Part shown: piece by piece, positions 1 to 64,000 of the stretch | Layout of the letters: the number at the start of each line of letters is the position of its first letter | Position numbering within the stretch: the stretch's first letter is position 1 | Assembly: GCA_036394195.1 (NCBI GenBank) | Contig: DASWFO010000199.1 | Span: 6,934 to 70,933, forward strand | Direction: 5' to 3' | Length of the DNA: 64,000 nt | From: Alphaproteobacteria bacterium | Lineage (GTDB): Bacteria; Pseudomonadota; Alphaproteobacteria; CACIAM-22H2 | Notes under the pieces: generated by a model | Seen by the model: the letters and a program-made list of their open reading frames with translations, nothing else | Told to the model about the DNA's origin: nothing | Database searches by the model: none | Translations under genes and position numbers: made by a program

Positions 1-1
1 C

Positions 2-454
2 CACAAGGGCATCCATTTCATCGCCCTCGATAATGTGTCCGATCCGCAAGGGGCGATCGGCAGCGACCAGCTCGGCTGGCTGCGGGCCGATCTGAAGCCG
101 CTGAAGCAGAACCAGCCGGTCGTCGTGCTGGCGCACCGGCCGTTGTTCGATCTCCAGCCGGACTGGGACTGGGCGACCAAGGATGGCAATGCGGCGATCG
201 ACATCCTGATGCCGTATCAGAACGTCAGCGTGTTCTACGGCCACATCCATCAGGAGCATCATCAGAACACCGGCCATATCTCGCATCATGCCGCGACGTC
301 CCTGATGTTCCCGTTGCCGGCACCGGGCTCACAGCCCAAGCGGGCACCGGTGCCGTGGGACGCGGCGCAGCCGTTTCGCGGCCTCGGCTTTCGGGAGGTT
401 GAGGCCACGGGGAACGCGACGTCCTACGAAATCATGCAACGGCCGATCGCTTGA
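2..454 (+). CDS. Calcineurin-like metallophosphoesterase, C-terminal part (5' end outside window)
   Basis: The reading frame is open from base 2 and the translation (...HKGIHFIALDNVSDPQGAIGSDQLGWLRADL...VVVLAHRPLF...FYGHIHQEH...) has the conserved metallophosphoesterase motifs (GD..D, GNHE-like GHIH). It stops at 452-454. Confidence 0.75.
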   Translation, partial: HKGIHFIALDNVSDPQGAIGSDQLGWLRADLKPLKQNQPVVVLAHRPLFDLQPDWDWATKDGNAAIDILMPYQNVSVFYGHIHQEHHQNTGHISHHAATSLMFPLPAPGSQPKRAPVPWDAAQPFRGLGFREVEATGNATSYEIMQRPIA

Positions 455-462
455 GGCACGGC

Positions 463-831
463 ATGCGACGGCTCAATCGACATCCCGGCTTGGTGCTGAT
501 TGCAGTCGCGGCCGCGGCCGTCGCTTATGCGACAGCCGCTCCCCGGGCCGCGAGCGAGCGCGTGGTTCAGATCACGGCCAGCCGGTACACCTACTCGCCG
601 GACAAGATAACGCTCAAGCGCAGCGAACCGGTCGTGCTGGAGTTTCGGACCTCGGATCGCAAGCATGGGTTTAAGCTTGCAGCATTCGACGTTCGGGCCG
701 ATATCGAACCGGGCGACGTCGCTCGGGTGCGGATCGTCCCCTATAAGGTGGGGACGTTCGTCTTCGCGTGCGACGATTTCTGCGGCTCCGGACACGAGGA
801 CATGGACGGCACGATCGTCGTGACCGAGTGA
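463..831 (+). CDS. Cupredoxin-like domain protein with a CuA-type Cys-x3-Cys-x3-His-x2-Met site, secreted
   Basis: The N-terminal signal peptide is MRRLNRHPGLVLIAVAAAAVAYA. The C-terminal motif FACDDFCGSGHEDMDG matches the COX2/CuA cupredoxin ligand pattern. It is 4 bp downstream of the phosphoesterase; an alternative TTG start at 451 is possible. Confidence 0.7.
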   Translation: MRRLNRHPGLVLIAVAAAAVAYATAAPRAASERVVQITASRYTYSPDKITLKRSEPVVLEFRTSDRKHGFKLAAFDVRADIEPGDVARVRIVPYKVGTFVFACDDFCGSGHEDMDGTIVVTE

Positions 832-903
832 CGCGGCGGCATCGGGGCGCGGGGCGATGCCGGGGACGCAATCGAACGTCTTCGGTGTTGCTCCGCGCTT
901 CGC

Positions 904-1416
904 TTAGTCGCGGTCGTAGCGATCGTCGAGCTCTGGGATCGCCCTGTCGGTCTGCCGTCCCGGCGCCATCTGGGTCAGCGGCCGAATCACTCTGGCCTGC
1001 GTGGGTGGGAGGATATTGGTGCTCGTCGGCGCGAAGCCGGGGACTATCCTCAGAAGGGGTTCCAAGGCGATCAGGCAAAGAAGAAACGCAACCAGAAACC
1101 AGGTGGCGGCGATCCTCATCGCATCGACGCGTGCGGACTCTGGGCCAGGCTTGGTCTCGGTGGTTCGCTTTGCGGGTGAGCCCGCGCCGTCCACGAGCAT
1201 CGGATCCGACGCCTGGCGCATCCCCGGATCGCGATTGCCCGGACGTGATGCCGGTCGAGCACGGGCGTTTCTCTCCGGCTTGAGTGGCTGCACGGTTTGA
1301 TCGGCGCTGCGCGCCAGCGACAGGGATTGATACACCTGCGTTCCCTCGTGGTTCGGTCGAGCGGATCCTTCCAGCCGCAATACCCGCATCGGCGCCGTCT
1401 TATTCCGTTGAAACAC
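904..1416 (-). CDS. Hypothetical protein (one predicted TM helix), weak call
   Basis: An open reading frame of 170 aa with a single hydrophobic segment (MRIAATWFLVAFLLCLIALEPLL). The rest is low-complexity and R/P-rich, there is no recognisable family, and this high-GC region has many spurious overlapping ORFs. Confidence 0.25.
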   Translation of the reverse strand: MFQRNKTAPMRVLRLEGSARPNHEGTQVYQSLSLARSADQTVQPLKPERNARARPASRPGNRDPGMRQASDPMLVDGAGSPAKRTTETKPGPESARVDAMRIAATWFLVAFLLCLIALEPLLRIVPGFAPTSTNILPPTQARVIRPLTQMAPGRQTDRAIPELDDRYDRD

Positions 1417-1497
1417 AGCGAAGACGTGGGAGTGCGCCGCACGCGCTCAGGGACAAGTCGCGTGCGGGCCCGCCTTAAGCCCGTTGGGCGCCGGCGA

Positions 1498-1779
1498 TCA
1501 CCAGGTGAAGTAATATTTCGACAGCATGAATTTGTTCCAGCACTGGCTCTCGTCGCCGTCTTTCGCGGCGCGAGCCGCCGTACCGAGCTGGATCAAGGCC
1601 TGCCGCTGCGCGCCCGCGGTGAGGGCGCCCTGCGGCAGCGAGAAGATGTCCCGCTGAACCTTTCTCACCGCCAAGGTGCAGGTGCTGGGTTGCGGCGAAT
1701 CGGTTGCCGTACTCGCCGTCGGAATTGCGACGATCGAGATGGCAGCGAGTATCACCATGGCCTGGGAGGCTTTGAGCAT
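1498..1779 (-). CDS. Small secreted protein (93 aa), two-Cys family with AARAAKDGDESQCW motif
   Basis: The ATG at 1779 is preceded by GAGGAC. The signal peptide is MLKASQAMVILAAISIVAIPTASTA. The protein shares the motif LIQLGTAARAAKDGDESQCW with the ORF at 10343-10633 (RLRAAARAAKSGDENLCW). Confidence 0.6.
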   Translation of the reverse strand: MLKASQAMVILAAISIVAIPTASTATDSPQPSTCTLAVRKVQRDIFSLPQGALTAGAQRQALIQLGTAARAAKDGDESQCWNKFMLSKYYFTW

Positions 1780-1843
1780 CGTGTCCTCGTGATCGGGAGA
1801 CTGGAAACGCCCCGACGCGTTCGTCGGGGCGTCCACCTGTCGC

Positions 1844-3427
1844 TTACCAGCTGACTTGCGTTCGCAGCACGAGCGCCTGGAAATTCGTACCCTGCTGGGT
1901 CACGCCGGGCACCACGCCCGCGGACGCGACCTGCGCCCTCTTGTCGATGCCTGCGTTCAGGTAATCGAGCATGAAGCGAACGTACCGGACCGGGTACCAG
2001 TTGAGACCGGCCTGATACACTTGTTGCTTGCCGCCCAGGACGCCGCCTTGGCCGAGCCTGCCGGAGTTCAGGTTGACGGTGCTGTACCGGCCGGCGATCT
2101 CCCACGCACCCCATCCGCCTGATTTGGACAAGGGTGCATCCGGCACCACCGTGTCCCAGACCGCCTTGGTGATCTTGTAGGGGCGGGATTCGCCGGTCAG
2201 GAAGTAGCCGACCTCGGCGTAGTAACCGGAGAAGTTGAGGAACGGCGCCGGTGTCGTCCCCGACGGAGCCGCGATCTGGTTCACACCGATGCCCTTATAC
2301 TCCGCATCGAACCACAGGCTTTGCCACTTGCCGGCGACTTCGACGCCGTAGGTGTCGGCGTGCGAGCCGTTGATGTTGCCGGTGTCGAGGAACTGCGTGG
2401 GATCTATGCGCAGCTCCGGCCGGTCTGAAAACCGGAAACTCGACCTGGCGAGCGGCACACCGTTGCCGGCCGTGCCCGTGGCCGTGTCGTCGCGCGGCGG
2501 CGAGAAGACGTATGACCCGTTGACGCCGAAATGCAGAAGCGACTGGTTGTCGTTGACCGGGACATACACCCCGCGCATGACCGTGGCGGATTGCTGGCCG
2601 TTGCCCGGAACGCTGTTCGCCGGCCCGGTGACCCAGGCGCTCCCATACCAGTGTTGGCCCCAGCTCTTGAGGCCGAAGGCCGCTCGGGGCTCGCCGGCGT
2701 CGAGACTGTTGGTGATGAAGTCGATCGACGGCCGCTCGTTGAACGTGATGTCCGCCGAGCTGACGGCCGTGGCGAAGCCGTTGTCGACGTCCGTATACCC
2801 GGCGACCAGGGCGACCTGCGAAAATCCCGTGTACGCGAGCGAGGCGGTCAGGATCTGGCCGGTGACCACGTTCGAGCCGACCCGCGTGCCGGTGGTCTGG
2901 GTGTTCGACGTGTTGATGTTGCCGAACTCGGTGACGAACGCGTAGTTCCAGTCGTTGTCGTATGTACCGTTGATGCCGAGCCGCCCGCGCCGCAGGTTGT
3001 AGCCGCTGTTCAGGTCGTTGCTGATGCGCTTGTCGGTGGCCGCGGGGCCGGGGCCGTTACTCCGGAAATACTCGCCGACGTCGAACTGCAGCCGACCGAC
3101 GAGCGCGATGCTGTTTCGCCCATCCGGGCTGGAGAGCGTCGGCCGGCCGTTGAGGATACCGACATTCCAGCCGCTCGCCGCCGTCTGCACGGCCTGCGGT
3201 GCCTGCTGCGTCTTGATGACGTTGATGTCGTTCTGCTGTTGCTTGATCGCGTCCGACATGCCGTTCAAGCGCTGCATGAGTTCCTGGTCCTGTTGCTGCA
3301 GCTGCTGGTTCTGCTGCTGGAGACTTTGGATTTGCTGCTGTACCTGCACCTGCGCGGATGCCGGTGACATGAACGCAACACTGGACAACAACGCCGCGCA
3401 GATAGTCGTCGACTTCGATGATGACAC
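1844..3427 (-). CDS. Outer-membrane porin with N-terminal coiled-coil region (OprO/P- or alphaproteobacterial porin-like), C-terminal ...RTQVSW
   Basis: GTG at 3427 gives the signal peptide MSSSKSTTICAALLSSVAFMSPASA-QVQ, with an AGGGGA RBS upstream. It is followed by a Q-rich coiled-coil and a long beta-strand-pattern region ending in an aromatic residue (W). The ORF as listed extends to a TTG at 3484. Confidence 0.7.
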   Translation of the reverse strand: MSSSKSTTICAALLSSVAFMSPASAQVQVQQQIQSLQQQNQQLQQQDQELMQRLNGMSDAIKQQQNDINVIKTQQAPQAVQTAASGWNVGILNGRPTLSSPDGRNSIALVGRLQFDVGEYFRSNGPGPAATDKRISNDLNSGYNLRRGRLGINGTYDNDWNYAFVTEFGNINTSNTQTTGTRVGSNVVTGQILTASLAYTGFSQVALVAGYTDVDNGFATAVSSADITFNERPSIDFITNSLDAGEPRAAFGLKSWGQHWYGSAWVTGPANSVPGNGQQSATVMRGVYVPVNDNQSLLHFGVNGSYVFSPPRDDTATGTAGNGVPLARSSFRFSDRPELRIDPTQFLDTGNINGSHADTYGVEVAGKWQSLWFDAEYKGIGVNQIAAPSGTTPAPFLNFSGYYAEVGYFLTGESRPYKITKAVWDTVVPDAPLSKSGGWGAWEIAGRYSTVNLNSGRLGQGGVLGGKQQVYQAGLNWYPVRYVRFMLDYLNAGIDKRAQVASAGVVPGVTQQGTNFQALVLRTQVSW

Positions 3428-3795
3428 GCCAATCCCCCTATTTGATTTGAGCCCATGAGTTCTCGACGCAGCGGAACGATCCAATTTTGGAATCGCAAAC
3501 CGTCTCGCCGCGACGCACCCAATACCGGCGACGCCGTTGTGTTCATTCCAAAGGCGTCGTGAAGTTTGCGTGACACCGATGCCGTCGCGGCGCGGCCGCG
3601 AAGGTCAGACAGAGCGATGATGCGCCGCTGGATTTTCGGGTGAGTGCCGGTTCAACCGGTTCGGCGTCGAAGTTATTCCGTCAACCCGTCGAAAAACTTT
3701 GCGCTCCGTCGGCGAATAGTTTTGCGCGGCACGAAGTCTTTTACCAACAGCGTCGATTTAGAGGGGCGTTCGCCATCGGCGGCGGACGAGCGTCA

Positions 3796-4194
3796 ATGGA
3801 GATGCAGGGGCCCATGGCCCGAAAGCGGGGTGAGGAGCATTCACAGGAGCTGCGCGACCGCGTGCTGGGGGAGCCAGGGCCGGTCCGGGAGGTGGCGGCG
3901 CGTCTGGGCGTCAGCCCATCGTACGTGTCGAAGGCGAGGGCCCGGCTGCGTCTGACCGGAGAGCGAACGACGAAGCAACGGGGCGGCCGCCGGCGGCCGA
4001 TCCTGTCCGGCCGGGAAGATCTGCTGCGCGCGAAGCTGGTCGAGATCCCGGATGCAACCCTGGTCGATCTGCAGCGCTGGCTTGCGGAAGCGCACGCCAT
4101 CAAGATCTCGATCGGCGCGCTCTGGAATACGCTGCGGCGGCTGGGCTTGGGCTTCAAGAAGCGGCCGACGGGGAGGCCGCCGGGTCTAGGTTGA
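3796..4194 (+). mobile_element. IS630-family transposase N-terminal HTH fragment (no DDE domain; remnant)
   Basis: The translation ...MARKRGEEHSQELRDRVLGEPGPVREVAARLGVSPSYVSKARARLRLTGERTTKQRGGRRRPILSGREDLLRAKLVEIPDATLVDLQRWLAEAHAIKISIGALWNTLRRLGLGFKK is typical IS630/Tc1-mariner OrfA HTH. The ORF stops after about 130 aa and no catalytic DDE region follows. Confidence 0.7.
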
Positions 4195-4244
4195 TCGGGA
4201 AGCGGTCGCGCGGCCGTCAATCACGCAGGATATCGCTGCGTCTG

Positions 4245-4285
4245 GGACAAAAGAGAAAGCCGTCCCGGTGGGAGTCCGGGACGGC
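4245..4285 (-). terminator. Rho-independent terminator for the 4304-4582 gene
   Basis: On the minus strand, the hairpin GCCGTCCCGG-tgggagt-CCGGGACGGC is followed by CTTTCTCTTTTGTC. Confidence 0.6.
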
Positions 4286-4303
4286 TTTCGGGTTACCGGA
4301 CGC

Positions 4304-4582
4304 TCACTTCATCCGGTAACCGTCGCCAGGGAGCCACGGAAGGGTCTGATAGGCGGACAAGGGGCGGCTGTTCGTCCGGCGCTCGACGACCATCCGATAC
4401 CCGTCACCGGGAATGCTGGGATTGGCCTGGTAGGCGGCCAGCGGCTGCTGGCTCGTCCGCTGCACCGCCGGGATTCGATGACCCTCGCCCGGCGCCGGGT
4501 GATTGGGATCGGCCATTTGTGCCAGCGCAAGTCCCGGGGCCACTGCCAACGCCGCTGCGAGAAACAACGCGTGTTTGCTCAT
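4304..4582 (-). CDS. Small secreted protein with internal tandem repeat (AYQ.NP.IPGDGYRM / AYQTLPWLPGDGYRM)
   Basis: The signal peptide is MSKHALFLAAALAVAPGLALA. Two copies of a roughly 30-aa repeat are present and a terminator lies downstream. Confidence 0.6.
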   Translation of the reverse strand: MSKHALFLAAALAVAPGLALAQMADPNHPAPGEGHRIPAVQRTSQQPLAAYQANPSIPGDGYRMVVERRTNSRPLSAYQTLPWLPGDGYRMK

Positions 4583-4803
4583 CGTGGTGCTCCATCCGCT
4601 GTGACCTCCGGCCCAATGCCGCGGCCATCTGCTGAATAAGACTTCCGGCCAGGGGCCAAAATTCCACGCGTCCGTCGACGTGCTGCGATGCGCCGCCGAC
4701 GGAATACGCGCCGAGGCCGGAGAGTCTCATCGCCGCGGCGAGTTTCCGATCGGTCGCTTTTCGCAGCACCGGGGGACCCTGTGCGCCGCCGAGGAGATGG
4801 GGC

Positions 4804-5604
4804 ATGACGTCGATCAACACGAATATCGGTGCGGCGGTGGCGTTGGGAAACCTCGACCACACCCAGTCGCAATTGAGCGTGACGGAAAACCGGATTTCAA
4901 CCGGCCTGAAAGTCACCGGACCGCAGGACGACGCCTCCGACTTCTCAATCGCGCAAGGCATCCGCGCCGATCTCAAGGCGTTCGACGCGGTTCTTCAGAG
5001 TCTGTCGTCGGGCGAGGGGATCATCCAGACCGCCATTGCCGGTGTCACCTCGGTCTCCAATCTGCTCGCCACCATCAGGAGCAAGGCGATCGAGGCGTCC
5101 AACCCGGCGAACACGTCGGGCCAGCAGTCGATCCTGGCGAACGATTTCGGCGGCCTGATCGCCCAACTCAACACGTTTATCAGCAACTCTGTGTATAACG
5201 GCCGCAACCTGCTTTCGGCCGGCTCGGTCAGCGTCTCGATCACGTCGACGATCTCCGGTGGTCAGATCATCCTGAAGAATGCCTCGGGGCTCTCCGGCGT
5301 CTCGACGGCCCTGGCCGGCAGGGTCGCGACCACGGCGGCCGCCCTGGCACTGCTGACCACGGTCGATGCGCAGGAGCTCATCGTCAGCGACGCGCTTGGC
5401 TCGTTCGGGTCGGTAGCGACGGACATCACCTTCACCAAGTCGCTATCGGACGCGGTGACCCGCGGTCTCGGGTCTCTCGTCGACGCAAATCTCGCAACCG
5501 AAAGCGCCAAGCTGCAGGCCTTACAGGTCGGCCAGCAGCTCGGCGTCCAGGGCCTGAGCATCGCCAATCAGCGGCCGCAGATCATCCTGTCGCTGTTCCG
5601 CTGA
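4804..5604 (+). CDS. Flagellin (short, 266 aa; conserved N- and C-terminal D0/D1 segments, no hypervariable domain)
   Basis: The N-terminus MTSINTNIGAAVALGNL...TQSQLSVTENRISTGLKV and the C-terminus ...ATESAKLQALQVGQQLGVQGLSIANQRPQIILSLFR match flagellin termini. A GAGGAG RBS sits 8 nt upstream of the ATG. Confidence 0.85.
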   Translation: MTSINTNIGAAVALGNLDHTQSQLSVTENRISTGLKVTGPQDDASDFSIAQGIRADLKAFDAVLQSLSSGEGIIQTAIAGVTSVSNLLATIRSKAIEASNPANTSGQQSILANDFGGLIAQLNTFISNSVYNGRNLLSAGSVSVSITSTISGGQIILKNASGLSGVSTALAGRVATTAAALALLTTVDAQELIVSDALGSFGSVATDITFTKSLSDAVTRGLGSLVDANLATESAKLQALQVGQQLGVQGLSIANQRPQIILSLFR

Positions 5605-5633
5605 TTGAGCCGGGCACCGCCTGCGCCATCCGC

Positions 5634-6329
5634 TTAGTCGTCGGTGGGCGCGGTCGTCGAACTGGCGGCGCCGCGGACGCGTTGTTCCAATTTCTCGAGC
5701 TGGCCCCGATCGGCATCCGACACGGCCCAGAACGTGAACTCGCCCGCGCTCCAGCCGCGAAGATTGTAGCCTCGCACGGAGGATGGCATCACGGCGGGTG
5801 TCGCCACTTCGTTGCCCGGCCACACGAACACGTCGATGAAGTGCAGGCCGCGCTTGTAGACCATCGCCGCGACCGGCCTGTGGTCGATATAGTCGACCCG
5901 GCCGCCGACCAGCGGGAAGCCGCGCTCGGTGAGGTCAAAGACCGGCGGGGCGATGTCGAGTTTGCTGTCCAGCCACGGCTTCACCGTGTGCTGGTCCGAC
6001 GAGGGCATGTCGGTGACATGATCGGTGAGCATCGAGCGCGCGTAGCTTGCGACGAGCTGATCGGCGAGATCGGTTTCGCGCCCGGAGGCGGTGATGTACC
6101 AGGTCGTCCCGGAGGACAATGCGATCGTGAGCAGCAGCGACGCAGCGACCACGAATGGACGCCACGCCAGTCGCCATTTGAACGGGATCATGAGCGGCTG
6201 CGGGTGCATCTCCGCCTCCAAGGCTGCGCGGATGCGCAACGTGAGGTCGGGTGAGGGCGTGTAGCGCACGCCGTGCCGCCGAACCACGGCACTGACCGCC
6301 TGATCGAATGCCGGCACGGGTTCACCCAC
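5634..6329 (-). CDS. Putative single-pass transmembrane anti-sigma factor (COG5662/RsiW-like periplasmic domain), orphan
   Basis: It has a roughly 50-aa cytoplasmic N-terminus, one TM helix (FVVAASLLLTIALSS) and a periplasmic domain carrying the conserved block ...HVTDMPSSDQHTVKPWL...GGRVDYIDHRPVAAMVYKRGLHFIDVFVWP... typical of rhizobial anti-sigma factors. No ECF sigma gene is adjacent. Confidence 0.45.
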   Translation of the reverse strand: MGEPVPAFDQAVSAVVRRHGVRYTPSPDLTLRIRAALEAEMHPQPLMIPFKWRLAWRPFVVAASLLLTIALSSGTTWYITASGRETDLADQLVASYARSMLTDHVTDMPSSDQHTVKPWLDSKLDIAPPVFDLTERGFPLVGGRVDYIDHRPVAAMVYKRGLHFIDVFVWPGNEVATPAVMPSSVRGYNLRGWSAGEFTFWAVSDADRGQLEKLEQRVRGAASSTTAPTDD

Positions 6330-6797
6330 GGCTGCGCGCCTTCGATCGGCGCTGACCGCCGGCTATAAGGCCCCAGCCCCGGTATTCACCAAAGCGGGAA
6401 CACCGCGGCGGTCGCGCCTGCCAACAGGTCAAGAGAGTCGTCACGGTTTCGGTTCGATCTGACGAGATCACGTTTGAGTGTCGCGGGTCTTCAGCGTTAA
6501 GACCCGAGAGAAAAGCGGATTATTCCGGCGCGACTGGTGTTCATCGGTCCATAGCGAGATCGCGAGGGCGAGCGGTCTGCCGGCTTGTCTGGGTATGCCC
6601 TCGTGCATTCAGACCGAAGATGGTCGGGTCGCCTGGAATAAACCGGCGATCGGTCCGGTCTACCGACGCTCTCGCGGATCCATTCCGACAATCCAGCTTT
6701 GCGAAAAATAGACGCACTTCGGCGAATACATCTGTGTTGCGCGAAGTCTCCTCAAATGCCGCGTGAATTTTTCGTGGCGTTTTTGGGGGAATGCGCA

Positions 6798-8216
6798 ATG
6801 TCCATGTCCACTTCGGGTCTGTCGCGCCGCAAGCACGCATCTGCGTTCGGTGCGCTTCGTCGGTCGTTTGTCGCGGCGGCGTTTCTGTCAGGGGCCGGCG
6901 GCCCGGCCATCGCGGACGAGATCGGCGACATCAAAGAACAGATGCAAGTGTTGTCGGATCATCTCCGCAGGCTCGAGGAGAGGCAGCAGGTGCAGCAGGC
7001 GGCTCCGGCCGCGGAGCCGATCAATGACGCACAAAAGGGCGGCGGGCTGCTGAAGCCGTTCACGATCCCGGGCACCAACACGACCCTGCGGGTCGGCGGT
7101 TACGTGAAGGGCGACGGCATCTACGATACGAAGGCGTCGTCGGGCGATCAGACGACGATTTCGGCACTTCCACTGAAAGGCACGCCGGCGGCGGAGCGCG
7201 AGGGTGTCACCCGTCTTCACGCCCGCCAGTCGCGCGTCAACATCGAGACGAACACGCCGACCTCGTACGGCAACCTCAAGACCTTCGTCGAAGGCGACTT
7301 TTTCGGCGACGGTACGACGGGCAACGAGCTCAGGACCAATTCGACCAATTTCCACATCCGGCATGCCTATGGCGAGTTCGGCCCGTTCCTCGCCGGCCAG
7401 ACGTGGTCGAATTTCATCGACACCGACACCTACGTGGAGACGATCGACTTCTCAGGCGCAGCCGGTCTGACCTTCCTCCGCCAAGCCCAGTTCCGCTACA
7501 CCTATACGTTGCTTCCCGGTACGACGTGGTCGACCGCGGTCGAGAATCCCGAGAGCGATTTCATCGCCAATCCTGCGGCCGCGGGAAACAACAACGCCGT
7601 CAACACCAACTCGGTGGGTGCCACGACCGGGAACAACAAGGACAAGATCCCGGATTTCACCACCCGGTTCACGACCCTGAACGAGTGGGGCAAGTTCACG
7701 CTCGCCGGGATGGTGCGCGACATCGGTGTTGACGTGAGCAGCACGAGCGGCACCGTGTTCACCGGCCGGCGCGGCCATGCGACGGGCTGGGGCTTGTCGC
7801 ATCAGGGCATCATCTATACGCACTTCGGCAAGGACCAGATCAACTATCAGATCAGCGGCGGCGACGGCATCGGCCGTTACCTGTTCAACGCAGTCGGAAC
7901 CGGCGCCAACTTCAACGCCGCCACCGGCTTCATCGAAACCCAAACGGCGTGGGGCGGCTACATCGGCTACCGGCATTGGTGGACCGACACGCTCCGCACC
8001 AACCTCACCTATGGTTTCGACCGGCTCAGCAACGATGTGGCAATCACCGGGACCGCGGTGAACAAGCGAGACTCGGACTATCACGTCAACCTGATCTGGA
8101 GCCCGTTCGAGCGAACCAATTTCGGCGCCGAATACATCTACGGCAGCCGGGAAACAGTCGACGGGAACAAGGGCTACGAAAGCCGCGTCCAGGTGGCGGC
8201 TCAGTATCTGTTCTAG
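6798..8216 (+). CDS. Outer-membrane porin with N-terminal coiled coil (DcaP-like / alphaproteobacterial porin), C-terminal ...AAQYLF
   Basis: The start is MSMSTSGLSRRKHASAFGALRRSFVAAAFLSGAGGPAIA (signal), followed by the coiled-coil EQMQVLSDHLRRLEERQQVQQ and a long alternating beta-strand region ending in F. The listed ORF starts at 6699, but the internal Met at 6798 is more plausible. Confidence 0.7.
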   Translation: MSMSTSGLSRRKHASAFGALRRSFVAAAFLSGAGGPAIADEIGDIKEQMQVLSDHLRRLEERQQVQQAAPAAEPINDAQKGGGLLKPFTIPGTNTTLRVGGYVKGDGIYDTKASSGDQTTISALPLKGTPAAEREGVTRLHARQSRVNIETNTPTSYGNLKTFVEGDFFGDGTTGNELRTNSTNFHIRHAYGEFGPFLAGQTWSNFIDTDTYVETIDFSGAAGLTFLRQAQFRYTYTLLPGTTWSTAVENPESDFIANPAAAGNNNAVNTNSVGATTGNNKDKIPDFTTRFTTLNEWGKFTLAGMVRDIGVDVSSTSGTVFTGRRGHATGWGLSHQGIIYTHFGKDQINYQISGGDGIGRYLFNAVGTGANFNAATGFIETQTAWGGYIGYRHWWTDTLRTNLTYGFDRLSNDVAITGTAVNKRDSDYHVNLIWSPFERTNFGAEYIYGSRETVDGNKGYESRVQVAAQYLF

Positions 8217-8360
8217 GTCGGCGGATCGGACCCGTTTGGCGCCCATGCTGAACGACCCAGGGACGGCAAAGTCGGAGGCAACGCGCATAGCGTCTTGCCT
8301 CTCTGCTTTATCCTCGGATGCCGTCTGCCGAGCGCGGAAACTGACCACGGGACCAAAGCC

Positions 8361-8555
8361 ATGACCGCGTCGCACCTTGTCGTGCTCGGCCTGGCCCTCG
8401 CGGCACTCGCCGGCTGCGAGCTCCTTCCGCTCGATGAGGAGATCAAGACGGCGTGTGCCGTAACGCCGGACCCCGCGGCCTGCGCAAAGGCCAAATATGC
8501 CGACTCCTTCTCGGACGAGCGGGCGCGGGTCGCGCGCGAAGGTTTCGTCCGATGA
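8361..8555 (+). CDS. Small lipoprotein, family member 1 (LAALAGC lipobox; EIKTACAVTPDPAACAKAKYA motif)
   Basis: ATG at 8361; signal plus lipobox MTASHLVVLGLALAALAGC. It is paralogous to the ORFs at 8620 and 9939. Confidence 0.55.
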   Translation: MTASHLVVLGLALAALAGCELLPLDEEIKTACAVTPDPAACAKAKYADSFSDERARVAREGFVR

Positions 8556-8619
8556 GCCCGGGAATACGCATGCCGACCTCGGAGTCGAATGGTGACCATT
8601 CCTACAACGAGGGTTCACC

Positions 8620-8811
8620 ATGGTTGCGTCGCGTCTTGTCATTATTGCATTGGGCCTGAGCATGCTTGCCGGCTGCACCTTTCCTCTCACCACGGAGATC
8701 AAGCAGGAATGCGCCGCGTCGACGGATCCGACGGCGTGCGCCAAGGCCAAGTACGCCGCGGAGTTCGCCGAGGAGCGCGAGCGGATCGTGCAGTCCGGGG
8801 GCGGCAATTGA
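8620..8811 (+). CDS. Small lipoprotein, family member 2 (SMLAGC lipobox; EIKQECAASTDPTACAKAKYA motif)
   Basis: ATG at 8620; MVASRLVIIALGLSMLAGC. About 50% identical to the 8361 product over the mature region. Confidence 0.6.
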   Translation: MVASRLVIIALGLSMLAGCTFPLTTEIKQECAASTDPTACAKAKYAAEFAEERERIVQSGGGN

Positions 8812-8833
8812 CGACAACCGGGAGGAGCGGCGA

Positions 8834-9457
8834 ATGAGCTGGAAACGGGGTTCGGAGTATTCGCAAGATCTGCGCGACATGGTGATCGAGACGCCCGGGT
8901 CGGTTCGCGAGGTGGCGAAGCGGTTTGGCGTAAGCCCGGCCTATGTATCGCGGGTCGTGACCCGGCTGCGCCTGACCGGTGGCCGCACGACGAAGCCGCG
9001 CGGCGGCCAACGCAAGCCGATCCTCGCCGGCCGGGAAGACGTCCTGCGCGCGCGCCTTGTCGAGCTTCCGGACACCACGTTGACCGAGCTGCAACGGTGG
9101 TTGATGGATACCCACGGGATCAAGATCTCGATCGGCGCGCTGTGGGGTTCATTGCGCCGGATGGGCTTCGGCACGCGCACGAGTCGCCGGCCCGAGGATG
9201 GCGCACGGCCGACAGCGTCGGAAGGCTTCGTGGCCACAATCGCCGCGCCATCGAAGCGGCCCTTCGTTGACACGCCGGTCACCTACGGCGCAGAGCTGCC
9301 GTCAAGTCTGCGCGAACTGGCACGCCTAGCCATGCAGCCGTCTGCCGAGGAATTCAGAGAGCCCGTGACGTCGATCCTGACAGAAGGTCAGCGTCGGGGA
9401 CCCGGTGAACAGGTCCGCGGTGTTTCACTGCAACCAAGGAGCATTCAGAATGAGTAG
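8834..9457 (+). mobile_element. IS630-family transposase N-terminal HTH fragment (second, diverged copy; C-terminal 80 aa unrelated, no DDE)
   Basis: The start MSWKRGSEYSQDLRDMVIETPGSVREVAKRFGVSPAYVSRVVTRLRLTGGRTTKPRGGQRKPILAGREDVLRARLVELPDTTLTELQRWLMDTHGIKISIGALWGSLRRMGFG aligns with the 3796-4194 product at roughly 65% aa identity. A GGAGGAG RBS is present. Confidence 0.65.
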
Positions 9458-9644
9458 CGTCTACGCGGCACAGCCGGCTTACACATGGCATTGGTCGAGC
9501 GCCAGCCAGGCGCGCCCGCAGCCGAATGCCGGCAGCAGCGGGCAGGGTGCGACAACCATCTCGTCGGGATCGCAGACAGCCCCGACCCAAGGCACCGCGT
9601 CTTCCGCCGGCTATCTCGGCCACTACGTCAACACGTCGGCATAA
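9450..9644 (+). CDS. Small hypothetical protein (64 aa), S/T/G/Q-rich
   Basis: An AAGGAG RBS sits 7 nt upstream of the ATG at 9450 (MSSVYAAQPAYTWHWSSASQARPQPNAGSSGQGATTISSGSQTAPTQGTASSAGYLGHYVNTSA). A hairpin (ACACAACC-gtcgag-GGTTGTGT) lies just downstream at 9669-9690. Confidence 0.35.
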   Translation: MSSVYAAQPAYTWHWSSASQARPQPNAGSSGQGATTISSGSQTAPTQGTASSAGYLGHYVNTSA

Positions 9645-9938
9645 CCATCGCCGTCGGTTGATCACGAAACACAACCGTCGAGGGTTGTGTGTTCGCGCGG
9701 CGGCGGTCGGCTCGAGCACGCCGGCCGCCGTTTCGCGTTGCTCATCGGGTTGGAAGCGTCCGCCGAGCATAACGTCGCGCATCCACTTGAAGTGAAACCG
9801 CTCTTGTTTCCAATCCAGGTGAAAAAAATAGAGCGCTTCAAGTCAATGTGAAGGAATTCGTCACCGCTCAATCTGAATGTTCTTAAATCGACTCCCGCGC
9901 AGTGATAGGTTCGAGCCCTCAACCAAAGGAGGTGCTCA

Positions 9939-10130
9939 ATGAACCACGTTTCGTATCTCACGGGCGGAGCGCTGGCCGTTATCGTGCTGCTGTCTGGTTG
10001 TGCATCGGAGATGCACAGTGAGATTCAGCAGAGATGTGCGACGGCGAGCGACCCGGTGGCGTGCCATACGCAAGCGCATTTGCAGATCGAAGAGCATGAA
10101 CGGGAGCGGATGCGCGAATCCGGGATGTAA
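9939..10130 (+). CDS. Small lipoprotein, family member 3 (VLLSGC lipobox; EIQQRCATASDPVAC motif)
   Basis: ATG at 9939 with an AAGGAGG RBS; MNHVSYLTGGALAVIVLLSGC. The downstream terminator is at 10209-10245. Confidence 0.6.
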   Translation: MNHVSYLTGGALAVIVLLSGCASEMHSEIQQRCATASDPVACHTQAHLQIEEHERERMRESGM

Positions 10131-10208
10131 GCCGGATCGGATGCGCGCCACTGGCGAACAGCAGCACGGCATCGCTCTTTAGGTTCGCTCTTCGGCGTAA
10201 GTCGAGAA

Positions 10209-10245
10209 AGCCGCCCCATTTCGGTGGGGCGGCTTTCGCGTTGTC
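10209..10245 (+). terminator. Rho-independent terminator
   Basis: The hairpin AGCCGCCCCA-tttcgg-TGGGGCGGCT is followed by TTCGCGTTGTC. Confidence 0.6.
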
Positions 10246-10342
10246 GGAGGCCGGTGGTGGGGTGCGTGTCAGGCGAGGGGGGAATATGTCCGGACGCCGC
10301 GAGGTCTTACGGCCATAGAACGTTTCCCCACCGGAACATCCC

Positions 10343-10633
10343 ATGGTCAAAGCCCGGCTTGGAATGGTGCTTGTCTTGTCCCTGGCGCTGGTTCACGGCG
10401 CGACAGCCGGTGCTCGTCTCGGCGTCTGCGCGGCGGCCGTGCAAAATGCCGAACGCGAAATCTCCGTGTGGCCGCGTTGCTTTTCGGCCGCCGGGTTGCG
10501 GCAGACCACGATGATTCGTCTGCGCGCGGCCGCGCGGGCCGCCAAATCAGGCGACGAGAACCTGTGCTGGGAACACCTCGTTCTGTCCGGATACAACGTC
10601 GATTGTCCATCGGCCGATAGGAATGGCTCGTAA
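10343..10633 (+). CDS. Small secreted protein, two-Cys family (paralog of 1498-1779 product)
   Basis: The signal peptide is MVKARLGMVLVLSLALVHGATA. It carries the shared motif IRLRAAARAAKSGDENLCW. Confidence 0.55.
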   Translation: MVKARLGMVLVLSLALVHGATAGARLGVCAAAVQNAEREISVWPRCFSAAGLRQTTMIRLRAAARAAKSGDENLCWEHLVLSGYNVDCPSADRNGS

Positions 10634-11004
10634 GAGCGGCCGGGCGGCGTCCGTCAGGGCAACGGCCGCTCCAAGCCGATAAAGCGGACAATCCAGGTCC
10701 ACCACCGGCGCGCCGGTGGTCAGTCCGGGAATGCACTTCATTTTGTCAGGCGAAATCTGGCTAAAGCCTCATCGCGGTCGGCTCGCCGATGGCAAGCCTT
10801 TTGCTTGTCTTCCCGCGCGCGTGTCGCATTCGAACGCTTGTCGGTCCCTGAGCACTTGTCGAATCCGTTGGAAGTTTGCTGTTCCTGCCACTGATCGCGG
10901 TGTTTCTTGTGATGGACGTCACAGGGTCGCTTGTCATCGTCGGCCCCCGGGACCATTTAGCGGCGAACGCCGAACGCCAACTCCGTCTCGCGAGCAGTGT
11001 TCTT

Positions 11005-14000
11005 ATGGGTATCGTCCGCTTCGCTCTGCGCTTTCCGCACACCTTCTATGTGATGGCGGCACTGATTCTTTTTCTGGGAATCAGCGCGGTCACCACGACG
11101 CCGAAGGACATCTTTCCGAGCGTCAACATACCCGTGGTCAGCGTCATCTGGCAGTACACGGGGTTGACGCCGCAGGAGATGGAGCAGCGGATCACGACGT
11201 ACAGCGAATATTCCATCAGCTCCAACGTCAACGACATCAAGAATATGGAATCGGAAACGCTCGAAGGCATTTCCGTCGAGAAGATCTTTTTCCAGCCGAC
11301 CGTCAACATAGACCTGGCTGTCAGCCAGATCGTCTCGGCCAGCAATGCGATCCGCGCGTTGATGCCGGCGGGCGTCCAGCCGCCGATCGTCGTCCAGTAC
11401 AACGCGTCCAGCGTGCCGGTGCTCCAGCTGAGCCTCAGCTCGGATCGGCTGAACGAGCAGCAGCTCTATGACTACGGCATTTACCGGATTCGGCAGGCCC
11501 TCGCCCCGATCCAGGGGATCACCCTGCCGACCCCCTATGGCGGCAAATACCGGCAGATCATGGTCGATCTCGACACGCAGGCGCTGCGCGCGCAGGGGCT
11601 TACGCCCAACGACGTGGTGAATGCCGTCAACGCGCAAAGCCTGACCTTGCCGTCAGGCGACGCGAAGCTGGGGGATAAGCAATTCATCGTCAGCACGAAC
11701 GCAAACGCGCCAACGATCGACGCGCTCAACGACGTTCCGGTCCGGCAGGTGGGTCCAACCACCGTTCGCCTCAGCGATGTTGCGCATGTGCGCGACGGCT
11801 GGGCGGTGCAGCAGAACATTGTGCGCGCCGACGGACGCCGCTCGGTGCTGCTGACGATCATCAAGAGCGGCGACGCGTCGACGCTCGACGTCGTCAACCG
11901 CGTCAAGGCCGCCCTGCCCGACATCCAGAAGGCGGCGCCGCCGGGAATGAACATCCAGATGCTGTTTGACCAGTCTGTGTTCGTTCAATCGGCGATCGAC
12001 AGCGTGCTGCGCGAAGGGGCCATCGCCGCGGGCCTCACAGCGCTGATGATCCTTGTGTTCCTGGGATCGTGGCGCTCCACGCTCATCGTCATGGTCTCGA
12101 TTCCGCTGTCGATTCTGACGTCGATCGTCGTGCTGGCCGCACTTGGCCAGACGCTCAACACCATGACCCTCGGCGGCCTGGCCCTCGCCGTCGGCATCCT
12201 GGTCGACGATTCGACGGTCACGATCGAGAATACCCACCGGCTGTTCGAGGAAGGCGTTCAGTTCGATAAGGCCGTGCTCGAGGGTGCCGCCGGGATCGCC
12301 GTGCCGACCCTGATCTCCACCCTGGCCATCTGCTGCGTCTTCGTCGCCTTGTTCTTTCTCCAGGGAGCGCCTCGGTATCTGTTCACACCGCTCGGCATGG
12401 CGGTCGTGTTCGCCATGCTCGCGTCATACATGATCTCGCGCACGCTGACGCCGGTGATCATCCGCGTGCTGCTGCGCGGCGAGCAGGCCGCGCACGCGGG
12501 CGGGGGCGGCGGCCCGCTCGCGCGCTTTCACGATGGATTCAACCAGCGCTTCGATCGGTTCCGGGAGTTCTACGGCTGGCTGCTGCAAGGCGTGCTTCGC
12601 CGGCGGCTCCTGACGCCCGCGGTCGCCGGCAGCGTGGTGGCAGCCGCGGTCGCATTGTCGTTCTTCGTCGGGACGGATTTCTTTCCGCAGGTCGATGCCG
12701 GGCTCATTCAGATTCACGTGCGCGCGGCGCCGCGGACGCGCATCGAGCGGACCGAGCAAATCTTCCAGGCGGTCGAGAACGAAATCCGTCGCCAGATTCC
12801 CACACGGGACCTCGGGCCGATCCTGGACAACATCGGCATCCCGGCGCGCCTCTACAATCTGGCCTTTACCGACGGCACGATCACGGGCGTCAATGACGGC
12901 CAGATCCTGATCTCCCTGAAGGAGGGCCATGCGCCGACGGCGGATTATATCCGCAAGCTCCGTCTAGAGCTCCACCAGGCGTTCCCTGATGTGCTGTTCT
13001 ATTTCCAGCCCGCCGATATCGTGACGCAGATCCTGAATTTCGGCATCCCGTCGCAGGTCGACGTCCAGGTGCAAGGGCAGGACCGCGCCGGCAATATCGC
13101 CGTGGCCCAGGAGCTGCGGCGGCGGATGGCAGCTGTACCGGGGGTGGTCGATGGCCATGTCCAGCAGGAACTCGATGCGCCGCAGATGTACTACACCATC
13201 GACCGGACGCGCGCGCAGCAGCTCGGCCTGTCGCTGGTCAGCATCGCCAACAACCTCAATGTCAGCCTGAGCTCCTCCGAGCAGGTGACGCCGAACTTCT
13301 GGAGCGATCCGGTATCGGGAATTCCGTATTACCTGACCGTCCAGACGCCCGAATACCGAGTCGCCAGCATGAACGACGTCAACAATACCCCCCTGTCGAC
13401 CGCTGCCGCCGTGCAGGCGCCCGTCCCGAACGTGCTGGGCAACGTCGCCCGGGCGGAGCGCCGCGCGGTGGAGTCCGTCTACAACCACTCGAACATCCAG
13501 CCGGTCTACGACGTCTATGCCAATGTGCAGGCGCGCGACCTCGGCAGCGCCGCGCGTGCGATCGAGACGATCGTGCATGACCTGCAGGGGCAGATGAAAC
13601 CCGGTAATCGGATCGTCGTGCGCGGTCAGATTGACAGCATGCACTCCGCCTTCGGCAACCTGACCATCGGTCTGATCTTCGCCGCGGTCTTCGTCTACCT
13701 GCTCATGGTGGTGAACTATCAGAGCTTTCGCGACCCGTTCGCGGTCATCCTGGCGTTGCCGGGGGCCGCGAGCGGCATCGTGCTCATGCTCTTCGTCACG
13801 AGCACGGCGATCAGCGTGCCGTCGCTGATGGGCGCCATCATGTCGGTGGGCGTCGCGTCGGCCAACTCGATTCTGCTGGTGACCTTCGCCCGCGAGCTGC
13901 GGGCGGAGGGCCTGAGCGCCGTGGAGGCCGCCCTCGTGGCCGGCAAGACCCGGCTGCGCCCCGTGCTCATGACCGCGGCGGCTATGGTCGTCGGCATGAT

Positions 14001-14190
14001 CCCGATGGCGATCGGCGGCGCCGGCGAGGAGCAGAACGCGGTGCTGGCGCGCGCGGTCATCGGCGGGGTCCTGGTCGGAACCATGACGACACTGCTGTTC
14101 GTCCCGTACCTCTACTCGCTGATCGGCCGAGGCGACCGCGGCGGCTCGTCCGATCCAGCATTGTCGCCCGCGGAAGGAGCCTCGCTATGA
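11005..14190 (+). CDS. Efflux RND transporter permease subunit (AcrB/HAE1-like; TM4 GILVDDSTVTIEN)
   Basis: 1061 aa with 12-TM topology and large periplasmic loops. The AcrB-type DD motif in TM4 is present. The probable start is MGIVRFALRFPHTFYV at 11005; the listed ORF begins at 10876. Confidence 0.9.
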   Translation: MGIVRFALRFPHTFYVMAALILFLGISAVTTTPKDIFPSVNIPVVSVIWQYTGLTPQEMEQRITTYSEYSISSNVNDIKNMESETLEGISVEKIFFQPTVNIDLAVSQIVSASNAIRALMPAGVQPPIVVQYNASSVPVLQLSLSSDRLNEQQLYDYGIYRIRQALAPIQGITLPTPYGGKYRQIMVDLDTQALRAQGLTPNDVVNAVNAQSLTLPSGDAKLGDKQFIVSTNANAPTIDALNDVPVRQVGPTTVRLSDVAHVRDGWAVQQNIVRADGRRSVLLTIIKSGDASTLDVVNRVKAALPDIQKAAPPGMNIQMLFDQSVFVQSAIDSVLREGAIAAGLTALMILVFLGSWRSTLIVMVSIPLSILTSIVVLAALGQTLNTMTLGGLALAVGILVDDSTVTIENTHRLFEEGVQFDKAVLEGAAGIAVPTLISTLAICCVFVALFFLQGAPRYLFTPLGMAVVFAMLASYMISRTLTPVIIRVLLRGEQAAHAGGGGGPLARFHDGFNQRFDRFREFYGWLLQGVLRRRLLTPAVAGSVVAAAVALSFFVGTDFFPQVDAGLIQIHVRAAPRTRIERTEQIFQAVENEIRRQIPTRDLGPILDNIGIPARLYNLAFTDGTITGVNDGQILISLKEGHAPTADYIRKLRLELHQAFPDVLFYFQPADIVTQILNFGIPSQVDVQVQGQDRAGNIAVAQELRRRMAAVPGVVDGHVQQELDAPQMYYTIDRTRAQQLGLSLVSIANNLNVSLSSSEQVTPNFWSDPVSGIPYYLTVQTPEYRVASMNDVNNTPLSTAAAVQAPVPNVLGNVARAERRAVESVYNHSNIQPVYDVYANVQARDLGSAARAIETIVHDLQGQMKPGNRIVVRGQIDSMHSAFGNLTIGLIFAAVFVYLLMVVNYQSFRDPFAVILALPGAASGIVLMLFVTSTAISVPSLMGAIMSVGVASANSILLVTFARELRAEGLSAVEAALVAGKTRLRPVLMTAAAMVVGMIPMAIGGAGEEQNAVLARAVIGGVLVGTMTTLLFVPYLYSLIGRGDRGGSSDPALSPAEGASL

Positions 14191-15569
14191 TGGATGGCAA
14201 CCAGTCCACGCCCGACCCGGCGCCGGCGTCGGGCCGCCTCGGCCTCGGCCACGAGGTCGCTGAGGCTCCCGGGCAAGAAGAGTCGCCGGAGCTGGAGGGA
14301 CGGCGTCGCCGCACCGCACGCATTCTGGGGGCGACCGCTGTCGCGGTCGTGACGCTGCTCGTCGCCGTCGGCGCCTGGGGGCATATACAGACCCGGGCGA
14401 AAGCGCTGGCGGAGCTGGCCCAGGAGCGCGATACGGTCCCCACGGTACGAACGATCACGGCGGCCGCGGTCGACACCCCGCGACAGCTGGACCTGCCGGC
14501 CACGCTCCAGGCGTTCAACAGCTCGACACTGTATGCGCGGGCAACCGGCTATATCGCCAAGCGTGAGGTCGATATCGGCAGTCCCGTGCATGCCGGCGAT
14601 TTGCTCGCGCTCATTGCCGCACCCGACCTAGATCAGCAGCTCGCCCAGGCGCGTGCGCAGCTCGCCCAGACCGATGCGTCGCTGGTCGCGGCACGGGCCG
14701 CCCTGCAGCAGGCACGGGCGAACCAGGACCTCGCCAACGTGACCAATCAGCGCTACGCGAAGCTCGCCCCACAGGGCTACGCCTCGCAACAGGAGGCGGA
14801 CAACGCGCGCCTCACGCTGGCCGCGCGCAATGCTGACGTGCAGAACGGCCAGGCCGCCGTCGACGTGGCCGACGCCAACGTGAACGCGCAAGCCGCCAAT
14901 GTGTCGCGGCTTGAACAGCTCACCAGTTTCGAGCGGGTGACGGCTCCGTTCGATGGCGTCGTGAGCGCGCGGCAGGTCGAGGTTGGCGATCTCGTCACCG
15001 CGGACGCCTCGACCGGCACGCCCCTGTTCTCGGTCGCCCGGACCAACGTCCTGCGGGTCCAGATCTACGTCCCGCAGGATGCGGTGTTTGGCCTGAAGGA
15101 CGGCGATACGGCGCAGGTCCTGGTGCCGGAGATGCCGGGCCGGATATTCCGCGGCACGATCGCGCGCAACGCCAACGTCCTGCAGGCCGGGACCCGCACG
15201 CTGCTCACCGAGATCGACATCGACAACGGCGAGGGCGTGCTCAGGGCGGGTATCTACGGCATCGTCCGGCTGTCGATTCCACGCCAGACGCCGGAGATCG
15301 TGTTGCCGTCCGAGGCGGTCATCTTCGACCACAACGGGCTGAGTGCCGCGGTCGATGACAACGGCATCGTCCGGGTACGGCACATCGAGTTGGCCGAGGA
15401 TAATGGCGCCCAGGTGGTCGTTCGCGCCGGTCTCAATCCGGGCGATCGCGTCATCGTCAGCCCGCCCGTCGATGCCGCCGACGGCATGCGCGTCCAGACG
15501 AGCGACACGGATCGGAAAGTAGCCGCGAGCTCCGCTCCACCGATGGAAGCGGTCGGCAAGGACAAATGA
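14187..15569 (+). CDS. Efflux RND periplasmic adaptor (membrane fusion protein, HlyD/AcrA family)
   Basis: The ATG overlaps the permease stop (ATGA). It has an N-terminal TM anchor, a coiled-coil hairpin (LAQARAQLAQTDASLVAARAALQQARANQ) and beta-barrel/lipoyl motifs. Confidence 0.85.
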   Translation: MMDGNQSTPDPAPASGRLGLGHEVAEAPGQEESPELEGRRRRTARILGATAVAVVTLLVAVGAWGHIQTRAKALAELAQERDTVPTVRTITAAAVDTPRQLDLPATLQAFNSSTLYARATGYIAKREVDIGSPVHAGDLLALIAAPDLDQQLAQARAQLAQTDASLVAARAALQQARANQDLANVTNQRYAKLAPQGYASQQEADNARLTLAARNADVQNGQAAVDVADANVNAQAANVSRLEQLTSFERVTAPFDGVVSARQVEVGDLVTADASTGTPLFSVARTNVLRVQIYVPQDAVFGLKDGDTAQVLVPEMPGRIFRGTIARNANVLQAGTRTLLTEIDIDNGEGVLRAGIYGIVRLSIPRQTPEIVLPSEAVIFDHNGLSAAVDDNGIVRVRHIELAEDNGAQVVVRAGLNPGDRVIVSPPVDAADGMRVQTSDTDRKVAASSAPPMEAVGKDK

Positions 15570-17020
15570 CGGAGGGGCGAACATCAAACTCCTGGTTACG
15601 GCTGGCGGTTCCACTCCTCGCGGCGGCCTTGCTTGCCGCGTGCGATATCGGGCCGGACATGAAGCAGCCCGTCGTGGCCGAGCCGCCCGCCTGGCGTGAA
15701 TCGGCGGCGCAGTCCGCTGCCTGGCCGTCGGCCGACTGGTGGCAGGGCTTCGGCTCGGCAGAGCTCGACGGCTTGATCGCCGAGGCGCAGCAGGCAAATT
15801 ATGACCTCGGCGCCGCGGTGGCTCGCATCCGGGAGGCCGACGCGCAGGCCCGTGTCGCCGGTGCGGCTCTGCTGCCGACGGTCGATGCCGGTGGCTCTGT
15901 TTCCAGGCAGCGTGAGCTGTTTCCGCTCGGCCCCCAAGGGCAGACCATCACCTATAATGAATACCAGGTCGGACTGACCGCGTCTTACGAAATCGATTTC
16001 TGGGGCAAGAACCGGGCGGCGCTCAATGCCGCGAAGGCGACCGCGCTCGCCAGCCGCTACGACCAGCAGGTGGTGGCGTTGACGGTCGTCACCGCCGTCG
16101 CGACGAGCTATTTCCAGTTTATCGGGCTCGAGGATCGCCTCAAGGTGGCGCGCGAGAACCTCGCGACGGCGGAGGACGTGCTGAGGGTCATCGAGGGACG
16201 GAGGCAGGTGGGGACCGCCATGGACCTCGATGTGTCGCAGCAGCAGACCGTGGTAGCAAGCTTACGCGCCGCCATCCCGCCGCTCGAACAGCAGCTGTCG
16301 CAGACCCTTGATGCGGTGGCCATCCTCGTCGGCAGGGCTCCGGAGCAGGTGACGATCGCGGAGGCATCGCTTTATGATCTGTCGCTGCCCGCGGTTGCGC
16401 CCGGGCTGCCGTCTGAGCTGCTGGCGCGCCGCCCCGACATCGCCGAGGCCGAGGCGCAGCTGGTCTCGGCGAACGCCAACATCAAAGTTGCGCGGGCGCA
16501 GTTCTATCCGAGCGTCGACCTGACGGCCTCAGGCGGGTTTGCGAGTCTGGCCTTGCGCTCCCTCTTCACCGGTCCGGGCGCGGTGTGGAGTGTCGCGGGG
16601 TCGTTCACGCAGCCCATCTTCGAAGGCGGCCGTCTCAAGGGACAGCTGGAGTTTACGAAGGCGCGCTACGACGAGCTCGTCCAGAACTATCGCAAGGCGG
16701 TCCTCTACGCCTTCGGCAACGTGGAGGACGCGCTGGCGGCGATCCGCCGGACGGGCGAGCAACAGGCGGCCCAGGAGCAGACGGTCGCCGAGGCGCGACG
16801 CTCCTTGGAGATCGCCCGGAGCCGCTACCAGATCGGGCTCACCGATCTTCTGACCGTTCTCAATACCGAAAACGCCTTGTTCCCGGCCGAGGACACGCTG
16901 GTGCAGGTGCGGCTCGCCCACATGCAGGCCCTGGTCAGCCTGTTCAACGCGCTCGGCGGCGGTTGGCAGGCGCCGACCGGCTCCGGCTTCTCGGCCGCCG
17001 CCGCCCGGGAGAAGTCGTGA
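15566..17020 (+). CDS. Efflux transporter outer membrane factor lipoprotein (NodT/OprM family)
   Basis: The ATG overlaps the MFP stop. The lipobox is LLAACDIGP, with typical OMF repeats and a C-terminal ...LFNALGGGW. Confidence 0.85.
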   Translation: MTEGRTSNSWLRLAVPLLAAALLAACDIGPDMKQPVVAEPPAWRESAAQSAAWPSADWWQGFGSAELDGLIAEAQQANYDLGAAVARIREADAQARVAGAALLPTVDAGGSVSRQRELFPLGPQGQTITYNEYQVGLTASYEIDFWGKNRAALNAAKATALASRYDQQVVALTVVTAVATSYFQFIGLEDRLKVARENLATAEDVLRVIEGRRQVGTAMDLDVSQQQTVVASLRAAIPPLEQQLSQTLDAVAILVGRAPEQVTIAEASLYDLSLPAVAPGLPSELLARRPDIAEAEAQLVSANANIKVARAQFYPSVDLTASGGFASLALRSLFTGPGAVWSVAGSFTQPIFEGGRLKGQLEFTKARYDELVQNYRKAVLYAFGNVEDALAAIRRTGEQQAAQEQTVAEARRSLEIARSRYQIGLTDLLTVLNTENALFPAEDTLVQVRLAHMQALVSLFNALGGGWQAPTGSGFSAAAAREKS

Positions 17021-17156
17021 GTTCAAGAGGGCGCGAGCGGACCTAAATCGCGGAACCTTTTGGCGCCGAAAACCTTTGTTGCTGTACCTGGGGTCCCGCG
17101 GATCCGGGCTCCCGGTGTATTTGGCCGCATTCCGCCCTTATCGTCGCAGCCATCTC

Positions 17157-18446
17157 ATGCAGCTTCACCTCGATCCAGTCGGCGGCATCGCCGGCGACAT
17201 GTTTATCGCCGCCGTGCTCGATGCGTTTCCGGAGCAAGAACCGGGGCTGATGGCCAGTCTCCGTGCCGCGCTCGGTGGCCGTGTGGCCGCGCGAGTGCGC
17301 CGGCATCGCGACGCGGTGCTGGAGGGCGCGACGTTTGAGGCGGACGACGCGGGCGAGTCCGGGCGGCACGGCCATTCGGCCGCCGATCCCCATGCGCATA
17401 CCAGCTGGGCCCAGATCCGTGGCACTCTTCTGGCCTCGACGCTCGATCCTTCGGTCAAGCGCGAAGCGGTCGCGATCTTCACCTTGCTCGCCGAGGCGGA
17501 GGGCAAGGTCCACGGCGTCGAGCCGGAAATCGTCGCCTTTCACGAGGTTGGCGCGGTCGATTCCATCGCCGACATCGTCGGTGCTGCGCATCTCATCGTG
17601 TCGCTCGCCGCCACGCGTTGGACCGTCGGCCCGCTGCCGCTCGGGGCCGGCCGCGTGCGCACCGCCCATGGCCTATTGCCTGTGCCGGTCCCGGCGACGG
17701 TGCTGTTGCTGCAAGGCTTCCTCACCCAGGACGACGGCATCGCCGGTGAGCGCGTGACGCCCACCGGTGCTGCGATCGTGCGTCGACTCTGTGCGCCTGC
17801 TGCGGGCACGGCAGAGCGCGGGAACCCCGAGTGCCAGACCGCGGCGCCCCGCCGTCTCCTGCGCAGCGGCATCGGCTTTGGCACCCGTACCCTGCCAGGC
17901 ATCAGCAATTGCCTGCGCGTATTCGCCTTCGACGAAGCCGCCGGGCCCGTCGACACGCCGGTCGCGAATCATCGCGAGCTGGCGGTCATCGAGTTCGAGG
18001 TCGACGATCAGTCGGCCGAAGACCTTGCCATGGGGCTCGACCGGCTGCGTGCGCGCGAGTCCGTGCTCGACGTCGTGCAGATGCCCGTCTTCGGCAAGAA
18101 GGGCCGGATGATGACCCATGTCCGGCTGCTCGCCCGCGCCACGGCGCTGGACGACGCCGTCGCGGCCTGCTTCCGCGAGACCACGACCATCGGCCTTCGC
18201 CACCGCCTGGTCGCTGGCGCAGCACTCAAGCGACGCATCGACGAAGTCGAGCTCGGCAATCGCGTCGTGCGCGTCAAGACGGTCGAGCGCCCGGGTGGCC
18301 GGACAGCCAAGGCCGAGGCTGACGATCTCGTGGCCGCCGCGAGCCAGGCCGAGCGGGCCCGGCTGCGCCACAACGCCGAACAGCGGGCCCTCGACGTGCT
18401 GACACCGGCACGCACAGAATCCGCTGCCGCGGAGAGCGAGGAATGA
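17157..18446 (+). CDS. larC: Nickel-pincer cofactor biosynthesis protein LarC (DUF111 nickel insertase)
   Basis: The N-terminus MQLHLDPVGGIAGDMFIAAVLDAFPE matches the LarC/DUF111 signature. Length is about 430 aa. The listed ORF starts upstream at 17076. Confidence 0.8.
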   Translation: MQLHLDPVGGIAGDMFIAAVLDAFPEQEPGLMASLRAALGGRVAARVRRHRDAVLEGATFEADDAGESGRHGHSAADPHAHTSWAQIRGTLLASTLDPSVKREAVAIFTLLAEAEGKVHGVEPEIVAFHEVGAVDSIADIVGAAHLIVSLAATRWTVGPLPLGAGRVRTAHGLLPVPVPATVLLLQGFLTQDDGIAGERVTPTGAAIVRRLCAPAAGTAERGNPECQTAAPRRLLRSGIGFGTRTLPGISNCLRVFAFDEAAGPVDTPVANHRELAVIEFEVDDQSAEDLAMGLDRLRARESVLDVVQMPVFGKKGRMMTHVRLLARATALDDAVAACFRETTTIGLRHRLVAGAALKRRIDEVELGNRVVRVKTVERPGGRTAKAEADDLVAAASQAERARLRHNAEQRALDVLTPARTESAAAESEE

Positions 18447-19300
18447 CCCTTTTGCGCGACCGCCCCCCGCATGAGTTGGACGATGCTCTGGCATCCGTGC
18501 TCGAGACCCTGGGCGAGATCGCCGTCGCGGTCAGCGGCGGCGTCGACAGCATGACGTTGGCGGAGGTCGCGCATCTCCGCCTGGGCGTCAGGGCTGCCAT
18601 GGTCCACGCCGTGTCACCCGCGGTCCCGCCGGAGGCCACGGCGCGGGTCCGCGACCGCGCCGCGGGGCAGCGGTGGGATTTGACAGTGCTCGATGCCGGC
18701 GAATTTACCGATCCGCGCTATCGGGCCAACCCGGTAAACCGGTGCTTCTTCTGCAAGACGAATCTCTACGGGGCCATCCGTGGCCGGACGCCGCGGCAGA
18801 TCGTGTCCGGCACCAATGTCGACGATCTCGGCGACTATCGCCCGGGCCTCGACGCGGCGCGAGACCATGGCGTGCGCCATCCGTATGTCGAGGCGAGTCT
18901 GACCAAATCGGACGTGCGCCGGCTCGCCGCGCATCTCGGCCTTGGCGACATCGCCGAACTGCCGGCGGCACCGTGCCTGTCCAGCCGCGTCGAGACCGGC
19001 CTGCCGATTCAGCCGGCGACCTTGGGCGTGATCCATGCCGCCGAAAGGCTGGTCGCGGCCGCGCTGTCGCCCCGCACCGTGCGCTGCCGGGTTCGCGCCG
19101 TCGGCATCGTCATCGAGCTCGACCCTGCGGCACTGTCCGGCTTGCGCCCTGAGATCGAGCGCGATCTGCGCCGGTCCCTCGATGGCCTGCTGGCCGAGGC
19201 CGGCGTCTCTGCGCCGGTTGCATTTGCGCTCTACCGCACCGGGAGTGCCTTCCTCCACGCCGCTCCGCGCGGCCGAAGCGACATCACCTCGACCGCTTGA
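18443..19300 (+). CDS. larE: ATP-dependent sacrificial sulfur transferase LarE (PP-loop ATP pyrophosphatase)
   Basis: It has the PP-loop VAVSGGVDSMTLA and the conserved PCLSSR cysteine motif. The start overlaps the larC stop (ATGA). Confidence 0.8.
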   Translation: MTLLRDRPPHELDDALASVLETLGEIAVAVSGGVDSMTLAEVAHLRLGVRAAMVHAVSPAVPPEATARVRDRAAGQRWDLTVLDAGEFTDPRYRANPVNRCFFCKTNLYGAIRGRTPRQIVSGTNVDDLGDYRPGLDAARDHGVRHPYVEASLTKSDVRRLAAHLGLGDIAELPAAPCLSSRVETGLPIQPATLGVIHAAERLVAAALSPRTVRCRVRAVGIVIELDPAALSGLRPEIERDLRRSLDGLLAEAGVSAPVAFALYRTGSAFLHAAPRGRSDITSTA

Positions 19301-19311
19301 GCAAAGCCGCC

Positions 19312-20085
19312 ATGCACGACGTCGTCAACAACGCTCTGACCGGCGCCCCTCCCGAGCCAGAAGTGAGACTCGACTTCGCCCGACGACGCCGCATCGGCAT
19401 GGACGAGGCGATCTATTGCGCATCGAAATCGCCGGCGCAGCTCGCCGCCATTCTCGACGCCGCCGAGGCGCGGGGTGTCGGTCTTCTGCTCACGCGGCTT
19501 GAGCCGTCGATGGTCGCCGGCCTGCCGGACGCTCGCCGGCAACGTCTCGATTACGACCCGGTCTCGCGCACCGGCGTCTTTGGTCCGGCTGGGGTTCCGC
19601 AGGGCGCGCCGCGGGTCGCGATTGTCACCGCCGGAAGCTCGGACGTACCGGTGGCACGCGAGGTGGCGCGCACGCTCCGCTATCATGGTCACGACAGCCG
19701 CTTGTTCGCGGATGTCGGCGTCGCCGGACTGTGGCGGCTGATGGCCTGCATCGAAGCGATCGCGGCGCACAAGGTGGTCATCGTTGCCGCCGGGCTCGAC
19801 GGGGCTCTGCCGAGCGTCGTCGCCGGCCAGGTGCCCGGGGCAGTGATCGCCGTGCCGACCTCGGTTGGCTACGGCGTGGCCGCGGGCGGGCAGGCGGCGC
19901 TCAACGCCGTGCTCGCCAGCTGTGCGCCCGGCCTGACGGTCGTCAACATCGACAACGGCTACGGCGCCGCCTGCGCCGCGTTACGCGTGCTGCGGGCGCT
20001 GGACGCGGTGGCGAGCCCCGCATCCGCGCCGGCGCGATCCGGCCTTGCCGATCTGCCACCTCCGACTTCAGGAGACATCCCATGA
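19312..20085 (+). CDS. larB: Pyridinium-3,5-biscarboxylic acid mononucleotide synthase LarB (PurE-like)
   Basis: The PurE-like core ...RVAIVTAGSSDVPVAREV...VVIVAAGLDGALPSVVAGQVPGAVIAVPTSVGYGVAAGG is present. An alternative TTG start at 19297 overlaps the larE stop. Confidence 0.8.
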   Translation: MHDVVNNALTGAPPEPEVRLDFARRRRIGMDEAIYCASKSPAQLAAILDAAEARGVGLLLTRLEPSMVAGLPDARRQRLDYDPVSRTGVFGPAGVPQGAPRVAIVTAGSSDVPVAREVARTLRYHGHDSRLFADVGVAGLWRLMACIEAIAAHKVVIVAAGLDGALPSVVAGQVPGAVIAVPTSVGYGVAAGGQAALNAVLASCAPGLTVVNIDNGYGAACAALRVLRALDAVASPASAPARSGLADLPPPTSGDIP

Positions 20086-21107
20086 AACGTCGCGACCTCA
20101 TCATGGCTTCCGCCGCGACCGCAGCCGCCACCACGCTGGGGAACGCCGCTTCCGCGCAGCCGTCGGCGCCGGGCGCCCCGACCGGCGCGCCGGGAACCGG
20201 CGCCCAGGGCGGCATGCAATATCGCGCCCTCGGCCGCACCGGCGAGCGCGTCTCTATGGTCGGGGTCGGCGGGTTCCATCTTGGCGCGCCGAGCGAGGAC
20301 GAGGCGATCCGGATCGTCCGCACCGCCCTCGACAATGGAATCAACTTTCTGGACAACTCGTGGGACTACAACAACGGCGTCAGCGAAGAGCGCATGGGGA
20401 AGGCGCTGGCCGACGGCTACCGGTCCAAGGCCTTCCTGATGACGAAGATCGACGGTCGGACCGCCCAATCCGCCACCCAGCAGCTCGATGAGTCGCTGCG
20501 GCGTCTGCGCACCGACCATCTCGACCTCCTGCAATTCCATGAGATCATCCGCATGGAGGACCCCGACCGCATCTTCGCCCAGGGCGGCGCGCTCGAGGCG
20601 GTCTTGCGGGCCAAGGAGGCCGGCAAGCTGCGATATATCGGCTTCACCGGTCATAAGAGCCCGGACATCCACAAGAAGATGCTAGACGTCGCCGCCCGGC
20701 ACAAATTCCACTTCGACACGGTGCAGATGCCGCTCAACGTCATGGACGCGCATTTCCACAGCTTCGAGCGCGCGGTGCTGCCCATCCTGGTACGCGAGGA
20801 GATCGGCGTGCTGGGCATGAAGTCCATGGGCGACAAGACGATCCTGCGCAGCAACACGGTGACGCCGATTGAATGCCTGCGCTACACCATGAGCCTGCCG
20901 ACCAGCGTCACCATTACCGGCATGGACAGCGTGGCCATCCTGCAGCAGGCGCTGACCGTCGCCCGCACGTTCAAGCCGCTCTCGGCACAGGAGCGTCAGG
21001 CGCTGCTCGCCAAGACGGTCACGGCCGCCAAGAACGGCCAGTTCGAGCTCTATAAGACGTCGCAAAACAACGACAGCACAACGACGCACCCGCAGTGGTT
21101 GGGTTAG
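20082..21107 (+). CDS. Tat-signal aldo/keto reductase (periplasmic)
   Basis: The ATG at 20082 overlaps the larB stop (ATGA) and is preceded by AGGAGA. The twin-arginine signal is MKRRDLIMASAATAAATTLGNAASA, and the AKR core is GVGGFHLG...NFLDNSWDY...LDLLQFHE.... Confidence 0.85.
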   Translation: MKRRDLIMASAATAAATTLGNAASAQPSAPGAPTGAPGTGAQGGMQYRALGRTGERVSMVGVGGFHLGAPSEDEAIRIVRTALDNGINFLDNSWDYNNGVSEERMGKALADGYRSKAFLMTKIDGRTAQSATQQLDESLRRLRTDHLDLLQFHEIIRMEDPDRIFAQGGALEAVLRAKEAGKLRYIGFTGHKSPDIHKKMLDVAARHKFHFDTVQMPLNVMDAHFHSFERAVLPILVREEIGVLGMKSMGDKTILRSNTVTPIECLRYTMSLPTSVTITGMDSVAILQQALTVARTFKPLSAQERQALLAKTVTAAKNGQFELYKTSQNNDSTTTHPQWLG

Positions 21108-21293
21108 ATTGCTGCGGCCGAGCAGGGCAAGATCACCCCTGCGCATATCAAACCAAGGTTTGGTTTTATTGAACCCAAGTCATGGTCGAAAAGACTCGAG
21201 TTGGATGGATCGCGGCGGCGCGAACGCTTATCTCACGTTTGCAACGCGACGGACCGTTGGTCCGCGCCACACCCAAAACGTGAGGTTCTTACG

Positions 21294-21536
21294 ATGACTG
21301 CTGTTGCTCGCATGCTTCGCTTCGCCGTGCCGGCGCTGGCTCTTTTGGGCGCGGCCGCCTGCAGCGATAATCACGCCGACCAGCCGACCCGGCTCACCTG
21401 GGACCCCGCCAGCACGACCTATGACGGGACGGGCACCAACGGCGAAACCGATGTCGATGGCGCCGGAGCCGGCGGCCCGCGCGATCCGAACCGGTTACTG
21501 CCGCCGCGGCCGTACACGCCACCGGCGCAGCGCTAG
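21294..21536 (+). CDS. Small lipoprotein (80 aa)
   Basis: ATG at 21294; the signal and lipobox are MTAVARMLRFAVPALALLGAAAC, followed by a T/G/D/P-rich mature part. Confidence 0.5.
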   Translation: MTAVARMLRFAVPALALLGAAACSDNHADQPTRLTWDPASTTYDGTGTNGETDVDGAGAGGPRDPNRLLPPRPYTPPAQR

Positions 21537-21599
21537 CACCGGACGCTGGAACCGCGGAACACCGTAGTCGTTCTGCTTTGCGGCTTGGTGGGTCGCCGC

Positions 21600-21720
21600 T
21601 TCGCTAATGTCCTAGGGAAAAGAATTGCAGTATTGCTTTGGCGAAATTGAGCCTCTGCAATTCTTTTCCGCAGCGGCGACAAGCAGTTAACCTCGGAATT
21701 GCAGAATTGCAGCGGTCTCA
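21600..21720. repeat. Intergenic palindromic repeat element, copy A (nested inverted copies of AAAAGAATTGCAG)
   Basis: The sequence is GGGAAAAGAATTGCAGTATTGC...CTCTGCAATTCTTTTCC...GGAATTGCAGAATTGCAGCGG. The same element occurs in reverse orientation at 38815-38935. Confidence 0.7.
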
Positions 21721-21756
21721 GGGGGGCGGGCGGGGGGCGCGATGGCGGAGCCGAGG

Positions 21757-22767
21757 TCAGCCCTGCATCTCGATGCCGGCGATCTTGACCAGGTCGCGCC
21801 ACTGCTCGATCTCTTTCAGAAGATACGCCTGCGCGTCGTCGGGCGTGCTGATCCAGGGGTCGCTGCCGAAATTGTTGAAGAAGGTCTTCGCGTCTTCGGT
21901 CGCGACGATCTCGCTGAACCACCGGTTCAGCTGCAGGACGAGCGCGTGTGGCGCGCCGGCCGGCAGCATGGCACCCCACCACGACACCAGGTCCATCGGC
22001 ACGCCCTGTTCGGTCATGGTCGGCAGGTCGGGCCGCGCCTGCAGGCGCTGGCCCGAGCTCACGGCCAGGATGCGCGCGCGGCCGGCGGCTTCCTCGCGCA
22101 AGGCAAACACCGGATCGACCGGCGCATAGTCGAGCGCGCCGCTGATCAGCTCGGTCAGCATCTCGTTGGCGGTCTTGTAGACCACCTCGACGGGCTGCAG
22201 CCCGGCCGCGTTCCGGTACAAGGCCCCCATCGCCTTCGCCGACGAGTTCGATGTGCCGTAGGTCGCCTTCTCCTTCTTCGCCGCCATCGCCGCCGTCAAT
22301 TCGGCGAGCGTCGTCCATGGCCGGCCGCTGCCGACTGCGATCATGGTCGCTTGGCGGTTGAAGGTGGCGATCACCAGGAACGCCTGGCCGGCGTCCACCG
22401 AGTTGCGGAACAGATGCATGTTGGCGGCCAGCGCCGTGCCGCCGTTGATGTAGATGGTGCGGCCGTCGGGCTTGGCGCGGGCCACGTACTCGGTGGCGAT
22501 ATTGCTGTAAGCGCCGGGCTTGTTCTCGACGATGATCGGCTTGTCGAAATGGCGCTTCATGCGGTCGGCGAAGAACCGCACGATGGAATCGGCGCCACTC
22601 CCGGCGGGATAGCCGCAGATGAAGCGGACCTCCTGTCCGAACGTGCTCTGCGCCCGCGCGGGGACGGCCCCTAGGGCGGCGCCGGTGACAGCGAGGAGAG
22701 CGGCCGCGACCCGAACAAGCGTCGCCCCGGTCCTGATCGGAGATGCGATCAGGACCGGGAGCGGCAC
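21757..22767 (-). CDS. Tripartite tricarboxylate transporter substrate-binding protein (TctC/Bug family), orphan
   Basis: It has a signal peptide ending ...AVPARA-QS and the mature part FICGYPAGSGADSIVRFFADRMKRHFDKPIIVENKPGA... is typical Bug/TctC. The probable GTG start is near 22767; the listed ORF extends to 23052. Confidence 0.75.
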   Translation of the reverse strand: MPLPVLIASPIRTGATLVRVAAALLAVTGAALGAVPARAQSTFGQEVRFICGYPAGSGADSIVRFFADRMKRHFDKPIIVENKPGAYSNIATEYVARAKPDGRTIYINGGTALAANMHLFRNSVDAGQAFLVIATFNRQATMIAVGSGRPWTTLAELTAAMAAKKEKATYGTSNSSAKAMGALYRNAAGLQPVEVVYKTANEMLTELISGALDYAPVDPVFALREEAAGRARILAVSSGQRLQARPDLPTMTEQGVPMDLVSWWGAMLPAGAPHALVLQLNRWFSEIVATEDAKTFFNNFGSDPWISTPDDAQAYLLKEIEQWRDLVKIAGIEMQG

Positions 22768-22780
22768 GGCGTCGTGCGCG

Positions 22781-24955
22781 TCAGTTGGCGAGCGGATCCG
22801 GGCGGACCTGCACCTTGTAAATGCGCGGCGATTCTTTCGTGCCATTCTCGTTGTGGAACATCGTGCGGGTCCCCGACGTCGTCCACAGGCCCTTGCCCTT
22901 CCAGCCGGCGTTGGGATCGTCGATGCGGCCATCCACGTTCTTGGTGAAGAAGCCGAGCGGGTAGGGCACCCGCAGGTCGACGAGCTTGCCGTCGACGACC
23001 GCCAGCAGCGATTCGCTGCCGTTCGCCTGGGCGACCGGCACGTCGTTGCCAAGCCCGAGCGTATTGAAGCGGTCGACCCAGATGTAATAGGCGTGGTTGG
23101 CGCTGCCCGGATCGCTGACGCCGTTCATCTTAGGTCCGGGCATCTCGTACAGGGTCCAGCCCTCGGGGCAATGCTTGCCGGTGGCCGCGGCCGGGCCGTT
23201 CAGCGGGCCCTTGCACTTGCTGCGGTCGAAGCTGCCGATATGGCCGCTCGAGAAGACCGTCCACACCACGCCCTTGGTGTCGAGGTCGATCCCGCGCGAC
23301 CCGTACGCGATCTCCGGCGGCAGATAGACTTCGGTCAGGGCGGTCTCGGACGGGTTCGAGCCGGGAACCAGCCGCATGATGTAGCCGGGCTGGTCGACGC
23401 GAGAGAACCCGACATCCATCGCCTGACCCCAGATCGAATCGTCCACTGGGCTCGGCTGAATGCCGTAGAACGCGGCCATGATCCGCTTGTCCTTGTTCGG
23501 ATCGAGCGGGTCGTTCGGACCGACCCAGGCGTCGCGCTTGCCGTTGCCGTTGCTGTCGATGATGACCGGCGTCCAGCCTTGCGAGGCCTTCTCGTCGCCG
23601 GTCGCCTCGAACTTCTTCACGTCCAGCCAGCCGACCACGCCGCTTTGCGGGCCGCCGGCGCTGGTCCACAGGGTGCCCTTCTTGTCGAAGTAGAGGTGAT
23701 GCGTGCTGAAGCAAGTGTCGATCAGAGTCCATTTCTGCGTCTTCGGATCGTACATCGACAGCTGCCGCGGCGATTCGTTGAGCGGCGCCACCTTTGCCGA
23801 CGGATGGTCGGAGCCCGCCTTGCAGAAATCGGGGTTCGCGGGCTGACGGATGCGCGCGGTGAACCACACGCGGCCCTTCTCGTCCATCATCGGGTTGTGG
23901 ATGCTGGTGTGGCCGTCCCAGATCGGGTCGTCGCCCCAGTACACCGACGGCCCGTGCGGCAGGTCGAGCGAGGACGGCGTCTTCGGATCTCTGAACGGAT
24001 GCTTGATCTGGGTGGCCTTATTGCTCACCGGGTCGAACACCGGCACCAGATCCGTGCTCTCCTCGGGCGAGCCGTAGATGGCGCCGTTGGCGTTGACGCG
24101 CGGGTTGCGCTTGTCGCTCGAGACCGCGTCGTGCAGGTAGAATTTCGGCGTCGACCAGTCCCAGATGCTGACCACCATGTTGCGCTCGACGCCTTCCGGC
24201 CGCCGCGGCTTGGCCTTCGGCAGCTCGCCCTTTTGAATGCGGGCGGTCCAGTCGGCGTAGAGCTCGACGCCTTTGTCGCCGAGCCGGCCCATGGTCAAGG
24301 CCATGTTGGACATCGCCTGGCCGGATTGCAGGCGGCGCGTCCACTGGTCGATCGGGTCTTTGAACTCGGAGATGAGTTCCTTCGGCATCTGGCGGACACC
24401 GCGGGTGCCGAGCGCGTGGCAGGACTGGCAGGAGTTCTTCACCGTGTCGATCCAGTAGGCCTGGGTCTTCATCACGTCGGGGATGTGATTGCCCTTGTCG
24501 CCGGTACCGGGGAACTCGGACTTGGCCGGGATCTGGATCATCGAATACCAGTACATGCCCGGATAATATTCGGCGGCGGCGGCCTCGCTGGGGGCGGGCA
24601 CGGCGCGCAGGTTCATCAGCTTGCCGGGCTCGGTGTGCAGCTTCGGGGAATCGATGAGGCCGTAGCCCCGGACCCAGATGTCGTATGCGCCCTTCGGCAG
24701 GTCGGGAATGACGTAACGGCCCTGGTCATCGGTGACCACGACCTTGGCGAATTTCGTCGGCAGGTCGCGGGTCTCGGCGATCACCCACACGCCGGCTTCC
24801 GGCCCGTTCGGCCCGCTGACCACGCCGCCGATGTCGTCGGCGTCGATCTTGACCGCCGGGGCGGCTTGTTGCGCGTGTGCCGGGATCGCCGTCGTGCCGA
24901 GCAGGCCCGCCAGCATCGCCGCGAAATAGACATACGCCCGTGTCGTGGTCTTCAT
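22781..24955 (-). CDS. Large secreted protein with CarboxypepD_reg-like N-terminal domain and a CXXCH heme-c motif
   Basis: ATG at 24955 with a GGAGGAGAT RBS. The signal peptide is MKTTTRAYVYFAAMLAGLLGTTAIPAHA. It carries VVTDDQGRYVIPDLPKGAYDIWVRGYG (CarboxypepD_reg) and a single NSCQSCH motif. It is about 724 aa and W/G/D-rich (possible beta-propeller). Confidence 0.6.
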   Translation of the reverse strand: MKTTTRAYVYFAAMLAGLLGTTAIPAHAQQAAPAVKIDADDIGGVVSGPNGPEAGVWVIAETRDLPTKFAKVVVTDDQGRYVIPDLPKGAYDIWVRGYGLIDSPKLHTEPGKLMNLRAVPAPSEAAAAEYYPGMYWYSMIQIPAKSEFPGTGDKGNHIPDVMKTQAYWIDTVKNSCQSCHALGTRGVRQMPKELISEFKDPIDQWTRRLQSGQAMSNMALTMGRLGDKGVELYADWTARIQKGELPKAKPRRPEGVERNMVVSIWDWSTPKFYLHDAVSSDKRNPRVNANGAIYGSPEESTDLVPVFDPVSNKATQIKHPFRDPKTPSSLDLPHGPSVYWGDDPIWDGHTSIHNPMMDEKGRVWFTARIRQPANPDFCKAGSDHPSAKVAPLNESPRQLSMYDPKTQKWTLIDTCFSTHHLYFDKKGTLWTSAGGPQSGVVGWLDVKKFEATGDEKASQGWTPVIIDSNGNGKRDAWVGPNDPLDPNKDKRIMAAFYGIQPSPVDDSIWGQAMDVGFSRVDQPGYIMRLVPGSNPSETALTEVYLPPEIAYGSRGIDLDTKGVVWTVFSSGHIGSFDRSKCKGPLNGPAAATGKHCPEGWTLYEMPGPKMNGVSDPGSANHAYYIWVDRFNTLGLGNDVPVAQANGSESLLAVVDGKLVDLRVPYPLGFFTKNVDGRIDDPNAGWKGKGLWTTSGTRTMFHNENGTKESPRIYKVQVRPDPLAN

Positions 24956-25106
24956 GGCCGATCTCCTCCCCAACCGCAAATGTCGCCGAACCGACTTCGC
25001 CCCCCGGTCTTTAGACCGAGCCTTGACAACAGAGTGCATCTTCCGGGGCTTAGCCGCAAGACCCCCGCAACCCGGACGTGTCCGGTTCGACGCCGCGCGC
25101 GGCTTT

Positions 25107-26609
25107 TTACTCGGCGAGGGGCGGAAGGTTCAGCGCGCGGTCGACCATGGCGGTCGCGCGCTTGAAGTCGTAATTGCGGAAGACGTTGGACTTCACGATG
25201 AACGACGCGCCGCCGTAGAACTTCTCGTATTGCTGGTGCCGGCTGCCGAATTCGGTGCCGACGAAGTCCCACGCGAGGCGCATCAGCGCGATGCGGTCCC
25301 TGGCGCCGGTCGACGCCGATTGGAAGTAGCGCTCGATGTCCTTGGCCGCCTGCGGATTGGCGAAGTCCTTGGCCGAGGAGGGGAGGGTGATCAGGCCGGC
25401 GCCGGAGAGCTCGCGCACGATGTCGATGACGTGCGGGTTGATCTTCGACTGCAGCGCCATGACCGAGTAGAGCGACGCCTGGCTCGGCCACAACACGCCG
25501 TCGTCGTCGATGGTCGCGGTCGCCTCGTGCGAATAGAGCATGTTCTCGACGATGGAGGCGTAGGCGCACAGCTCGCCCATCTCGACCATCACCTGGGGCA
25601 CGGCGTCGTTGCCGGTCGCTTCGTTGAGGCGCTTGGCGATGCCGGCGAGGAAGCGCAGCTTGGTCGCATAGCGCGCCTGCGCCTGATGGTTGCCGTAGAG
25701 ATGCGCCGGCGTCTTGCGCCATTGGTCGCGCGTCAGCTCCACGTTGCGGTAGATGAACACGCGCTCCCACGGCACGAAGCAGTTGTCGAGGACGACGAAG
25801 CAGTCGGTCTCGTCGAAGCGGCTCGACAGCGGATAGTCGTAGGCGTTCGTGGCACCGAGCGCGAAGGGGCGCCGCGCATAAAGCCTGAGGCCCGGATCGT
25901 CGTTCGGAATCGCGACGTTGAATGCATACGCCTCGTCGCCGGGCTGAAGCGGATGGATGCAGGTCACTTGCACGTAGTCGGAATAGACGGCGCCGGTGGC
26001 CAGCTGCTGGCCGCCGGAGAGTGTGATGCCGGAATCGCTTTCCTTGACCACCCCGGCATAAAGCGTCGGATCCTTCTGCTTGTGCGCCGGCTTGCTGCGG
26101 TCGATCTGCGGCGGGACGATCGCATAGCTCACATAGGCGTGGGTGTCGCGGATGTGCCTGTAGAATTTCAGCAGGTTGTCCGCGAATTGCGGCCCGCCGG
26201 CGGCGAAGAACTGCGGCTTGGCGGCGTAGCCGGCGAAGAAATTCGAGACGTGATCGGGCGTTCGTCCCATCAGGCCGAAGCTCTGTTCGGCCCAGGCCTC
26301 GGCCGCGATCCGCTTGGCGCGCAGATCGGCGTGCGAGCGCGGGATCTGGTAGCAGCGCCACACCGGCCCGCCGGTGTCGGGCGAGGTGAAGGTCATCACC
26401 TCGCGATGCTCAGGCGACGCCGCATGATCGAAGAGGTGCGCCAGGGCGCGCGCGCCCTCGCGGAACGCCGGATGATCGACGGGGTTGGTGACCTTCTCGC
26501 CGTCTACATAGATGGCGCGCGGGGTGCATCGGAGATTGGAGAGGAAATCGTTACCGGTCCTAAGGCGTGTTGGTGCGGTCTTGGGCGTACCCGGGCTAGG
26601 CGGCGTCAT
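25107..26609 (-). CDS. 4-hydroxyphenylacetate 3-monooxygenase oxygenase-component (HpaB) family flavin monooxygenase
   Basis: 500 aa. The N-terminus ...TGNDFLSNLRCTPRAIYVDGEKVTNPVDHPAF and the C-terminal acyl-CoA-dehydrogenase-like fold blocks match the HpaB family. No reductase partner is nearby. Confidence 0.7.
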   Translation of the reverse strand: MTPPSPGTPKTAPTRLRTGNDFLSNLRCTPRAIYVDGEKVTNPVDHPAFREGARALAHLFDHAASPEHREVMTFTSPDTGGPVWRCYQIPRSHADLRAKRIAAEAWAEQSFGLMGRTPDHVSNFFAGYAAKPQFFAAGGPQFADNLLKFYRHIRDTHAYVSYAIVPPQIDRSKPAHKQKDPTLYAGVVKESDSGITLSGGQQLATGAVYSDYVQVTCIHPLQPGDEAYAFNVAIPNDDPGLRLYARRPFALGATNAYDYPLSSRFDETDCFVVLDNCFVPWERVFIYRNVELTRDQWRKTPAHLYGNHQAQARYATKLRFLAGIAKRLNEATGNDAVPQVMVEMGELCAYASIVENMLYSHEATATIDDDGVLWPSQASLYSVMALQSKINPHVIDIVRELSGAGLITLPSSAKDFANPQAAKDIERYFQSASTGARDRIALMRLAWDFVGTEFGSRHQQYEKFYGGASFIVKSNVFRNYDFKRATAMVDRALNLPPLAE

Positions 26610-26805
26610 GGGCGCTAAACTGCATCTTCTGCGCCGCACCTGCAAGCCGCGGCCGCGAGCCCGGGAGGGCGATTGGCTTGCATATTGCATTTCACCCGGT
26701 TTTGGGAGTTCCTGGGCGCTTGGCTGCCGTTGCGACCATGTTCACGGCTATGATTTTCCAAACCTTTCCCGCCGGACCGCCGGCATCGCGTCCTTTGGCC
26801 CACCC

Positions 26806-29800
26806 ATGACCATCCACGTCGCCGTGCATCACCGCACAGTCTACCGGTACGACCGCCTGGTGGCACTCGGCCCGCAGGTCGTGCGTCTCCGTCCGGCGCC
26901 GCATAGCCGAACACCGATTCTCAGCTATGGGATGACGGTCCAGCCGAAGACTCACTTCATCAACTGGCAGCAGGACCCGCACGGCAATTTTCAGGCGCGC
27001 CTTGTGTTTCTGGAGAAGGCGCGCGAATTCTCCGTCGATATCGACCTGGTGGCCGATCTCGCCGTGGTGAACCCGTTCGACTTCTTCCTGGAGCCGAGTG
27101 CCGAGAAATTTCCCTTCGTCTACGGCAGCGACGTCGCCACCGACCTCATCCCTTACCGCGAGACCGAGCCAGCGGGCTCGCTGCTCGCCAAATGGCTGAA
27201 GGAGGTGGACCGGACGCCGATGCGGACGACGGACTTCCTGGTGAACCTGAACCGCCGGCTGCAGAAGGACATCTCCTACGTCATCCGCCTGGAACCCGGC
27301 GTGCAGAGCTGCGAGGACACCTTGCACCTGCGCCGGGGCTCTTGCCGCGACAGCGCCTGGCTGCTGGTCCAGATCCTGCGCCATCTCGGCTTTGCAGCGC
27401 GCTTTGTGTCGGGCTACCTCATCCAGCTGACACCCGACGTGAAGCCTCTCGACGGGCCGCCCGGGCCGGAGCAGGACTTCACCGACCTTCACGCCTGGGC
27501 GGAGGCGTTCCTCCCTGGCGCCGGCTGGATCGGGCTCGATCCGACCTCCGGGCTGTTCGCGGGCGAAGGGCACATTCCGCTGGCCGCGGCCCCTGCGCCG
27601 ACCAGTGCCGCACCAATCACCGGCGCCGTGGACGAGTGCGAAGTCGACTTCAAGCACGAGATGACGGTCACGCGGGTTCGCGAAAGTGCGCGGGTGACCA
27701 AGCCCTACACCGACGAGCAGTGGCAGCGCATCGACCGGCTCGGCCGGGCCATCGACCGCGACATCGCGAGGACGGACCTGCGCCTCACCATGGGCGGCGA
27801 GCCGACCTTCGTCTCGATCGACGACATGGATGGCGCCGAGTGGAACACCGCCGCTGTCGGGCCGACCAAGCGCAAGCTGGCCGGCCGGTTGCTGCGGCGG
27901 TTGCAGAAGCGCTGGGCGCCGGGCGCGCTCCTGCATTACGGCCAGGGCAAGTGGTATCCGGGAGAATCGCTGCCGCGCTGGGCGCTCGGCTGTTTCTGGC
28001 GGCGCGACGGCGAGCCGGTGTGGCGCGATCCGACGCTCTTCGCCGATGACGAGACCAAGGGAAATGCCGGTTTCGCCGACGCCGAGCGCTTCGGCGAGAT
28101 GCTGACCCGGCGTCTGCAGATCGACACGTCGTTCCTGGTCACCGGCTACGAGGATGTCTGGCACTATCTGGCGCGCGAGCACCGCTTGCCGGTGAATGTC
28201 GACCCCTTCGAGTCCAATCTGCGCGAGCCCGAAGAGCGGGCGCGGCTGGCGCGGATCTTCACCCAGGGGCTGGATCACCCGATCGGCCTGGCGCTGCCGC
28301 TGCAGCGCGTGCGTGGCTCCGGCGGCGACTATTGGGCGAGCGGGCGCTGGTTCTTCCGGCCCGAGCGCATGTATCTGCTGCCGGGCGATTCGCCGATGGG
28401 GTTGCGCCTGCCCCTTGATTCGCTCCCGTGGGCGAAGGAGGGCGACCAGTCGCAGCACTACGAGCCCGACCCATTCGAGCCGCGCCAGAAGCTGCCGCCG
28501 CGCGCGGCCCTGGCGCAGCCCCATCAGCGCCGCGGCAACGGCCACGGCCGTGACGAGGCGCGTGCCCGGGCTCACATCGCGGGGCAGGGGCCGCCGGCGG
28601 ACCGCCGCGCCAACGGCGAAGCCCCGCCAGGCCTCGGCCAGTCCGCATCCTCATTGGTGCGCACCGCCCTTTGCCTCGAGCCGCGCGACGGCAAGCTTCA
28701 CGCGTTCCTGCCGCCGGTGACCATGCTCGAGGACTATCTCGACCTGGTTGCGGCGATCGAAGACACCGCGGCCGACATCGGCACCCGGATCATCGTCGAG
28801 GGCTACACGCCGCCGCGCGATCCGCGCCTCAAGCAGTTCAGCGTGACACCCGATCCGGGCGTGATCGAGGTCAACATTCAGCCGGCGTCGGACTGGCCGG
28901 AGCTCGTCGACAACACGTCCGTTCTATACGAAGAGGCGCGGGCGACGCGGCTCGGCACCGAGAAGTTCATGCTCGACGGCCGGCATACCGGGACCGGCGG
29001 CGGAAATCATTTCACCCTTGGCGGTTCGACGGCGGCCGATTCACCCTTCCTGCGCCGCCCCGACCTGCTGCGCAGCCTGATCGGCTACTGGCTCAATCAC
29101 CCGTCGCTGTCCTACCTGTTTTCAGGCCTCTATATCGGCCCGACCAGCCAGGCGCCGCGCGTCGACGATGCGCGCAACGATGCCGTCGCCGAGCTGGAGC
29201 TGGCGTTTGCGCAGGTGCCGGAGAACGGCGAGGTGCCGCCGTGGCTCGTCGACCGCATCTTCCGCAATCTCCTGGTCGACGTGACCGGCAACACCCATCG
29301 CACCGAGTTCTGCATAGACAAGCTCTACTCGCCCGACAGCGCCACCGGCCGCCTCGGTCTCGTCGAGATGCGCGCCTTCGAGATGCCGCCGCATGCGCGG
29401 ATGAGCCTCGCCCAGCAGCTGCTTATCCGCGCGCTTCTGGCCGAGTTCGCGCAGCGCCCGTATCGGAAGAAGCTCGTCCGCTGGAATACGCAGCTTCATG
29501 ACCGGTTCCTGCTGCCGCATTTCGTGCGCGACGATTTCAACGACGTGATCGACGAGCTCCGCGTGGCCAGCTACCCGTTCGAGGCGGACTGGTTCGCGCC
29601 GCACTACGAATTACGTTTTCCGGAGATCGGCGCTGTCGCGTATCGCAACATCCATCTCGAGCTTCGCCAGGCGATCGAGCCGTGGCCGGTGCTGGGCGAA
29701 GAGCCGGCCGGCGGCAGCACGGTGCGTTATGTCGATTCGTCGCTCGAGCGCGTGCAGGTGAAACTCCGGAACCTAACCGACGGACGCTACGTTGTGACCT

Positions 29801-30180
29801 GCAACGGCGTCCGCGTGCCGCTGCATCCCACTGGAGCCGAAGGTGAGTACGTGGCCGGCATCCGCTATCGGGCCTGGGCGCCTGCCGCCAGTCTCCATCC
29901 AACCATCGGCGTGCATGCACCACTGGTGTTCGACATCGTGGACACGTGGTCCGAGCGCTCACTGGGCGGCTGCACCTATCACGTGGCGCATCCCGGCGGG
30001 CGCAACTACACGACCTACCCGGTCAACAGCAACGAGGCCGAAGCGCGCCGCCGCGCGCGCTTCTTCCCCACCGGCACCACGCCGGGCCGGGTCGTCGCCC
30101 CGGCGCTGCCGCAAGTCGGCGAGTTCCCGCTCACGCTCGATCTGCGATATGCAGGCGCACAGCTTGCAAAAAACCGCTAG
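26806..30180 (+). CDS. Transglutaminase-family protein, large form (Bact_transglu_N + TGase core + long C-terminal DUF2126-like region), 1124 aa
   Basis: The start MTIHVAVHHRTVYRYDRLVALGPQV is typical of Bact_transglu_N. The transglutaminase catalytic Cys context is RRGSCRDSAWLLVQILRHLGFAARFVSGY. The listed ORF starts at 26512. Confidence 0.85.
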   Translation: MTIHVAVHHRTVYRYDRLVALGPQVVRLRPAPHSRTPILSYGMTVQPKTHFINWQQDPHGNFQARLVFLEKAREFSVDIDLVADLAVVNPFDFFLEPSAEKFPFVYGSDVATDLIPYRETEPAGSLLAKWLKEVDRTPMRTTDFLVNLNRRLQKDISYVIRLEPGVQSCEDTLHLRRGSCRDSAWLLVQILRHLGFAARFVSGYLIQLTPDVKPLDGPPGPEQDFTDLHAWAEAFLPGAGWIGLDPTSGLFAGEGHIPLAAAPAPTSAAPITGAVDECEVDFKHEMTVTRVRESARVTKPYTDEQWQRIDRLGRAIDRDIARTDLRLTMGGEPTFVSIDDMDGAEWNTAAVGPTKRKLAGRLLRRLQKRWAPGALLHYGQGKWYPGESLPRWALGCFWRRDGEPVWRDPTLFADDETKGNAGFADAERFGEMLTRRLQIDTSFLVTGYEDVWHYLAREHRLPVNVDPFESNLREPEERARLARIFTQGLDHPIGLALPLQRVRGSGGDYWASGRWFFRPERMYLLPGDSPMGLRLPLDSLPWAKEGDQSQHYEPDPFEPRQKLPPRAALAQPHQRRGNGHGRDEARARAHIAGQGPPADRRANGEAPPGLGQSASSLVRTALCLEPRDGKLHAFLPPVTMLEDYLDLVAAIEDTAADIGTRIIVEGYTPPRDPRLKQFSVTPDPGVIEVNIQPASDWPELVDNTSVLYEEARATRLGTEKFMLDGRHTGTGGGNHFTLGGSTAADSPFLRRPDLLRSLIGYWLNHPSLSYLFSGLYIGPTSQAPRVDDARNDAVAELELAFAQVPENGEVPPWLVDRIFRNLLVDVTGNTHRTEFCIDKLYSPDSATGRLGLVEMRAFEMPPHARMSLAQQLLIRALLAEFAQRPYRKKLVRWNTQLHDRFLLPHFVRDDFNDVIDELRVASYPFEADWFAPHYELRFPEIGAVAYRNIHLELRQAIEPWPVLGEEPAGGSTVRYVDSSLERVQVKLRNLTDGRYVVTCNGVRVPLHPTGAEGEYVAGIRYRAWAPAASLHPTIGVHAPLVFDIVDTWSERSLGGCTYHVAHPGGRNYTTYPVNSNEAEARRRARFFPTGTTPGRVVAPALPQVGEFPLTLDLRYAGAQLAKNR

Positions 30181-30304
30181 ATTTCTAGGTTAGTTGTCGA
30201 ATCGGAGCGGGCACGCGAACGTGAGACAAGGCCGACCGTCACCGGCTGCCGATCCGGCTGTGCCCAATCCTGGCGCAGCGGCGAGCGACGTGACCGCGGA
30301 TCGG

Positions 30305-32797
30305 ATGGGCTTGGACTACGCGTACAATTACGACGAGATGGTCGACGGCCGCCGGGCGATCCGCGCGGCCTGGCAGCCCTTGATCGGCGTGCTGCAGGCG
30401 ATGCCGAAAGGCGCGTTTGCCGAACGCGTCGAGCGCGTCCATCGCCAGCACGAGGACATATCGGTCGCCTATCGCATCGAGGCGGACACCGCCGCGAACG
30501 GCAATCGCCGGCCGTTCGACCTCCTGCCGATGGTGATCACCGCCGAGGAATGGAGCGACATCGAGATCGCGCTGGCGCAACGCGCGCGCCTGATGGACGC
30601 GGTCGTCACCGACATTTATGGCTCGCGCAAGCTCGTCGCCGACGGTCTCCTGCCGCCGGCGTTGATCTTCGGCAATCCGCGGTTCCTGCGCCCCTGCGCC
30701 GGGATGATGTCCGGCGGCGTGCCGCATGTTCACGCCTATGCGGCCGATCTCGTCCGCGCGCCGGACGGGTCGTGGAAGGTGCTCGCCGACCGGCTGCAGG
30801 CCCCGGCGGGCATCGGCTTTGCACTGCAGAACCGCAGCCTGCTGGCGCGCACCGTCCCGGAGCTGTTCCGCGCGCACATGGTGGAGCGGATCGAGCCGTT
30901 CTTCGACCGTTGGCGCGAGGCGTTGATGGACCTGTCGCCGCGCCGCGACGGGGCGCGCATCGCGGTCATGACGCCGGGCCCGTTCAATCCGGCGTTCTTC
31001 GAGCACGTCTATCTGGCACGCCAGCTCGGCGCGACGCTCGTGGAAGGCGCCGATCTCACGATGCGCTACGACCGCATTTTCGTGAAGACGCTCGGCGTGC
31101 TGCAGCAGGTCGACGTCGTCCTGCGGTTCATGGAGGACGATTACTGCGATCCGCTTGAGCTGCGCAGCACCTCGGTGCTCGGCGTCGCCGGCCTGCTTCA
31201 GGCGGTGCGTGCGGGAACTGTCGTCGTCGCCAACGCGCTCGGTGCCAGCGTCGCCGAGACGCCGGCGTTCAGGCCGTTTCTGCCCGCCATCGCCAGAGCG
31301 GTGCTTGGCGAAGAGCTGCTTATGGCCTCGGTCGACACCGAATGGCTGGGCGGCGGCTCGACCGCCGAGCGGACGGGTGAGTTGCCGCCGGATGTTTCGA
31401 TCCGCCCGGCCTTCCCGACACGGCGCGACGATCCGGCGGCGGGGGACGAGGCCGAGGGTGCTGCGCGCGAGGCTCTGCTCGACGATCTGAGGCGGCGGCC
31501 GTACATGTACGTCACCGAAAAGGCGGTCGCCCCATCGGTCATTCCGGTCTGGACGCCGGAGGCGCTGGTGCCGCGACCGTTGACGCTGCGCGTCTTCTGC
31601 ATCCGAGACGGCGACGCCTATCGCACCATGCCCGGCGGCTTCGCCCAGGTGCCCAATCGGGTGACCGGTGCGGTGGCCCCTCTGCGTCAGGTCGCGATGA
31701 GCAAGGACACGTGGGTGCTGCTCGGCGAAGATCGCGCGGTGGCCCCGGCGCATCGCGCCCCGCCCGCGGTCCAGGCGATCCGCCGCCCGACCGATGAGCT
31801 GCGCAGCCGCACCGCCGATGACGTGTTCTGGCTCGGCCGCTACATGGAGCGGCTCGACAATGCGGCGCGCATGATGCGCAGTGCCGCAATGCGGCTGACC
31901 GTCGAGCGGTTCGGGCCCGGCCAGCGCCAGGAGCTGCATTATCTGGCCGGTCTCCTCGTCGAAGCGGGCTTCATCGAGGCAGGGGCGGGTGAGATGATGT
32001 CCGACAGCGGCGGTCTGATGCTGGCGCTTTCGGCCGGGGCGGCGCGGGGGCCGGGCCTGGATGAGGCCTTCCGGGCGGTGCGGCGCATCGCGCAGGCGCT
32101 GCGCGACCGTCTGTCGAACGACATGTGGAATGTCGTGATCGGCAATCTCCGCGACGCTCGCGAGCGGATCCAATCACAGTCCGCCGAGGTCGACAGCTTC
32201 ATCGGCGCCCTCGACAACCTGATCGGCGTCATCGCCGCGTTCGGCGGCATGGTCGCGGAGAACATGACCCGCGGGGCGGGATGGCGTTTCCTCGATATCG
32301 GCCGGCGGTTGGAACGCGGCACCTACGAGAGCGCTATCGTCCGCGGCATCCTGGCGAGCCGGCGCGAAGATGCCGAAACCGCCCTCCATCTGGCTCTCGA
32401 GCTCAGCGACAGCACGATCACCTATCGCTCGCGCTATTTCACCGCCATCCAGACCGGACCGGTGGTCGATCTGATCCTCGCCGATGAGGCCAATCCGCGC
32501 GGCATCGCGTTTCAGATCCAGACCATCATCACGCATCTCAACGAGCTGGCACGCTCGTTCGAGCGCGTCAGCGACCGGCCGGAGCAGGCGCTCGCCGAAA
32601 TGGTCCTCGCCGCGATCCGCGGCGCCAAGATCGACCGGCTGGACGGGGCGGAGGATCAAGCAGCCCGGCGCGAGCTCTCCGAGCTCCTCGGTCATCTGTG
32701 CCACCAGTTTCTCGCCTTGTCCGAAGCGATCACGCGGGCCTATTTCTCCCATGTGCGCGCTCCCTACACGGTCGGCTACGGGTCCGCGCGGCTATGA
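30305..32797 (+). CDS. Circularly permuted type-2 ATP-grasp protein fused to alpha-E domain (DUF404/DUF407 + DUF403)
   Basis: The N-terminal half has YNYDEMVDGRRAIRAAWQPL...LPMVITAEEWSDIEIALAQRARLMDAVVTDIYG (CP-ATP-grasp). The C-terminal 300 aa has DDVFWLGRYMERLDNAARMMRSAA... (alpha-E). The start is uncertain: TTG at 30194, GTG at 30221 and ATG at 30305 are all candidates. Confidence 0.8.
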   Translation: MGLDYAYNYDEMVDGRRAIRAAWQPLIGVLQAMPKGAFAERVERVHRQHEDISVAYRIEADTAANGNRRPFDLLPMVITAEEWSDIEIALAQRARLMDAVVTDIYGSRKLVADGLLPPALIFGNPRFLRPCAGMMSGGVPHVHAYAADLVRAPDGSWKVLADRLQAPAGIGFALQNRSLLARTVPELFRAHMVERIEPFFDRWREALMDLSPRRDGARIAVMTPGPFNPAFFEHVYLARQLGATLVEGADLTMRYDRIFVKTLGVLQQVDVVLRFMEDDYCDPLELRSTSVLGVAGLLQAVRAGTVVVANALGASVAETPAFRPFLPAIARAVLGEELLMASVDTEWLGGGSTAERTGELPPDVSIRPAFPTRRDDPAAGDEAEGAAREALLDDLRRRPYMYVTEKAVAPSVIPVWTPEALVPRPLTLRVFCIRDGDAYRTMPGGFAQVPNRVTGAVAPLRQVAMSKDTWVLLGEDRAVAPAHRAPPAVQAIRRPTDELRSRTADDVFWLGRYMERLDNAARMMRSAAMRLTVERFGPGQRQELHYLAGLLVEAGFIEAGAGEMMSDSGGLMLALSAGAARGPGLDEAFRAVRRIAQALRDRLSNDMWNVVIGNLRDARERIQSQSAEVDSFIGALDNLIGVIAAFGGMVAENMTRGAGWRFLDIGRRLERGTYESAIVRGILASRREDAETALHLALELSDSTITYRSRYFTAIQTGPVVDLILADEANPRGIAFQIQTIITHLNELARSFERVSDRPEQALAEMVLAAIRGAKIDRLDGAEDQAARRELSELLGHLCHQFLALSEAITRAYFSHVRAPYTVGYGSARL

Positions 32798-33666
32798 TGT
32801 ATCGCATCAATCACCGCTCGACTTACACCTACTCGGGGCCGGTTGATCTATCCTATCACCTGCTGCATCTGACGCCGCGGGTGTTGCAGCACCAGCGCGT
32901 GTGGGATTTGCAGATCACCACCCAGCCATCGCCGACGGCGAAGACCGAGCGCAGCGACTATTTCGGCAATCGCCTCACCTATCTCACGGTGGCGCAGCCG
33001 CACGCGAAGTTCACCGTGGAAATGGACGCCGCCGTCGATGTGCGCTTTCCCGCCCCGCCGCACGAGACGGCGACGCCGCCCTGGGAGCGGGTCCGCCATG
33101 CGCTGCGGAGTGCGCGCGAGCCCGACCTGATCGCGGCGGCTGAGTTCTCGTTTGCCTCGCCGCAGACCCCGCCGTCGGCAGCCCTGCTCGCCTATGCCGA
33201 GCCGTCGTTCACGCCCGGGCGGCCGATCTTCGCCGCGGTCAAGGAGCTGACCTCGCGCATCCATCGCGACTTCGTCTTCGAGCCGGGAGCGACCAGCGTC
33301 AGCACGCCGGTCGCCCAGGTGCTGCAGCAGCGCCGCGGCGTGTGCCAGGACTTCGCCCATCTCGAACTGGCGGCGTTGCGCGCCATGGGCGTCGCCGCGC
33401 GCTATGTCAGCGGCTACATCCGGACCTACCACAAGGACAAAGCCGGCCTGAAAGGCAGCGATGCGTCGCACGCCTGGGTGTCGTTCTTCTGTCCCGGCAC
33501 AGGCTGGATCGACGTCGATCCCACCAACGACCTGGTGGTGAAGGAGGAGCATATCGTGCTGGGCTGGGGCCGCGACTACGACGACGTGAGCCCGATCCGC
33601 GGCGTGATGCTGGGCGGTGGCGATCACTTCCTGAACGTCGCCGTGACGGTGACCCCACAGGCCTGA
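32794..33666 (+). CDS. Transglutaminase-family protein, short form (Bact_transglu_N + TGase core), 290 aa
   Basis: The ATG overlaps the upstream stop (ATGA). MMYRINHRSTYTYSGPVDLSYHLLHLTPR... is followed by the catalytic context RRGVCQDFAHLELAALRAMGVAARYVSGY. Confidence 0.85.
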   Translation: MMYRINHRSTYTYSGPVDLSYHLLHLTPRVLQHQRVWDLQITTQPSPTAKTERSDYFGNRLTYLTVAQPHAKFTVEMDAAVDVRFPAPPHETATPPWERVRHALRSAREPDLIAAAEFSFASPQTPPSAALLAYAEPSFTPGRPIFAAVKELTSRIHRDFVFEPGATSVSTPVAQVLQQRRGVCQDFAHLELAALRAMGVAARYVSGYIRTYHKDKAGLKGSDASHAWVSFFCPGTGWIDVDPTNDLVVKEEHIVLGWGRDYDDVSPIRGVMLGGGDHFLNVAVTVTPQA

Positions 33667-33766
33667 CGGAGGTTTTTGCTCGCCGCCGGATGCGACGCCG
33701 GCCGGGACATGGTACGGATATTGCTCCATCCACCATAGAGGCCGCCCCCCGGGGGCGGAAGGGAGA

Positions 33767-35185
33767 ATGGTGGTATCGGCGTTCGATGAAATGGGCAGCG
33801 GTCCAGGGCTGCGCCCATCCTATGCGGCGGTCAACGACTGGATGGCCCAGACGCCGGCGGCGATCTTCGAGATCAAGCGCCGCGAGGCCGAATTCTTCTT
33901 CCGCAAGACCGGGATCACCTTCGCCGTCTACACCGAGGGCGGCGATCCGGAGCGGCTCATTCCCTTCGACATCATCCCGCGGGTGCTCGACGGCCAGGAG
34001 TGGGAGTTCCTCACCCGTGGGCTGAAGCAGCGGGCACATGCCCTGAACGCCTTCATCCGCGACGTCTACGGCCCGCAGGAGTTCATCCGCGCCGGCAAAA
34101 TCCCCGCCGACCTGATCCTGAAAAATCCCAGCTTCGTGCAGGCGATGGTCGGCCTCGACGTCCCCGCCGGGATCTACACTCATGTCGCCGGCATCGACAT
34201 CGTGCGCGTCAGCTCCACCGAGTTCTACGTCCTCGAGGACAACTGCCGCACGCCGTCCGGCGTCTCGTACATGATCGAGAACCGCGAGATCATGTCGCGG
34301 CTGTTCCCCGATCTCTTCGCCCGGTCCCGCGTCCGGCCGGTGTCGCACTATCCGCAGGAACTGCTCGACACGCTCCGCTCCGTCAGCCCGCGAAGCTGCG
34401 AAGCCGAGCCGACGGTCGTGCTGCTGAGCCCCGGCTCCTACAACAGCGCCTACTACGAGCACACGTTCCTCGCCGACGAGATGGGCATTGAGATCGTCGA
34501 GGGCGCCGATCTCGTCGTTGATCAGGACGTCGTGTACATGCGCACCACGCGCGGATTGGAGCGGGTCGATGTCATTTACCGGCGGATCGACGATGCGTTT
34601 GTCGATCCGCAGGTGTTCAACCCGGACTCGCTGCTGGGCGTGGCCGGATTGATGGCGGCGTACCGCGCCGGCAACGTGACCGTCGCCAACGCGGTCGGGG
34701 CGGGCATCGCCGACGACAAGGCGGTTTATACCTACGTGCCCGAAATGATCCGCTTCTTCCTCGGCGAGGAGCCGATCCTGCAGAACGTGCCGACCTGGAA
34801 ATGCGGCGATGCCCAGGACTGCGCCTATGTGCTCGACCACTTGGCCGAGCTGGTGGTCAAGGACGTCCACGGATCGGGCGGCTACGGAATGCTCGTGGGC
34901 CCGCATGCCACCGCCGCGGAACGGGCCGCGTTCGCCGACACCATCCGCGCCCGTCCCGGCCGCTACATTGCGCAGCCGACCTTGAGCCTCTCGACCTGCC
35001 CGACCTTCGTCGACAAGGGGATCGCCCCCCGGCACGTCGACCTGCGGCCGTTCGTGCTGTGCGGCCGCGAGATCCACATCGTGCCCGGCGGCCTCACGCG
35101 CGTGGCGCTGCGCGAGGGCTCGCTGGTGGTGAATTCGAGCCAGGGTGGGGGTACGAAGGACACCTGGGTCGTGGATCTGGCGTGA
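33767..35185 (+). CDS. Circularly permuted type-2 ATP-grasp protein (stand-alone, DUF404/DUF407)
   Basis: 472 aa. ...YAAVNDWMAQTPAAIFEIKRREAEFFFRKTGITFAVYTEGGDPERLIPFDIIPRVLDGQEWEFLTRGLKQRAHALNAFIRDVYG... is paralogous to the N-terminal half of the 30305 product. Confidence 0.85.
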   Translation: MVVSAFDEMGSGPGLRPSYAAVNDWMAQTPAAIFEIKRREAEFFFRKTGITFAVYTEGGDPERLIPFDIIPRVLDGQEWEFLTRGLKQRAHALNAFIRDVYGPQEFIRAGKIPADLILKNPSFVQAMVGLDVPAGIYTHVAGIDIVRVSSTEFYVLEDNCRTPSGVSYMIENREIMSRLFPDLFARSRVRPVSHYPQELLDTLRSVSPRSCEAEPTVVLLSPGSYNSAYYEHTFLADEMGIEIVEGADLVVDQDVVYMRTTRGLERVDVIYRRIDDAFVDPQVFNPDSLLGVAGLMAAYRAGNVTVANAVGAGIADDKAVYTYVPEMIRFFLGEEPILQNVPTWKCGDAQDCAYVLDHLAELVVKDVHGSGGYGMLVGPHATAAERAAFADTIRARPGRYIAQPTLSLSTCPTFVDKGIAPRHVDLRPFVLCGREIHIVPGGLTRVALREGSLVVNSSQGGGTKDTWVVDLA

Positions 35186-35197
35186 TGTAGCGAATCA

Positions 35198-36232
35198 ATG
35201 CTGAGCCGCACCGCGGAAAATCTTTACTGGCTGGCCCGCTACGTGGAGCGCGCGGAGAACATCGCGCGCCTGCTCGACGTGGCGCTCAGGATGTCCGGCA
35301 TGCCGTTTGACCCCGGGACCGGCCGCAGCGAATGGCGTTCCACCATCATCGCGTCGGGCTGCGAGAAAAGCTTCTTCGCGAAATACCAAACGCCGACCGC
35401 CGAGACGGTGATCCAGCACCTGGTGCGCGATCTCGACAATCCGTCGTCGATCCTCTCCTGCCTGGCGACCGCGCGGCGCAACTCGCGGGCGGTGCGCACG
35501 GCGCTGACCGTCGACATGTGGGAGGCGATCAACGGCACATGGCTCGCCGCGCGCGGCTTCGGCGACGACGCGTTCCGGGTCAGCGACATCGGACGGTTTC
35601 TCGACTGGGTGAAGGAGCGCTCGACCCTGTTCAGCGGGGCGGTGCTCGGCACCATGCTGCAGGCCGACGCGTTCTGGTTCACGCGCCTCGGCACCTATGT
35701 CGAGCGCGCCGACGCCACGGCGCGCATCCTCGACGTCAAATACAACGTGCTGCTGCCGGGGCACGAGCCCGTGGGCGGAACGCTCGACCATTATCAGTGG
35801 GCGGCCATCCTGACGTCGGTGTCGTCCCGCCGCGCCTATCAATGGCTCTATCACGACCGGATCAAGCCGTGGCTCGTCGCCGAGCTGCTGATCCTGCGAC
35901 CGGAGATGCCGCGCTCGCTGATCACCTGCGCGCGCGAGATCAACTACTATCTCGACGTCATCGGCGGGACCTATGATTCCCGCCGCGAGTGTCACGAGCT
36001 CGCCGGCCAGATCCTCCGCCAGCTGAACCGCACCAAGGTGGAGCAGATCATGGGCGGGCTGCACGAGTTCCTGACCGAGTTCATCGATAGCAACGTCGAG
36101 CTCGGCCACAAGATCTCGCGGCAGTATTTCCAGCTCGCCCATCTGACGCGGGCCGCAGCACCGGCCGCGGGTCAAACCCAGACTCAAACCCAGAGCCAGG
36201 GCCACACGCAGACCCAGTCGCAACAGGCTTAG
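35198..36232 (+). CDS. Alpha-E domain protein (DUF403), stand-alone, with low-complexity TQTQTQSQ tail
   Basis: MLSRTAENLYWLARYVERAENIARLLDVALRMS... is paralogous to the C-terminal part of the 30305 product. Confidence 0.85.
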   Translation: MLSRTAENLYWLARYVERAENIARLLDVALRMSGMPFDPGTGRSEWRSTIIASGCEKSFFAKYQTPTAETVIQHLVRDLDNPSSILSCLATARRNSRAVRTALTVDMWEAINGTWLAARGFGDDAFRVSDIGRFLDWVKERSTLFSGAVLGTMLQADAFWFTRLGTYVERADATARILDVKYNVLLPGHEPVGGTLDHYQWAAILTSVSSRRAYQWLYHDRIKPWLVAELLILRPEMPRSLITCAREINYYLDVIGGTYDSRRECHELAGQILRQLNRTKVEQIMGGLHEFLTEFIDSNVELGHKISRQYFQLAHLTRAAAPAAGQTQTQTQSQGHTQTQSQQA

Positions 36233-36236
36233 ACGC

Positions 36237-36983
36237 TCAGAACTCTTCGAACAGCCGGCCGAATCCCTGGAGTTTGTCGTGAATGCCGTTGGCACGCAGC
36301 GCGTGCCAATAGGTGGCGGCGTTGATCGCGATCACTGGCTTTGCGAGCCACAGCTCGGCGGCCGCCGCCAGGCGGACCATGCTGAGATTGGTCCCCACTT
36401 GAATAAGGGCGTCCACGTCGGGGCCATCGAGCTCCATCAGCTTGGCCTGGCACATTGCGGGCGTCACCTCGGCAATCGAGGTCCAGCTCGGGCATTGCAG
36501 GCAGATGTCGCGAACGACGTCGAAGCCGCTTTCCGTGAAGTAGCGCTTCACCTCGGCGTTGGCGACCGGATAGTACGGCGTCAGCAGGGCAATCCGCTTG
36601 ATGCCGCCATACGCCTTGAGCGCCGCCGAGCAGGCGTGGGAGCCGATGGTGGCGCCCCGTCCCGCCTCTTTCTCCACCTTGGCCTGGAACGCATCGGCAC
36701 CGGCGACACCGTCATAGAACGTGATCGACGACATTCCCATGACCAGATAGTCCGGCGCGCAGGTCATGACGCTCCGCACCGCATCGAGAACGCCCTGGCC
36801 GATCTTCTCCGTCCCGGCCATGAAGGTTTCGTTGCTCACCGCCTGTGTGTTCGGCGTGTAGATGCGGCTGTAATGGTTCGTGACGCCGGCCGGGCGCAGC
36901 ATGTCGAAATCGGGTTGTACGACGGTGTTCGTCGACGGCCCGATCACGCCGAATTTTCGCCGCCACCCTAGAACGTCAGGCAT
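36237..36983 (-). CDS. Asp/Glu/hydantoin racemase superfamily protein (arylmalonate decarboxylase / maleate isomerase-like)
   Basis: 248 aa. GVIGPSTNTVVQPDF...YLVMGMSSITFYDG...RIALLTPYYPV...DALIQVGTNL fits the two-domain racemase fold with paired Cys-containing motifs. Confidence 0.65.
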   Translation of the reverse strand: MPDVLGWRRKFGVIGPSTNTVVQPDFDMLRPAGVTNHYSRIYTPNTQAVSNETFMAGTEKIGQGVLDAVRSVMTCAPDYLVMGMSSITFYDGVAGADAFQAKVEKEAGRGATIGSHACSAALKAYGGIKRIALLTPYYPVANAEVKRYFTESGFDVVRDICLQCPSWTSIAEVTPAMCQAKLMELDGPDVDALIQVGTNLSMVRLAAAAELWLAKPVIAINAATYWHALRANGIHDKLQGFGRLFEEF

Positions 36984-37109
36984 AAGCTGCGTCTTTCATA
37001 CGCGTGAGGCAACGTGGCGCAAAGGGATTGCCGGCGCAAGCCGCGTATGCGGCGCGGCGCTTTGCCTGCGCTCGCCAGTTGCGGCATGATCTCTCCGGGA
37101 GGAGCTCTC

Positions 37110-37655
37110 ATGGCGACAACGGCGGACAGCCCCGCGACCGGCCGCGCCTGGCACGAGATCGTGCGCGACACCTTGAAACAGAACGAGGTGCGGCTGGTGA
37201 CCTACGTCCCGGACAACGTGCTGAAGCCTCTGATCAAGGGCGTGCACGACGACCCGTTCTTCACCGCCTTTTCCGCGACCCGTGAGGAGGAGGCTGTCGG
37301 CATCGTCGCCGGTGCCTGGATGGCCGGCCTGCGCGGCATCGTGCTGATGCAGACCAGCGGCTTCGGGACACTGCCCAACGTGCTTGCCTCGCTGGCGGTG
37401 CCGTTTCAAATCCCGGTGCTGATGATGGTCTCGGAGCGCGGCACGCTCGGCGAGTTTAACCTCGGCCAGGCCATGGTCTGCCGCACCATGCGGCCGGTGC
37501 TCGATGCGCTGGCGATCGAGACGCACACGATCACCCGGCTCGATGAGCTGGAGTTCATCGTCGACCGGTCGATCAAGCAGGCGGTCGCCACGCAGGCTCC
37601 GGCCGCGTTCATCCTCTCGCCGCTCCTGACCGGCGGCAAAGTCTTCAAGGCGTGA
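37110..37655 (+). CDS. TPP-dependent decarboxylase alpha subunit (sulfopyruvate/phosphonopyruvate decarboxylase ComD-like, TPP_enzyme_N)
   Basis: ATG at 37110 with a GGGAGGAG RBS. ...VTYVPDNVLKPLIKGVHDDPFFTAFSATREEEAVGIVAGAWMAGLRGIVLMQTSGFGT... is about 181 aa. Confidence 0.7.
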   Translation: MATTADSPATGRAWHEIVRDTLKQNEVRLVTYVPDNVLKPLIKGVHDDPFFTAFSATREEEAVGIVAGAWMAGLRGIVLMQTSGFGTLPNVLASLAVPFQIPVLMMVSERGTLGEFNLGQAMVCRTMRPVLDALAIETHTITRLDELEFIVDRSIKQAVATQAPAAFILSPLLTGGKVFKA

Positions 37656-37662
37656 GGCGGCC

Positions 37663-38277
37663 ATGATCGCGCAAGAGAAACCCGCCAACTGGCCCGCCAA
37701 CGCCAAGGTGATGAACCGCTTCGAGCTGACCAAGCGGCTGGTCGGCAAGCTCACCCGCGACGAAGCGGTGATCGGCGGCATCGGCAACACCAATTTCGAT
37801 CTGTGGGCGAGCGGCCGTCGGCCGCAGAACTTCTACATGCTGGGCAGCATGGGCTTGGCCTGCCCGATCGCGCTCGGCGTCGCCATCGCGCAGCCGAAGC
37901 GCCGCGCGATCGCGCTGGAAGGCGACGGGTCGCTGTTGATGCAGCTCGGCTGCCTCACCACGATTGCGATGCTCAAACCCAGGAACCTGGTGATCGTGGT
38001 CATGGACAACCGCATCTACCAGATCACCGGCGGGCAGAGCACCTCGACCGCGTTCGGCGCCGATTTCGTGGCGATGGCGCGCGGCGCGGGCATCGCGCAG
38101 AGCGCCTGGGCCGCCGACGAAAGCGATTTCGACCAGCTCGTCGAGCGGGCCCTCGCCCAGGACGGTCCGACGTTCATCGCCGCCCGCATCGACGACAAGC
38201 CGGCGGTGGCGACGACCGAGCGCGATCCGCCACAGATCCGCGACCGTTTCATGCGCGGGCTCGGCGTGAAGCAGTGA
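37663..38277 (+). CDS. TPP-dependent decarboxylase beta subunit (ComE-like, TPP_enzyme_C)
   Basis: It carries the TPP-binding motif ALEGDGSLLMQLGCLTTIAMLKPRNLVIVVMDNRIYQITGGQ and lies 8 bp after the alpha subunit. Confidence 0.7.
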   Translation: MIAQEKPANWPANAKVMNRFELTKRLVGKLTRDEAVIGGIGNTNFDLWASGRRPQNFYMLGSMGLACPIALGVAIAQPKRRAIALEGDGSLLMQLGCLTTIAMLKPRNLVIVVMDNRIYQITGGQSTSTAFGADFVAMARGAGIAQSAWAADESDFDQLVERALAQDGPTFIAARIDDKPAVATTERDPPQIRDRFMRGLGVKQ

Positions 38278-38299
38278 CTGCCGCCGGCGGGGGAGAGCC

Positions 38300-38782
38300 A
38301 TGCCGAACCGCGTGATGATCCTGAACGGTCCCAATCTCAATCTGCTCGGCGTGCGCGAGCCGAAGGTCTACGGCTCGACCACGCTGAAGGCGATCGAAGA
38401 CAGCTGCCGTGCGTTCGCCAAGCTGGCCGGCCTGTCGCTGGCGTTCCATCAAACCAACCACGAAGGCCAGCTCATCGATTGGGTGCAGTCGGCGCGGCAG
38501 ACCGCCGATGCGATCATCATCAACCCCGCCGGCCTGACCTTCACCTCGGTCAGCCTGATGGATGCGTTGAAGATGTTCGAGGGCCCGATCATCGAGCTGC
38601 ATATCTCGAACATCCATGCGCGCGAAGCGACGTACCACAACTCGAAGATCTCGCCGGTGGCGAAGGCGGTGATCTGCGGTCTCGGCGCCTACGGCTATGT
38701 CGTGGCGCTGCAATGTGTGGCCCGCCTGTTCGACGCCTTGCCCGCGAGCCTGGCCGAGCCGCTTCGCGTCGGCCCGGTGTAA
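38300..38782 (+). CDS. aroQ: Type II 3-dehydroquinate dehydratase
   Basis: MPNRVMILNGPNLNLLGVREPKVYGSTTL...HQTNHEGQLIDWVQ...IIINPAGLTFTSVSLMDAL...ELHISNIHAREATYH is the canonical AroQ. Confidence 0.85.
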   Translation: MPNRVMILNGPNLNLLGVREPKVYGSTTLKAIEDSCRAFAKLAGLSLAFHQTNHEGQLIDWVQSARQTADAIIINPAGLTFTSVSLMDALKMFEGPIIELHISNIHAREATYHNSKISPVAKAVICGLGAYGYVVALQCVARLFDALPASLAEPLRVGPV

Positions 38783-38814
38783 GAGGACCAGCGAGCGGGG
38801 GCCGGTACCCCCGA

Positions 38815-38935
38815 AACGGGTGCAATACTGCAATTCTTTTTCTAAGCCGCTGAAATGACGCGCGAATAACGCCAAAAAAGAATTGCAGCGGTTCGATTTC
38901 GCGAAAACGGCTGCAATTCTTTTCGAGCGCATCGC
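38815..38935. repeat. Intergenic palindromic repeat element, copy B (inverted relative to copy A)
   Basis: GGGTGCAATACTGCAATTCTTTTTC-(32 nt)-AAAAAAGAATTGCAGCGG-(26 nt)-GGCTGCAATTCTTTTCG. GCAATACTGCAA is the reverse complement of TTGCAGTATTGC in copy A. Confidence 0.7.
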
Positions 38936-39008
38936 GCTGGTCTCCGGACTGTTTCGTGATTTGCACGCCCAAAACGACCCAAGGGCGCAACGGTTCCGGG
39001 AAGCGAAC

Positions 39009-40595
39009 TTATCCAGATTTCTGGCGGCGCGCGGTCGGGCCGATGGTCAGGGCGGCGCAGACGGCGCTGAGCAGCGCCAGGCCGGCCGCGATCAGCATCA
39101 CGACCCGGAAGCTCGCGACGAAGGCTTCGCTCAGCGTTCGCTCCAGAAGCTGCCGCTGCGCGCCGCCGATGCCGGGCGGGACAGCCGCCTCGGCGAGCTT
39201 GGGCACTTCGGCCAATAGCGCGCGCCGCAGCTCGGGGTCGACCTGCAGGTCCGCAAGGCGCTGCTCGAGGGCCGAACCGAACACGCTCACCGCGACGGCG
39301 CCCAGCAGCGCCACCGCCAGCAGGGCCGCGACCCGCGCGGTCGCATTGTTGATCCCGGATGCCACTCCGGCGTGGCGGCTGTCGACCGCGGCCATGACGG
39401 TCGTGGTGAGCGGTGCCACGCTGACCGCCATGCCGAAGCCGAGCACCGCCATGGGTGGGAAGACCGTCACCCAATAGGAGCCCCCGATCCCGGCCAGCGC
39501 GAACAGCGCAAATCCGAGCGCCGCGATGACCGGGCCGACGATCAGCGGCGGCCGCGCGCCATAGCGGGCGATGAGGCCGCCCGACCAGCGCGACAGCCCG
39601 CCCATGATCAGCGTGAACGGAAGGAACGCGGCACCCGCGAGGGCGGCCGAATAACCCTGGATCTTGATCAGGTTGAAGGGCACGAAAAACATGGCGCCGC
39701 TCAGCGCGAAGTAGAGGGGCAGGGTGATCGCGTTGGCGCCGCTGAACGCCGGCGAGCGGAACAGGCGAAGCTGCATCATCGGCGATCGGGTGTGCGCTTC
39801 CCACGACACAAACAGGCCGAGGATCGCGACCCCGGCGAAGAGAGCGAGCAGCACCATGGTGTCGCGCCAGCCGACGTCGGACGCCTCGGTCAGGCCGTAA
39901 GCGAGGGCGCCGAGCCCGGCCGTGGCCAAGGCGCCGCCGGGCCAATCGATCGCTCCGTCTTCCTCGTCGCGGCTCTCCGGCACCCGCCAATAGGCCAGCG
40001 CCAGCGTCACTGCGGCGATCGGCAGATTGAGGAAGAAGATCGCCCGCCACGACCAGGCATCGACCAGCCAGCCGCCGACCACCGGTCCCAGCGCCGTCGT
40101 GAGTGCCGAAAATCCCGCCCACGTTCCGATCGCACGGCCGCGCTCGGCCTCCGGGAAGGCGGCGCTGATGATCGCAAGGCTGCAGGGCACCATGAGCGCA
40201 CCACCGATGCCCTGGGCAGCGCGCGCCGCGATCAGCGCGGCGGAGCTCGGTGCGAGCCCGCACGCCGCGGACGCGGCGGCGAACAGCATCACGCCCAGCC
40301 CGAAGACGCGCCTCCGGCCGAACCGGTCGCCCGCGGCACCGCCGATCAGGATCAAGGCGCTCAGCATCAGCATGTAGCCGTTGGCGATCCATTGCACCCC
40401 GCGAAGCGAGACAGCGAGATCGGTCTGGATCGCGGGCAAGGCCACGTTGACCACCGAGCCGTCGATGAAGGCGAGGCTGGAGCCGAGGATCGTTGCCGCC
40501 AGCACCCACGGCTTGGCGCGCTCGGCGCACCCGGCCGCCGCCGGTGCGGAGCGGATCACACCGGCGTCGCACGGCGTCTGCGTGAGGCCGACCAT
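39009..40595 (-). CDS. MFS transporter, DHA2 (14-TMS drug:H+ antiporter) family
   Basis: 528 aa with 14 predicted TM helices. The MFS motif is GGAAGDRFGRRRVFGLG. The overlapping 615-aa ORF in another frame (38842-40689) is not supported. Confidence 0.8.
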   Translation of the reverse strand: MVGLTQTPCDAGVIRSAPAAAGCAERAKPWVLAATILGSSLAFIDGSVVNVALPAIQTDLAVSLRGVQWIANGYMLMLSALILIGGAAGDRFGRRRVFGLGVMLFAAASAACGLAPSSAALIAARAAQGIGGALMVPCSLAIISAAFPEAERGRAIGTWAGFSALTTALGPVVGGWLVDAWSWRAIFFLNLPIAAVTLALAYWRVPESRDEEDGAIDWPGGALATAGLGALAYGLTEASDVGWRDTMVLLALFAGVAILGLFVSWEAHTRSPMMQLRLFRSPAFSGANAITLPLYFALSGAMFFVPFNLIKIQGYSAALAGAAFLPFTLIMGGLSRWSGGLIARYGARPPLIVGPVIAALGFALFALAGIGGSYWVTVFPPMAVLGFGMAVSVAPLTTTVMAAVDSRHAGVASGINNATARVAALLAVALLGAVAVSVFGSALEQRLADLQVDPELRRALLAEVPKLAEAAVPPGIGGAQRQLLERTLSEAFVASFRVVMLIAAGLALLSAVCAALTIGPTARRQKSG

Positions 40596-40703
40596 GGGCG
40601 ACCTTACCGCTGCGCGAGGAGCATGGACAGCAAGCGCGGATATCGACAGGGCGGGGCGGCGGTGCTACGCAGGCTGCACCCAATCCCATCCGAGGCTGCT
40701 CCG

Positions 40704-41360
40704 ATGAACGATGCTCCGTCTCCCGCCGTGCTCGACGCGCGCAACCGCATTGCCGCCTTGCGGACGAAGGTCGCGCGGCTCGGCGACAGCGGGTTCGATC
40801 TGCTGTTCCGCGTCGCGCGGACCCACAACGCCTGGCAGAACAAGCCGGTGCCGGACGCGTTGTTGCGCGAGATCGTCGACATCATGCAGCTTGGGCCGAC
40901 CAGCCAGAACTGCCAGCCGGTGCGGATCCTGTTTGTGCGCTCGCCGGAGCAGAGGGCGAAGCTCGCCGAGGCGGCGAGCCCGGCCAACGCAGCCAAGATC
41001 AAGGTCGCGCCGGTGGCCGCGATCGTCGGCTACGACACCAAATTCTACGAGCACCTGAAGCGCACATTCCCGCACCGGCCGGAGGCCGCGGACAACTACC
41101 GCAACAACGCGGCGCTTGCCGAAGCGACGGCGTTCCGCAACGGCTCGCTGCAGGGCGCGTACTTCATCATCGCCGCGCGCGCGATCGGCCTCGACACCGG
41201 GCCGATGTCGGGCTTCAACAACGCCAAGGTGGACGAGCAGTTCTTCGCCGGCACGTCGGTGAAGTCGAACTTCCTGTGCAACCTCGGCTATGGCGACGAG
41301 ACCGGCGTCATGCAGAAGCTGCCGCGCCTCGGCTTCGAGGAGATCGTCAAGTTCATCTAG
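40704..41360 (+). CDS. Nitroreductase-family protein (malonic semialdehyde reductase RutE-like)
   Basis: ATG at 40704. ...FDLLFRVARTHNAWQNKPVPDALLREIVDIMQLGPTSQNCQPVRILFV...AAIVGYD... is 218 aa. Confidence 0.7.
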   Translation: MNDAPSPAVLDARNRIAALRTKVARLGDSGFDLLFRVARTHNAWQNKPVPDALLREIVDIMQLGPTSQNCQPVRILFVRSPEQRAKLAEAASPANAAKIKVAPVAAIVGYDTKFYEHLKRTFPHRPEAADNYRNNAALAEATAFRNGSLQGAYFIIAARAIGLDTGPMSGFNNAKVDEQFFAGTSVKSNFLCNLGYGDETGVMQKLPRLGFEEIVKFI

Positions 41361-41469
41361 GCCTGGCTACGGTCTCGCGATCCGCGCGAGATAGCTTGCC
41401 GATGTGAGAAATTGGAATGCCCTGAAATGGATCGAGGGCCAGCAGATCGCGGTCACCCGTGACGATGGC

Positions 41470-41721
41470 CTAGCCTTCATCGGCCAGGATCGCCGTCAAC
41501 TTCTCTTCGGTAAGGCCGCGCCGCGCCGCCTGTTCGGCAATCCGGTCGCAGAACCGTTGGAAGTCTTCGACATTGGCGGCGCGCAGGCGTTCGTAGTCGT
41601 GCGTCGAGAGCAGCACGGCAACGTCGCGCTTTTGTCGGCGGATGACGACCGGCTCGCGTTGGGCCGCGTCGAGAAGCGCCGCCAGCCGTTGCTTGGCATC
41701 GGTGGCTGAGACGTAACGCAT
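41470..41721 (-). CDS. Orphan Phd/YefM-type antitoxin (no adjacent toxin)
   Basis: ATG at 41721 preceded by GAGGGG. MRYVSATDAKQRLAALLDAAQREPVVIRRQKRDVAVLLSTHDYERLRAANVEDFQRF... is 83 aa. Confidence 0.55.
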   Translation of the reverse strand: MRYVSATDAKQRLAALLDAAQREPVVIRRQKRDVAVLLSTHDYERLRAANVEDFQRFCDRIAEQAARRGLTEEKLTAILADEG

Positions 41722-41803
41722 GGAACCCCTCGTTTTGTCCATTTTAGATAAAAAAGACATAGCGGAGCAAACCCAAGGCACACTTAACAAAGAGTACCGC
41801 CCG

Positions 41804-42232
41804 CTACGACGGGTCGCGACGAGGCCGCTTGGCGAAGGGATCAAGTAATTCGACGCCGGTGGGCGCGAAGTCGGACAGATTACGGGTCACCACCGTAAAA
41901 CCGTGCTCGAGCGCGGTGGCGGCAATGGCGATATCGAGCCCCTTGTTGCCGATCCGCGCCGCAAGTCGTCCCCATCGGCGGACAATGGGCACGTCGATCG
42001 GGAGGATGCGCTCGCCATAGACCCGCAACGTCATGTCGAGCCAAGCGGCGAGCTGATCTGCGAATGATGGATCAATCGTTCGCTGACGTTCAATTCCCAA
42101 TTCGATCTCGCCGATCGTCACCACGCTGAGAAACAAGTCGGCCGGGTTCGCGGCGCCGATCCAGGACACGACATGAGGGTCGCGGTGCTTTTTCCGCAAT
42201 TCGGAAAGGACGACGGTGTCGAGGAGATACAT
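41804..42232 (-). CDS. vapC: PIN-domain toxin VapC
   Basis: MYLLDTVVLSELRK... has the conserved acidic residues of the PIN fold and is 142 aa. The start overlaps the upstream antitoxin stop. Confidence 0.8.
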   Translation of the reverse strand: MYLLDTVVLSELRKKHRDPHVVSWIGAANPADLFLSVVTIGEIELGIERQRTIDPSFADQLAAWLDMTLRVYGERILPIDVPIVRRWGRLAARIGNKGLDIAIAATALEHGFTVVTRNLSDFAPTGVELLDPFAKRPRRDPS

Positions 42233-42495
42233 CAGTCGTCTGTGTCGCGATCGCGGAGATCTCCCTTCAAGCGCTCGAAGGAGCCATCATCGGCGGGCAT
42301 CGCGAGCAGATGATCCGAGAACCGCGGGGCCTTTAGGCGCTCGAGGCGCTGGAGGCGCGCGTATTCATCCGCCGCCACGACCACCACGGCTGGCTTGCCA
42401 TGCTTGGTGACGGTCTGGGGCGTATGGCGCGCCGCCTCGACCACGGCGCTGAAGCGGTTCTTTGCGTCTTGAAGGGACCAACGCGAGGGAGGCAT
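42232..42495 (-). CDS. vapB: Type II antitoxin (Phd/YefM-like) partner of VapC
   Basis: MPPSRWSLQDAKNRFSAVVEAARHTPQTVTKHGKPAVVVVAADEYARLQ..., 87 aa, translationally coupled to vapC. Confidence 0.75.
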   Translation of the reverse strand: MPPSRWSLQDAKNRFSAVVEAARHTPQTVTKHGKPAVVVVAADEYARLQRLERLKAPRFSDHLLAMPADDGSFERLKGDLRDRDTDD

Positions 42496-42855
42496 GGGAG
42501 CCTATTCTAGCTAGAACTTCTGTCCAGAATATGAGGCGGTTGGCCGATGGGTCAAGAGAGGACGGTTTTCATCGCTTTTTCGGACGGTATTTTGACCTTG
42601 CCAAGTGAGAACAAAACAGGTACTGTCATTTTCAACAGCTCCGGCCGGATTTGGCGAGCAGCTGAGGATGGCCGGAGCGGAAATATATAACGGAACAAAA
42701 CGGGCACGGAACTAACGCCGTGGCCCGTGAGCCGAGACCGAACCGGGGCGGTCTTGGCGTTCCAGGATGCGGCCCGGCGGATCGGCCCAGCTTCTTTGCG
42801 ACTGTCGGCTTTGCGACTCGCGGGGGGCTATGAAATAAGGAAGGGAGTATCGAAC

Positions 42856-43938
<1,083 letters not shown>

Positions 43939-44000
43939 CCAGCTCCCAACCCTGTCGCCGCGTTTCTTGGTTTCGGCGGCAACGGGGCAGGGAAACAGAC

Positions 44001-44051
44001 GGGCGGCTCGCTGTCGCGCTCAGGCGACGGAGAGCCGCCCGCTCTGTTTTT
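44001..44051 (+). terminator. Rho-independent terminator of recA
   Basis: GGGCGGCTC-(22 nt)-GAGCCGCCC followed by GCTCTGTTTTTAG. Confidence 0.7.
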
Positions 44052-44055
44052 AGTT

Positions 44056-46020
44056 TCAAGCTGTGGTGACGCTGAACGGCTGCGGCGGGCGGTCGGCGAC
44101 GTAGGCCTCCCACATGGTGCGGTAGGCGGCTTCCAGATGGCGCACGAAGCGGGCCGTGTCGAACAACGGTGATGTGGCCTTCGCCTTGGCCAGCCGGTTG
44201 CGGACCGCCGCAAGCGCGGCCGGATCGCTGGCCAGGCGCAGCGCGATCGCTTCGTACTCTTCCGGCGTGCGGGCGATCAGGTCATTCAAGCCCACTGACC
44301 GCACAAGGCTGGCGCCGACGCGCGCGGCAAAGCGGTCGCCGTGCAGGGTCACCGCCGGGACGCCCAGCCCGAGGACGTCGGCCACGGTCGAATGGCCGTT
44401 ATAGAACAGCGTGTCGAGATAGAGATCGGCGGCGCGCTGGCGGGCCAGGTGCTCGCCGCGCGGCAGGCGCGGCGCGAACACCAGGCGCTCGGCGGCGATG
44501 CCGTGCGTGGCCGCTTCGCGGCGCAGGGTGTCGTGCGCCGCCGGATGGTCGACGCGCAGCCACAGCGCGCTGCCAGGAGTCTTGGCCAACAGGCGCATCC
44601 AGATCGCGAACGCCCGCGGTTCGATCTTGTGGCTCAAGGTGAAGGCCTCGAACACAAGGCCCGTCGTGGGCAAGCCCAGCGCCTGGCGCGACGGCGCCGG
44701 CCCATCCGGTGCGGCCGCGGTGGCGAAATAGGGGCCCGGCAGGTGCACCAGGGCTTCGGTGAAACAGGGCTGCTCGGCCGCCGGTGCGATCGCCGGATCG
44801 ACCAGCATGTAGTCGATGAAGTCGACGCCTAAGGTGCCGGGGAAGCCGAGCCAGGTCACCTGGAGGGGGGCCGGCCGGCGGGCGAGGATCTCGAGCCCGT
44901 TGCCCTTGGTGTGGCCGGCGAGGTCGATCAGGATGTCGACGCCGTCCTCGTGGATGCGCTGGGCGGCCTCGCGCACGGTGTGCTCCGCAAGGTCGACCAT
45001 CCGGTCGACCGTCTTGCTTAGCTGCCGGCGCTCCGGGCCGCGGTCGTCGCGCGCCAGCGCATAGGCGATCGTTTCGAACCGGGCGCGGTCGTGATGCCCA
45101 AACAGGCTCGCCACGATGTGTCCCACCGGATGGTCGCCGAAGTCGCTCGACAGGTATCCGATGCGCAGCCGGCGGCCGGCATCACCCGCATCGGGGCGCC
45201 GAAACTGGAACGCCGGCTGGGCCACCAGCCCGTGGGCGCGAGCGTAGTCGACGGCGATCTTCCGGAACTCCGCTGCCGACAGCGCGATCGGCAGGCGCAG
45301 GACTTCGAGCGGCACCGGCGGCCGCTGGGTCTCGGAGCCCGGCCGCAGCGCCGGCTCGATGATGTCCGGGCGCACCCGGCCGAGGCCGTCCCAGCGGCAC
45401 AGCGACTGGCGCAGATTGGCCGCGCGCGAGCGGGCGTCCAGCTCCGCCGGGTCGCGGCGCGCCGCTTCGTCATAGCTGGCGATCGCGGCGTCGAACTTGT
45501 CCTGCAGGCTCAGCACCAGGGCGAGGTCGTAATGCGCCGGTACGAAATCGGGCTCCTGCTGGAGCACCTCGCGGTAGACCGCCTCGGCCGCGGCGTAGTT
45601 CTTCAGCCGGAACAGCGTCTGGCCGATCCGGTACTGCAGCATGTGGTCGCCAGGGGCGAGATCGAGGGCCGCGGCAAAACAGTCATGGGCAGATTCGAAA
45701 TGGCCGAGCTCGAACTGCATCTGGGCGAGATTGGCCAGCACGTCGGCCGAGTCCGGCCGCAGCTCGAGCGAACGGCCCAGCGCCTCGATGGCGTCTTCGA
45801 CCTCGCCCTGGCGAAACCGCACCAGGCCGCTCATATGGAGGGCCTCGGGATCCTCCGGACTGGCGGCGAGCAGGCGGTCGCAGATCGCCCGCGCGTCGCC
45901 GTACCGGTGTTCGGCCAGATGGTTGGCGATGGCGGCGAGGTCGGCAGCGAGCATGTTAGGCGTCAAATCCTCAGGTAACGGCGGCTGGACACGCGGCCGG
46001 TCCGGCGCTAAATCAATCAT
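44056..46020 (-). CDS. TPR-repeat protein with C-terminal O-GlcNAc-transferase-like (GT41) glycosyltransferase domain
   Basis: 654 aa. The N-terminal TPR repeats are followed by ...[48 protein letters not shown]...[17 protein letters not shown].... Confidence 0.75.
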
Positions 46021-46056
46021 CCGCGCGATTTTTTCAAGCCCTCAAATAGTTTAACC

Positions 46057-48717
<2,661 letters not shown>

Positions 48718-48723
48718 GTCCCG

Positions 48724-48969
48724 TCAATCGTCGCCGCCGGCCGCGGCGGCGATCGGATCGGGTCCGGGCTCGGCCCACCAGCGTGGCAGCTGCGGGAAGA
48801 GGATGGCCTCGGCGTGACGTTCGAGCCGGCGGGCGAGCCGCAGGCTTTCCGCGGTGCGGCGGGCCGTCATGCGCAATTCCGCGGCGGCTTCGTGCAGTTT
48901 GTGGGCCCAGGCGATCGCGTCGGGCTGCGGGGATCGGGCGGTCATGGGGCGAGTAAAGCCGCGGGCCAT
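48724..48969 (-). CDS. Small hypothetical protein (81 aa), weak call
   Basis: An open frame 38 bp downstream of the VOC gene on the same strand with a weak RBS. No homology could be assessed. Confidence 0.2.
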   Translation of the reverse strand: MARGFTRPMTARSPQPDAIAWAHKLHEAAAELRMTARRTAESLRLARRLERHAEAILFPQLPRWWAEPGPDPIAAAAGGDD

Positions 48970-49007
48970 GACCTGCCGGTGAATCAATTGTGACGGTTTT
49001 TCGTCGG

Positions 49008-49661
49008 CTACTTTCGTACCGCCAGCTTGGCGTTCTGAGTGGCCAGCGAGTGTTCGAGCTCGCGCTTGGCCTCTTCCGGCGTGCGCTGGCGGAGCAGGGT
49101 CTTGTCCTGCAGCGTGGTGTCCTGGCCGCGCACCGGATCGGCGACCGCGTCCTCGAGGGTGTGCGCCCATTTCCATTCCTCGGGCGGCCGGATAGAGCCG
49201 TCGCTGCCGACCTGATCGAGGCCCCAGAAGATCTCCAGGCGGTGGCCGTCGGGGTCGCGGAATTCGACCGCGATCTGCACCCCGGCCCGGCGCCGGCCCT
49301 CGAAGTCGATCGGTATGTTGTGTTTCTTGAGATGGTCGCGGGCGCGGAACACCTCATCCAGCGTGCCCACCTCGAACGCCATGTGGTTGAGTTCGATGTT
49401 CGGCGAGGTGCCTGGCATCGAGCCGACCAGGGCGACGCCGTGATGGTCGGCGTTGCAGCGCATGAACACCATGCCGCCGGGGGCAATGTCCGGCGTGTAC
49501 ACGTCGGAGACCTTGAAGCCGAGGATCTCGGTATAGAAGCGCACCGACCGTTCGAGATCGCTGGAGTTCAGCACCACATGCCCGATTTTGGTGATGTTGA
49601 ACGGCGTTCCCTTGGGCCGGATGTGGGCCTTGATGCGCGCAGGATCGATCGTTTTGCTCAC
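49008..49661 (-). CDS. VOC-family (glyoxalase/bleomycin-resistance/extradiol dioxygenase fold) protein
   Basis: Two beta-alpha-beta-beta-beta modules (HVVLNSSDLERSVRFYTEILGF...; HMAFEVGTLDEVFRARDHL...), 217 aa. Confidence 0.7.
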   Translation of the reverse strand: MSKTIDPARIKAHIRPKGTPFNITKIGHVVLNSSDLERSVRFYTEILGFKVSDVYTPDIAPGGMVFMRCNADHHGVALVGSMPGTSPNIELNHMAFEVGTLDEVFRARDHLKKHNIPIDFEGRRRAGVQIAVEFRDPDGHRLEIFWGLDQVGSDGSIRPPEEWKWAHTLEDAVADPVRGQDTTLQDKTLLRQRTPEEAKRELEHSLATQNAKLAVRK

Positions 49662-49733
49662 GTCTGCTCTCCGGGCTCGTCAGAGGAGGCTGAAATCAGG
49701 CCGCTCCGCCGTCTGGAAGTCAAGCCGGAGCAG

Positions 49734-50768
49734 CTAGCGGCCCAGGACCTCGCGCCGCACGATCGCCGTCCCTTCGGCCAGCACCTTGAGCTTGGCGAAG
49801 GCGGCGTCGCGCGAAATGTATTTCATACCGCAATCCGGGGCCGGGATGATGCGCTCAGGCGGGACGTATTTGAACGCCCGGCGGATGCGGTCCGCGACCA
49901 TGTCGGGCGTCTCGGGCGCCGGGTCGCCGAGGCTGATCACGCCGAGAATGATCGTCTTGCCGGGGAGGCTGTTCAGGATCTCGAGGTCGAGGTTGGATTG
50001 CGCGGTTTCGATCGAGATCTGGCCGGCGGCGCTTGATGCCAGCTCAGGAAGGAATGAATACCCGCTCGGCCGCACATGGACGACATGCGCATAGCCGAAG
50101 CACAGATGGACCGCGGTCGGGCCCGGGATGCCCTCGAGCGCCCGGTTGATCGCCTTCACGCCGTAGGCCTTGGCCTTCTCCGGCCGTGCCTGCAGATACG
50201 GCTCGTCCAGCTGGATCACGTCGGCGCCGGCCGCCTTCAGGTCGCGGATCTCGGCGTTCACCGCCGCGGCATAGTCCATCGCCAGCGCTTCGTCGTCCGG
50301 ATAGTGGTCGTTCTGCGCCTGCTGGGTCATGGTGAAGGGGCCCGGCAGGGTGATCTTGATCTTCCGATCGGTGTTGCGGCGGAGGAACTCGACGTCGCGC
50401 ACTTCGATCGGCCGCGTCCGCCGCACCGGGCCGGCGACCCGGGGCACCGGGTTGGCGTGGCCGGTGCGGTCGAGAGCGCTGCCGGGCCGGTCGATGTCGA
50501 CGCCTGACAGAGCGGTCGCGAAGCGGTTGGAGTAGCTCTCGCGCCGCATCTCGCCGTCGGTGATGATGTCGATGCCGGCTCGCTCCTGATCGCGGATCGC
50601 GACCAACGTCGCGTCGTCCTGCGCCTGCTCGAGGAATGCCGGCGTGACGCGCCAGATCTCGTGGGCGCGGACGCGCGGCGGCAGCCGGCCCTTCAGATTG
50701 GTGCGGTCGATCAGCCAATCCGGCTGCGGGTAGCTGCCGACAACCGTCGTTGGCAGGATCTGGTCCAT
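49734..50768 (-). CDS. Cobalamin-independent methionine synthase II family protein (MetE C-terminal-domain-like methyltransferase)
   Basis: MDQILPTTVVGSYPQPDWL...VIQLDEPYL... is 344 aa. Confidence 0.75.
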   Translation of the reverse strand: MDQILPTTVVGSYPQPDWLIDRTNLKGRLPPRVRAHEIWRVTPAFLEQAQDDATLVAIRDQERAGIDIITDGEMRRESYSNRFATALSGVDIDRPGSALDRTGHANPVPRVAGPVRRTRPIEVRDVEFLRRNTDRKIKITLPGPFTMTQQAQNDHYPDDEALAMDYAAAVNAEIRDLKAAGADVIQLDEPYLQARPEKAKAYGVKAINRALEGIPGPTAVHLCFGYAHVVHVRPSGYSFLPELASSAAGQISIETAQSNLDLEILNSLPGKTIILGVISLGDPAPETPDMVADRIRRAFKYVPPERIIPAPDCGMKYISRDAAFAKLKVLAEGTAIVRREVLGR

Positions 50769-50807
50769 CGCGTCCCCCAGTGTTCGTCGTTGTTGGCCCA
50801 CGTTAGC

Positions 50808-50843
50808 GCAAAAGAAAAAAGCGCGGGAGAGTTTCTCCCGCGC
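50808..50843 (-). terminator. Rho-independent terminator downstream of icd
   Basis: On the minus strand, GCGCGGGAG-aaac-TCTCCCGCGC is followed by TTTTTTCTTTT. Confidence 0.65.
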
Positions 50844-50872
50844 TTCATTTGGCCAGCCAGTTCAGCCTCGGG

Positions 50873-52090
50873 TCACACGCCCATGGCCTTCTTCAGGTTC
50901 TCGTCGATCTTGTCGAGGAACTGGGTCGTGGTGAGCCAGTTCTGGTCCGGTGAGATGAGGGCGGCGAGATCCTTGGTCATGAAGCCGCTTTCGACCGTGT
51001 CGACGCACACCTTCTCCAGGGTCTGGGCGAACTTCGACACCTCCGGGGTGTTGTCGAACCGGCCGCGATAGTCCAGGCCCCGAGTCCACGCGTAGATCGA
51101 GGCGATCGGGTTGGTGGAGGTCTGCTTGCCCTTCTGGTGCTCGCGGTAGTGGCGCGTCACGGTGCCGTGCGCCGCCTCGGCCTCGACCGTGCCGCCGTCG
51201 GGCGTCATCAGCACCGACGTCATGAGGCCGAGCGAGCCGTAGCCCTGGGCGACCACGTCGCTCTGGACGTCGCCGTCGTAGTTCTTGCAGGCCCACAGGA
51301 AGTCGCCGTTCCACTTCAGCGCCGCCGCGACCATGTCGTCGATCAGGCGATGCTCGTAGGTGAGCTTCTTCTCCTTGAACTTCTGGGCGAACTCCTGGTC
51401 GAACACCTCCTGGAAGATGTCCTTGAAGCGGCCGTCATAGACCTTGAGGATGGTGTTCTTGGTCGAGAGATACACCGGATAGCCGCGCATCAAGGCATAG
51501 TTGAAGCACGCGTGCGCAAAGCCGCGGATGGAATCGTCGACGTTGTACATCGCCATCGCGATGCCGGCGCTGGGGAAATCGAACACCACGTGGCGGATAT
51601 TCGTGCTGCCGTCGGTGCCGGTGAAGGTGATCGACAGCTTGCCGGGGCCCGGGATCTTGAAATCGGTGGCGCGATACTGGTCGCCGTAGGAATGGCGGGC
51701 GACGACGATCGGCTTCGTCCAGCCGGGGACAAGGCGCGGCACGTTCTTGCAGATGATCGGCTCGCGGAAGATCGTGCCGTCGAGGATGTTGCGGATCGTG
51801 CCGTTCGGCGATCGGTACATCGCCTTCAGGTTGAACTCCTTCACCCGCGCCTCGTCGGGGGTGATCGTCGCGCATTTCACGCCGACGCGGAATTTCTTGA
51901 TGGCGTTGGCGGCGTCGATGGTGATCTGGTCGTCGGTCCGGTCCCGCGCCTCGATGCCGAGGTCGTAGTATTTGAGGTCGATGTCGAGGTAGGGGAGGAT
52001 CAGCCGCTCGCGGATCATCTTCCAGATGATTCGGGTCATCTCGTCGCCGTCGAGTTCGACGATCGGATTGGCGACCTTAATCTTCTTCAT
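50873..52090 (-). CDS. icd: NADP-dependent isocitrate dehydrogenase (dimeric, eukaryote-like IDH1 type)
   Basis: 405 aa. [23 protein letters not shown]... and ...[31 protein letters not shown]... are highly diagnostic. Confidence 0.95.
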
Positions 52091-52197
52091 AGCCGTAAGA
52101 ACCTCAGCACAGTAGGGGGCCCGCGGGGACGCGGGAAAGGCGGTGTTTTAGCGCCAAAAACGGCGGGTGTCACCCCGGGCGGGGTGCGGGTCGTGGC

Positions 52198-52782
52198 CTA
52201 GAGCCGGCGGGCGCGTGGCTTGACCCGGGGGCGATGCGCCTTCTTCAGCGCCGGGATCACGGCGTCGATCGTGGAGACCACTCGGAACAGGCGGCGGAAC
52301 CCGGGCCGAGCATAGCCTTGATCGATGATGTGCTCGATGAGGCGTAGGAGCGGCCGCCAATAGCCGCCGAGGTCAACCAGCACGATCGGCTTGTCGTGCA
52401 GGCGGAGCTGGCGCCAGGTCACGATCTCGAAGAATTCGTCGAGCGTGCCGGGTCCTCCCGGCAGGACCACAAAGGCATCGGCAAGGCGGAACATTGTCTC
52501 CTTGCGCTCATGCATGCTCTTTGTCACCACGAGATGCGTCACGCGCGCGTGCCCGACCTCGGCGCGGATCAGGTGCTCAGGGATCACGCCGGTGACCTTG
52601 CCGCCGGTGCTCAAGGCGCCGTCGGCGAGCCGGCCCATGAGGCCGACCCGTCCGCCGCCGAACACCAGGCCGATGCCGGCTTCGGCTAGGCGGCGGCCGA
52701 GCTCGTGGGCGGCGTCCTGATCGCGGCGCGGCCCCCGATTGGACGAGCCGCAGTAGACGCAAACCGACTTCAGTCGAGGCAT
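52198..52782 (-). CDS. LOG-family protein (TIGR00730; cytokinin riboside 5'-monophosphate phosphoribohydrolase-like)
   Basis: VCVYCGSS...VFGGGRVGLMG...PGGPGTLDE motifs, 194 aa. Confidence 0.85.
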   Translation of the reverse strand: MPRLKSVCVYCGSSNRGPRRDQDAAHELGRRLAEAGIGLVFGGGRVGLMGRLADGALSTGGKVTGVIPEHLIRAEVGHARVTHLVVTKSMHERKETMFRLADAFVVLPGGPGTLDEFFEIVTWRQLRLHDKPIVLVDLGGYWRPLLRLIEHIIDQGYARPGFRRLFRVVSTIDAVIPALKKAHRPRVKPRARRL

Positions 52783-53006
52783 TGGGACAGTCGAGGCATG
52801 GGGGATTATTTTATTGCTGGGCTAATGCCACGATTTCGTGAACAAATAAGGGGAATAAGAGCCGGTTGCGGAGCGATCAAGTCTGCGTACAATAACGTGT
52901 TGGGAATAACGCGCGATGGTCGGTGTTCGTCACTCGCACGGGAGCCCCGTGCTTCTCGTCGAATCCAAACCTGGTGTCGAGTCCAAAACTAATAAGGAGC
53001 CAGCGC

Positions 53007-53471
53007 ATGAGCAAAGGTTTACGTCTGGGAGCGGCAGCCGCGGGGGTGGCCGTGCTTCTGGGAGTGGCGGTGATCGCCGAGGCGCAAAACGCGCCGGCAC
53101 AGATCAATCAGCGTCAGGAAGTTATGAAGGCCAATGGCGCCGCGGCGAAGACCCTAACTCAGCTGGTGCGCGGCGAGCAGCCGTGGAACCAGCAGGCGGC
53201 CCATCAGGCCGCGACGACGATCAACACCAACGCCAAGCAGATCCCCAGCCTGTTCCCGCAAGGGAGCGGGCCGGAAACCGGCGCCAAGACGGCGGCGTTG
53301 CCGGCAATCTGGCAGAACAAGGCCGACTTCGATGCGAAAGCCAAGGCTCTCGACGAGGAATCGGCGAAGCTGATGGCGGCCAACGACGAAGCGGCGGTCA
53401 AGGCGCAATTCGGCAACGTCGGCAAGACCTGCGGCGGCTGCCACGAGAGCTATCGCGCCAAAAATCCGTAA
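53007..53471 (+). CDS. Class II cytochrome c (cytochrome c'/c-556-like) with C-terminal CGGCHESYR heme site
   Basis: AAGGAG RBS; the signal is MSKGLRLGAAAAGVAVLLGVAVIAEA. It is a four-helix-bundle-length protein (154 aa) with CXXCH near the C-terminus. Confidence 0.8.
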   Translation: MSKGLRLGAAAAGVAVLLGVAVIAEAQNAPAQINQRQEVMKANGAAAKTLTQLVRGEQPWNQQAAHQAATTINTNAKQIPSLFPQGSGPETGAKTAALPAIWQNKADFDAKAKALDEESAKLMAANDEAAVKAQFGNVGKTCGGCHESYRAKNP

Positions 53472-53488
53472 GCTCCGTAGCAGCGGCC

Positions 53489-54427
53489 GTGCCGACGCGC
53501 GGCCGCTTCGGTGAATGGACACGGACGGCGGCCGTCTGCGCTGCCGCCGTCCTGTTTTGCGCCGTCGGCTTGCGCGCCGCGGGCCCCGCGCAGGCACAGG
53601 CCCCGGCGGCGGATGCGATCGCGCGCGGCCAATATATTTTCGACGCCGCCGGCTGTACCAGCTGTCACACCGATGAGAAGAACAAGGGGCAGCTCCTCGC
53701 GGGCGGGGTGCCGCTGAAGACGCCGTTCGGCACGTTCTACGGGCCCAACATCACGCCCGATCCGACCCACGGGATCGGCGGCTGGAGCGAGGCGGATGTC
53801 ATCCGCGCCCTGCGCGACGGAAAGGACGACGACGGAGATCACCTGTTTCCGGTGTTCCCCTACACCTCGTTCACGAAGATGACCGACGCCGATGCGAAGG
53901 ATCTGTGGGCGTATTTGAGGTCGGTCCCGCCCACGGCGACGCCGAGCAAGCCGCACGACATTGGCTTTCCGTTCAACATCCGCCTGGCGCAGATGTTCTG
54001 GAAGCGCCTGTTCTTCACGCCCGGCCGTTTTCAGCCCGACCCCGCGAAGAGTGCGGAGGTGAATCGCGGGGCATATATCGTTCAGGCGCTCGGCCACTGC
54101 GGCGAATGCCATACGCAGCGTAATCTCCTGGGCGGAATGGACACGAAGCTGTTCCTCGCCGGCAACACGCGCGGGCCGGACGGTCACGCGGTGCCGAACA
54201 TCACGCCCGATCCGGACACCGGCATCGGCAAGTGGAGCGACCGGGATCTCGTCGACCTGTTCAAGGAGGGGATGACGCCGGACGGCGATTTCGTGGGCGG
54301 CGCGATGGCCGAAGTGGTGCGCCACTCGACGAGCAAGCTCACCGATTCGGATATTCACGCGGTGATTGCCTATGTGCGCTCCCTGTCGCCGGTGCGGAAC
54401 CGTATCGAAGAGAAAAAAGCCCAATAG
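53489..54427 (+). CDS. Diheme c-type cytochrome (two CXXCH: GCTSCH, HCGECH), periplasmic
   Basis: The GTG start at 53489 gives the signal MPTRGRFGEWTRTAAVCAAAVLFCAVGLRAAGPAQA. There are two class-I cytochrome c domains, 312 aa in total. Confidence 0.7.
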   Translation: MPTRGRFGEWTRTAAVCAAAVLFCAVGLRAAGPAQAQAPAADAIARGQYIFDAAGCTSCHTDEKNKGQLLAGGVPLKTPFGTFYGPNITPDPTHGIGGWSEADVIRALRDGKDDDGDHLFPVFPYTSFTKMTDADAKDLWAYLRSVPPTATPSKPHDIGFPFNIRLAQMFWKRLFFTPGRFQPDPAKSAEVNRGAYIVQALGHCGECHTQRNLLGGMDTKLFLAGNTRGPDGHAVPNITPDPDTGIGKWSDRDLVDLFKEGMTPDGDFVGGAMAEVVRHSTSKLTDSDIHAVIAYVRSLSPVRNRIEEKKAQ

Positions 54428-54568
54428 GGTCAATGCCCTGCCGGCCCGGGTTGAGCCGAGGAAAGGGTTGGCGCGCCGGACCTTCTGGACTATTCTGCCC
54501 AGCAATTGGGCGGCATTCGCGCAACCGCGGTACGCCCGCAGCGCTGTCGCGCCACGCTCACGGTTCGG

Positions 54569-55567
54569 ATGCTCAATCGCAACGTCATCATTGGCCTCGT
54601 GGGCGCCGGTCTGCTCGCCATCGGCGCCGTCTCGGCGTGGATCACCCTGCAGCAGCAGGATCGCGACGAAGACCGGCCGCGGGCGGTAAGTCCGCCCGTC
54701 GCATCGCGGCCGCAAGCGCAACCGCAACAGGCGCCGTCGAGCCAGGCCGCGTTGCCGAGCTTCGATGTCGTGCGGATCAATCCGGCGGGCGATGCGGTGA
54801 TGGCCGGTCGCGCGGCACCGAATGCGACGGTTCATATTCTCGACGGCGAACAAGAGATCGGCACGGTGACGGCGGACTCGCGCGGCGAATGGGTGTTCGT
54901 GCCGAAGGATCCGCTGCCGTCCGGCTCGCGTGAGCTCAGCCTGACGGCGCGTGTTGGCGATCAGGACGTGCGCTCGGATCAGGTCGTGGTGCTGGCGGTT
55001 CCCGACCGCGCCGGAAAGCCGAACGAAGAGTTGCCGCTGGTCGTATCGACCTCGCGGTCGGGGCAGGGGGTGAGTCGCGTCCTGCAGGGACCCGGCCGGG
55101 CCGGTGATGGGGCGCGCCTGTCGCTCGACGTGGTCGGGGTGGACGCCGGCGGCGCGCTCGCGTTGAGCGGGCACGCACCGCCGAACACAACCATCCAGGC
55201 TTACCTGGACAACCGGCTCCTCGGCCGCGCGGTCGCCGGGGCCGATGGGCGCTGGCAGCTGACGCCGGCCGAGCACGCACCGCTCGGAACGGCGACTCTG
55301 CGCCTGGATCAGCTGGCGGATGACGGGCGCGTGGTGATGCGCGTCGAGCTGCCGTTCGCGCGGACCGAGGACCTCGTGGCTGGCGGCGGCGGTCTCGGAG
55401 CGACCGACGTCACGGTGAAGTCCGGCGATTCATTGTGGCGCATCGCCCGCCGCACCCAGGGACGCGGCATGGCCTACCTGACGATCTACCAGGCCAACCG
55501 CGACCAGATCCGCGATCCGGACCTCATCTATCCGGGTCAGGTTTTTCACGTCACACGCGTCAATTGA
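54569..55567 (+). CDS. LysM peptidoglycan-binding domain protein with Ig-like repeats
   Basis: N-terminal TM/signal MLNRNVIIGLVGAGLLAIGAVSAWI and the C-terminal LysM TVKSGDSLWRIARRT...YLTIYQANRDQIRDPDLIYPGQVFHV. Confidence 0.75.
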   Translation: MLNRNVIIGLVGAGLLAIGAVSAWITLQQQDRDEDRPRAVSPPVASRPQAQPQQAPSSQAALPSFDVVRINPAGDAVMAGRAAPNATVHILDGEQEIGTVTADSRGEWVFVPKDPLPSGSRELSLTARVGDQDVRSDQVVVLAVPDRAGKPNEELPLVVSTSRSGQGVSRVLQGPGRAGDGARLSLDVVGVDAGGALALSGHAPPNTTIQAYLDNRLLGRAVAGADGRWQLTPAEHAPLGTATLRLDQLADDGRVVMRVELPFARTEDLVAGGGGLGATDVTVKSGDSLWRIARRTQGRGMAYLTIYQANRDQIRDPDLIYPGQVFHVTRVN

Positions 55568-55639
55568 GCGGCCTCGCGGTCATTCGGCGCGCGTGAGCGT
55601 CTTGAACCGCCCTTCCGGCCGCGATTAGACTGCGCCGCC

Positions 55640-56335
55640 ATGCATCCCATGTTCAAGTCTGTCCCGATGCGTCTGCATCCGGATGGTTGGCCGTTCGTCG
55701 CCGGTGCCGCGATCGCCACCCTGCTGCTGGGCTGGCTATGGGCGCCGCTCGGCTGGATCGGCCTGATCATCACGCTGTGGATCGCGTTCTTCTTCCGCGA
55801 CCCCGACCGCGTCACGCCGATACGCCCGGGGCTCATCGTCAGTCCCGCCGACGGACACGTCCAGATGATCTGCTCGGCGGTGCCGCCCGACGAGCTGGAC
55901 ATGGGGCCGACGCCGCTCACGCGGATCAGCATCTTCCTGAATATCTTCGACGTGCACGTGAACCGGGTTCCTGCCGACGGCACCGTCGCATCGCTCGACT
56001 ATCGGCCGGGGCTGTTCCTGAATGCCGTCCTCGACAAGGCCAGCGAGGACAACGAGCGCATGGCCGTGCGCCTGAAGATGGTCGACGGTCCCGACATCGC
56101 CGTCGTCCAGATCGCAGGCCTGATCGCCCGGCGGATCAAATGCACCTTGCGCCAGGGCCAGGTGGTTCGCGCCGGCGAGCGCTACGGCCTGATCCGGTTC
56201 GGCAGCCGGGCCGACGTCTATCTGCCTCCCAACACGGCGCCGCTGGTGATCGTGGGCCAGCGCGCCATCGGCGGCGAGACGGTCCTTGCCGATCTTGCCT
56301 CCGGCGAAGTGCCCCGCGTGGGCGAGGTGCGCTGA
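55640..56335 (+). CDS. psd: Phosphatidylserine decarboxylase (short archaeal/rhizobial type proenzyme)
   Basis: 231 aa with the FFRDPDR...GSR/FGS... processing-site region ([13 protein letters not shown]). Confidence 0.85.
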
Positions 56336-57204
56336 TGTTCGGCCGGCCGGGTCAGCGGCGGAACCGCCTGCACCTGCGGGGCCCGCGCTTCAAACCACCG
56401 ATGATCAATCGGCTGATTCCGAACGCGCTCACCATCGCGGCCTTGTGCGCCGGGTTGACCGCGCTCCGCTTCGGGATGATGGAGCGCTGGGACCTGGCCG
56501 TCGTTGCGATCGTGGTCGCGGGCATCTTCGACGGTCTCGACGGCCGGATGGCACGGCTCCTCGGCGGGACATCGAAGTTCGGGGCCGAGCTCGACTCGCT
56601 CGCGGATTTCGTGAGCTTCGGCGCCGTGCCGGCGGTGCTGGTCTATATGGCGACGCTCCATCAGATCGGCGGCGTCGGCTGGGCGGTGTGCCTGGTGTTC
56701 GCGGTGTCCTGCGCCCTTCGCCTGGCGCGCTTCAACACGATGATCGGCGATCCGAACCCTCCGCCCTGGGCCGGATCGTTTTTCGTTGGCGTGCCGGCGC
56801 CGGCGGGCGCCGGACTCGCCATCCTGCCGCTGATGGGAACGATCGAATTCGGCGGCGGGTTTTTCGACCGGCCGGTGGTCAACGCGGTCGTGCTGCTCGG
56901 CGTGGCGGCGCTGATGATCAGCCGGATCCCAACCTTCTCCCTGAAGAAGCTCCACATCCGGCCGTCGATGGCGCTGCCGCTGTTCATGCTCGTGGTGGTG
57001 ATCGCGGCGGGCTTGGCCAGCGAACCCTTCCTGACGTTCATCATCGTGGACGCCTGCTATCTCGCCAGTATTCCGCTGGCGATCTGGATGCAGAGGAAAG
57101 CGAAGCGGCGGGCGATGACCGCCGCTTCGCCGGCACACGCCTTGTCGCATGTCGGCACCACGGACGGCGCGCACGCGCCGCCCGCGGATAACCGCGCCGG
57201 CTAA
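56335..57204 (+). CDS. pssA: CDP-diacylglycerol--serine O-phosphatidyltransferase
   Basis: It carries the CDP-alcohol phosphatidyltransferase motif DGLDGRMARLLGGTSKFGAELDSLAD. The start overlaps the psd stop. Confidence 0.85.
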   Translation: MFGRPGQRRNRLHLRGPRFKPPMINRLIPNALTIAALCAGLTALRFGMMERWDLAVVAIVVAGIFDGLDGRMARLLGGTSKFGAELDSLADFVSFGAVPAVLVYMATLHQIGGVGWAVCLVFAVSCALRLARFNTMIGDPNPPPWAGSFFVGVPAPAGAGLAILPLMGTIEFGGGFFDRPVVNAVVLLGVAALMISRIPTFSLKKLHIRPSMALPLFMLVVVIAAGLASEPFLTFIIVDACYLASIPLAIWMQRKAKRRAMTAASPAHALSHVGTTDGAHAPPADNRAG

Positions 57205-57210
57205 TCGCCG

Positions 57211-57639
57211 CTAGCGCCGGTCCGCCCGCGATACGACGACCTCGACCCGCCGGCCGGCGAGACTGGGCCCGACCAGATCCTGCACGGCACCTTGGTAGGT
57301 GCGCACGACGATCTCGCGCGGGATCTTGCGGGCGAGCAAGGCGCTCTCCACCGCCGCGGCGCGCTCTTCCGACAGCCGGAGATTGGTCGCTGGCAGGCCC
57401 GGAGTGCTGCTAGTGCCGACGATCCCAACCGCGGTGGCGTGGATGCGCTGCGCTTCGTCGGCAATCTGGTCAAGGACCGTCGACGCCTCCGGGGTGATCT
57501 CGGCGCTGTCGGGCGGGAAGAACACGAAGAAGGAGCGCGGCGGATAAAGCCCCGCATCGCGCGACGCGCACGCTCCGATGCCGATCAACAGCAACGCGGC
57601 CAACGCCGGCCGAACCGCCCACACCCGCCAGCCCGACAT
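57211..57639 (-). CDS. OmpA-family lipoprotein (OmpA C-like peptidoglycan-binding domain)
   Basis: Lipobox LLIGIGACAS and the OmpA_C motif ...GTSSTPGLPATNLRLSEERAAAVESALLARKIP.... The listed ORF starts at 57651. Confidence 0.7.
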   Translation of the reverse strand: MSGWRVWAVRPALAALLLIGIGACASRDAGLYPPRSFFVFFPPDSAEITPEASTVLDQIADEAQRIHATAVGIVGTSSTPGLPATNLRLSEERAAAVESALLARKIPREIVVRTYQGAVQDLVGPSLAGRRVEVVVSRADRR

Positions 57640-58239
57640 GGTCCCCCCCAAGGCGCTTCCGTTTAGCGGCTCTCTAGCACATCTTTCGAGGGTCGCGGGA
57701 GACCAGGCGACGCGCGCGTTGCATCATCCCGCGTGGGCAACTGGCTCAGCACCGCGATCCAGCCCGGCGGATTAAGAAAGAACGGAAAGGCGAACAGGAA
57801 CGGTGTGATGTAGGCCCACGCCGCCATGGCGCGGAATGTCTGCTCGTGAATCGGTGACGGCCGCGCCGGGGCGAGGACATGGGGCTTGGCGGGCGACGGA
57901 TCGTTGCGGCCGGTGGCTTCGCGGGCCGCTTGCACAAGGGCGCGACGATCTTCCAGAACGGCGGCTGTCGACAGACCTGATCGGGGCATGGGGACGACCA
58001 CCATGTCGCGATCAGCGGGGTCCGGTTCGGGCCGGGCTGGTGCCGCAGGCGGCAGCCAGGTGACAGATCATGGGGCTCACGACGGCTCCTCCTTCATGGA
58101 CACATAGTCTGAAATAGCCAAGTTCTCAAGACGAAGGCCCGGCGCATCGCCAGAGTTCGAGGCCCGTTTCTGTGACCAAATTGAAGCGGCGCCGCAGATG
58201 GCCCGCGGCGCCGCTCATTCGGCTCAGATCTTACGTCGG

Positions 58240-58590
58240 CTATTTTGCCTTCCGCATGCTGTGCGGGTTCATGTCCGGATCATTCGGATCGGCCGTCTGG
58301 TCCGGGGGATTGCGACGTCCCGTGGCCATGTTCGGATCGCGCCGGGTGCCCGCCGCGTCGGTGCCGGAGTTGTTGTTCGTCCGGTCGCGCGGACCGCCCG
58401 GGCCGGACCCGGTCACGTTCGTGCCGCCGCGGGTGCCTTCACCCTCGGTCGTGTTCGATCCGCCGCTCTGGCCCGTACCATAGCCCTGCGCGAGCGCGCC
58501 GCGCGAAACCGCCGACAGCGCAAACGCGGACAACGACAGCGTGCCGCAAGCGCGAAGGAAATTGCGGCGTCGTGCAGATGTAAGCTTCAT
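58240..58590 (-). CDS. Glycine-rich secreted low-complexity protein (Tat-like RRRNFL signal)
   Basis: MKLTSARRRNFLRACGTLSLSAFALSAVSRGALA followed by a G/T/N/D-rich sequence, 116 aa. Confidence 0.5.
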   Translation of the reverse strand: MKLTSARRRNFLRACGTLSLSAFALSAVSRGALAQGYGTGQSGGSNTTEGEGTRGGTNVTGSGPGGPRDRTNNNSGTDAAGTRRDPNMATGRRNPPDQTADPNDPDMNPHSMRKAK

Positions 58591-58720
58591 GATGGCGCCT
58601 CTGCCGGTGAGCGACAGCCTGTAGATTAAGCGCGGGCGTGAGGCGAAAGTTCCGGCAGGGCCGGGGTACTAAAGGACCGCGGCGCCTGCGATGTGGCCGC
58701 CGCGGTCCTCGGTGTCAACG

Positions 58721-59176
58721 TCAGCGCGTCGGCGTATTTCCGAGACTGTCGGTGCTCCCAGGCGTGGTGCCGGTACCGAGTGTGGTGCCCGTGCCCGGGG
58801 CGGCGCTGTTGCCGGTCGGGCCGGTCGTGGTGCTGGGGCTGGTGCCGCTTGGCGTCGAAGGCATTCCGGTCGCCAGGCTATCGCTGCTGCTCTGGCCGGG
58901 GCCCGAGTTGTTGAACGTCCCCGTCGCCGTTCCGCCGGGCATGCCGCTGGCGGTTCCGCCGTTCAATCCGGCGGCGCCACCCGTCCCGATGCCGCTGGTC
59001 CCGGCGCCACCTGTCCCGACGCCCGCACCGGCGCCGGCTCCGCCAGCTCCGCCTGCGCCGGCGCCGCCACCACCGCCCGCACCTTGAGCGAATGCGGCGC
59101 TGGACAGGACGAGGATGGAGACCGTACCGCAGAGGGCGAGCCAAATCCGACGTTGCGTGAGGCCGATCGATGTCAT
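58721..59176 (-). CDS. Glycine/threonine-rich secreted low-complexity protein
   Basis: Signal MTSIGLTQRRIWLALCGTVSILVLSSAAFA followed by GAGGGGGAGAGGAGGAGAGAG... and a T/S/G/P-rich tail. Confidence 0.5.
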   Translation of the reverse strand: MTSIGLTQRRIWLALCGTVSILVLSSAAFAQGAGGGGGAGAGGAGGAGAGAGVGTGGAGTSGIGTGGAAGLNGGTASGMPGGTATGTFNNSGPGQSSSDSLATGMPSTPSGTSPSTTTGPTGNSAAPGTGTTLGTGTTPGSTDSLGNTPTR

Positions 59177-59363
59177 GGTGAAAGCCCTTTGCTCAAAGGA
59201 CAGCTTGCGACAACAAGGGCGGGATTTGGCCGAAGGTTCCCTAGGGCGCGCAAAATTGCTCTTCGCGTTCGCCCCCTGCCGCTGATTGGCGCGAGCCGCG
59301 GAACCTTGGTGAAAGCGCCGTGTTCACGTCTTCAGAATTTCACGCGCAGCCCAAGAGGTCCGC

Positions 59364-59813
59364 ATGACCACCACAGTCGGCACCGAAACGACGCTCGAAG
59401 ACTTGCTGACGGATCTCGTCCAGCTCGACTACGACGCGGCCGAGGCCTATCAGGCGGCGGTCGATCGCTTGGAAAACGCAACGTACAAATCCGCGTTGAC
59501 CGAATTCCGCGAAGATCATCTGCGCCACACGCGCGAGCTCGGCGAATGCCTCAGAGCTGTTGGCAAGGCGCCTCCGACAGAGGGCGACATTAAAGAGTTT
59601 CTCACCAAGGGAAAGGTCGTCATCGCCGGTCTCGGGGGCGACGAGGCGATCCTCCGTGCCATGCTGAGCAACGAAGAGGACACGGTGACGGCCTACGACC
59701 GGGCGGTGAAATTCAAGGGCGCGCCGGACTCGGTGCTCGACATCCTGGAACGGGGCGACCAGGACGAGCATCGTCACGCGGAGTGGATCCGCGCGACCCT
59801 CGAGGCGAGCTGA
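59364..59813 (+). CDS. DUF2383 / PA2169-family ferritin-like four-helix-bundle protein
   Basis: 149 aa. ...LLTDLVQLDYDAAEAYQAAVDRLEN...EFREDHLRHTRELGECL... and a second half ...AILRAMLSNEEDTVTAYDRAV... form a duplicated helical pair. Confidence 0.7.
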   Translation: MTTTVGTETTLEDLLTDLVQLDYDAAEAYQAAVDRLENATYKSALTEFREDHLRHTRELGECLRAVGKAPPTEGDIKEFLTKGKVVIAGLGGDEAILRAMLSNEEDTVTAYDRAVKFKGAPDSVLDILERGDQDEHRHAEWIRATLEAS

Positions 59814-60161
59814 CCAGACGATTGCAGCGCTGCGGCGTCCCCCTCCCGCAGCCTGCAAGGAACGCCGGAGCGCCCCACCCGCGCTCCGGCGTTCGATCGT
59901 TTAGGCGTGCGTCATTCGCTGCCGCCGTCCTCAAATTTCCGAGAGCATCGTGGCCGGGCGGCTGGGGCTACGACTGCATCGTCGGCAGTCAAGCTGCCTA
60001 CAGGAGAAGGACCTCGGCGGCGGCGGCCGATGCGTTTCAGCGGTGCGGCAAATGCTTGCACGATTTATGACGCAAAAAAATCATCCTCGGGCAATGTCAC
60101 AGCCAAATCACAGCCGCCCTCATTACAATAAGCGCGCCATAAAAATCAGGGGCGGCGGCTC

Positions 60162-61868
60162 ATGGCTGGAGTCGGTCGGTCGGGATTCATCTCCCCGCTT
60201 GTCGAATTATTGACCACGACGGCCGCGGAACGGGCCCGTCTCGCGACGGCTCACGCGGGATTGGGCGCGACCGGGGGACCGCTCGATCCGCCGCCGCCCC
60301 CCGCCGTGCTGGCGCAAGCCGAGGCCGACGCCGCGTTGCGGCAAAAGTCGGCGGCGCTGCATGCGGTCATGGACGCCCTGCCGGCGCTTGTGTTCGTCGC
60401 GCACGGCGCCGACGGCAGGCGGATCGCCGTCAATCGTCTTGCCGCGGATGCGCTGCGGCTTCCGCCGGATCGCGCGATGAAGATCGGGGGCGCAATCGCG
60501 GATCGCGGGGCTGAGTGGCGGGTGGAGCAAAATGGCGCCGAAATGCCCACCGATGAATTTCCGGTGCAAAAAGCGGCGCGCGGCATCGAAGTGCGCAATA
60601 CCGAATTCGACGTGGTGTTTCGTGACGGCACGTCGCGCACGCTGTTCGGCGACGCCGTTCCCGTGTACGACGCGGCCGGTCACTGTCATGGCTCGGTCGG
60701 CGTGTTCCTGGATATCACGGCGCGGCGTCGAATCGAGGACGAGCTGCGACGGGCGAAGAACGCGGCTGATCGCGCGAGCCAGGCGAAAACTCACTTTCTC
60801 GCCGCCGCCAGCCATGACCTCCGCCAGCCGCTGCAGTCGCTCGCGGCGCTGGTGACCATGCTGGCGGTCCGCGAACGCGATACGGCCAAGCTGCAGCTGA
60901 TCGAGCGGGCGGACCGCACGATCACGAATCTCGGCAAGCTGCTTGATGCGGTCTTGGACGTGTCGCAGCTGGATGCCGGAGTCATCCGGCCCGAAATTTC
61001 CGAGTTTCCGGCCGAGCGGCTGCTGTCCATGATCGGCGAGGAGTTCGAGCTGACGGCGCTCGAAAAGGGGCTGCAATTCACGGTCCACGGCCACCCGGCC
61101 TGGGTGCGCAGCGATCTGGCGCTGCTCGGGCGCATGGTGCGGAACATCGTGTCGAACGCGATGAAATATACGGGACGCGGCGGCGCCGTCGAATTGTCGT
61201 GTATGGAAGCCGCGGGACATCTGGAGATCGCGGTCGCGGACACCGGGATCGGAATCCCGCAGTCGCAGCATAGCGTTATTTTCGAGGAGTTCCGCCAGCT
61301 GATGAATCCGCGCCACGACCCGAGCCAGGGCCTCGGTCTCGGCCTTGCGATCGTATCGCGGATGGCGCGGCTGCTCGGGCACCGCGTGGCCTTGCGGTCG
61401 ACGCTGGGGCAGGGGTCAACGTTTACGATCACCGTACCACTCGGGATCGAGCCGATCACCAGGCCCGCGGAGGTCCCGTCGGACCCGGCGCCGCGCGGTC
61501 ATCGGCAACGCGTGCTGCTGGTGGACGACGACGAGCTGGTGGCCGGAGCCTTGCGGGACATGCTCGACATGTTCGGCTTCGACGTCGTGGCGGTGAGCTC
61601 GACGGCGGCGGCGGCCGATGAGGTCGCCAACGCGGACATTCCTTTCTACGCGATCATGGCGGATTATCGCCTCACCCCGGGGACCGGTCTCGAGGCGATC
61701 GAGGCGGCGCGGCGACGGTTTCCGGACATCCAAGCGGTCATCCTGACCGGGGATACCTTTGACGCGGCGCTCGCTGGTCTCGAGGCACAGGGGATCAAGC
61801 TCCTTCGCAAGCCTGTGCCCATGGCGGTGCTCGGCGAGCTTTTGAGCGGCGGGCGTACGGCTTCCTAG
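60162..61868 (+). CDS. Hybrid sensor histidine kinase/response regulator (PAS-like N-term, HisKA, HATPase_c, C-terminal REC)
   Basis: H-box FLAAASHDLRQPLQSL; G-boxes DTGIGIP / GLGLGLAIV; receiver VLLVDDDELVAGALRDMLDMFGFDVVAV...LTPGTGLEAIE...VILTGD...LLRKP. Confidence 0.85.
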   Translation: MAGVGRSGFISPLVELLTTTAAERARLATAHAGLGATGGPLDPPPPPAVLAQAEADAALRQKSAALHAVMDALPALVFVAHGADGRRIAVNRLAADALRLPPDRAMKIGGAIADRGAEWRVEQNGAEMPTDEFPVQKAARGIEVRNTEFDVVFRDGTSRTLFGDAVPVYDAAGHCHGSVGVFLDITARRRIEDELRRAKNAADRASQAKTHFLAAASHDLRQPLQSLAALVTMLAVRERDTAKLQLIERADRTITNLGKLLDAVLDVSQLDAGVIRPEISEFPAERLLSMIGEEFELTALEKGLQFTVHGHPAWVRSDLALLGRMVRNIVSNAMKYTGRGGAVELSCMEAAGHLEIAVADTGIGIPQSQHSVIFEEFRQLMNPRHDPSQGLGLGLAIVSRMARLLGHRVALRSTLGQGSTFTITVPLGIEPITRPAEVPSDPAPRGHRQRVLLVDDDELVAGALRDMLDMFGFDVVAVSSTAAAADEVANADIPFYAIMADYRLTPGTGLEAIEAARRRFPDIQAVILTGDTFDAALAGLEAQGIKLLRKPVPMAVLGELLSGGRTAS

Positions 61869-61917
61869 GAGACTTAGGACCCTCGCGCCGGCAGCGCCCG
61901 GATGCTATCCAGGCGCG

Positions 61918-64000
61918 ATGACTTCGATGCAGCGCGCGGCGCGCGATTGGTTTGCGCGAAGTTCGAACCAGATCGCGCTGTCCACCGCGACCCGCGGCTT
62001 GATCGCGACCGCGACGCCGCTGTTCGTCCTGTCCTGGCTGGGCGACGGTGAACTGGCGCATTTCGCGGTGATCGGCGCCATCGGAATCTCGATGGTCGAC
62101 GTCGGCGGGCCCTATCGGCGGCGGCTCGCGGCGATGGCGATCGGCGCCGTCCTCGGCCCCTGCCTGATGATGATCGGCCTCGCCGTCGGGAACAACTGGT
62201 GGCTGGCGGGGCTGGTGATGGTCGGCCTGGCCATCGGCTCGAGCCTGGTGCGCGCCTTCGGACCCGGCGGCGTGTCGTTCGGGATCAATATGTCGGTCGC
62301 GTTTCTGATCGGGCTTGGCGGCGCCCCGTTCGGCGGCGGAAATATCGAGATCTGGGCCGGCGGCTATTTCTGCGGGGCCCTCTGGACCGTCGCCGTGACG
62401 CTGGCGTTCTGGCAGGCGCGGCCCTACCGGCGGCTCGAACAGGAGGTGGCGGGTGCGTGGCAGGCGGTCGCCGACCTGGTCGCCGCGGTCAAGCCGGAGG
62501 CAGGCGGCGAGCCGGGGACTGCCGCCACACGGCGCCGTCGCGAGCAGCTGATCGTGACCCGTCATCGGGCAGCCCGCGAGGCGATTGAACGGGCGCATGA
62601 CGTGCTCGGCGAGGTGCGGGCCGAAATCTCGGGTCCCGGCACGACGATGGCGCAGCTCGTCGTCCTCGTCGCATCGGCGTCGCGGGTCGGCGTGGCGGCC
62701 CTGACGCTCGGGGAAACCGTCGGCGCCGGCGGTTGCGGTGCGGGGGCGACCGCCTCGCTTCAAGCGGCAGTCGACCAACTCGAGCGGGTCACGCGGAGCA
62801 TCGCGCAGGTGCTGCTGAGCGGCCGGGGCGACATCGACATCGAGCCGCTCCGACGCGCGCTCGCACCGCTCCGCGATGGTCCGGACGGCACGACCGGGCC
62901 GGCGATGCTCGCGATGGCCCGGGCGGTGCGCAACCTGGCCAACGCCGAGGAAGCGCTGCGTTTCCTCGGCAGCCGGCGACCGCGTGCGTTGCGGATGGTC
63001 CGGCTGCCGCTTGGGTCAGGCTCCGCGGGCGAACTGGTCGATCCGGTCCGCAAACACGTGACGCTGAGCTCGCCGATCTTCCGTCATGCGCTCCGGGTCG
63101 CGGCCGTGGCCGCACCTTGCACCGCGGCCATCGTCAAGTTCGACGTCCCGCACGGGATCTGGCTGCCGATGACTGCGATCATCGTGCTGCAACCCGACTA
63201 TGGCGGCACGCTGGAGCGGGCCGTGCAGCGCTCGGCCGGCACGGTGGTTGGCGCCGTCATCGCCGGTGTCCTGCGCGTCATGCTGCACAAAACCATCGCC
63301 TTCGAATTCTCGATCGCGATCTTGCTGTTCGCGACATTCTTTTTGATCCGCCGGCACTACGGGCAGGCGATTGCATTCCTGACGCCGCTGATCATTCTGC
63401 TGATCGGGGTCAGCGGCCCCGATCCCTGGGCCGATGTTCGCGATCGGATCCTCTACACCCTGCTCGGCGCCATTGTGGCGATCGTGGCCGGCTTTATTTT
63501 GTGGCCGCAGTGGGAACATGAGCGACTGCCGGACCGCTTGGTGGCGGCCTTGCGCGCCGGCCGACGTTATGTCGGGGCCGTCCTGGACGCGCTCGGCGCG
63601 CCGTCGCCGTCGGTGGATCTAGGTCCTCTGCGGCGCACGGCCGAGGTCGAAGTGACCAATCTCGAGGCTGCGTTTCAGCGCGTGACGACCGAGCCATCGC
63701 GTCAGCGCGGGCGGGTCGGCAAGCTGTTCATGCTGACCGTCTACATTCACCGCCTGTGCCGGCATGCGATCGCGCTGGAGACGCATCTCGGCGCCGCGGC
63801 GCTGCCGGTAGAGCTCTTGGCCCCGTTGCAGCGGCTCGTCGAAGCCGGGCTTGACGATATCGCCGATGCCTTGGCGCACGGGCGTTCGTCCGGGCCGCGT
63901 CCGGCGTTTGACGAGCCGCTGGCACGGCTGCGCGATTCACTCGCGCACAGCGGAGCCAATGCCGGGGGCGTGAATCTGCTGCTGGGTCAGATCATCAGCG
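61918..64000 (+). CDS. FUSC-family (YccS/YhfK-like, aromatic acid exporter-type) integral membrane protein, 3' end outside window
   Basis: This frame is absent from the supplied ORF track. I translated it by hand from the ATG at 61918 and found no stop codon to base 64000. It shows two hydrophobic multi-TM blocks separated by a long hydrophilic loop, typical of FUSC proteins. Confidence 0.65.
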   Translation, partial: MTSMQRAARDWFARSSNQIALSTATRGLIATATPLFVLSWLGDGELAHFAVIGAIGISMVDVGGPYRRRLAAMAIGAVLGPCLMMIGLAVGNNWWLAGLVMVGLAIGSSLVRAFGPGGVSFGINMSVAFLIGLGGAPFGGGNIEIWAGGYFCGALWTVAVTLAFWQARPYRRLEQEVAGAWQAVADLVAAVKPEAGGEPGTAATRRRREQLIVTRHRAAREAIERAHDVLGEVRAEISGPGTTMAQLVVLVASASRVGVAALTLGETVGAGGCGAGATASLQAAVDQLERVTRSIAQVLLSGRGDIDIEPLRRALAPLRDGPDGTTGPAMLAMARAVRNLANAEEALRFLGSRRPRALRMVRLPLGSGSAGELVDPVRKHVTLSSPIFRHALRVAAVAAPCTAAIVKFDVPHGIWLPMTAIIVLQPDYGGTLERAVQRSAGTVVGAVIAGVLRVMLHKTIAFEFSIAILLFATFFLIRRHYGQAIAFLTPLIILLIGVSGPDPWADVRDRILYTLLGAIVAIVAGFILWPQWEHERLPDRLVAALRAGRRYVGAVLDALGAPSPSVDLGPLRRTAEVEVTNLEAAFQRVTTEPSRQRGRVGKLFMLTVYIHRLCRHAIALETHLGAAALPVELLAPLQRLVEAGLDDIADALAHGRSSGPRPAFDEPLARLRDSLAHSGANAGGVNLLLGQIIS

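Follow-up and report, generated by a model that had tools for sequence, protein, structure and literature searches.

The window, a stretch of 64,000 nucleotides, contains four consecutive + strand ORFs, arranged head to tail, that encode LarC, LarE, LarB and an aldo/keto reductase (AKR). The source contig belongs to a soil-type metagenome assembly and carries the NCBI name 'Alphaproteobacteria bacterium'; an earlier note on this DNA had referred to the Bradyrhizobiaceae, an affiliation that finds no support in RecA, whose nearest named matches are Rhodospirillales and Stellaceae MAGs (86-89% identity). The features of the locus are as follows.

17157..18446, + strand: larC, CTP-dependent nickel insertase (cyclometallase); PF01969, TIGR00299, NF052512
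18443..19300, + strand: larE, PP-loop ATP-dependent sulfur insertase; TIGR00268, SGGVDS, CFFC...PCLSS
19297 or 19312..20085, + strand: larB, NaAD carboxylase/hydrolase; NF033503
20079..20085, + strand: overlap of larB stop and AKR start, ccATGAa, with AGGAG 8 nt upstream
20082..21107, + strand: NphT-like AKR-fold protein, 341-aa precursor, proposed nickel-pincer client; PF00248, 9YEB match
20082..20156, + strand: proposed twin-arginine signal peptide, MKRRDLIMASAATAAATTLGNAASA then Q, read from the translation
20157-20213, + strand: Pro/Gly/Ala linker after the proposed signal peptide, ending at residue 44 of the AKR
20652..20654, + strand: codon of AKR His191 (motif T189-G190-H191), equivalent of the NphT nickel ligand H144
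20820..20822, + strand: codon of AKR Lys247 (motif M246-K247), equivalent of the cofactor-tethering K200 of NphT

When the junctions between these genes are examined, both larC/larE and larB/AKR prove to be true ATGA overlaps. The coupling of larB to the AKR gene that had been claimed earlier is thus present in the sequence, with the AKR start (ATG 20082) stop-start coupled to larB and preceded by a Shine-Dalgarno AGGAG 8 nt upstream. The description of three overlapping lar genes holds for larC and larE, but larE overlaps larB only if TTG 19297 is taken as the larB start; the public gene call, ATG 19312, leaves an 11-nt gap after larE. The RND/MFP/OMF efflux operon previously described upstream is present and ends 136 nt before larC, and the downstream neighbors, which encode TctC, a 752-aa protein without an assigned function and HpaB, are convergent. 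No nickel transporter was seen among the window ORFs scanned.

The LarB/LarE/LarC route to the nickel-pincer cofactor is an established pathway, and its genes were assigned here by HMM. LarC matches PF01969 over residues 3-399 (3.7e-87, 293 bits) and exceeds the NCBIfam cut-offs for both LarC1 (TIGR00299, 170 bits; cut-off 90) and LarC2 (NF052512, 96.7 bits; cut-off 50), the two being fused in a single 429-aa ORF. LarE scores 239 bits against TIGR00268 (cut-off 150) and LarB 244.5 bits against NF033503 (cut-off 175). The possibility that larB is a true purE was rejected, as the purE model TIGR01162 gives only 26.3 bits (cut-off 149.6). The profile-HMM check called for in the earlier note therefore places all three proteins above curated NCBIfam cut-offs and separates larB from purE, and with the PF00248 match of the fourth protein the gene identities given there are upheld. 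The LarE translation contains SGGVDS (the PP-loop) and the PCLSSR cysteine singled out before, although on motif reading this residue belongs to a CXXC-C triad, CFFC...PCLSS, that marks the non-sacrificial, [4Fe-4S]-type LarE of the T. maritima type (PMC9283937). Because of this motif, the LarE encoded here is probably of the [4Fe-4S] type. In this pathway NaAD is carboxylated and hydrolyzed by LarB, the two carboxylates are turned into thiocarboxylates by LarE, here of the CXXC-C type, and nickel is inserted by LarC.

Relationship of the AKR-fold protein to NphT

AKR homologues that adjoin larBCE without larA have been shown experimentally to be nickel-pincer (NPN/NPMN) enzymes (Semersky et al., Nat Chem 2026, PMC13524815), with 427 AKRs found next to larBCE where larA is absent within 20 ORFs. 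The family includes NphT from Alicyclobacillus cellulosilyticus, an NPMN-dependent hydride transferase with a 1.3 A crystal structure (PDB 9YEB), in which the bond to NPMN is covalent (+450 Da), K200 tethers the cofactor through a thioamide, the K200A substitution abolishes cofactor binding and H144 coordinates Ni. NphT works without NAD(P)(H), disproportionating or transhydrogenating aldoses and aldehydes, and its His/Lys motif is missing from characterized NAD(P)H-dependent AKRs (PMC13524815). The family is further characterized by a cofactor cavity that is capped and leaves no space for the AMP moiety. The earlier view, in which use of NPN by such an AKR was not known and it was unclear which enzyme consumes the cofactor, is superseded by this work, and the window AKR has the diagnostic residues.

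The absence of larA from the window, also claimed previously, was upheld: LarA was found neither by a Pfam scan of those window ORFs that are 340 aa or longer nor when an iterated LarA HMM was run against the six-frame translation; the same HMM, run on the window and all loci, recovered 18 LarA ORF segments in 17 control loci. A larA gene immediately outside the window was likewise looked for, and precomputed Pfam calls of the parent contig contain none up to 8.5 kb beyond the left edge. Combined, these searches reached beyond 20 ORFs to the left and to the right of larC and found no LarA there, so that the AKR adjoining larB, larC and larE has the context described in PMC13524815. Overall, the observation made in the earlier note is confirmed and its interpretation is partly supported.

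At the sequence level the AKR matches PF00248 (7.5e-31) over model positions 2-194 of 291, much as NphT does (2-200), while the last third of the canonical profile has no match in the window protein and none of the NCBIfam AKR models comes near its cut-off. Its closest PDB match by phmmer is NphT (9YEB), aligned nearly full length over residues 45-312 with an E value of 8.5e-32 and 30% identity, whereas the strongest canonical AKR in the PDB reaches 6e-20 over the N-terminal half only. In the phmmer and MAFFT alignments the catalytic tetrad D91, Y96, K122 and H153 corresponds to D47, Y52, K75 and H106 of NphT, T189-G-H191 aligns with T142-G-H144, and M246-K247 with I199-K200; in two canonical AKRs, 8scc and 9w6y, Leu takes the place of His191. 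The NphT cofactor contacts T142 and I199 are thereby matched by T189 and M246, while W218 and Y219 have no match, T and V standing there in a gapped loop. The tetrad, TGH and MK residues are invariant in 120/120 close homologues, and of 61 full-length representatives with 38-65% identity, 53 retain both the His and the Lys. The AF2 model (pLDDT 84.8) is an AKR TIM barrel; Foldseek aligns it with AKR structures at TM 0.65-0.75, all of them canonical AKRs in a PDB library older than 9YEB.

Gene context of larB in relatives

To place this arrangement in context we compared 80 metagenomic relatives of the window larB. An AKR with the His/Lys pair occurs near larB in 15 of them (in 12 cases immediately after larB and in the same orientation) and LarA in 17, often in the slot after larB. 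The two were found together in none of the 80 (hypergeometric probability of zero overlap 0.018); across 32 loci, larB is accompanied by the AKR or by LarA, never both. The lar association of the AKR recurs in other phyla: in a Chthoniobacterales locus (L076) the order is again larC-larE-larB-AKR and the ATGA junction is shared, a Terriglobales locus (L006) has the AKR and a NicO nickel permease followed by larE-larC-larB, and in a Nostoc locus (L017) larC lies 3 kb from the AKR.

These data bear on the alternative in which the AKR would be a conventional reductase that uses NAD(P)H and happens to follow larB, the cofactor serving a LarA-family racemase or epimerase elsewhere in the genome. 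LarA genes are often unlinked from larBCE, a distant LarA is compatible with a metagenome contig, and of the 80 genomes that carry an orthologous AKR, 77 lack a lar gene within 10 kb of it. Against this stand the invariance of a His/Lys motif that characterized NAD(P)H-dependent AKRs lack, a closest solved relative that is NphT and not a canonical AKR, the unmatched C-terminal third of the canonical profile, the mutual exclusion of AKR and LarA next to larB, and the reappearance of the ATGA coupling in a different phylum. We consider this alternative unlikely.

A further group of 29 larB relatives with enough downstream sequence had neither AKR nor LarA at first screening, two of which (one weakly) were shifted to the LarA group by the iterated LarA search; other or unlinked clients therefore exist. 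Such loci, along with the NPAD-dependent ornithine cyclodeaminase cited in PMC13524815, would fit a scenario in which the lar genes serve a different, unrecognized client encoded within the window or close to it, the AKR having no connection with nickel. However, the lar genes are coupled to no other gene here, the genes downstream are convergent, and conservation of the RND operon beside larC was looked for in relatives and not found, which makes this scenario very improbable. Because of the NphT match, the conserved residues and the AKR/LarA gene context, the AKR is instead the likely consumer of the nickel-pincer cofactor.

The proposed N-terminal signal and a model for the operon

At the N-terminus of the AKR the motif K-R-R-D-L-I precedes an h-region rich in Ala and Thr, after which comes ASA|Q. 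This proposed twin-arginine (Tat) signal, noted earlier, scores only 12.9 bits against TIGR01409, under the 16.7 cut-off, and has L-I in place of the consensus F-L. Orthologues score 17-26 bits with the same model and several pass. RRxF(L/I) N-termini are found at 73/80 genome loci of AKR orthologues and in at least 82 of 120 AKR homologues, and of the 12 AKRs encoded immediately after larB, 11 carry a Tat motif. With the proposed twin-arginine signal, the AKR may work outside the cytoplasm. The terms twin-arginine, periplasm and signal peptide have zero occurrences in the main text of PMC13524815, and the Tat feature of the lar-linked AKR is an export feature unreported there.

A cytoplasmic AKR that uses the nickel-pincer cofactor, its signal not working or translation starting at Met45, or one that binds NPAD or binds its cofactor non-covalently, is also conceivable. 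The subthreshold score of the window signal would agree with a cytoplasmic location, as would a minority of homologues that lack a signal and begin right at the domain (P0035, P0066, P0106-108, L144), and NPAD or non-covalent binding by some AKR homologues is considered possible in PMC13524815. Yet a good Shine-Dalgarno sequence precedes ATG 20082, which is also coupled to the larB stop, the N-terminal region has a GC3 of 0.86, consistent with coding, and most AKR relatives, from different phyla, conserve the Tat motif at the protein level; residues 1-44 are disordered in the AF2 model. The tethering Lys, for its part, favors covalent NPMN. A cytoplasmic or otherwise loaded enzyme thus seems improbable to us, and for a Tat-exported one the periplasm offers no NAD(P)H pool, a further argument against an ordinary reductase.

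We therefore return to the reading that the four genes form one operon that makes and uses a nickel-pincer cofactor, with the AKR as its client, exported by Tat as a holo-enzyme, to which we assign, from sequence, a probability of roughly 0.7. In place of LarA, the client would be the NphT-like AKR-fold protein that the final gene of the operon encodes. The cofactor would be tethered to Lys247 with its nickel held by His191, the tetrad D91/Y96/K122/H153 could provide acid/base catalysis, and the bound pyridinium would act as a non-dissociating hydride carrier, transferring hydride between alcohols (or hemiacetals) and carbonyl compounds as substrates in a ping-pong reaction that is redox-neutral and involves no free NAD(P)H. 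That the Tat signal is weak in the window copy and clear in most relatives suggests cytoplasmic loading and holo-protein export, in which cofactor loading and folding would occur in the cytoplasm and the holo-enzyme would then pass to the periplasm.

Comparison with known systems

The window AKR shares with NphT the PF00248 TIM barrel, the tetrad, the TGH His, the (I/M)K Lys and a truncated Pfam match, and with the NphT family its place beside larB, larC and larE and the absence of larA from the surrounding 20 ORFs. It differs in its 44-residue N-terminal extension with a twin-arginine motif, in about 30 additional conserved residues at the C-terminus that are absent from NphT, and in the modest identity and unmatched W218 and Y219 already described. 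LarA (PF09861; PDB 5HUQ) is likewise a client of the LarB/E/C pathway, occupies the slot after larB in related loci, and holds its cofactor through a Lys thioamide and a His-Ni bond, as proposed for the AKR. However, its fold is unrelated, without sequence similarity (no LarA HMM match in the window), and it catalyzes intramolecular racemization or epimerization of 2-hydroxy acids as opposed to intermolecular hydride transfer. Canonical AKRs (such as AKR14A1/YghZ and the L-galactose dehydrogenases) resemble the window protein in fold, at the Foldseek scores given above, and in the catalytic tetrad, but their matches are weaker and confined to the N-terminal half, Leu replaces His191 in 8scc and 9w6y, and they are cytoplasmic and dependent on free NAD(P)H.

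NADP is tightly bound in the glucose-fructose oxidoreductase of Zymomonas mobilis and the aldose-aldose oxidoreductase of Caulobacter, which we use as a working analogy only, as they are Rossmann-fold Gfo/Idh/MocA proteins with an NADP cofactor and no lar genes. Both carry Tat signals and are periplasmic (PMC4628093). The likeness to the proposed AKR reaction lies in their redox-neutral shuttling of hydride between sugars, aldose being converted to lactone and alditol, by means of a non-dissociating nicotinamide cofactor that is loaded before export.

The larC-larE-larB-AKR operon and its surroundings

Four plus-strand open reading frames (ORFs) follow one another across positions 17157-21107, and every gene call made for them in the earlier note is backed by profile searches:

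larC, 17157-18446, + strand: PF01969, 3.7e-87; TIGR00299, 170 bits (cut-off 90); NF052512, 96.7 bits (cut-off 50)
larE, 18443-19300, + strand: TIGR00268, 239 bits (cut-off 150)
larB, 19297 or 19312 to 20085, + strand: NF033503, 244.5 bits (cut-off 175)
AKR (aldo/keto reductase, 341-residue precursor), 20082-21107, + strand: PF00248, 7.5e-31

The possibility that larB is a purE gene can be ruled out, as the PurE model scores 26 bits where its cut-off is 149.6. The ATGA overlap described between larB and the AKR gene is real, with AGGAG 8 nt ahead of the AKR start. All three lar genes had also been described as overlapping; this holds for larC and larE, which share a further ATGA, and for larE and larB only if larB starts at TTG 19297, the public gene call placing its start at ATG 19312. 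Promoter and terminator scans of 16800-21800 returned nothing above chance, nor did folding of the 78 nt 3′ of the AKR stop (z = -0.01), and the operon boundaries are therefore drawn from gene spacing only. The larE product contains SGGVDS and CFFC...PCLSS, i.e. the CXXC-C triad that marks the [4Fe-4S], non-sacrificial catalytic form of LarE (PMC9283937). In this it differs from the sacrificial LarE of L. plantarum, and the "sacrificial" of the NCBIfam name is probably a misnomer here. The window belongs to a metagenome contig of 84.8 kb (ENA ERZ27293319 k141_5590121). An origin in the Bradyrhizobiaceae, assumed previously, is unsupported: the closest named RecA sequences are from Rhodospirillales and Stellaceae MAGs (86-89% identity).

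A known client of the nickel-pincer cofactor is LarA (PF09861), and the reported absence of larA from the window is borne out. A Pfam scan of the 20 other window ORFs that are 340 aa or longer found no PF09861, and an iterated HMM seeded with L. plantarum LarA (sequence identical to PDB 5HUQ), which picked up 18 LarA ORF segments in 17 control loci, gave no match in the window, in the flanking contig sequence or at any AKR locus. The flank, followed to 8.5 kb left of the window, contains sigma-70, Rieske, VIT1, histidine kinase and flagellar export genes and likewise no LarA, so that the combined calls describe a region free of LarA across more than 20 ORFs either side of larC. The iterated HMM was used in place of single-sequence LarA searches, which missed distant homologues such as those at L145 and L162, two of the loci from our searches; the window result was unchanged. 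At L145:8826-10100, the distant LarA-like ORF lies after larC and was matched weakly even by the HMM (E 0.0066); as it was nearly missed, our counts of LarA beside larB are lower bounds.

An RND efflux operon does lie directly upstream, as had been noted, its pump, membrane-fusion protein and outer-membrane factor ending 136 nt before larC. A link between the two operons was rejected, since the pump is beside larC in no relative, and the adjacency is treated as coincidental. RND pump homologues (46-50% identity) occur within 10 kb of a related AKR with a twin-arginine (Tat) signal in 4 of 80 genome loci (L045, L053, L060 and L065), probably by chance. Other features of the window are as follows:

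3640-4194 and 8660-9457, + strand: two ORFs with weak HTH_23/HTH_33 transposase-like N-terminal matches, flanking flagellin and porin genes; they may be insertion-sequence remnants
21291-21536, + strand: 81-aa ORF 3′ of the AKR gene with a signal/lipoprotein-like N-terminus (LLGAAAC); a gene call in the public assembly, with no Pfam match and absent from all related loci
22781-25039, - strand: 752-aa secreted-looking protein with a CQSCH haem-c-type motif and no Pfam family above cut-off (CarboxypepD_reg weak, 22.7 bits vs 32.3); its gene is flanked by one for a TctC-family binding protein and one for an HpaB-type flavin monooxygenase, and the lar-AKR operon runs towards it
26512-36232, + strand: two successive sets of transglutaminase-N/DUF2126, circularly permuted ATP-grasp and Alpha-E genes, which make up a duplicated cluster

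The AKR as a relative of NphT

Which enzyme consumes the cofactor had been left unclear, a puzzle already solved in the 2026 literature: the AKR encoded in the operon carries the residues of the NphT family, and the locus is a further case of that published kind. Semersky et al. (Nat Chem 2026) report 427 PF00248 proteins encoded beside larB/larC/larE where no larA lies within 20 ORFs (PMC13524815). Their AKR homologue NphT, from Alicyclobacillus cellulosilyticus, carries the nickel-pincer mononucleotide as a covalent adduct (+450 Da), and in its 1.3 Å structure (PDB 9YEB) the cofactor is tethered to K200 and the nickel is bound by H144, the AKR tetrad D47/Y52/K75/H106 being kept (PMC13524815). 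NphT uses no NAD(P)(H); it converts aldoses to lactone and alditol by disproportionation and transhydrogenates between sugars and aldehydes (PMC13524815). With the likely consumer encoded in the operon itself, there is no missing larA to invoke.

When the window AKR is compared with solved structures, 9YEB is its best relative (E 8.5e-32; residues 45-312 aligned with positions 4-281 of the chain, which run 3 ahead of the residue numbers in the paper), and the best canonical AKR matches at 6e-20 over the N-terminal half only. D91, Y96, K122 and H153 align with NphT D47, Y52, K75 and H106, while T189-G190-H191 and M246-K247 align with T142-G143-H144 and I199-K200. All 120 of the closest homologues in the database keep the tetrad, H191 and K247 unchanged. 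In two canonical AKRs from the comparison with solved structures, Leu stands in place of His191. The two proteins also resemble each other in matching the Pfam AKR profile only to ~195-200 of 291; they differ in that the window AKR is just 30% identical to NphT and has no match for the contacts W218 and Y219. The AlphaFold2 model of the window AKR is an AKR TIM barrel (pLDDT 84.8), and a Foldseek search of the PDB with this model returned only canonical AKRs, because the library ends on 2026-04-08, without 9YEB; this confirms the fold and does not separate the NPN from the NADPH type. Residues ~319-341 (window 21036-21104) form a C-terminal extension that the clade as a whole conserves (G319, E322, K325, D331, T333, P337, W339 and L340) and that NphT lacks; it could be a cap over the cofactor site.

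The reading in which the AKR is a conventional NAD(P)H-dependent enzyme and the cofactor serves a LarA encoded beyond the sequence at hand is disfavoured, as both the His/Lys motif and the best-hit pattern count against it. We suggest that neither this gene nor its clade should carry an NAD(P)H-dependent reductase annotation.

Genomic association with larB

Metagenome contigs were scanned for LarB relatives, and all 80 loci returned were screened. An AKR keeping the nickel-binding His and the tethering Lys adjoins larB in 15 of the 80, directly downstream and on the same strand in 12 of these, and ten of the 15 belong to the window AKR's own subfamily (51-61% identity). The tetrad, His and Lys are kept in every larB-adjacent AKR whose sequence spans them (L096 ends before the His and Lys). 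LarA is found in at least 17 of the 80 loci, frequently in the same post-larB slot, and no locus has both AKR and LarA (hypergeometric probability of zero overlap 0.018). The gene that follows larB at L096:3499-4032 and L104:777-1991 encodes a second AKR subfamily, which shares only ~30% identity with the window AKR; it has an MxDRRDFLRMG Tat-type N-terminus, and L104 also has GMSGH and AMK motifs (L096 ends earlier).

From the side of the AKR, one genome per species was searched; at least 591 genomes have a relative, and the best 80 loci were examined. Three of these best 80 have lar genes within 10 kb, each in a different phylum. In Chthoniobacterales (L076) the order is larC-larE-larB-AKR with the same ATGA junction as in the window, and in Nostoc linckia (L017) larC lies 3 kb from the AKR gene. 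In Terriglobales (L006:10001-14818; MAG CAZONJ010000001.1) the order is Tat-AKR, NicO nickel permease, larE, larC, larB, in which a nickel importer gene separates the AKR gene from the lar genes; the permease scores 30.7 bits with PF03824 (cut-off 27.7) and has the HX4DH motif. No conserved partner gene was found near the AKR in the best 80 orthologous loci, and hence no hint of substrate. The mutual exclusion of AKR and LarA and the fact that the coupling reappears in other phyla, together with the motif and best-hit pattern, count against consumption of the cofactor by another, unrecognised client, which is likewise disfavoured, and add to the case against an ordinary reductase.

Predicted export and a possible periplasmic hydride shuttle

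The AKR precursor begins MKRRDLIMASAATAAATTLGNAASA, followed after the proposed cleavage site by QPSAPGAPTGAPGTGAQGG, with the barrel starting at Met45; the AlphaFold2 model shows residues 1-44 as disordered, and the N-terminal region is coding-type (GC3 0.86). With the TIGR01409 Tat model the window AKR scores 12.9 bits, under the 16.7 cut-off, and its orthologues score 16-26, several of them above it. An RRx(F/L/I)(L/I) pattern is present ahead of the domain in 73 of 80 genome loci (the best 80 of at least 591 genomes), in 82 or more of 120 close homologues, in roughly 36-39 of 61 full-length representatives (38-65% identity) and in all but one of the 12 AKRs encoded immediately after larB on its strand, the second subfamily included; the signal is wholly absent in a minority of homologues. 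These sequences place the window AKR in a large clade of predicted Tat-exported His/Lys AKRs, mostly from soil bacteria, and 687 clusters (50% identity) match it at E<=1e-30. That the AKR is instead a cytoplasmic or NPAD-binding variant is disfavoured on the same four counts as the other alternatives.

We give roughly even odds to the reading that this clade comprises the first extracytoplasmic nickel-pincer enzymes, loaded covalently in the cytoplasm and exported by Tat, with the tethered nickel-pyridinium acting as a periplasmic hydride shuttle. By the HMM assignments and the established pathway, LarB, LarE and LarC make the cofactor in the cytoplasm, and residue conservation and context suggest that the AKR is the client, that it would hold the cofactor via Lys247 and His191, and that its tetrad would drive redox-neutral hydride shuttling. 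The predicted signal suggests export of the holo-AKR by Tat, and a covalently tethered hydride carrier would let it work where NAD(P)H is absent. The main text of PMC13524815 makes no mention of twin-arginine, periplasm or signal peptide, and literature searches for nickel-pincer with twin-arginine, or LarB/C/E with periplasm, found nothing relevant; what the present analysis would add to that text is only the predicted Tat signal and the size of the clade bearing it.

If export is confirmed, nickel-pincer chemistry reaches the periplasm, Tat gains a new class of cofactor-loaded cargo, and the working of an AKR in a compartment without nicotinamide cofactors is accounted for. The larC-larE-larB-AKR operons of the window and Chthoniobacterales and the Terriglobales AKR-NicO-larECB locus are tractable for studies of how the AKR is loaded and exported and which substrates it accepts. 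In function, the closest analogues are Zymomonas glucose-fructose oxidoreductase (GFOR) and Caulobacter AAOR, which keep NADP tightly bound. Both are Tat-signal periplasmic sugar oxidoreductases (PMC4628093), and the AKR would be a nickel-based counterpart of GFOR.

Follow-up and report, generated by a model that had tools for sequence, protein, structure and literature searches.

Repetitive extragenic palindromes (REP) of Enterobacteria and Pseudomonas occur in mosaics (BIME) that are mobilised by RAYT/TnpA-REP. Their stem-loops act as mRNA 3' stabilisers or terminators, and high copy number is a hallmark of REP. The RIME is reportedly a Rhizobium-specific intergenic mosaic of about 100-170 bp, said to contain large palindromes and to occur in low tens of copies. 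The DUS of Neisseria and the USS of Pasteurellaceae are short sequences that often occur as inverted pairs forming terminators; they are found about once per kb, genes included.

Here we describe two copies, A and B, of a previously undescribed intergenic element found in a 64 kb stretch of DNA from an uncultured bacterium. This whole stretch is called the window. Including two copies recovered from a metagenome, L044 and L047, the family has at least four loci, unrelated to each other. We tentatively interpret A and B, at somewhat less than even confidence, as members of a small lineage-specific mosaic repeat family of the REP/BIME or RIME kind, whose hairpin would act at transcript 3' ends and whose box would be specifically recognised.

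Results

Architecture of elements A and B

The window has a G+C content of 62-71%, and the AT-richer stretches that hold the elements stand out. The 13-mer AAAAGAATTGCAG has five exact occurrences in the 64 kb window, all confined to elements A and B (Table 1). In 100 dinucleotide shuffles, even when sites with as many as two mismatches were counted, the average was 0.33, and five was never reached. Together with the homology between the copies, this count bears out the initial annotation, which had proposed a dispersed intergenic palindromic repeat. Alignment indicates that A and B are homologous over about 125-137 nt, and are not two chance palindromes. Other matches resembling GAATTGCAG (at 20529, 26161-26216 and 61071, with a 9-mer or 11-mer core) occur at chance frequency inside coding sequence. 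An uptake-sequence-like signal was rejected as an explanation, as the box is absent outside the two elements. An assembly artefact was likewise rejected, as locus B is found on three contigs and one Planctomycetota locus (Table 1) is the same in two independent assemblies.

Most details given by the initial annotation were also recovered. The 13-bp inverted repeat of copy A, AAAAGAATTGCAG with CTGCAATTCTTTT, is exact, and GGAATTGCAGAATTGCAG is present after its hairpin, at 21695-21712. A second copy does lie about 17 kb away on the opposite strand (copy B, 38793-38929), and TTGCAGTATTGC (21625-21636) is the reverse complement of GCAATACTGCAA (38822-38833). The spacer between AAAAGAATTGCAG and CTGCAATTCTTTT in copy A, put at 28 nt, measures 24 nt, a minor error.

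The element is a unit of about 125-137 nt that runs, when oriented, from a hairpin through a spacer and a third box to a G-rich tail; A lies on the plus strand and B on the minus strand. The hairpin has arms of 13-17 bp and a loop of 22-24 nt (24 in A, 22 in B) that contains GCGAAAT, and the loops of A and B are 87% alike. The left arm reads (G)GAAAAGAATTGCAG and the right arm CTGCAATTCTTTT. The stem is 15-20 bp long overall, with an A-run on one side and a T-run on the other; on both strands, an A-run precedes the stem and 4-6 T follow it. A spacer of 24-35 nt separates the hairpin from the third box, ATTGCAG(T/A)ATTGCA, which is in direct orientation relative to the left arm. In element A, the third box aligns with ATTGCAGTATTGCA of the other copies (alignment A4). 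All four copies have the box order > < >; their linkers measure 22-24 and 24-35 nt. By our own arithmetic, box centres are spaced 31-33 bp apart for boxes 1-2 and 50-52 bp apart for boxes 2-3 (41/49 in copy A). The segment GGGGGGCGGGCGG of the A tail also occurs in L047 once an inserted IS is removed from that copy, while G-run/C-run hairpins equivalent to the B tail are found in L044 and in restored L047, giving three of four copies with a second small GC hairpin. Alignment A4 shows no small-peptide ORF conserved across the copies.

Table 1. Coordinates of the elements, the flanking genes in the window, and palindromes with similar arms in other genomes.
Feature	Position	Strand	Sequence or remarks
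Element A hairpin	21616..21669	+	GG+AAAAGAATTGCAG (21618-21630), 24-nt loop (21631-21654), CTGCAATTCTTTT (21655-21667)+CC
Element A spacer	21668..21695	+	about 10 nt shorter than in other copies (alignments A1, A4)
Element A third box	21696..21712	+	GAATTGCAGAATTGCAG; two overlapping GAATTGCAG units, direct to left arm
Element A G-rich tail	21719..21739	+	CAGGGGGGCGGGCGGGGGGCG; 17 nt from stop of convergent TctC gene
Element B hairpin	38876..38923	-	arms 38911-38923 and 38876-38888, 22-nt loop 38889-38910
Element B spacer	38842..38875	-	GGCGTTATTCGCGCGTCATTTCAGCGGCTTAG...; partly conserved in L044 and L047 (A4)
Element B third box	38820..38841	-	AAAAAGAATTGCAGTATTGCAC as read on the minus strand
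Element B tail	38797..38812	-	small GC hairpin GGGGGCCGGTACCCCC, 14 nt past dehydroquinase stop codon
Exact AAAAGAATTGCAG sites, element A	21618-21630; 21655-21667	+; -	
Exact AAAAGAATTGCAG sites, element B	38828-38840; 38876-38888; 38911-38923	-; +; -	
Small ORF, lipoprotein-like signal peptide	21294..21536	+	MTAVARMLRFAVPALALLGAAAC...; translation, moderate GC3; tentative call
TctC-family solute receptor gene	21757..23052	-	Pfam PF03401, 5.5e-31; GC3 0.84; convergent on element A
Type II 3-dehydroquinate dehydratase gene	38300..38782	+	Pfam PF01220, 2.2e-53; source-contig gene call; convergent on element B
MFS (EmrB/QacA-type) transporter gene	39009..40595	-	Pfam PF07690, 7.5e-57; source-contig gene call
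Palindromes in Acidimicrobiales MAG OZ244195.1	3 loci		GGAAGAATTGCAGTAGAAAACGAGG...CCTCGTTTTCTACTGCAATTCTTCC
Palindromes in Planctomycetota MAG CAZDNN01	2 loci		GGAAAGAATTGCAGAGTTG...CAACTCTGCAATTCTTTCC; one identical in a JGI contig (L009 = L045, two independent assemblies)

Further members and sequence conservation

An exact-arm scan of 241 million metagenome records returned 14 loci, only two of which belong to the family. These are L044 (WNFI01195958.1) and L047 (WNFI01229257.1), which come from one metagenome and have the whole element with its parts in the same order. The remaining 12 loci are unrelated, namely eleven low-GC terminators and one Planctomycetota locus. The same scan of 185,579 species-representative genomes returned 32 loci, none alphaproteobacterial; nearly every one is a lone terminator, matched by chance, in a low-GC Firmicutes or Bacteroidota genome.

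The third box of L047 looked truncated. A search for inverted repeats showed a 2.6 kb element of the IS1595 family inserted in the box, with transposase domains PF12762 and PF12760. Its terminal repeats are 36 nt long, GGGAAT(A/G)TTGGCGATTGCAAACCAAAGCCTAAGTCT, and the 8-bp target duplication CAGTATTG lies on either side of it. With the IS taken out, the sequence returns to the family consensus, CCATTGCAGTATTGCACGGATTTTCGGGGGGCGGGCGG. Derivation of the family from this IS was rejected: it sits inside the third box, bounded by the 8-bp duplication, and has different ends (GGGAATATTGGCGATTGCAAACC...).

The alignment of all four sequences, A4, has 54 invariant columns. Invariance is found in 25 of 26 arm columns, in 13 of 14 columns of the third box, and in about 16 of about 101 columns (about 16%) elsewhere. 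A covariance model, R1, was built from A4 and run over the window with filters off. It identified only the two known sites, which scored 118 and 137 bits; the rest of the window scored no more than 14 bits, save for the palindrome's own reverse-strand matches. L044 scored 149 bits, and L047, interrupted by its IS, 88 bits. No copy was found by R1 in about 133 kb of further DNA, made up of another 9.5 kb from the source contig, a pair of Logan contigs from the same species, the recA regions of relatives (five loci), and two other alphaproteobacterial loci.

Searches of general collections were negative. No Rfam family matched anywhere in the window at gathering thresholds; with the cut-off relaxed to E<=10, copy A (21450-21850) returned only noise to miRNA models. 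BLAST of the element against plasmids and phages gave no match, and when the box was used as a 31-nt query, nothing beyond chance matches came up at E<=10. In viral contigs, the hairpin pattern had three unrelated matches, while the 15-mer GAATTGCAGTATTGC had more than 120 chance matches and was uninformative. Searching the literature by sequence found eukaryotic primer matches only.

The source contig, ENA ERZ27293319 k141_5590121, comes from a metagenome and is 84.8 kb long; the 73.5 kb or so of it that was examined contains two copies. Two other contigs, 73-95 kb in length and examined over 8-14 kb, each have one copy, found as a match to the scan pattern. The observed density would fit either some tens of copies per genome or, just as well, a handful.

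Hairpin stability and paired changes

The initial annotation had suggested folding both strands as RNA, and the hairpin proved very stable either way. In all four copies, the hairpin of about 60 nt has a predicted energy of -24.5 to -32.1 kcal/mol on either strand, with z of -4 to -6 relative to shuffles. Hairpin A folds at -25.7 kcal/mol on the plus strand (z -4.1) and -24.5 on the minus strand (z -5.0). Hairpin B folds at -28.3 kcal/mol on the minus strand (z -5.2) and -26.8 on the plus strand (z -4.0).

The consensus fold from RNAalifold comprises 13 invariant arm pairs, 2-5 pairs at the base, and an inner helix of 3-4 bp. Pairs at the base vary among copies and stay paired (GG/CC, GCGG/CUGC, GCCGG/UCGGC), as do those of the inner helix (GCUU/GAGC, GCG/CGC, CGCU/AGCG). 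Overall, 93.8% of alignment cells are paired, and four pairs, in the stem base and inner helix, have changed on both sides. Either the both-side changes or the percentage paired was matched by 4 of 500 shuffles, and sliding the partners abolishes the signal; with four related sequences, these statistics are weak. The pattern is suggestive of selection for pairing itself, whether in RNA or in single-stranded DNA.

The third box is unpaired in the most stable fold, yet its sequence is frozen. Box sequence and hairpin thus both appear to be constrained. If the hairpin were purely structural, compensated changes would be tolerated in its arms; a duplex-DNA operator would not need complementarity in its flanks. 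Frozen boxes combined with preserved pairing would match, by analogy with REP sequences and RAYT and with attC-type sites, a protein that reads sequence within a hairpin. Alternatively, the element could be a functional RNA hairpin that is still copied by a box-specific enzyme.

Host and genomic setting

The source contig, from a soil-type metagenome, carries recA, a TPR/GT41 gene, alaS, a flagellin gene, and porins of the Porin_2 and Porin_O_P types. Its RecA shares 93-94% identity with metagenome proteins and 87-90% with proteins of Rhodospirillales, Stellaceae and Aliidongia MAGs. On this basis, the host is judged to be an uncultured, Rhodospirillales-like alphaproteobacterium.

All four copies are located between genes that converge and are unrelated to one another. 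Assuming that roughly one intergenic region in four is convergent, we estimate the chance of this at about 0.004. The hairpin end of each copy faces a gene that reads into it, and the gaps from stop codon to arm are 81, 85, 80 and 11 nt, or 11 to about 85 nt with the extended stem. The gene reading into hairpin A is the lipoprotein-like ORF, whose stop codon is 81 nt before the arm; as this ORF (21294..21536) has no Pfam match, its call is tentative. The MFS gene reads into hairpin B, with its stop codon 85 nt before the arm. Of the convergent genes, that for TctC has its true start downstream of the longest-ORF start. L044 is flanked by a plus-strand gene without known identity and an extensin-like_C gene on the minus strand, and L047, with its IS removed, by a P450 gene (plus) and a minus-strand gene without known identity. 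Because the hairpin end faces a stop codon 11-85 nt away, between unrelated convergent genes, the 5' UTR of a duplicated gene is ruled out. The initial annotation had named such a UTR as a finding that would overturn its proposal; the flanking genes are unrelated and both copies in the window lie at gene 3' ends.

In relatives with RecA 93-94% identical, the recA locus keeps the order nitroreductase-recA-GT41-alaS and is without the aroQ-MFS segment and the element. The closest homologues of the MFS protein (76%) and of the dehydroquinase (79%; a further match, at 96%, has no contig) either are too distant or lack synteny. Identical flanking genes are present in the samples JGI 3300002917, SRR5258708 and SRR10360644. 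No pair of filled and empty sites was found among the relatives examined, the aroQ-MFS segment being absent from all of them.

Terminators, promoters and regulator sites

The symmetry of A-run, stem and T-run, and placement between convergent stop codons, fit a two-way terminator. A scan for consensus terminators called none at either site in the window. The hairpin departs from a classical intrinsic terminator in its 22-24 nt loop, in the A-U rich stem base beside the T-run, and in a T-run of only 4-6 nt. Ordinary unique GC-rich terminators are found in the same genome at 43990-44050, after recA, and at 50810-50850; the former is conserved in a relative (L178). By analogy with known 3' stem-loops, formation or protection of 3' ends would be the most likely effect at the level of the host. 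Such a role leaves unexplained the identical sequence at unrelated loci and the third box.

A sigma-70 promoter scan found none at the elements. Reading GGTGCAATACTGCA as a sigma-54 promoter was rejected by eye, since the GG/GC spacing is wrong in L044 and the fit to consensus is poor. Operators of Fur or Mur of Bradyrhizobiaceae, which lie in promoters, were also considered. Fur of Bradyrhizobium japonicum binds direct TGCATC repeats (PMC3037356), and the Mur box is discussed elsewhere (PMC1698941). The arrangement TGCAAT-AC-TGCAAT was compared with three direct TGCATC hexamers and with the 19-bp MRS palindrome, and fails on sequence, on spacing, and on its place between 3' ends.

Discussion

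Duplex-DNA sites

The three boxes might instead be clustered duplex-DNA targets of a protein that recognises their sequence (for example a regulator, a recombinase, or a protein of the nucleoid or partition type), with the hairpin as a by-product. This is unlikely, even though it would account for the near-invariance of the boxes, including the third box outside the hairpin. Box centres lie at distances near whole helical turns, but the copies are homologous, and the phasing therefore amounts to about two independent distances. The loose echo of the TGCATC repeats of B. japonicum Fur (PMC3037356) in TGCAAT-AC-TGCAAT fails on both sequence (TGCAAT vs TGCATC) and spacing. The location of all four copies between convergent 3' ends leaves no promoter to regulate, and no sigma-70-like site was found. 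Inverted boxes 22-24 bp apart would be unusual for a dimeric operator. Finally, positions flanking and inside the arms covary so as to keep pairing, which a site in duplex DNA does not need.

A selfish element, and palindromes with the same arms in other phyla

A selfish miniature mobile element of the MITE or palindrome type would have no host function; its arms would be the terminal inverted repeats of a putative insertion sequence, and it would be tolerated only between convergent genes. We regard this as decidedly unlikely. The invariant 13-nt inverted arms do resemble terminal repeats, all four copies occupy the least harmful type of intergenic region, the convergent one, and copies lie in a segment that is apparently variable between relatives. 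The initial annotation had suggested checking for target-site duplication; none flanks the hairpin, whose flanks are complementary rather than direct repeats, contrary to what such an element would predict. The unit has the form > < ... > rather than > ... <, with homology continuing about 70 nt beyond the second arm. A search of the window, plasmids, phages and viral contigs found no parent IS with these ends, and the one IS met with, that of L047, has other ends and was itself inserted into the element.

One further point for a selfish element comes from the genome scan. Two high-GC MAGs, one of Acidimicrobiales and one of Planctomycetota, proved to have several copies each of perfect palindromes with AAGAATTGCAG arms (Table 1); a widespread transposase with a conserved end sequence could explain them. 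Two of the three Acidimicrobiales loci are clearly between convergent genes and the third is ambiguous. Of the Planctomycetota loci, one is downstream of a stop codon between same-strand genes, and the other is inside a long ORF of high GC3, as judged by frame scan. Like the family described here, these palindromes have an identical outer arm of 11-12 nt preceded by G(G), and are AT-rich hairpins in genomes of 65-71% GC. They differ in being perfect over 42-51 bp, with loops of 2-6 nt and other inner arms, and in having no third box, spacer or G-rich tail. The match across phyla is largely imposed by the search pattern. Chance overlap is plausible, because the shared 11-mer is the query itself and very many families of palindromic repeats exist. 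The extra shared bases, a preceding GG and a following TA or TTG, are in our judgement insufficient to claim homology.

A small RNA

A third alternative, improbable in our view, is a small RNA gene or an sRNA derived from a 3' UTR. Transcription would run towards the hairpin, which would be its terminator, with the single-stranded CUGCAAU(UCUUUU) box as its seed and the members of the family paralogous sRNAs. This would suit the conservation of about 130 nt over the full length at unrelated loci, the stable terminal hairpin followed by 3-4 U when read opposite to the orientation of the element, and the conserved unpaired box, together with the further small GC hairpin that three of four copies have at their opposite end. 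Copy A, however, has no Rfam match even at E<=10, and no promoter-like site was found; the only -10-like block with partial conservation (TGAAAT/TGAACT/TGAAAG/TTAACT) is without the invariant A2 and, in L047, without T6. Being palindromic, the hairpin looks like the same terminator from either strand and so provides no strand evidence, and the U-tail is only 4 nt long and fully paired with the A-run.

It is very improbable that one widespread, hitherto unrecognised hairpin-specific enzyme or host factor recognises the box GGAAA(A)GAATTGCAG, with the alphaproteobacterial, Acidimicrobiales and Planctomycetota elements forming one mobile family between convergent genes.

Proposed mode of action

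Under our tentative reading of A and B as a lineage-specific mosaic repeat, the hairpin would form within the 3' end of each converging transcript, or else in single-stranded DNA, and may serve there as a two-way terminator or as a 3'-end barrier protecting the mRNA, like the stem-loops of REP/BIME. The invariant box would be the recognition sequence of a putative protein, most plausibly a transposase or nuclease, and this putative box-specific enzyme would have spread the unit by copying it into further safe positions between convergent genes. Against this stand the four copies in all, the lack of any alphaproteobacterial match among the 185,579 genomes scanned, the lack of target-site duplication, the fact that no RAYT was seen in the partly annotated window, and the poor fit to a classical terminator.

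If the reading is true, the family is one more lineage-specific member of a large and poorly catalogued class of bacterial intergenic palindromic repeats, and it opens no long-standing question. Its two constraints, three invariant boxes and covarying pairs, are cleanly separable, which makes it a test case for protein recognition versus RNA structure versus both. In annotation, model R1 marks the 3' boundaries of genes and may flag accessory DNA in this clade.

Comparison with known repeat systems

The closest likeness is to REP/BIME. Short conserved boxes alternate in orientation (> < >) with short and long linkers; the element is extragenic, at gene 3' ends and between convergent genes in all four copies; and box pairs fold into a long hairpin, as REPIN doublets do, with both sequence and structure constrained. 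Several differences separate the two. A single box, AAAAGAATTGCAG(TATTGCA), gives at most a 4-bp TGCA/TGCA mini-stem, and a stable hairpin needs two inverted boxes. There is no GT(A/G)G foot, the arms being followed by TATT, CCGT, CGCT, AGGC, CGGT and similar sequences; GTAT is found in 6 of 12 boxes and GTAG in none of the 12. The stem is AT-rich in a genome of 66% GC. Copy number looks low, at two per roughly 73.5 kb examined. Among the genes scanned in the partly annotated window, none close to the copies was recognised as encoding RAYT or another transposase.

The RIME resembles the element as an alphaproteobacterial intergenic mosaic with large palindromes, a likeness by general description alone that carries no claim of membership; the host here belongs to a Rhodospirillales-like lineage, not to the Rhizobiaceae. 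With bidirectional intrinsic terminators the element shares the symmetric A-run, stem and T-run, a position 11-85 nt past the stop codon, and energies of -24 to -32 kcal/mol. It differs from them in having the same arm sequence at unrelated loci and an extra conserved 70 nt with a third box. DUS and USS are similar in their exact box of 10-13 nt and in inverted pairs downstream of genes, but the box described here is found only inside the two elements. MITEs differ in two respects: the inverted arms here bound only the first 50 nt or so of a unit that runs on for about 70 nt and ends in a direct copy of the box, and the hairpin flanks are complementary (GG/CC, GCGG/CTGC, GCCGG/TCGGC), with no target-site duplication.

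The initial annotation had called the repeat a REP/RIME-like family without assigning it to a named one. The family itself stands, with at least four loci of common architecture, while the REP-defining features tested, a self-palindromic unit and GTAG, are absent; the reluctance to name it was well placed, as no assignment to REP, RIME or an Rfam family can be made. The elements are best classed as a new family of the known REP/BIME/RIME kind, apparently a member of no named family, with a three-box, two-hairpin architecture.

An apparently variable segment around the two elements

Comparison of window positions ~1-40600 with the corresponding loci of relatives L179 and L182 indicates that the region between VIT1 and the nitroreductase-recA genes looks like a variable segment. 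L179 has a sensor kinase gene followed by VIT1 and then, after about 1 kb, by nitroreductase and recA, whereas VIT1 and nitroreductase-recA are separated by about 45 kb in the contig from which the window is drawn. That interval includes both copies of the element and an RND efflux operon; it also has genes for porins, for flagellin and HpaB, and of the ATP-grasp/transglutaminase kind. Relatives L178 and L180 have yet other genes at this position.

Coordinates of features in the window and in compared loci
Feature	Locus	Positions	Description
Intrinsic terminator	window	43985-44050	GC-rich, ordinary, 3' of recA; GACGGGCGGCTC...GAGCCGCCCGCTCTGTTTTT
Intrinsic terminator, two-way	window	50810-50850	GC-rich, ordinary; AAAAGAAAAAAGCGCGGGAGAGTTTCTCCCGCGCTTCATTT
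Small toxin-antitoxin-like genes	window	41400-42500	minus strand, between nitroreductase gene and recA
Direct repeat	window	3806-4105; 8826-9125	300 nt, 71% identity, 5 kb apart
Circularly permuted ATP-grasp/Alpha-E genes	window	31171-31873; 34627-35272	paralogous pairs
Intergenic repeat	L180	1480-1700	several copies in ~200 nt
IS1595-family (ISNwi1-like) insertion sequence	L047 (WNFI01229257.1)	10509-13123	2.6 kb, within third box of family member
Palindrome, Acidimicrobiales MAG OZ244195.1	L016; L027; L028	6074-6124; 2441-2491; 5537-5587	
Palindrome, Planctomycetota	L003; L009; L045	5542-5575; 5095-5128; 834-867	

Other repeats, terminators and small genes

The two ordinary terminators serve as a contrast set for the hairpin of the element; the one that follows recA is kept in L178. 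Among the small genes between the nitroreductase gene and recA, a PhdYeFM antitoxin is called in the source contig, and inspection of the sequence suggests a toxin-antitoxin-like character for the remainder. The direct repeat overlaps small unannotated ORFs close to the flagellin and porin genes and probably represents paralogous small genes. The ATP-grasp/Alpha-E pairs, which adjoin a DUF2126-transglutaminase gene, appear as nucleotide repeats D4 and D5 with about 70% identity.

The intergenic repeat of L180 is a different one, without relation to the element. Its sequence, GTCATTGCGAG(C/G)...AGCGA(C/A)GAAGCAATCCAGG, makes ATTGC/GCAAT hairpins and resembles a repeat that is common in Bradyrhizobium and Rhodopseudomonas genomes.

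The insertion sequence that interrupts a family member in metagenome locus L047 has 36-nt terminal repeats, GGGAAT(A/G)TTGGCGATTGCAAACCAAAGCCTAAGTCT, is flanked by an 8-bp target duplication, CAGTATTG, and also holds extra ORFs. The AT-rich third box may simply be a favoured AT-rich target within a GC-rich genome.

Palindromes with similar arms in other phyla

Perfect, multi-copy palindromes of 42-51 bp occur in two other high-GC phyla, represented by Acidimicrobiales and Planctomycetota. Their outer arm, (G)GAA(A)GAATTGCAG, is also that of the element, while the inner arms are different; the agreement in the outer arm may reflect chance or a common recognising factor. The Acidimicrobiales-type palindrome is REP-like, with GTAG adjoining an inner stem.

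Follow-up and report, generated by a model that had tools for sequence, protein, structure and literature searches.

RESULTS

Five genes with paired domain types

The window that we analyzed, a stretch of 64,000 nucleotides, carries five consecutive open reading frames, g1 to g5, all on the forward strand (Table 1). Their GC3 bias is that of real genes in a genome of ~66% GC. The domains named in the initial annotation were all recovered by Pfam at these positions, and its account of the neighbors, an HpaB gene diverging from g1 and a racemase-superfamily gene converging on g5, proved correct as well; the latter belongs to the Amdase family, which we take to be part of the Asp/Glu-racemase superfamily. 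The surroundings are chromosomal core, with recA and alaS nearby, and the flanks differ between close relatives while the five-gene block stays intact. PADLOC gave no match for the locus, and the gaps of the cluster (12 to 124 nt) contain no ORF of precursor-peptide size.

TABLE 1 Genes and promoter-like elements at the locus, with positions in the window
Feature	Position	Strand	Description
HpaB_N/HpaB gene	25107-26690	-	Divergent neighbor of g1
P1	26674-26688	+	Sigma-54 (-24/-12)-like element TGGCTTGCATATTGC; 118 nt from g1 ATG, HpaB/g1 intergenic region
g1	26806-30180	+	1124 aa; Bact_transglu_N 6-83, Transglut_core 130-246, DUF2126 276-1114
g2	30305-32797	+	830 aa; CP_ATPgrasp_2 75-449, Alpha-E 500-814
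g3	32794-33666	+	290 aa; Bact_transglu_N and Transglut_core
P2	33710-33724	+	Sigma-54 (-24/-12)-like element TGGTACGGATATTGC; 43 nt from g4 ATG, g3-g4 gap
g4	33767-35185	+	472 aa; CP_ATPgrasp_1/2, full length
g5	35198-36232	+	344 aa; Alpha-E, full length
Amdase-family gene	36237-36983	-	Convergent neighbor of g5

The g1 protein fuses a transglutaminase-fold Cys-His-Asp domain (approximately residues 1 to 275) to a DUF2126 domain that is matched over its full length with 1327 bits. In an alignment of 83 g1-type sequences, the triad C180/H229/D245 is invariant and DUF2126 has 162 invariant columns; identity across phyla is 57 to 66%. The protein is 100% identical to a database entry from a metagenome-assembled genome labeled "Alphaproteobacteria bacterium," and its closest named relatives come from Reyranellaceae, Vineibacter, and Enhydrobacter; an origin in Rhizobiales is not borne out. 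The predicted structure of g1 is of moderate confidence (pLDDT 69). Structural matching assigns DUF2126 to the GS/GCL/PafA/Dop fold class, with glutamine synthetases nearer to it than PafA and with the gamma-glutamyl-amine ligases 4HPP, 8WWU (1-naphthylamine GS), and 9QUR (GmaS) among the best matches. As modeled, this part of g1 is predicted to be a glutamine-synthetase-like carboxylate-amine ligase domain and not a passive tail. The short transglutaminase-like protein g3 is related to PDB 3ISR (E 1.7e-9), and its triad C184/H226/D242 is invariant in 72 sequences.

The fused ATP-grasp domain has lost its catalytic motifs

All catalytic motifs are intact in g4, which carries the invariant VLEDN, ADDK, and VVK...GGYGM motifs and matches PDB 3N6X, deposited as "putative glutathionylspermidine synthase," with an E value of 1e-191. 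The ExN, DDK, and Lys plus Gly-rich loop motifs, invariant in g4-type enzymes, are absent from g2 in 70 of the 70 orthologues examined, a loss that is also seen by comparison with 3N6X. By analogy with the motifs of canonical ATP-grasp enzymes, the g2 domain is probably a pseudo-ligase; it does retain 47 of the 149 alignment columns that never vary among g4-type enzymes, and could bind ligands by another route. Because the nucleotide and Mg motifs are lost, fused g2 and the g4-g5 pair are unlikely to be functionally equivalent. The g5 protein is entirely helical and has two homologous halves (E 3e-5) that make up an internal duplication; it contains two ER motifs and ends in a low-complexity, Thr/Gln-rich tail.

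Gene order across genomes

The order g1-g2-g3 is kept in 61 of 64 informative loci from at least five phyla, so g3 belongs with g1-g2 and not with g4-g5; since g3 is fixed in third place, the split set consists of an ATP-grasp and an alpha-E protein only and lacks a transglutaminase of its own. An ATP-grasp and alpha-E pair lies within 10 kb of g1 in 35 of 80 loci, in four different arrangements. Upstream placement is found in most genomes: the stand-alone pair stands ahead of g1 in a five-gene string at 23 other loci and upstream of g1 on the opposite strand at 9 further ones, while it follows g3 at 2 of the 80 loci and in relatives of the present clade. The coexistence of long and short versions had been called unexplained; since the pair and the g1 unit recur together in this way, having both forms side by side is the rule of a composite system and not a redundancy.

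Junctions and sigma-54-like elements

Coupling of adjacent genes by ATGA overlaps or 13-bp gaps, as first described, holds for g2 and g3: an ATGA overlap (positions 32794 to 32797) couples the translation of g3 to that of g2. In contrast, g4 and g5 are 12 nt apart and the g3-g4 gap is 100 nt long and contains a promoter-like element. The start of g2 is uncertain. With ATG 30305, just past which the similarity to orthologues begins, the g1-g2 gap measures 124 nt; it shrinks to 13 nt only with the alternative start TTG 30194, which gives 867 aa, and GTG 30221 is another alternative.

P1 departs from the sigma-54 consensus TGGCAC-N5-TTGC at 2 positions but keeps both the GG and the GC dinucleotide, and P2 departs from it at 1. 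The -24 half of P1 (TGGCTTGCA) also heads the homologous unit in the close relatives L082 to L084, in which the P2 block TGGTACGGATATTGCTCCATCCA is exactly preserved and the spacer around it has diverged. Over the whole window, matches to the sigma-54 consensus are not above chance, and the window has no convincing NtrC site; in other taxa, NtrC-like palindromes are 3- to 6-fold enriched ahead of genes of the g1 and g4 types. Across phyla, the sigma-54-like elements are conserved at operon heads only. In counts that are not independent, because they include related genomes such as many Pseudomonas, these elements precede head-of-unit g1-type genes at 47 of 59 loci (background, 10%), and elements with at most one mismatch do so at 30 of the 59 and before g4-type genes at 11 of 33 loci (background for both, 1.3%), with 0 of 21 where g1 follows the pair, 0 of 65 before g2, and 0 of 66 before g3. 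Because a conserved element of this type sits in the g3-g4 gap, transcription of g1 to g5 as a single message is doubtful.

The elements at g1 and g4 agree with published NtrC/sigma-54-dependent induction by nitrogen limitation in Burkholderia and Pseudomonas. Expression of Burkholderia cenocepacia BCAM1233-1236, which encode an ATP-grasp protein, an alpha-E protein, a transglutaminase, and a large transglutaminase protein, is down in an ntrC mutant under nitrogen limitation (-6 to -9.4 as tabulated), and 95% of the top 150 NtrC-dependent genes of that organism are also regulated by sigma-54 (PMC5491218). Pseudomonas putida PP_2685-2688 is induced by nitrogen limitation or nitrate (PMC3325844; PMC8050072). 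In marine metagenomes, the abundance of the system's domains follows that of urea-metabolism domains (PMC3597751).

The g4-g5 pair resembles that of Anbu operons

Anbu operons, such as P. putida PP_2685-2688 and that of Yersinia bercovieri, combine a circularly permuted ATP-grasp protein, an alpha-E protein, a transglutaminase-like protein, and the Ntn-hydrolase Anbu. The g4 protein is 77% identical to the ATP-grasp protein, and g5 is 64% identical to the alpha-E protein, of the Anbu operon at L081, so both are much nearer to that pair than to g2. The ATP-grasp-to-alpha-E order is also shared, and the element before g4 matches the published induction of such operons by nitrogen limitation. Unlike in Anbu operons, the pair here is placed after a g1-g2-g3 unit; the 64-kb window contains neither an Anbu gene nor a transglutaminase of the Anbu type, to which g3 has an identity of just 29%. 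The Y. bercovieri ATP-grasp protein releases phosphate from ATP, and pull-downs of the Anbu-operon proteins gave no stable complexes (PMC6376114).

DISCUSSION

The reading that we favor, with modest confidence, is that g1 to g5 form one composite amide-bond ligase/thiol-amidase system under nitrogen-limitation control, organized in two sigma-54-dependent units, with P1 serving g1-g2-g3 and P2 serving g4-g5. In the proposed course of induction, ligation, cleavage, and nitrogen salvage, scarcity of fixed nitrogen would lead an enhancer-binding protein (NtrC in beta- and gammaproteobacteria) to turn the genes on. The g4 protein would be an active ligase partnered with helical g5, the GS-like C-terminal domain of g1 would be a second ligase, and both would activate carboxylates as acyl-phosphates at the expense of ATP and join them to amines of a peptide, protein, or amino-acid-derived substrate. 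The papain-like domains of g1 (N terminus) and g3 would act as amidases that cleave or transfer amide or isopeptide bonds via a thioester intermediate. As a paralogue of g4 plus g5, g2 would most likely serve g1 and g3 as a scaffold, substrate-binding subunit, or regulator.

An alternative that we hold to be possible, if rather unlikely, is small-molecule nitrogen metabolism, in which the ligases would gamma-glutamylate or acylate free amines, polyamines, or amino acids, the transglutaminase-fold domains would be amidases that release or transfer nitrogen, and no protein would be a substrate. Its models are PuuA, GmaS, and the aryl-amine glutamine synthetases, which serve nitrogen acquisition, together with glutathionylspermidine synthetase. 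The gamma-glutamyl-amine ligases among the top DUF2126 matches, the name under which the g4 homologue 3N6X was deposited, and co-regulation with urea, polyamine, and amino-acid scavenging genes all speak for it, as does the preference of Iyer et al. (2008), given the lack of a nearby Pup-like ORF, for glutathione-like peptide metabolites as products of the Rv2566 family. However, the ligase pair is often joined with the proteasome-type peptidase Anbu, which suggests that the substrates are peptides or proteins; the great size of g1 and its 162 invariant residues go beyond what a small-molecule site usually needs; and no transporter or oxidase of the gamma-glutamylation type is conserved beside the cluster.

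The initial annotation saw in the five genes a tandem duplication that left two complete copies of a transglutaminase/ATP-grasp/alpha-E module, one fused and one split. Every domain type is indeed present twice and the homology of the paralogues is detectable, but the two ATP-grasp domains share just 32% identity, the alpha-E domains 23%, and the transglutaminase domains 30%, values by which we judge the paralogues to be ancient. The place of g3 with g1-g2, the motifs missing from g2, the additional GS-like ligase of g1, the closeness of g4 and g5 to the Anbu pair, and the mixing of the same parts in varying orders in many phyla also argue against duplicated, functionally equivalent modules, which we consider very improbable; we read the locus as a single copy of one composite system. 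Least probable of all is a role in biosynthesis of a secreted peptide natural product or in anti-phage defense or other conflict, for although ATP-grasp ligases and papain-like peptidases are known in some peptide clusters and the block stays intact between variable flanks, there is no precursor-sized ORF in the gaps, no exporter in the conserved core, and no PADLOC match, and the locus lies in a core chromosomal context; its very strong cross-phylum conservation and Ntr-type regulation fit housekeeping stress physiology.

Like glutathionylspermidine synthetase/amidase, which carries an ATP-dependent amide ligase and a papain-like cysteine amidase on one polypeptide, g1 would unite both activities, an analogy that implies no family membership: that enzyme combines ATP-grasp and CHAP domains, whereas the g1 ligase is GS-like and its amidase has a transglutaminase fold. 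In contrast to pupylation, with PafA as the ligase and Dop as the deamidase/depupylase, the locus has no Pup-like small ORF and no AAA+ unfoldase, and cleavage would use a papain-like Cys domain instead of a Dop-type paralogue. The composite system also resembles in plan the Rv2566/Rv2567-type cluster, in which Rv2567 is presumably an ATP-grasp/alpha-E fusion and Rv2569c a short transglutaminase, and BCAM1233-1236. In all of them, ATP-grasp/alpha-E partners accompany a large protein that joins a transglutaminase to a COOH-NH2 ligase, and the promoter elements suggest the same sigma-54/NtrC control as in BCAM1233-1236; what differs here is that the stand-alone pair follows g3, where most genomes have it upstream, and that it has a promoter-like element of its own.

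As the initial annotation stated, such neighborhoods were predicted by comparative genomics (Iyer et al. 2008) and described again in the Anbu structure papers, and we found no substrate, product, or complex in the literature for any member of the system. The 2017 Anbu papers (one being PMC6376114) declare their functional hypotheses untested, and a 2026 preprint, in which Rv2411c and Rv2567 of Mycobacterium tuberculosis do not make GABA-trehalose, still treats both as uncharacterized. The locus is a member of a widespread system already predicted by Iyer and Aravind. In other genomes, the partners of the same ligase pair would be the Anbu peptidase and a transglutaminase specific to the pair; in the composite system proposed here, the outcome may be the tagging, processing, and recycling of peptides or proteins, or the capture of amines, leading to nitrogen salvage.

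Results

Five ORFs on the forward strand, g1 to g5, make up the transglutaminase/ATP-grasp/alpha-E cluster (see table), and the gene and domain content proposed in the initial annotation is borne out by strong third-position GC bias in all five and by Pfam matches at very low E-values. The flanks agree with the first description: on one side lies an HpaB gene in divergent orientation, on the other an Amdase-family gene that is convergent and follows g5 after 4 nt. The junctions had been read as ATGA overlaps or 13-bp gaps. The overlap of g2 and g3 stands, whereas g5, the alpha-E gene directly downstream of the ATP-grasp gene, starts 12 nt after the end of g4, and g3 and g4 are 100 nt apart; with a g2 of 830 aa, 124 nt separate g1 and g2, a distance that shrinks to 13 nt only if g2 starts at the TTG at 30194. 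The genes recA and alaS lie 6-10 kb downstream, which places the cluster in the core chromosome. The g1 product is identical to a protein from a MAG labelled "Alphaproteobacteria bacterium." NCBIfam models matched none of the five proteins. Scanning the window for Rfam families and tRNAs gave no matches, and so neither a riboswitch nor any other RNA element of a known type.

Several further features of the window accompany the cluster. The C-terminus of g5 carries a Thr/Gln-rich low-complexity tail of about 30 residues, predicted to be disordered and partly encoded by a 12-nt tandem repeat; it is absent from the 313-aa alpha-E proteins of Anbu operons, which encode an ATP-grasp, an alpha-E, a transglutaminase-like protein and the Anbu Ntn-hydrolase. 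A sigma-54-like element also precedes an RND efflux operon, and the genes at 17076-20085 look like a nickel-pincer cofactor gene set.

Genes, promoter-like elements and other features, in window coordinates
Feature	Position	Strand	Length	Description
Sigma-54-like element	10790-10804			TGGCAAGCCTTTTGC, 1 mismatch, ~70 nt before RND efflux operon (10876-17020)
AcrB-type RND gene	10876-14190			RND efflux operon
Membrane-fusion protein gene	14187-15569			RND efflux operon
Outer-membrane factor gene	15566-17020			RND efflux operon
LarC-like nickel-insertion gene	17076-18446			
ORF	18443-19300		285 aa	No assignment; between LarC-like and LarB-like genes
LarB-like gene	19297-20085			AIR-carboxylase family
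ORF	22781-25039	-	752 aa	Good coding bias; only match a weak, sub-threshold CarboxypepD_reg
P1, sigma-54-like element	26674-26688			TGGCTTGCATATTGC, 2 mismatches, 118 nt before g1
g1	26806-30180	+	1124 aa	Pfam Bact_transglu_N, Transglut_core, full-length DUF2126 (1327 bits)
g2	30305-32797	+	830 aa	Pfam CP_ATPgrasp_2 (75-449), Alpha-E (500-814)
g3	32794-33666	+	290 aa	Pfam Bact_transglu_N, Transglut_core
P2, sigma-54-like -24/-12 element	33710-33724			TGGTACGGATATTGC, 1 mismatch, 43 nt before g4 start
GC-rich hairpin	33742-33760			GGCCGCCCCCCGGGGGCGG
g4	33767-35185	+	472 aa	Pfam CP_ATPgrasp_1/2, full-length
g5	35198-36232	+	344 aa	Pfam Alpha-E (match over 1-294 of 294)
g5 low-complexity tail	36140-36229			TQTQTQSQGHTQTQSQQA
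12-nt tandem repeat	36172-36194			

The initial annotation had described the cluster as two complete copies of one three-component module, one long and fused and the other split, arising by tandem duplication. Identity between the paralogues is only 32% for the ATP-grasps, 23% for the alpha-E domains and 30% for the transglutaminases, values on which we reject a recent tandem duplication, and g3 belongs elsewhere in the scheme. We fetched 80 loci around g1 relatives, one genome per species, and mapped seven domains by tblastn. Among the 64 loci with at least 4.5 kb of sequence downstream of g1, 61 have g1 followed directly by a g2-type fusion and then a g3-type transglutaminase, the order also seen in the window. 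They come from Alpha-, Beta-, Gamma- and Deltaproteobacteria as well as from Acidobacteriota, Verrucomicrobiota and Planctomycetota, and conservation of this order across phyla assigns g3 to a core made up of g1, g2 and g3. In 35 of the 80 loci a separate ATP-grasp and alpha-E pair is found within 10 kb of g1: upstream and co-directional in 23, upstream and divergent in 9, downstream and convergent in 1, and downstream and co-directional, as in the window, in 2 (L049 and L055). Seen against these loci, the window is an ordinary member of the system whose gene order is one of the rarer ones.

In close relatives (81-85% protein identity) the order g1-g2-g3-g4-g5 is retained exactly while the flanking genes differ, so the five-gene block stays together as a unit. 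In three of these relatives (L082-L084, positions 1-1650), a PHB-depolymerase gene precedes g1 with a 15-nt gap and a glutathione-S-transferase gene is divergent; HpaB occupies their position in the window. A PHB depolymerase/GST pair is sigma-54/NtrC-dependent in Burkholderia cenocepacia (PMC5491218). Six loci have extra genes separating g1 from g2. In three of them (L055, L044 and L020) these were inspected for a hidden conserved component and proved heterogeneous, encoding a TPR protein, a hybrid histidine kinase, a WYL regulator and a porin. In five loci (L018, L027, L033, L041 and L044), the stand-alone alpha-E gene is directly followed by a third transglutaminase gene, whose product is more divergent and shares 27-34% identity with g3, giving six-gene versions of the system.

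The stand-alone ATP-grasp g4 matches the structural-genomics protein 3N6X with an E-value of 1e-191 and nearly identical motifs. Its catalytic motifs are intact, and across the 32 aligned g4-type domains VLEDNxRxPSGVSY, ADDK and LVVK-x5-GG-YGMLxGP are all invariant. In canonical ATP-grasp enzymes, the ExN motif binds Mg and a Lys together with a Gly-rich loop binds ATP. When the 32 g4-type domains were aligned with 70 g2-type domains, all 70 of the latter had [AGS][DQ]R in place of EDN and ESP in place of DDK, and lacked the Gly-rich loop; the same losses in g2 are visible against 3N6X, so that g2 has neither the ExN motif nor the Lys and Gly-rich loop. The g2 family keeps 47 of the 149 columns that are invariant in the g4 family. 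If these motifs play the same roles here as in canonical ATP-grasp enzymes, their loss most likely makes g2 a paralogue without catalytic activity. The original authors had probably noticed before that the fused ATP-grasp is degenerate. For PF04174 the Pfam text reportedly speaks of "active and inactive versions" and of a [quoted passage not shown]

Both transglutaminase domains are related to the solved but uncharacterised structure 3ISR, and their Cys-His-Asp triads (g1 C180/H229/D245; g3 C184/H226/D242) are invariant. As in the large protein of the Rv2566-type core, g1 joins an N-terminal transglutaminase-like domain to a C-terminal DUF2126 of carboxylate-amine ligase fold. About 850 columns long, DUF2126 has 162 that are invariant across phyla; single-sequence and profile searches of the PDB with g1 gave matches only in the transglutaminase part and no solved relative of DUF2126 by sequence. 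Our analysis confirms the ligase assignment made for DUF2126 by Iyer, Burroughs and Aravind (PMC2588565), and g1 is the bearer of a third ligase, more than a long transglutaminase. The alpha-E protein g5 is confidently predicted to be all-helical (model pLDDT 86) and is an internal duplication of a unit of about 150 residues, each half opening with a W/F..R..VERA..AR.LDV motif whose ER residues (E17-R18 and E169-R170) are invariant. A single-sequence search of the PDB with alpha-E returned nothing, and a fold search with the model returned generic four-helix bundles only (such as CheA P1/HPt and designed bundles), a likeness that would fit a partner or adaptor better than an enzyme.

Sigma-54-like elements precede g1 (P1, the weaker) and g4 (P2, in the g3-g4 gap), as would be expected of Ntr-regulon units with predicted -24/-12 elements at their heads. 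At P2 the block TGGTACGGATATTGCTCCATCCA is kept exactly in relatives while the rest of the spacer has diverged, and the -24 half of P1 also heads the homologous unit in relatives. Across the 80 loci, we counted elements upstream of the genes (within 300 nt for g1), against a background of 1.3% at no more than one mismatch. Where g1 heads its unit, such an element is present in 30 of 59 loci (47 of 59 when two mismatches are allowed); where g1 follows the ATP-grasp/alpha-E pair, it is present in 0 of 21. It occurs upstream of 11 of 33 g4-type genes, and elements are found upstream of g2 in 0 of 65 cases and of g3 in 0 of 66. Because related genomes are among those counted, a formal p-value for these counts overstates their independence; despite this relatedness, placement of the element at unit heads is a clear positional pattern.

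No convincing NtrC palindrome (GCACC-N5-GGTGC) was found in the window; NtrC-like palindromes are enriched 3-6 fold upstream in other taxa. A sigma-70 and terminator scan of 25-38 kb gave no promoter-like sites, and terminator-like matches fell below the shuffle expectation. In B. cenocepacia, few genes depend on NtrC at nitrogen limitation as strongly as BCAM1233-1236, and sigma-54 also regulates 95% of the top NtrC targets (PMC5491218). Anbu-operon genes of Pseudomonas putida are up under nitrogen limitation or on nitrate (PMC3325844, PMC8050072). Together with P1, P2 and the pattern across loci, this published nitrogen control indicates that the window probably holds two nitrogen-regulated units, g1-g2-g3 and g4-g5, and not one five-gene operon. 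Between P2 and the g4 ribosome-binding site lies a GC-rich hairpin that could be a 5'-UTR structure; L082-L084 have a similar G/C-rich segment at its place before g4.

Discussion

The feature is real, its first interpretation was partly right, and the system is of a known kind that is biochemically unsolved. All parts of the Rv2566-type core (large protein, fusion gene, short transglutaminase and triads) are present in g1-g2-g3. With the Anbu-type system the cluster shares an ATP-grasp with intact motifs followed by alpha-E: g4 shares 77% and g5 64% identity with its counterpart in a classical four-gene Anbu operon of another genome. The Anbu operon has its cognate transglutaminase after alpha-E, whereas in the window the convergent Amdase-family gene stands there; no Anbu-type transglutaminase was found in the window, and g3, upstream of g4-g5, is only 29% identical to it. 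A tblastn search with the Anbu protein of an example operon (L081) found no Anbu gene in the 64-kb window and a match in only 1 of the 80 loci. The Anbu gene is frequent but not universal in such systems.

A homologous ATP-grasp shows ATP-dependent phosphate release (PMC6376114). We propose that amide bonds would be formed via acyl-phosphates, both by g4 in concert with g5 and by the g1 ligase domain, that the two papain-like domains of g1 and g3 would cleave or transfer such bonds, and that g2 may act as a non-catalytic adaptor. The purpose could be nitrogen salvage, through tagging and processing of peptides or proteins, or amine capture. Chief among the alternatives stands a pathway confined to small molecules, with gamma-glutamyl-amine or glutathione-like products, which the fold matches and the analysis of Iyer et al. 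2008 (PMC2588565) favour but which the frequent partnership with the Anbu peptidase weakens. A more specific proposal, which we regard as unlikely, is a single nitrogen-starvation machine that marks proteins or peptides with amino acids at the expense of ATP (by glutamylation, for example), cleaves them and recycles their nitrogen, with the dead g2 selecting substrates; that g2 would in addition couple g1, as a GS-like ligase/transglutaminase, and g3 to the active pair g4-g5 is part of the same long shot. Pupylation itself differs in having a small tag-protein gene and a proteasome/AAA+ partner: the cluster has no tag gene, its gaps being 12-124 nt, and no proteasome-like gene was found in its neighbourhood. 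Iyer et al. 2008 likewise concluded that the family has no Pup-type tagging partners (PMC2588565). A known anti-phage defence system is rejected, as at E<=0.01 none of the five matched a PADLOC model.

Computational work of 2008-2009 first defined the system, in agreement with the comparative-genomic origin first ascribed to it, and every part already has a Pfam family. Rv2569c is a possible homologue of g3; a 2024 paper that names it a serine protease never mentions a transglutaminase domain or the operon (PMC11081392), and we did not count it as evidence. In experimental work published as late as 2026 the proteins still figure as uncharacterised (see also PMC6376114). A literature search on "DUF2126" returned nothing, and no functional study came to light in recent literature on Anbu or the CP-ATP-grasp proteins; consistent with the earlier statement that no substrate or product had been shown experimentally, we found no published reaction for any component. 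The present analysis puts numbers on the synteny of the core, shows that the ATP-grasp of the fusion is consistently degenerate, tests DUF2126 at the level of its fold and describes the sigma-54 pattern across phyla.

These results argue for treating the five genes as a single system. Activity is predicted for g4 with g5 and for the ligase domain of g1, and not for g2; expression would be inducible via sigma-54 and nitrogen limitation, and the likeliest stable complex is the g1-g2-g3 trio. Cultivable Pseudomonas and Burkholderia carry the same genes, and the window offers no special experimental advantage over them. A family search gave at least 8000 candidate relatives of g1, all with E <= 1e-10, and identity of the protein stays at ~60% between Proteobacteria and groups such as Planctomycetota, Verrucomicrobiota and Acidobacteriota. 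If the tagging proposal were true, the system would add a third way of tagging proteins in bacteria, comparable to pupylation but without a protein tag, and Anbu would be an optional downstream peptidase. Among the blind spots in the physiology of nitrogen-starved bacteria the system ranks with the larger ones, and it is tied to the role of the Anbu proto-proteasome.
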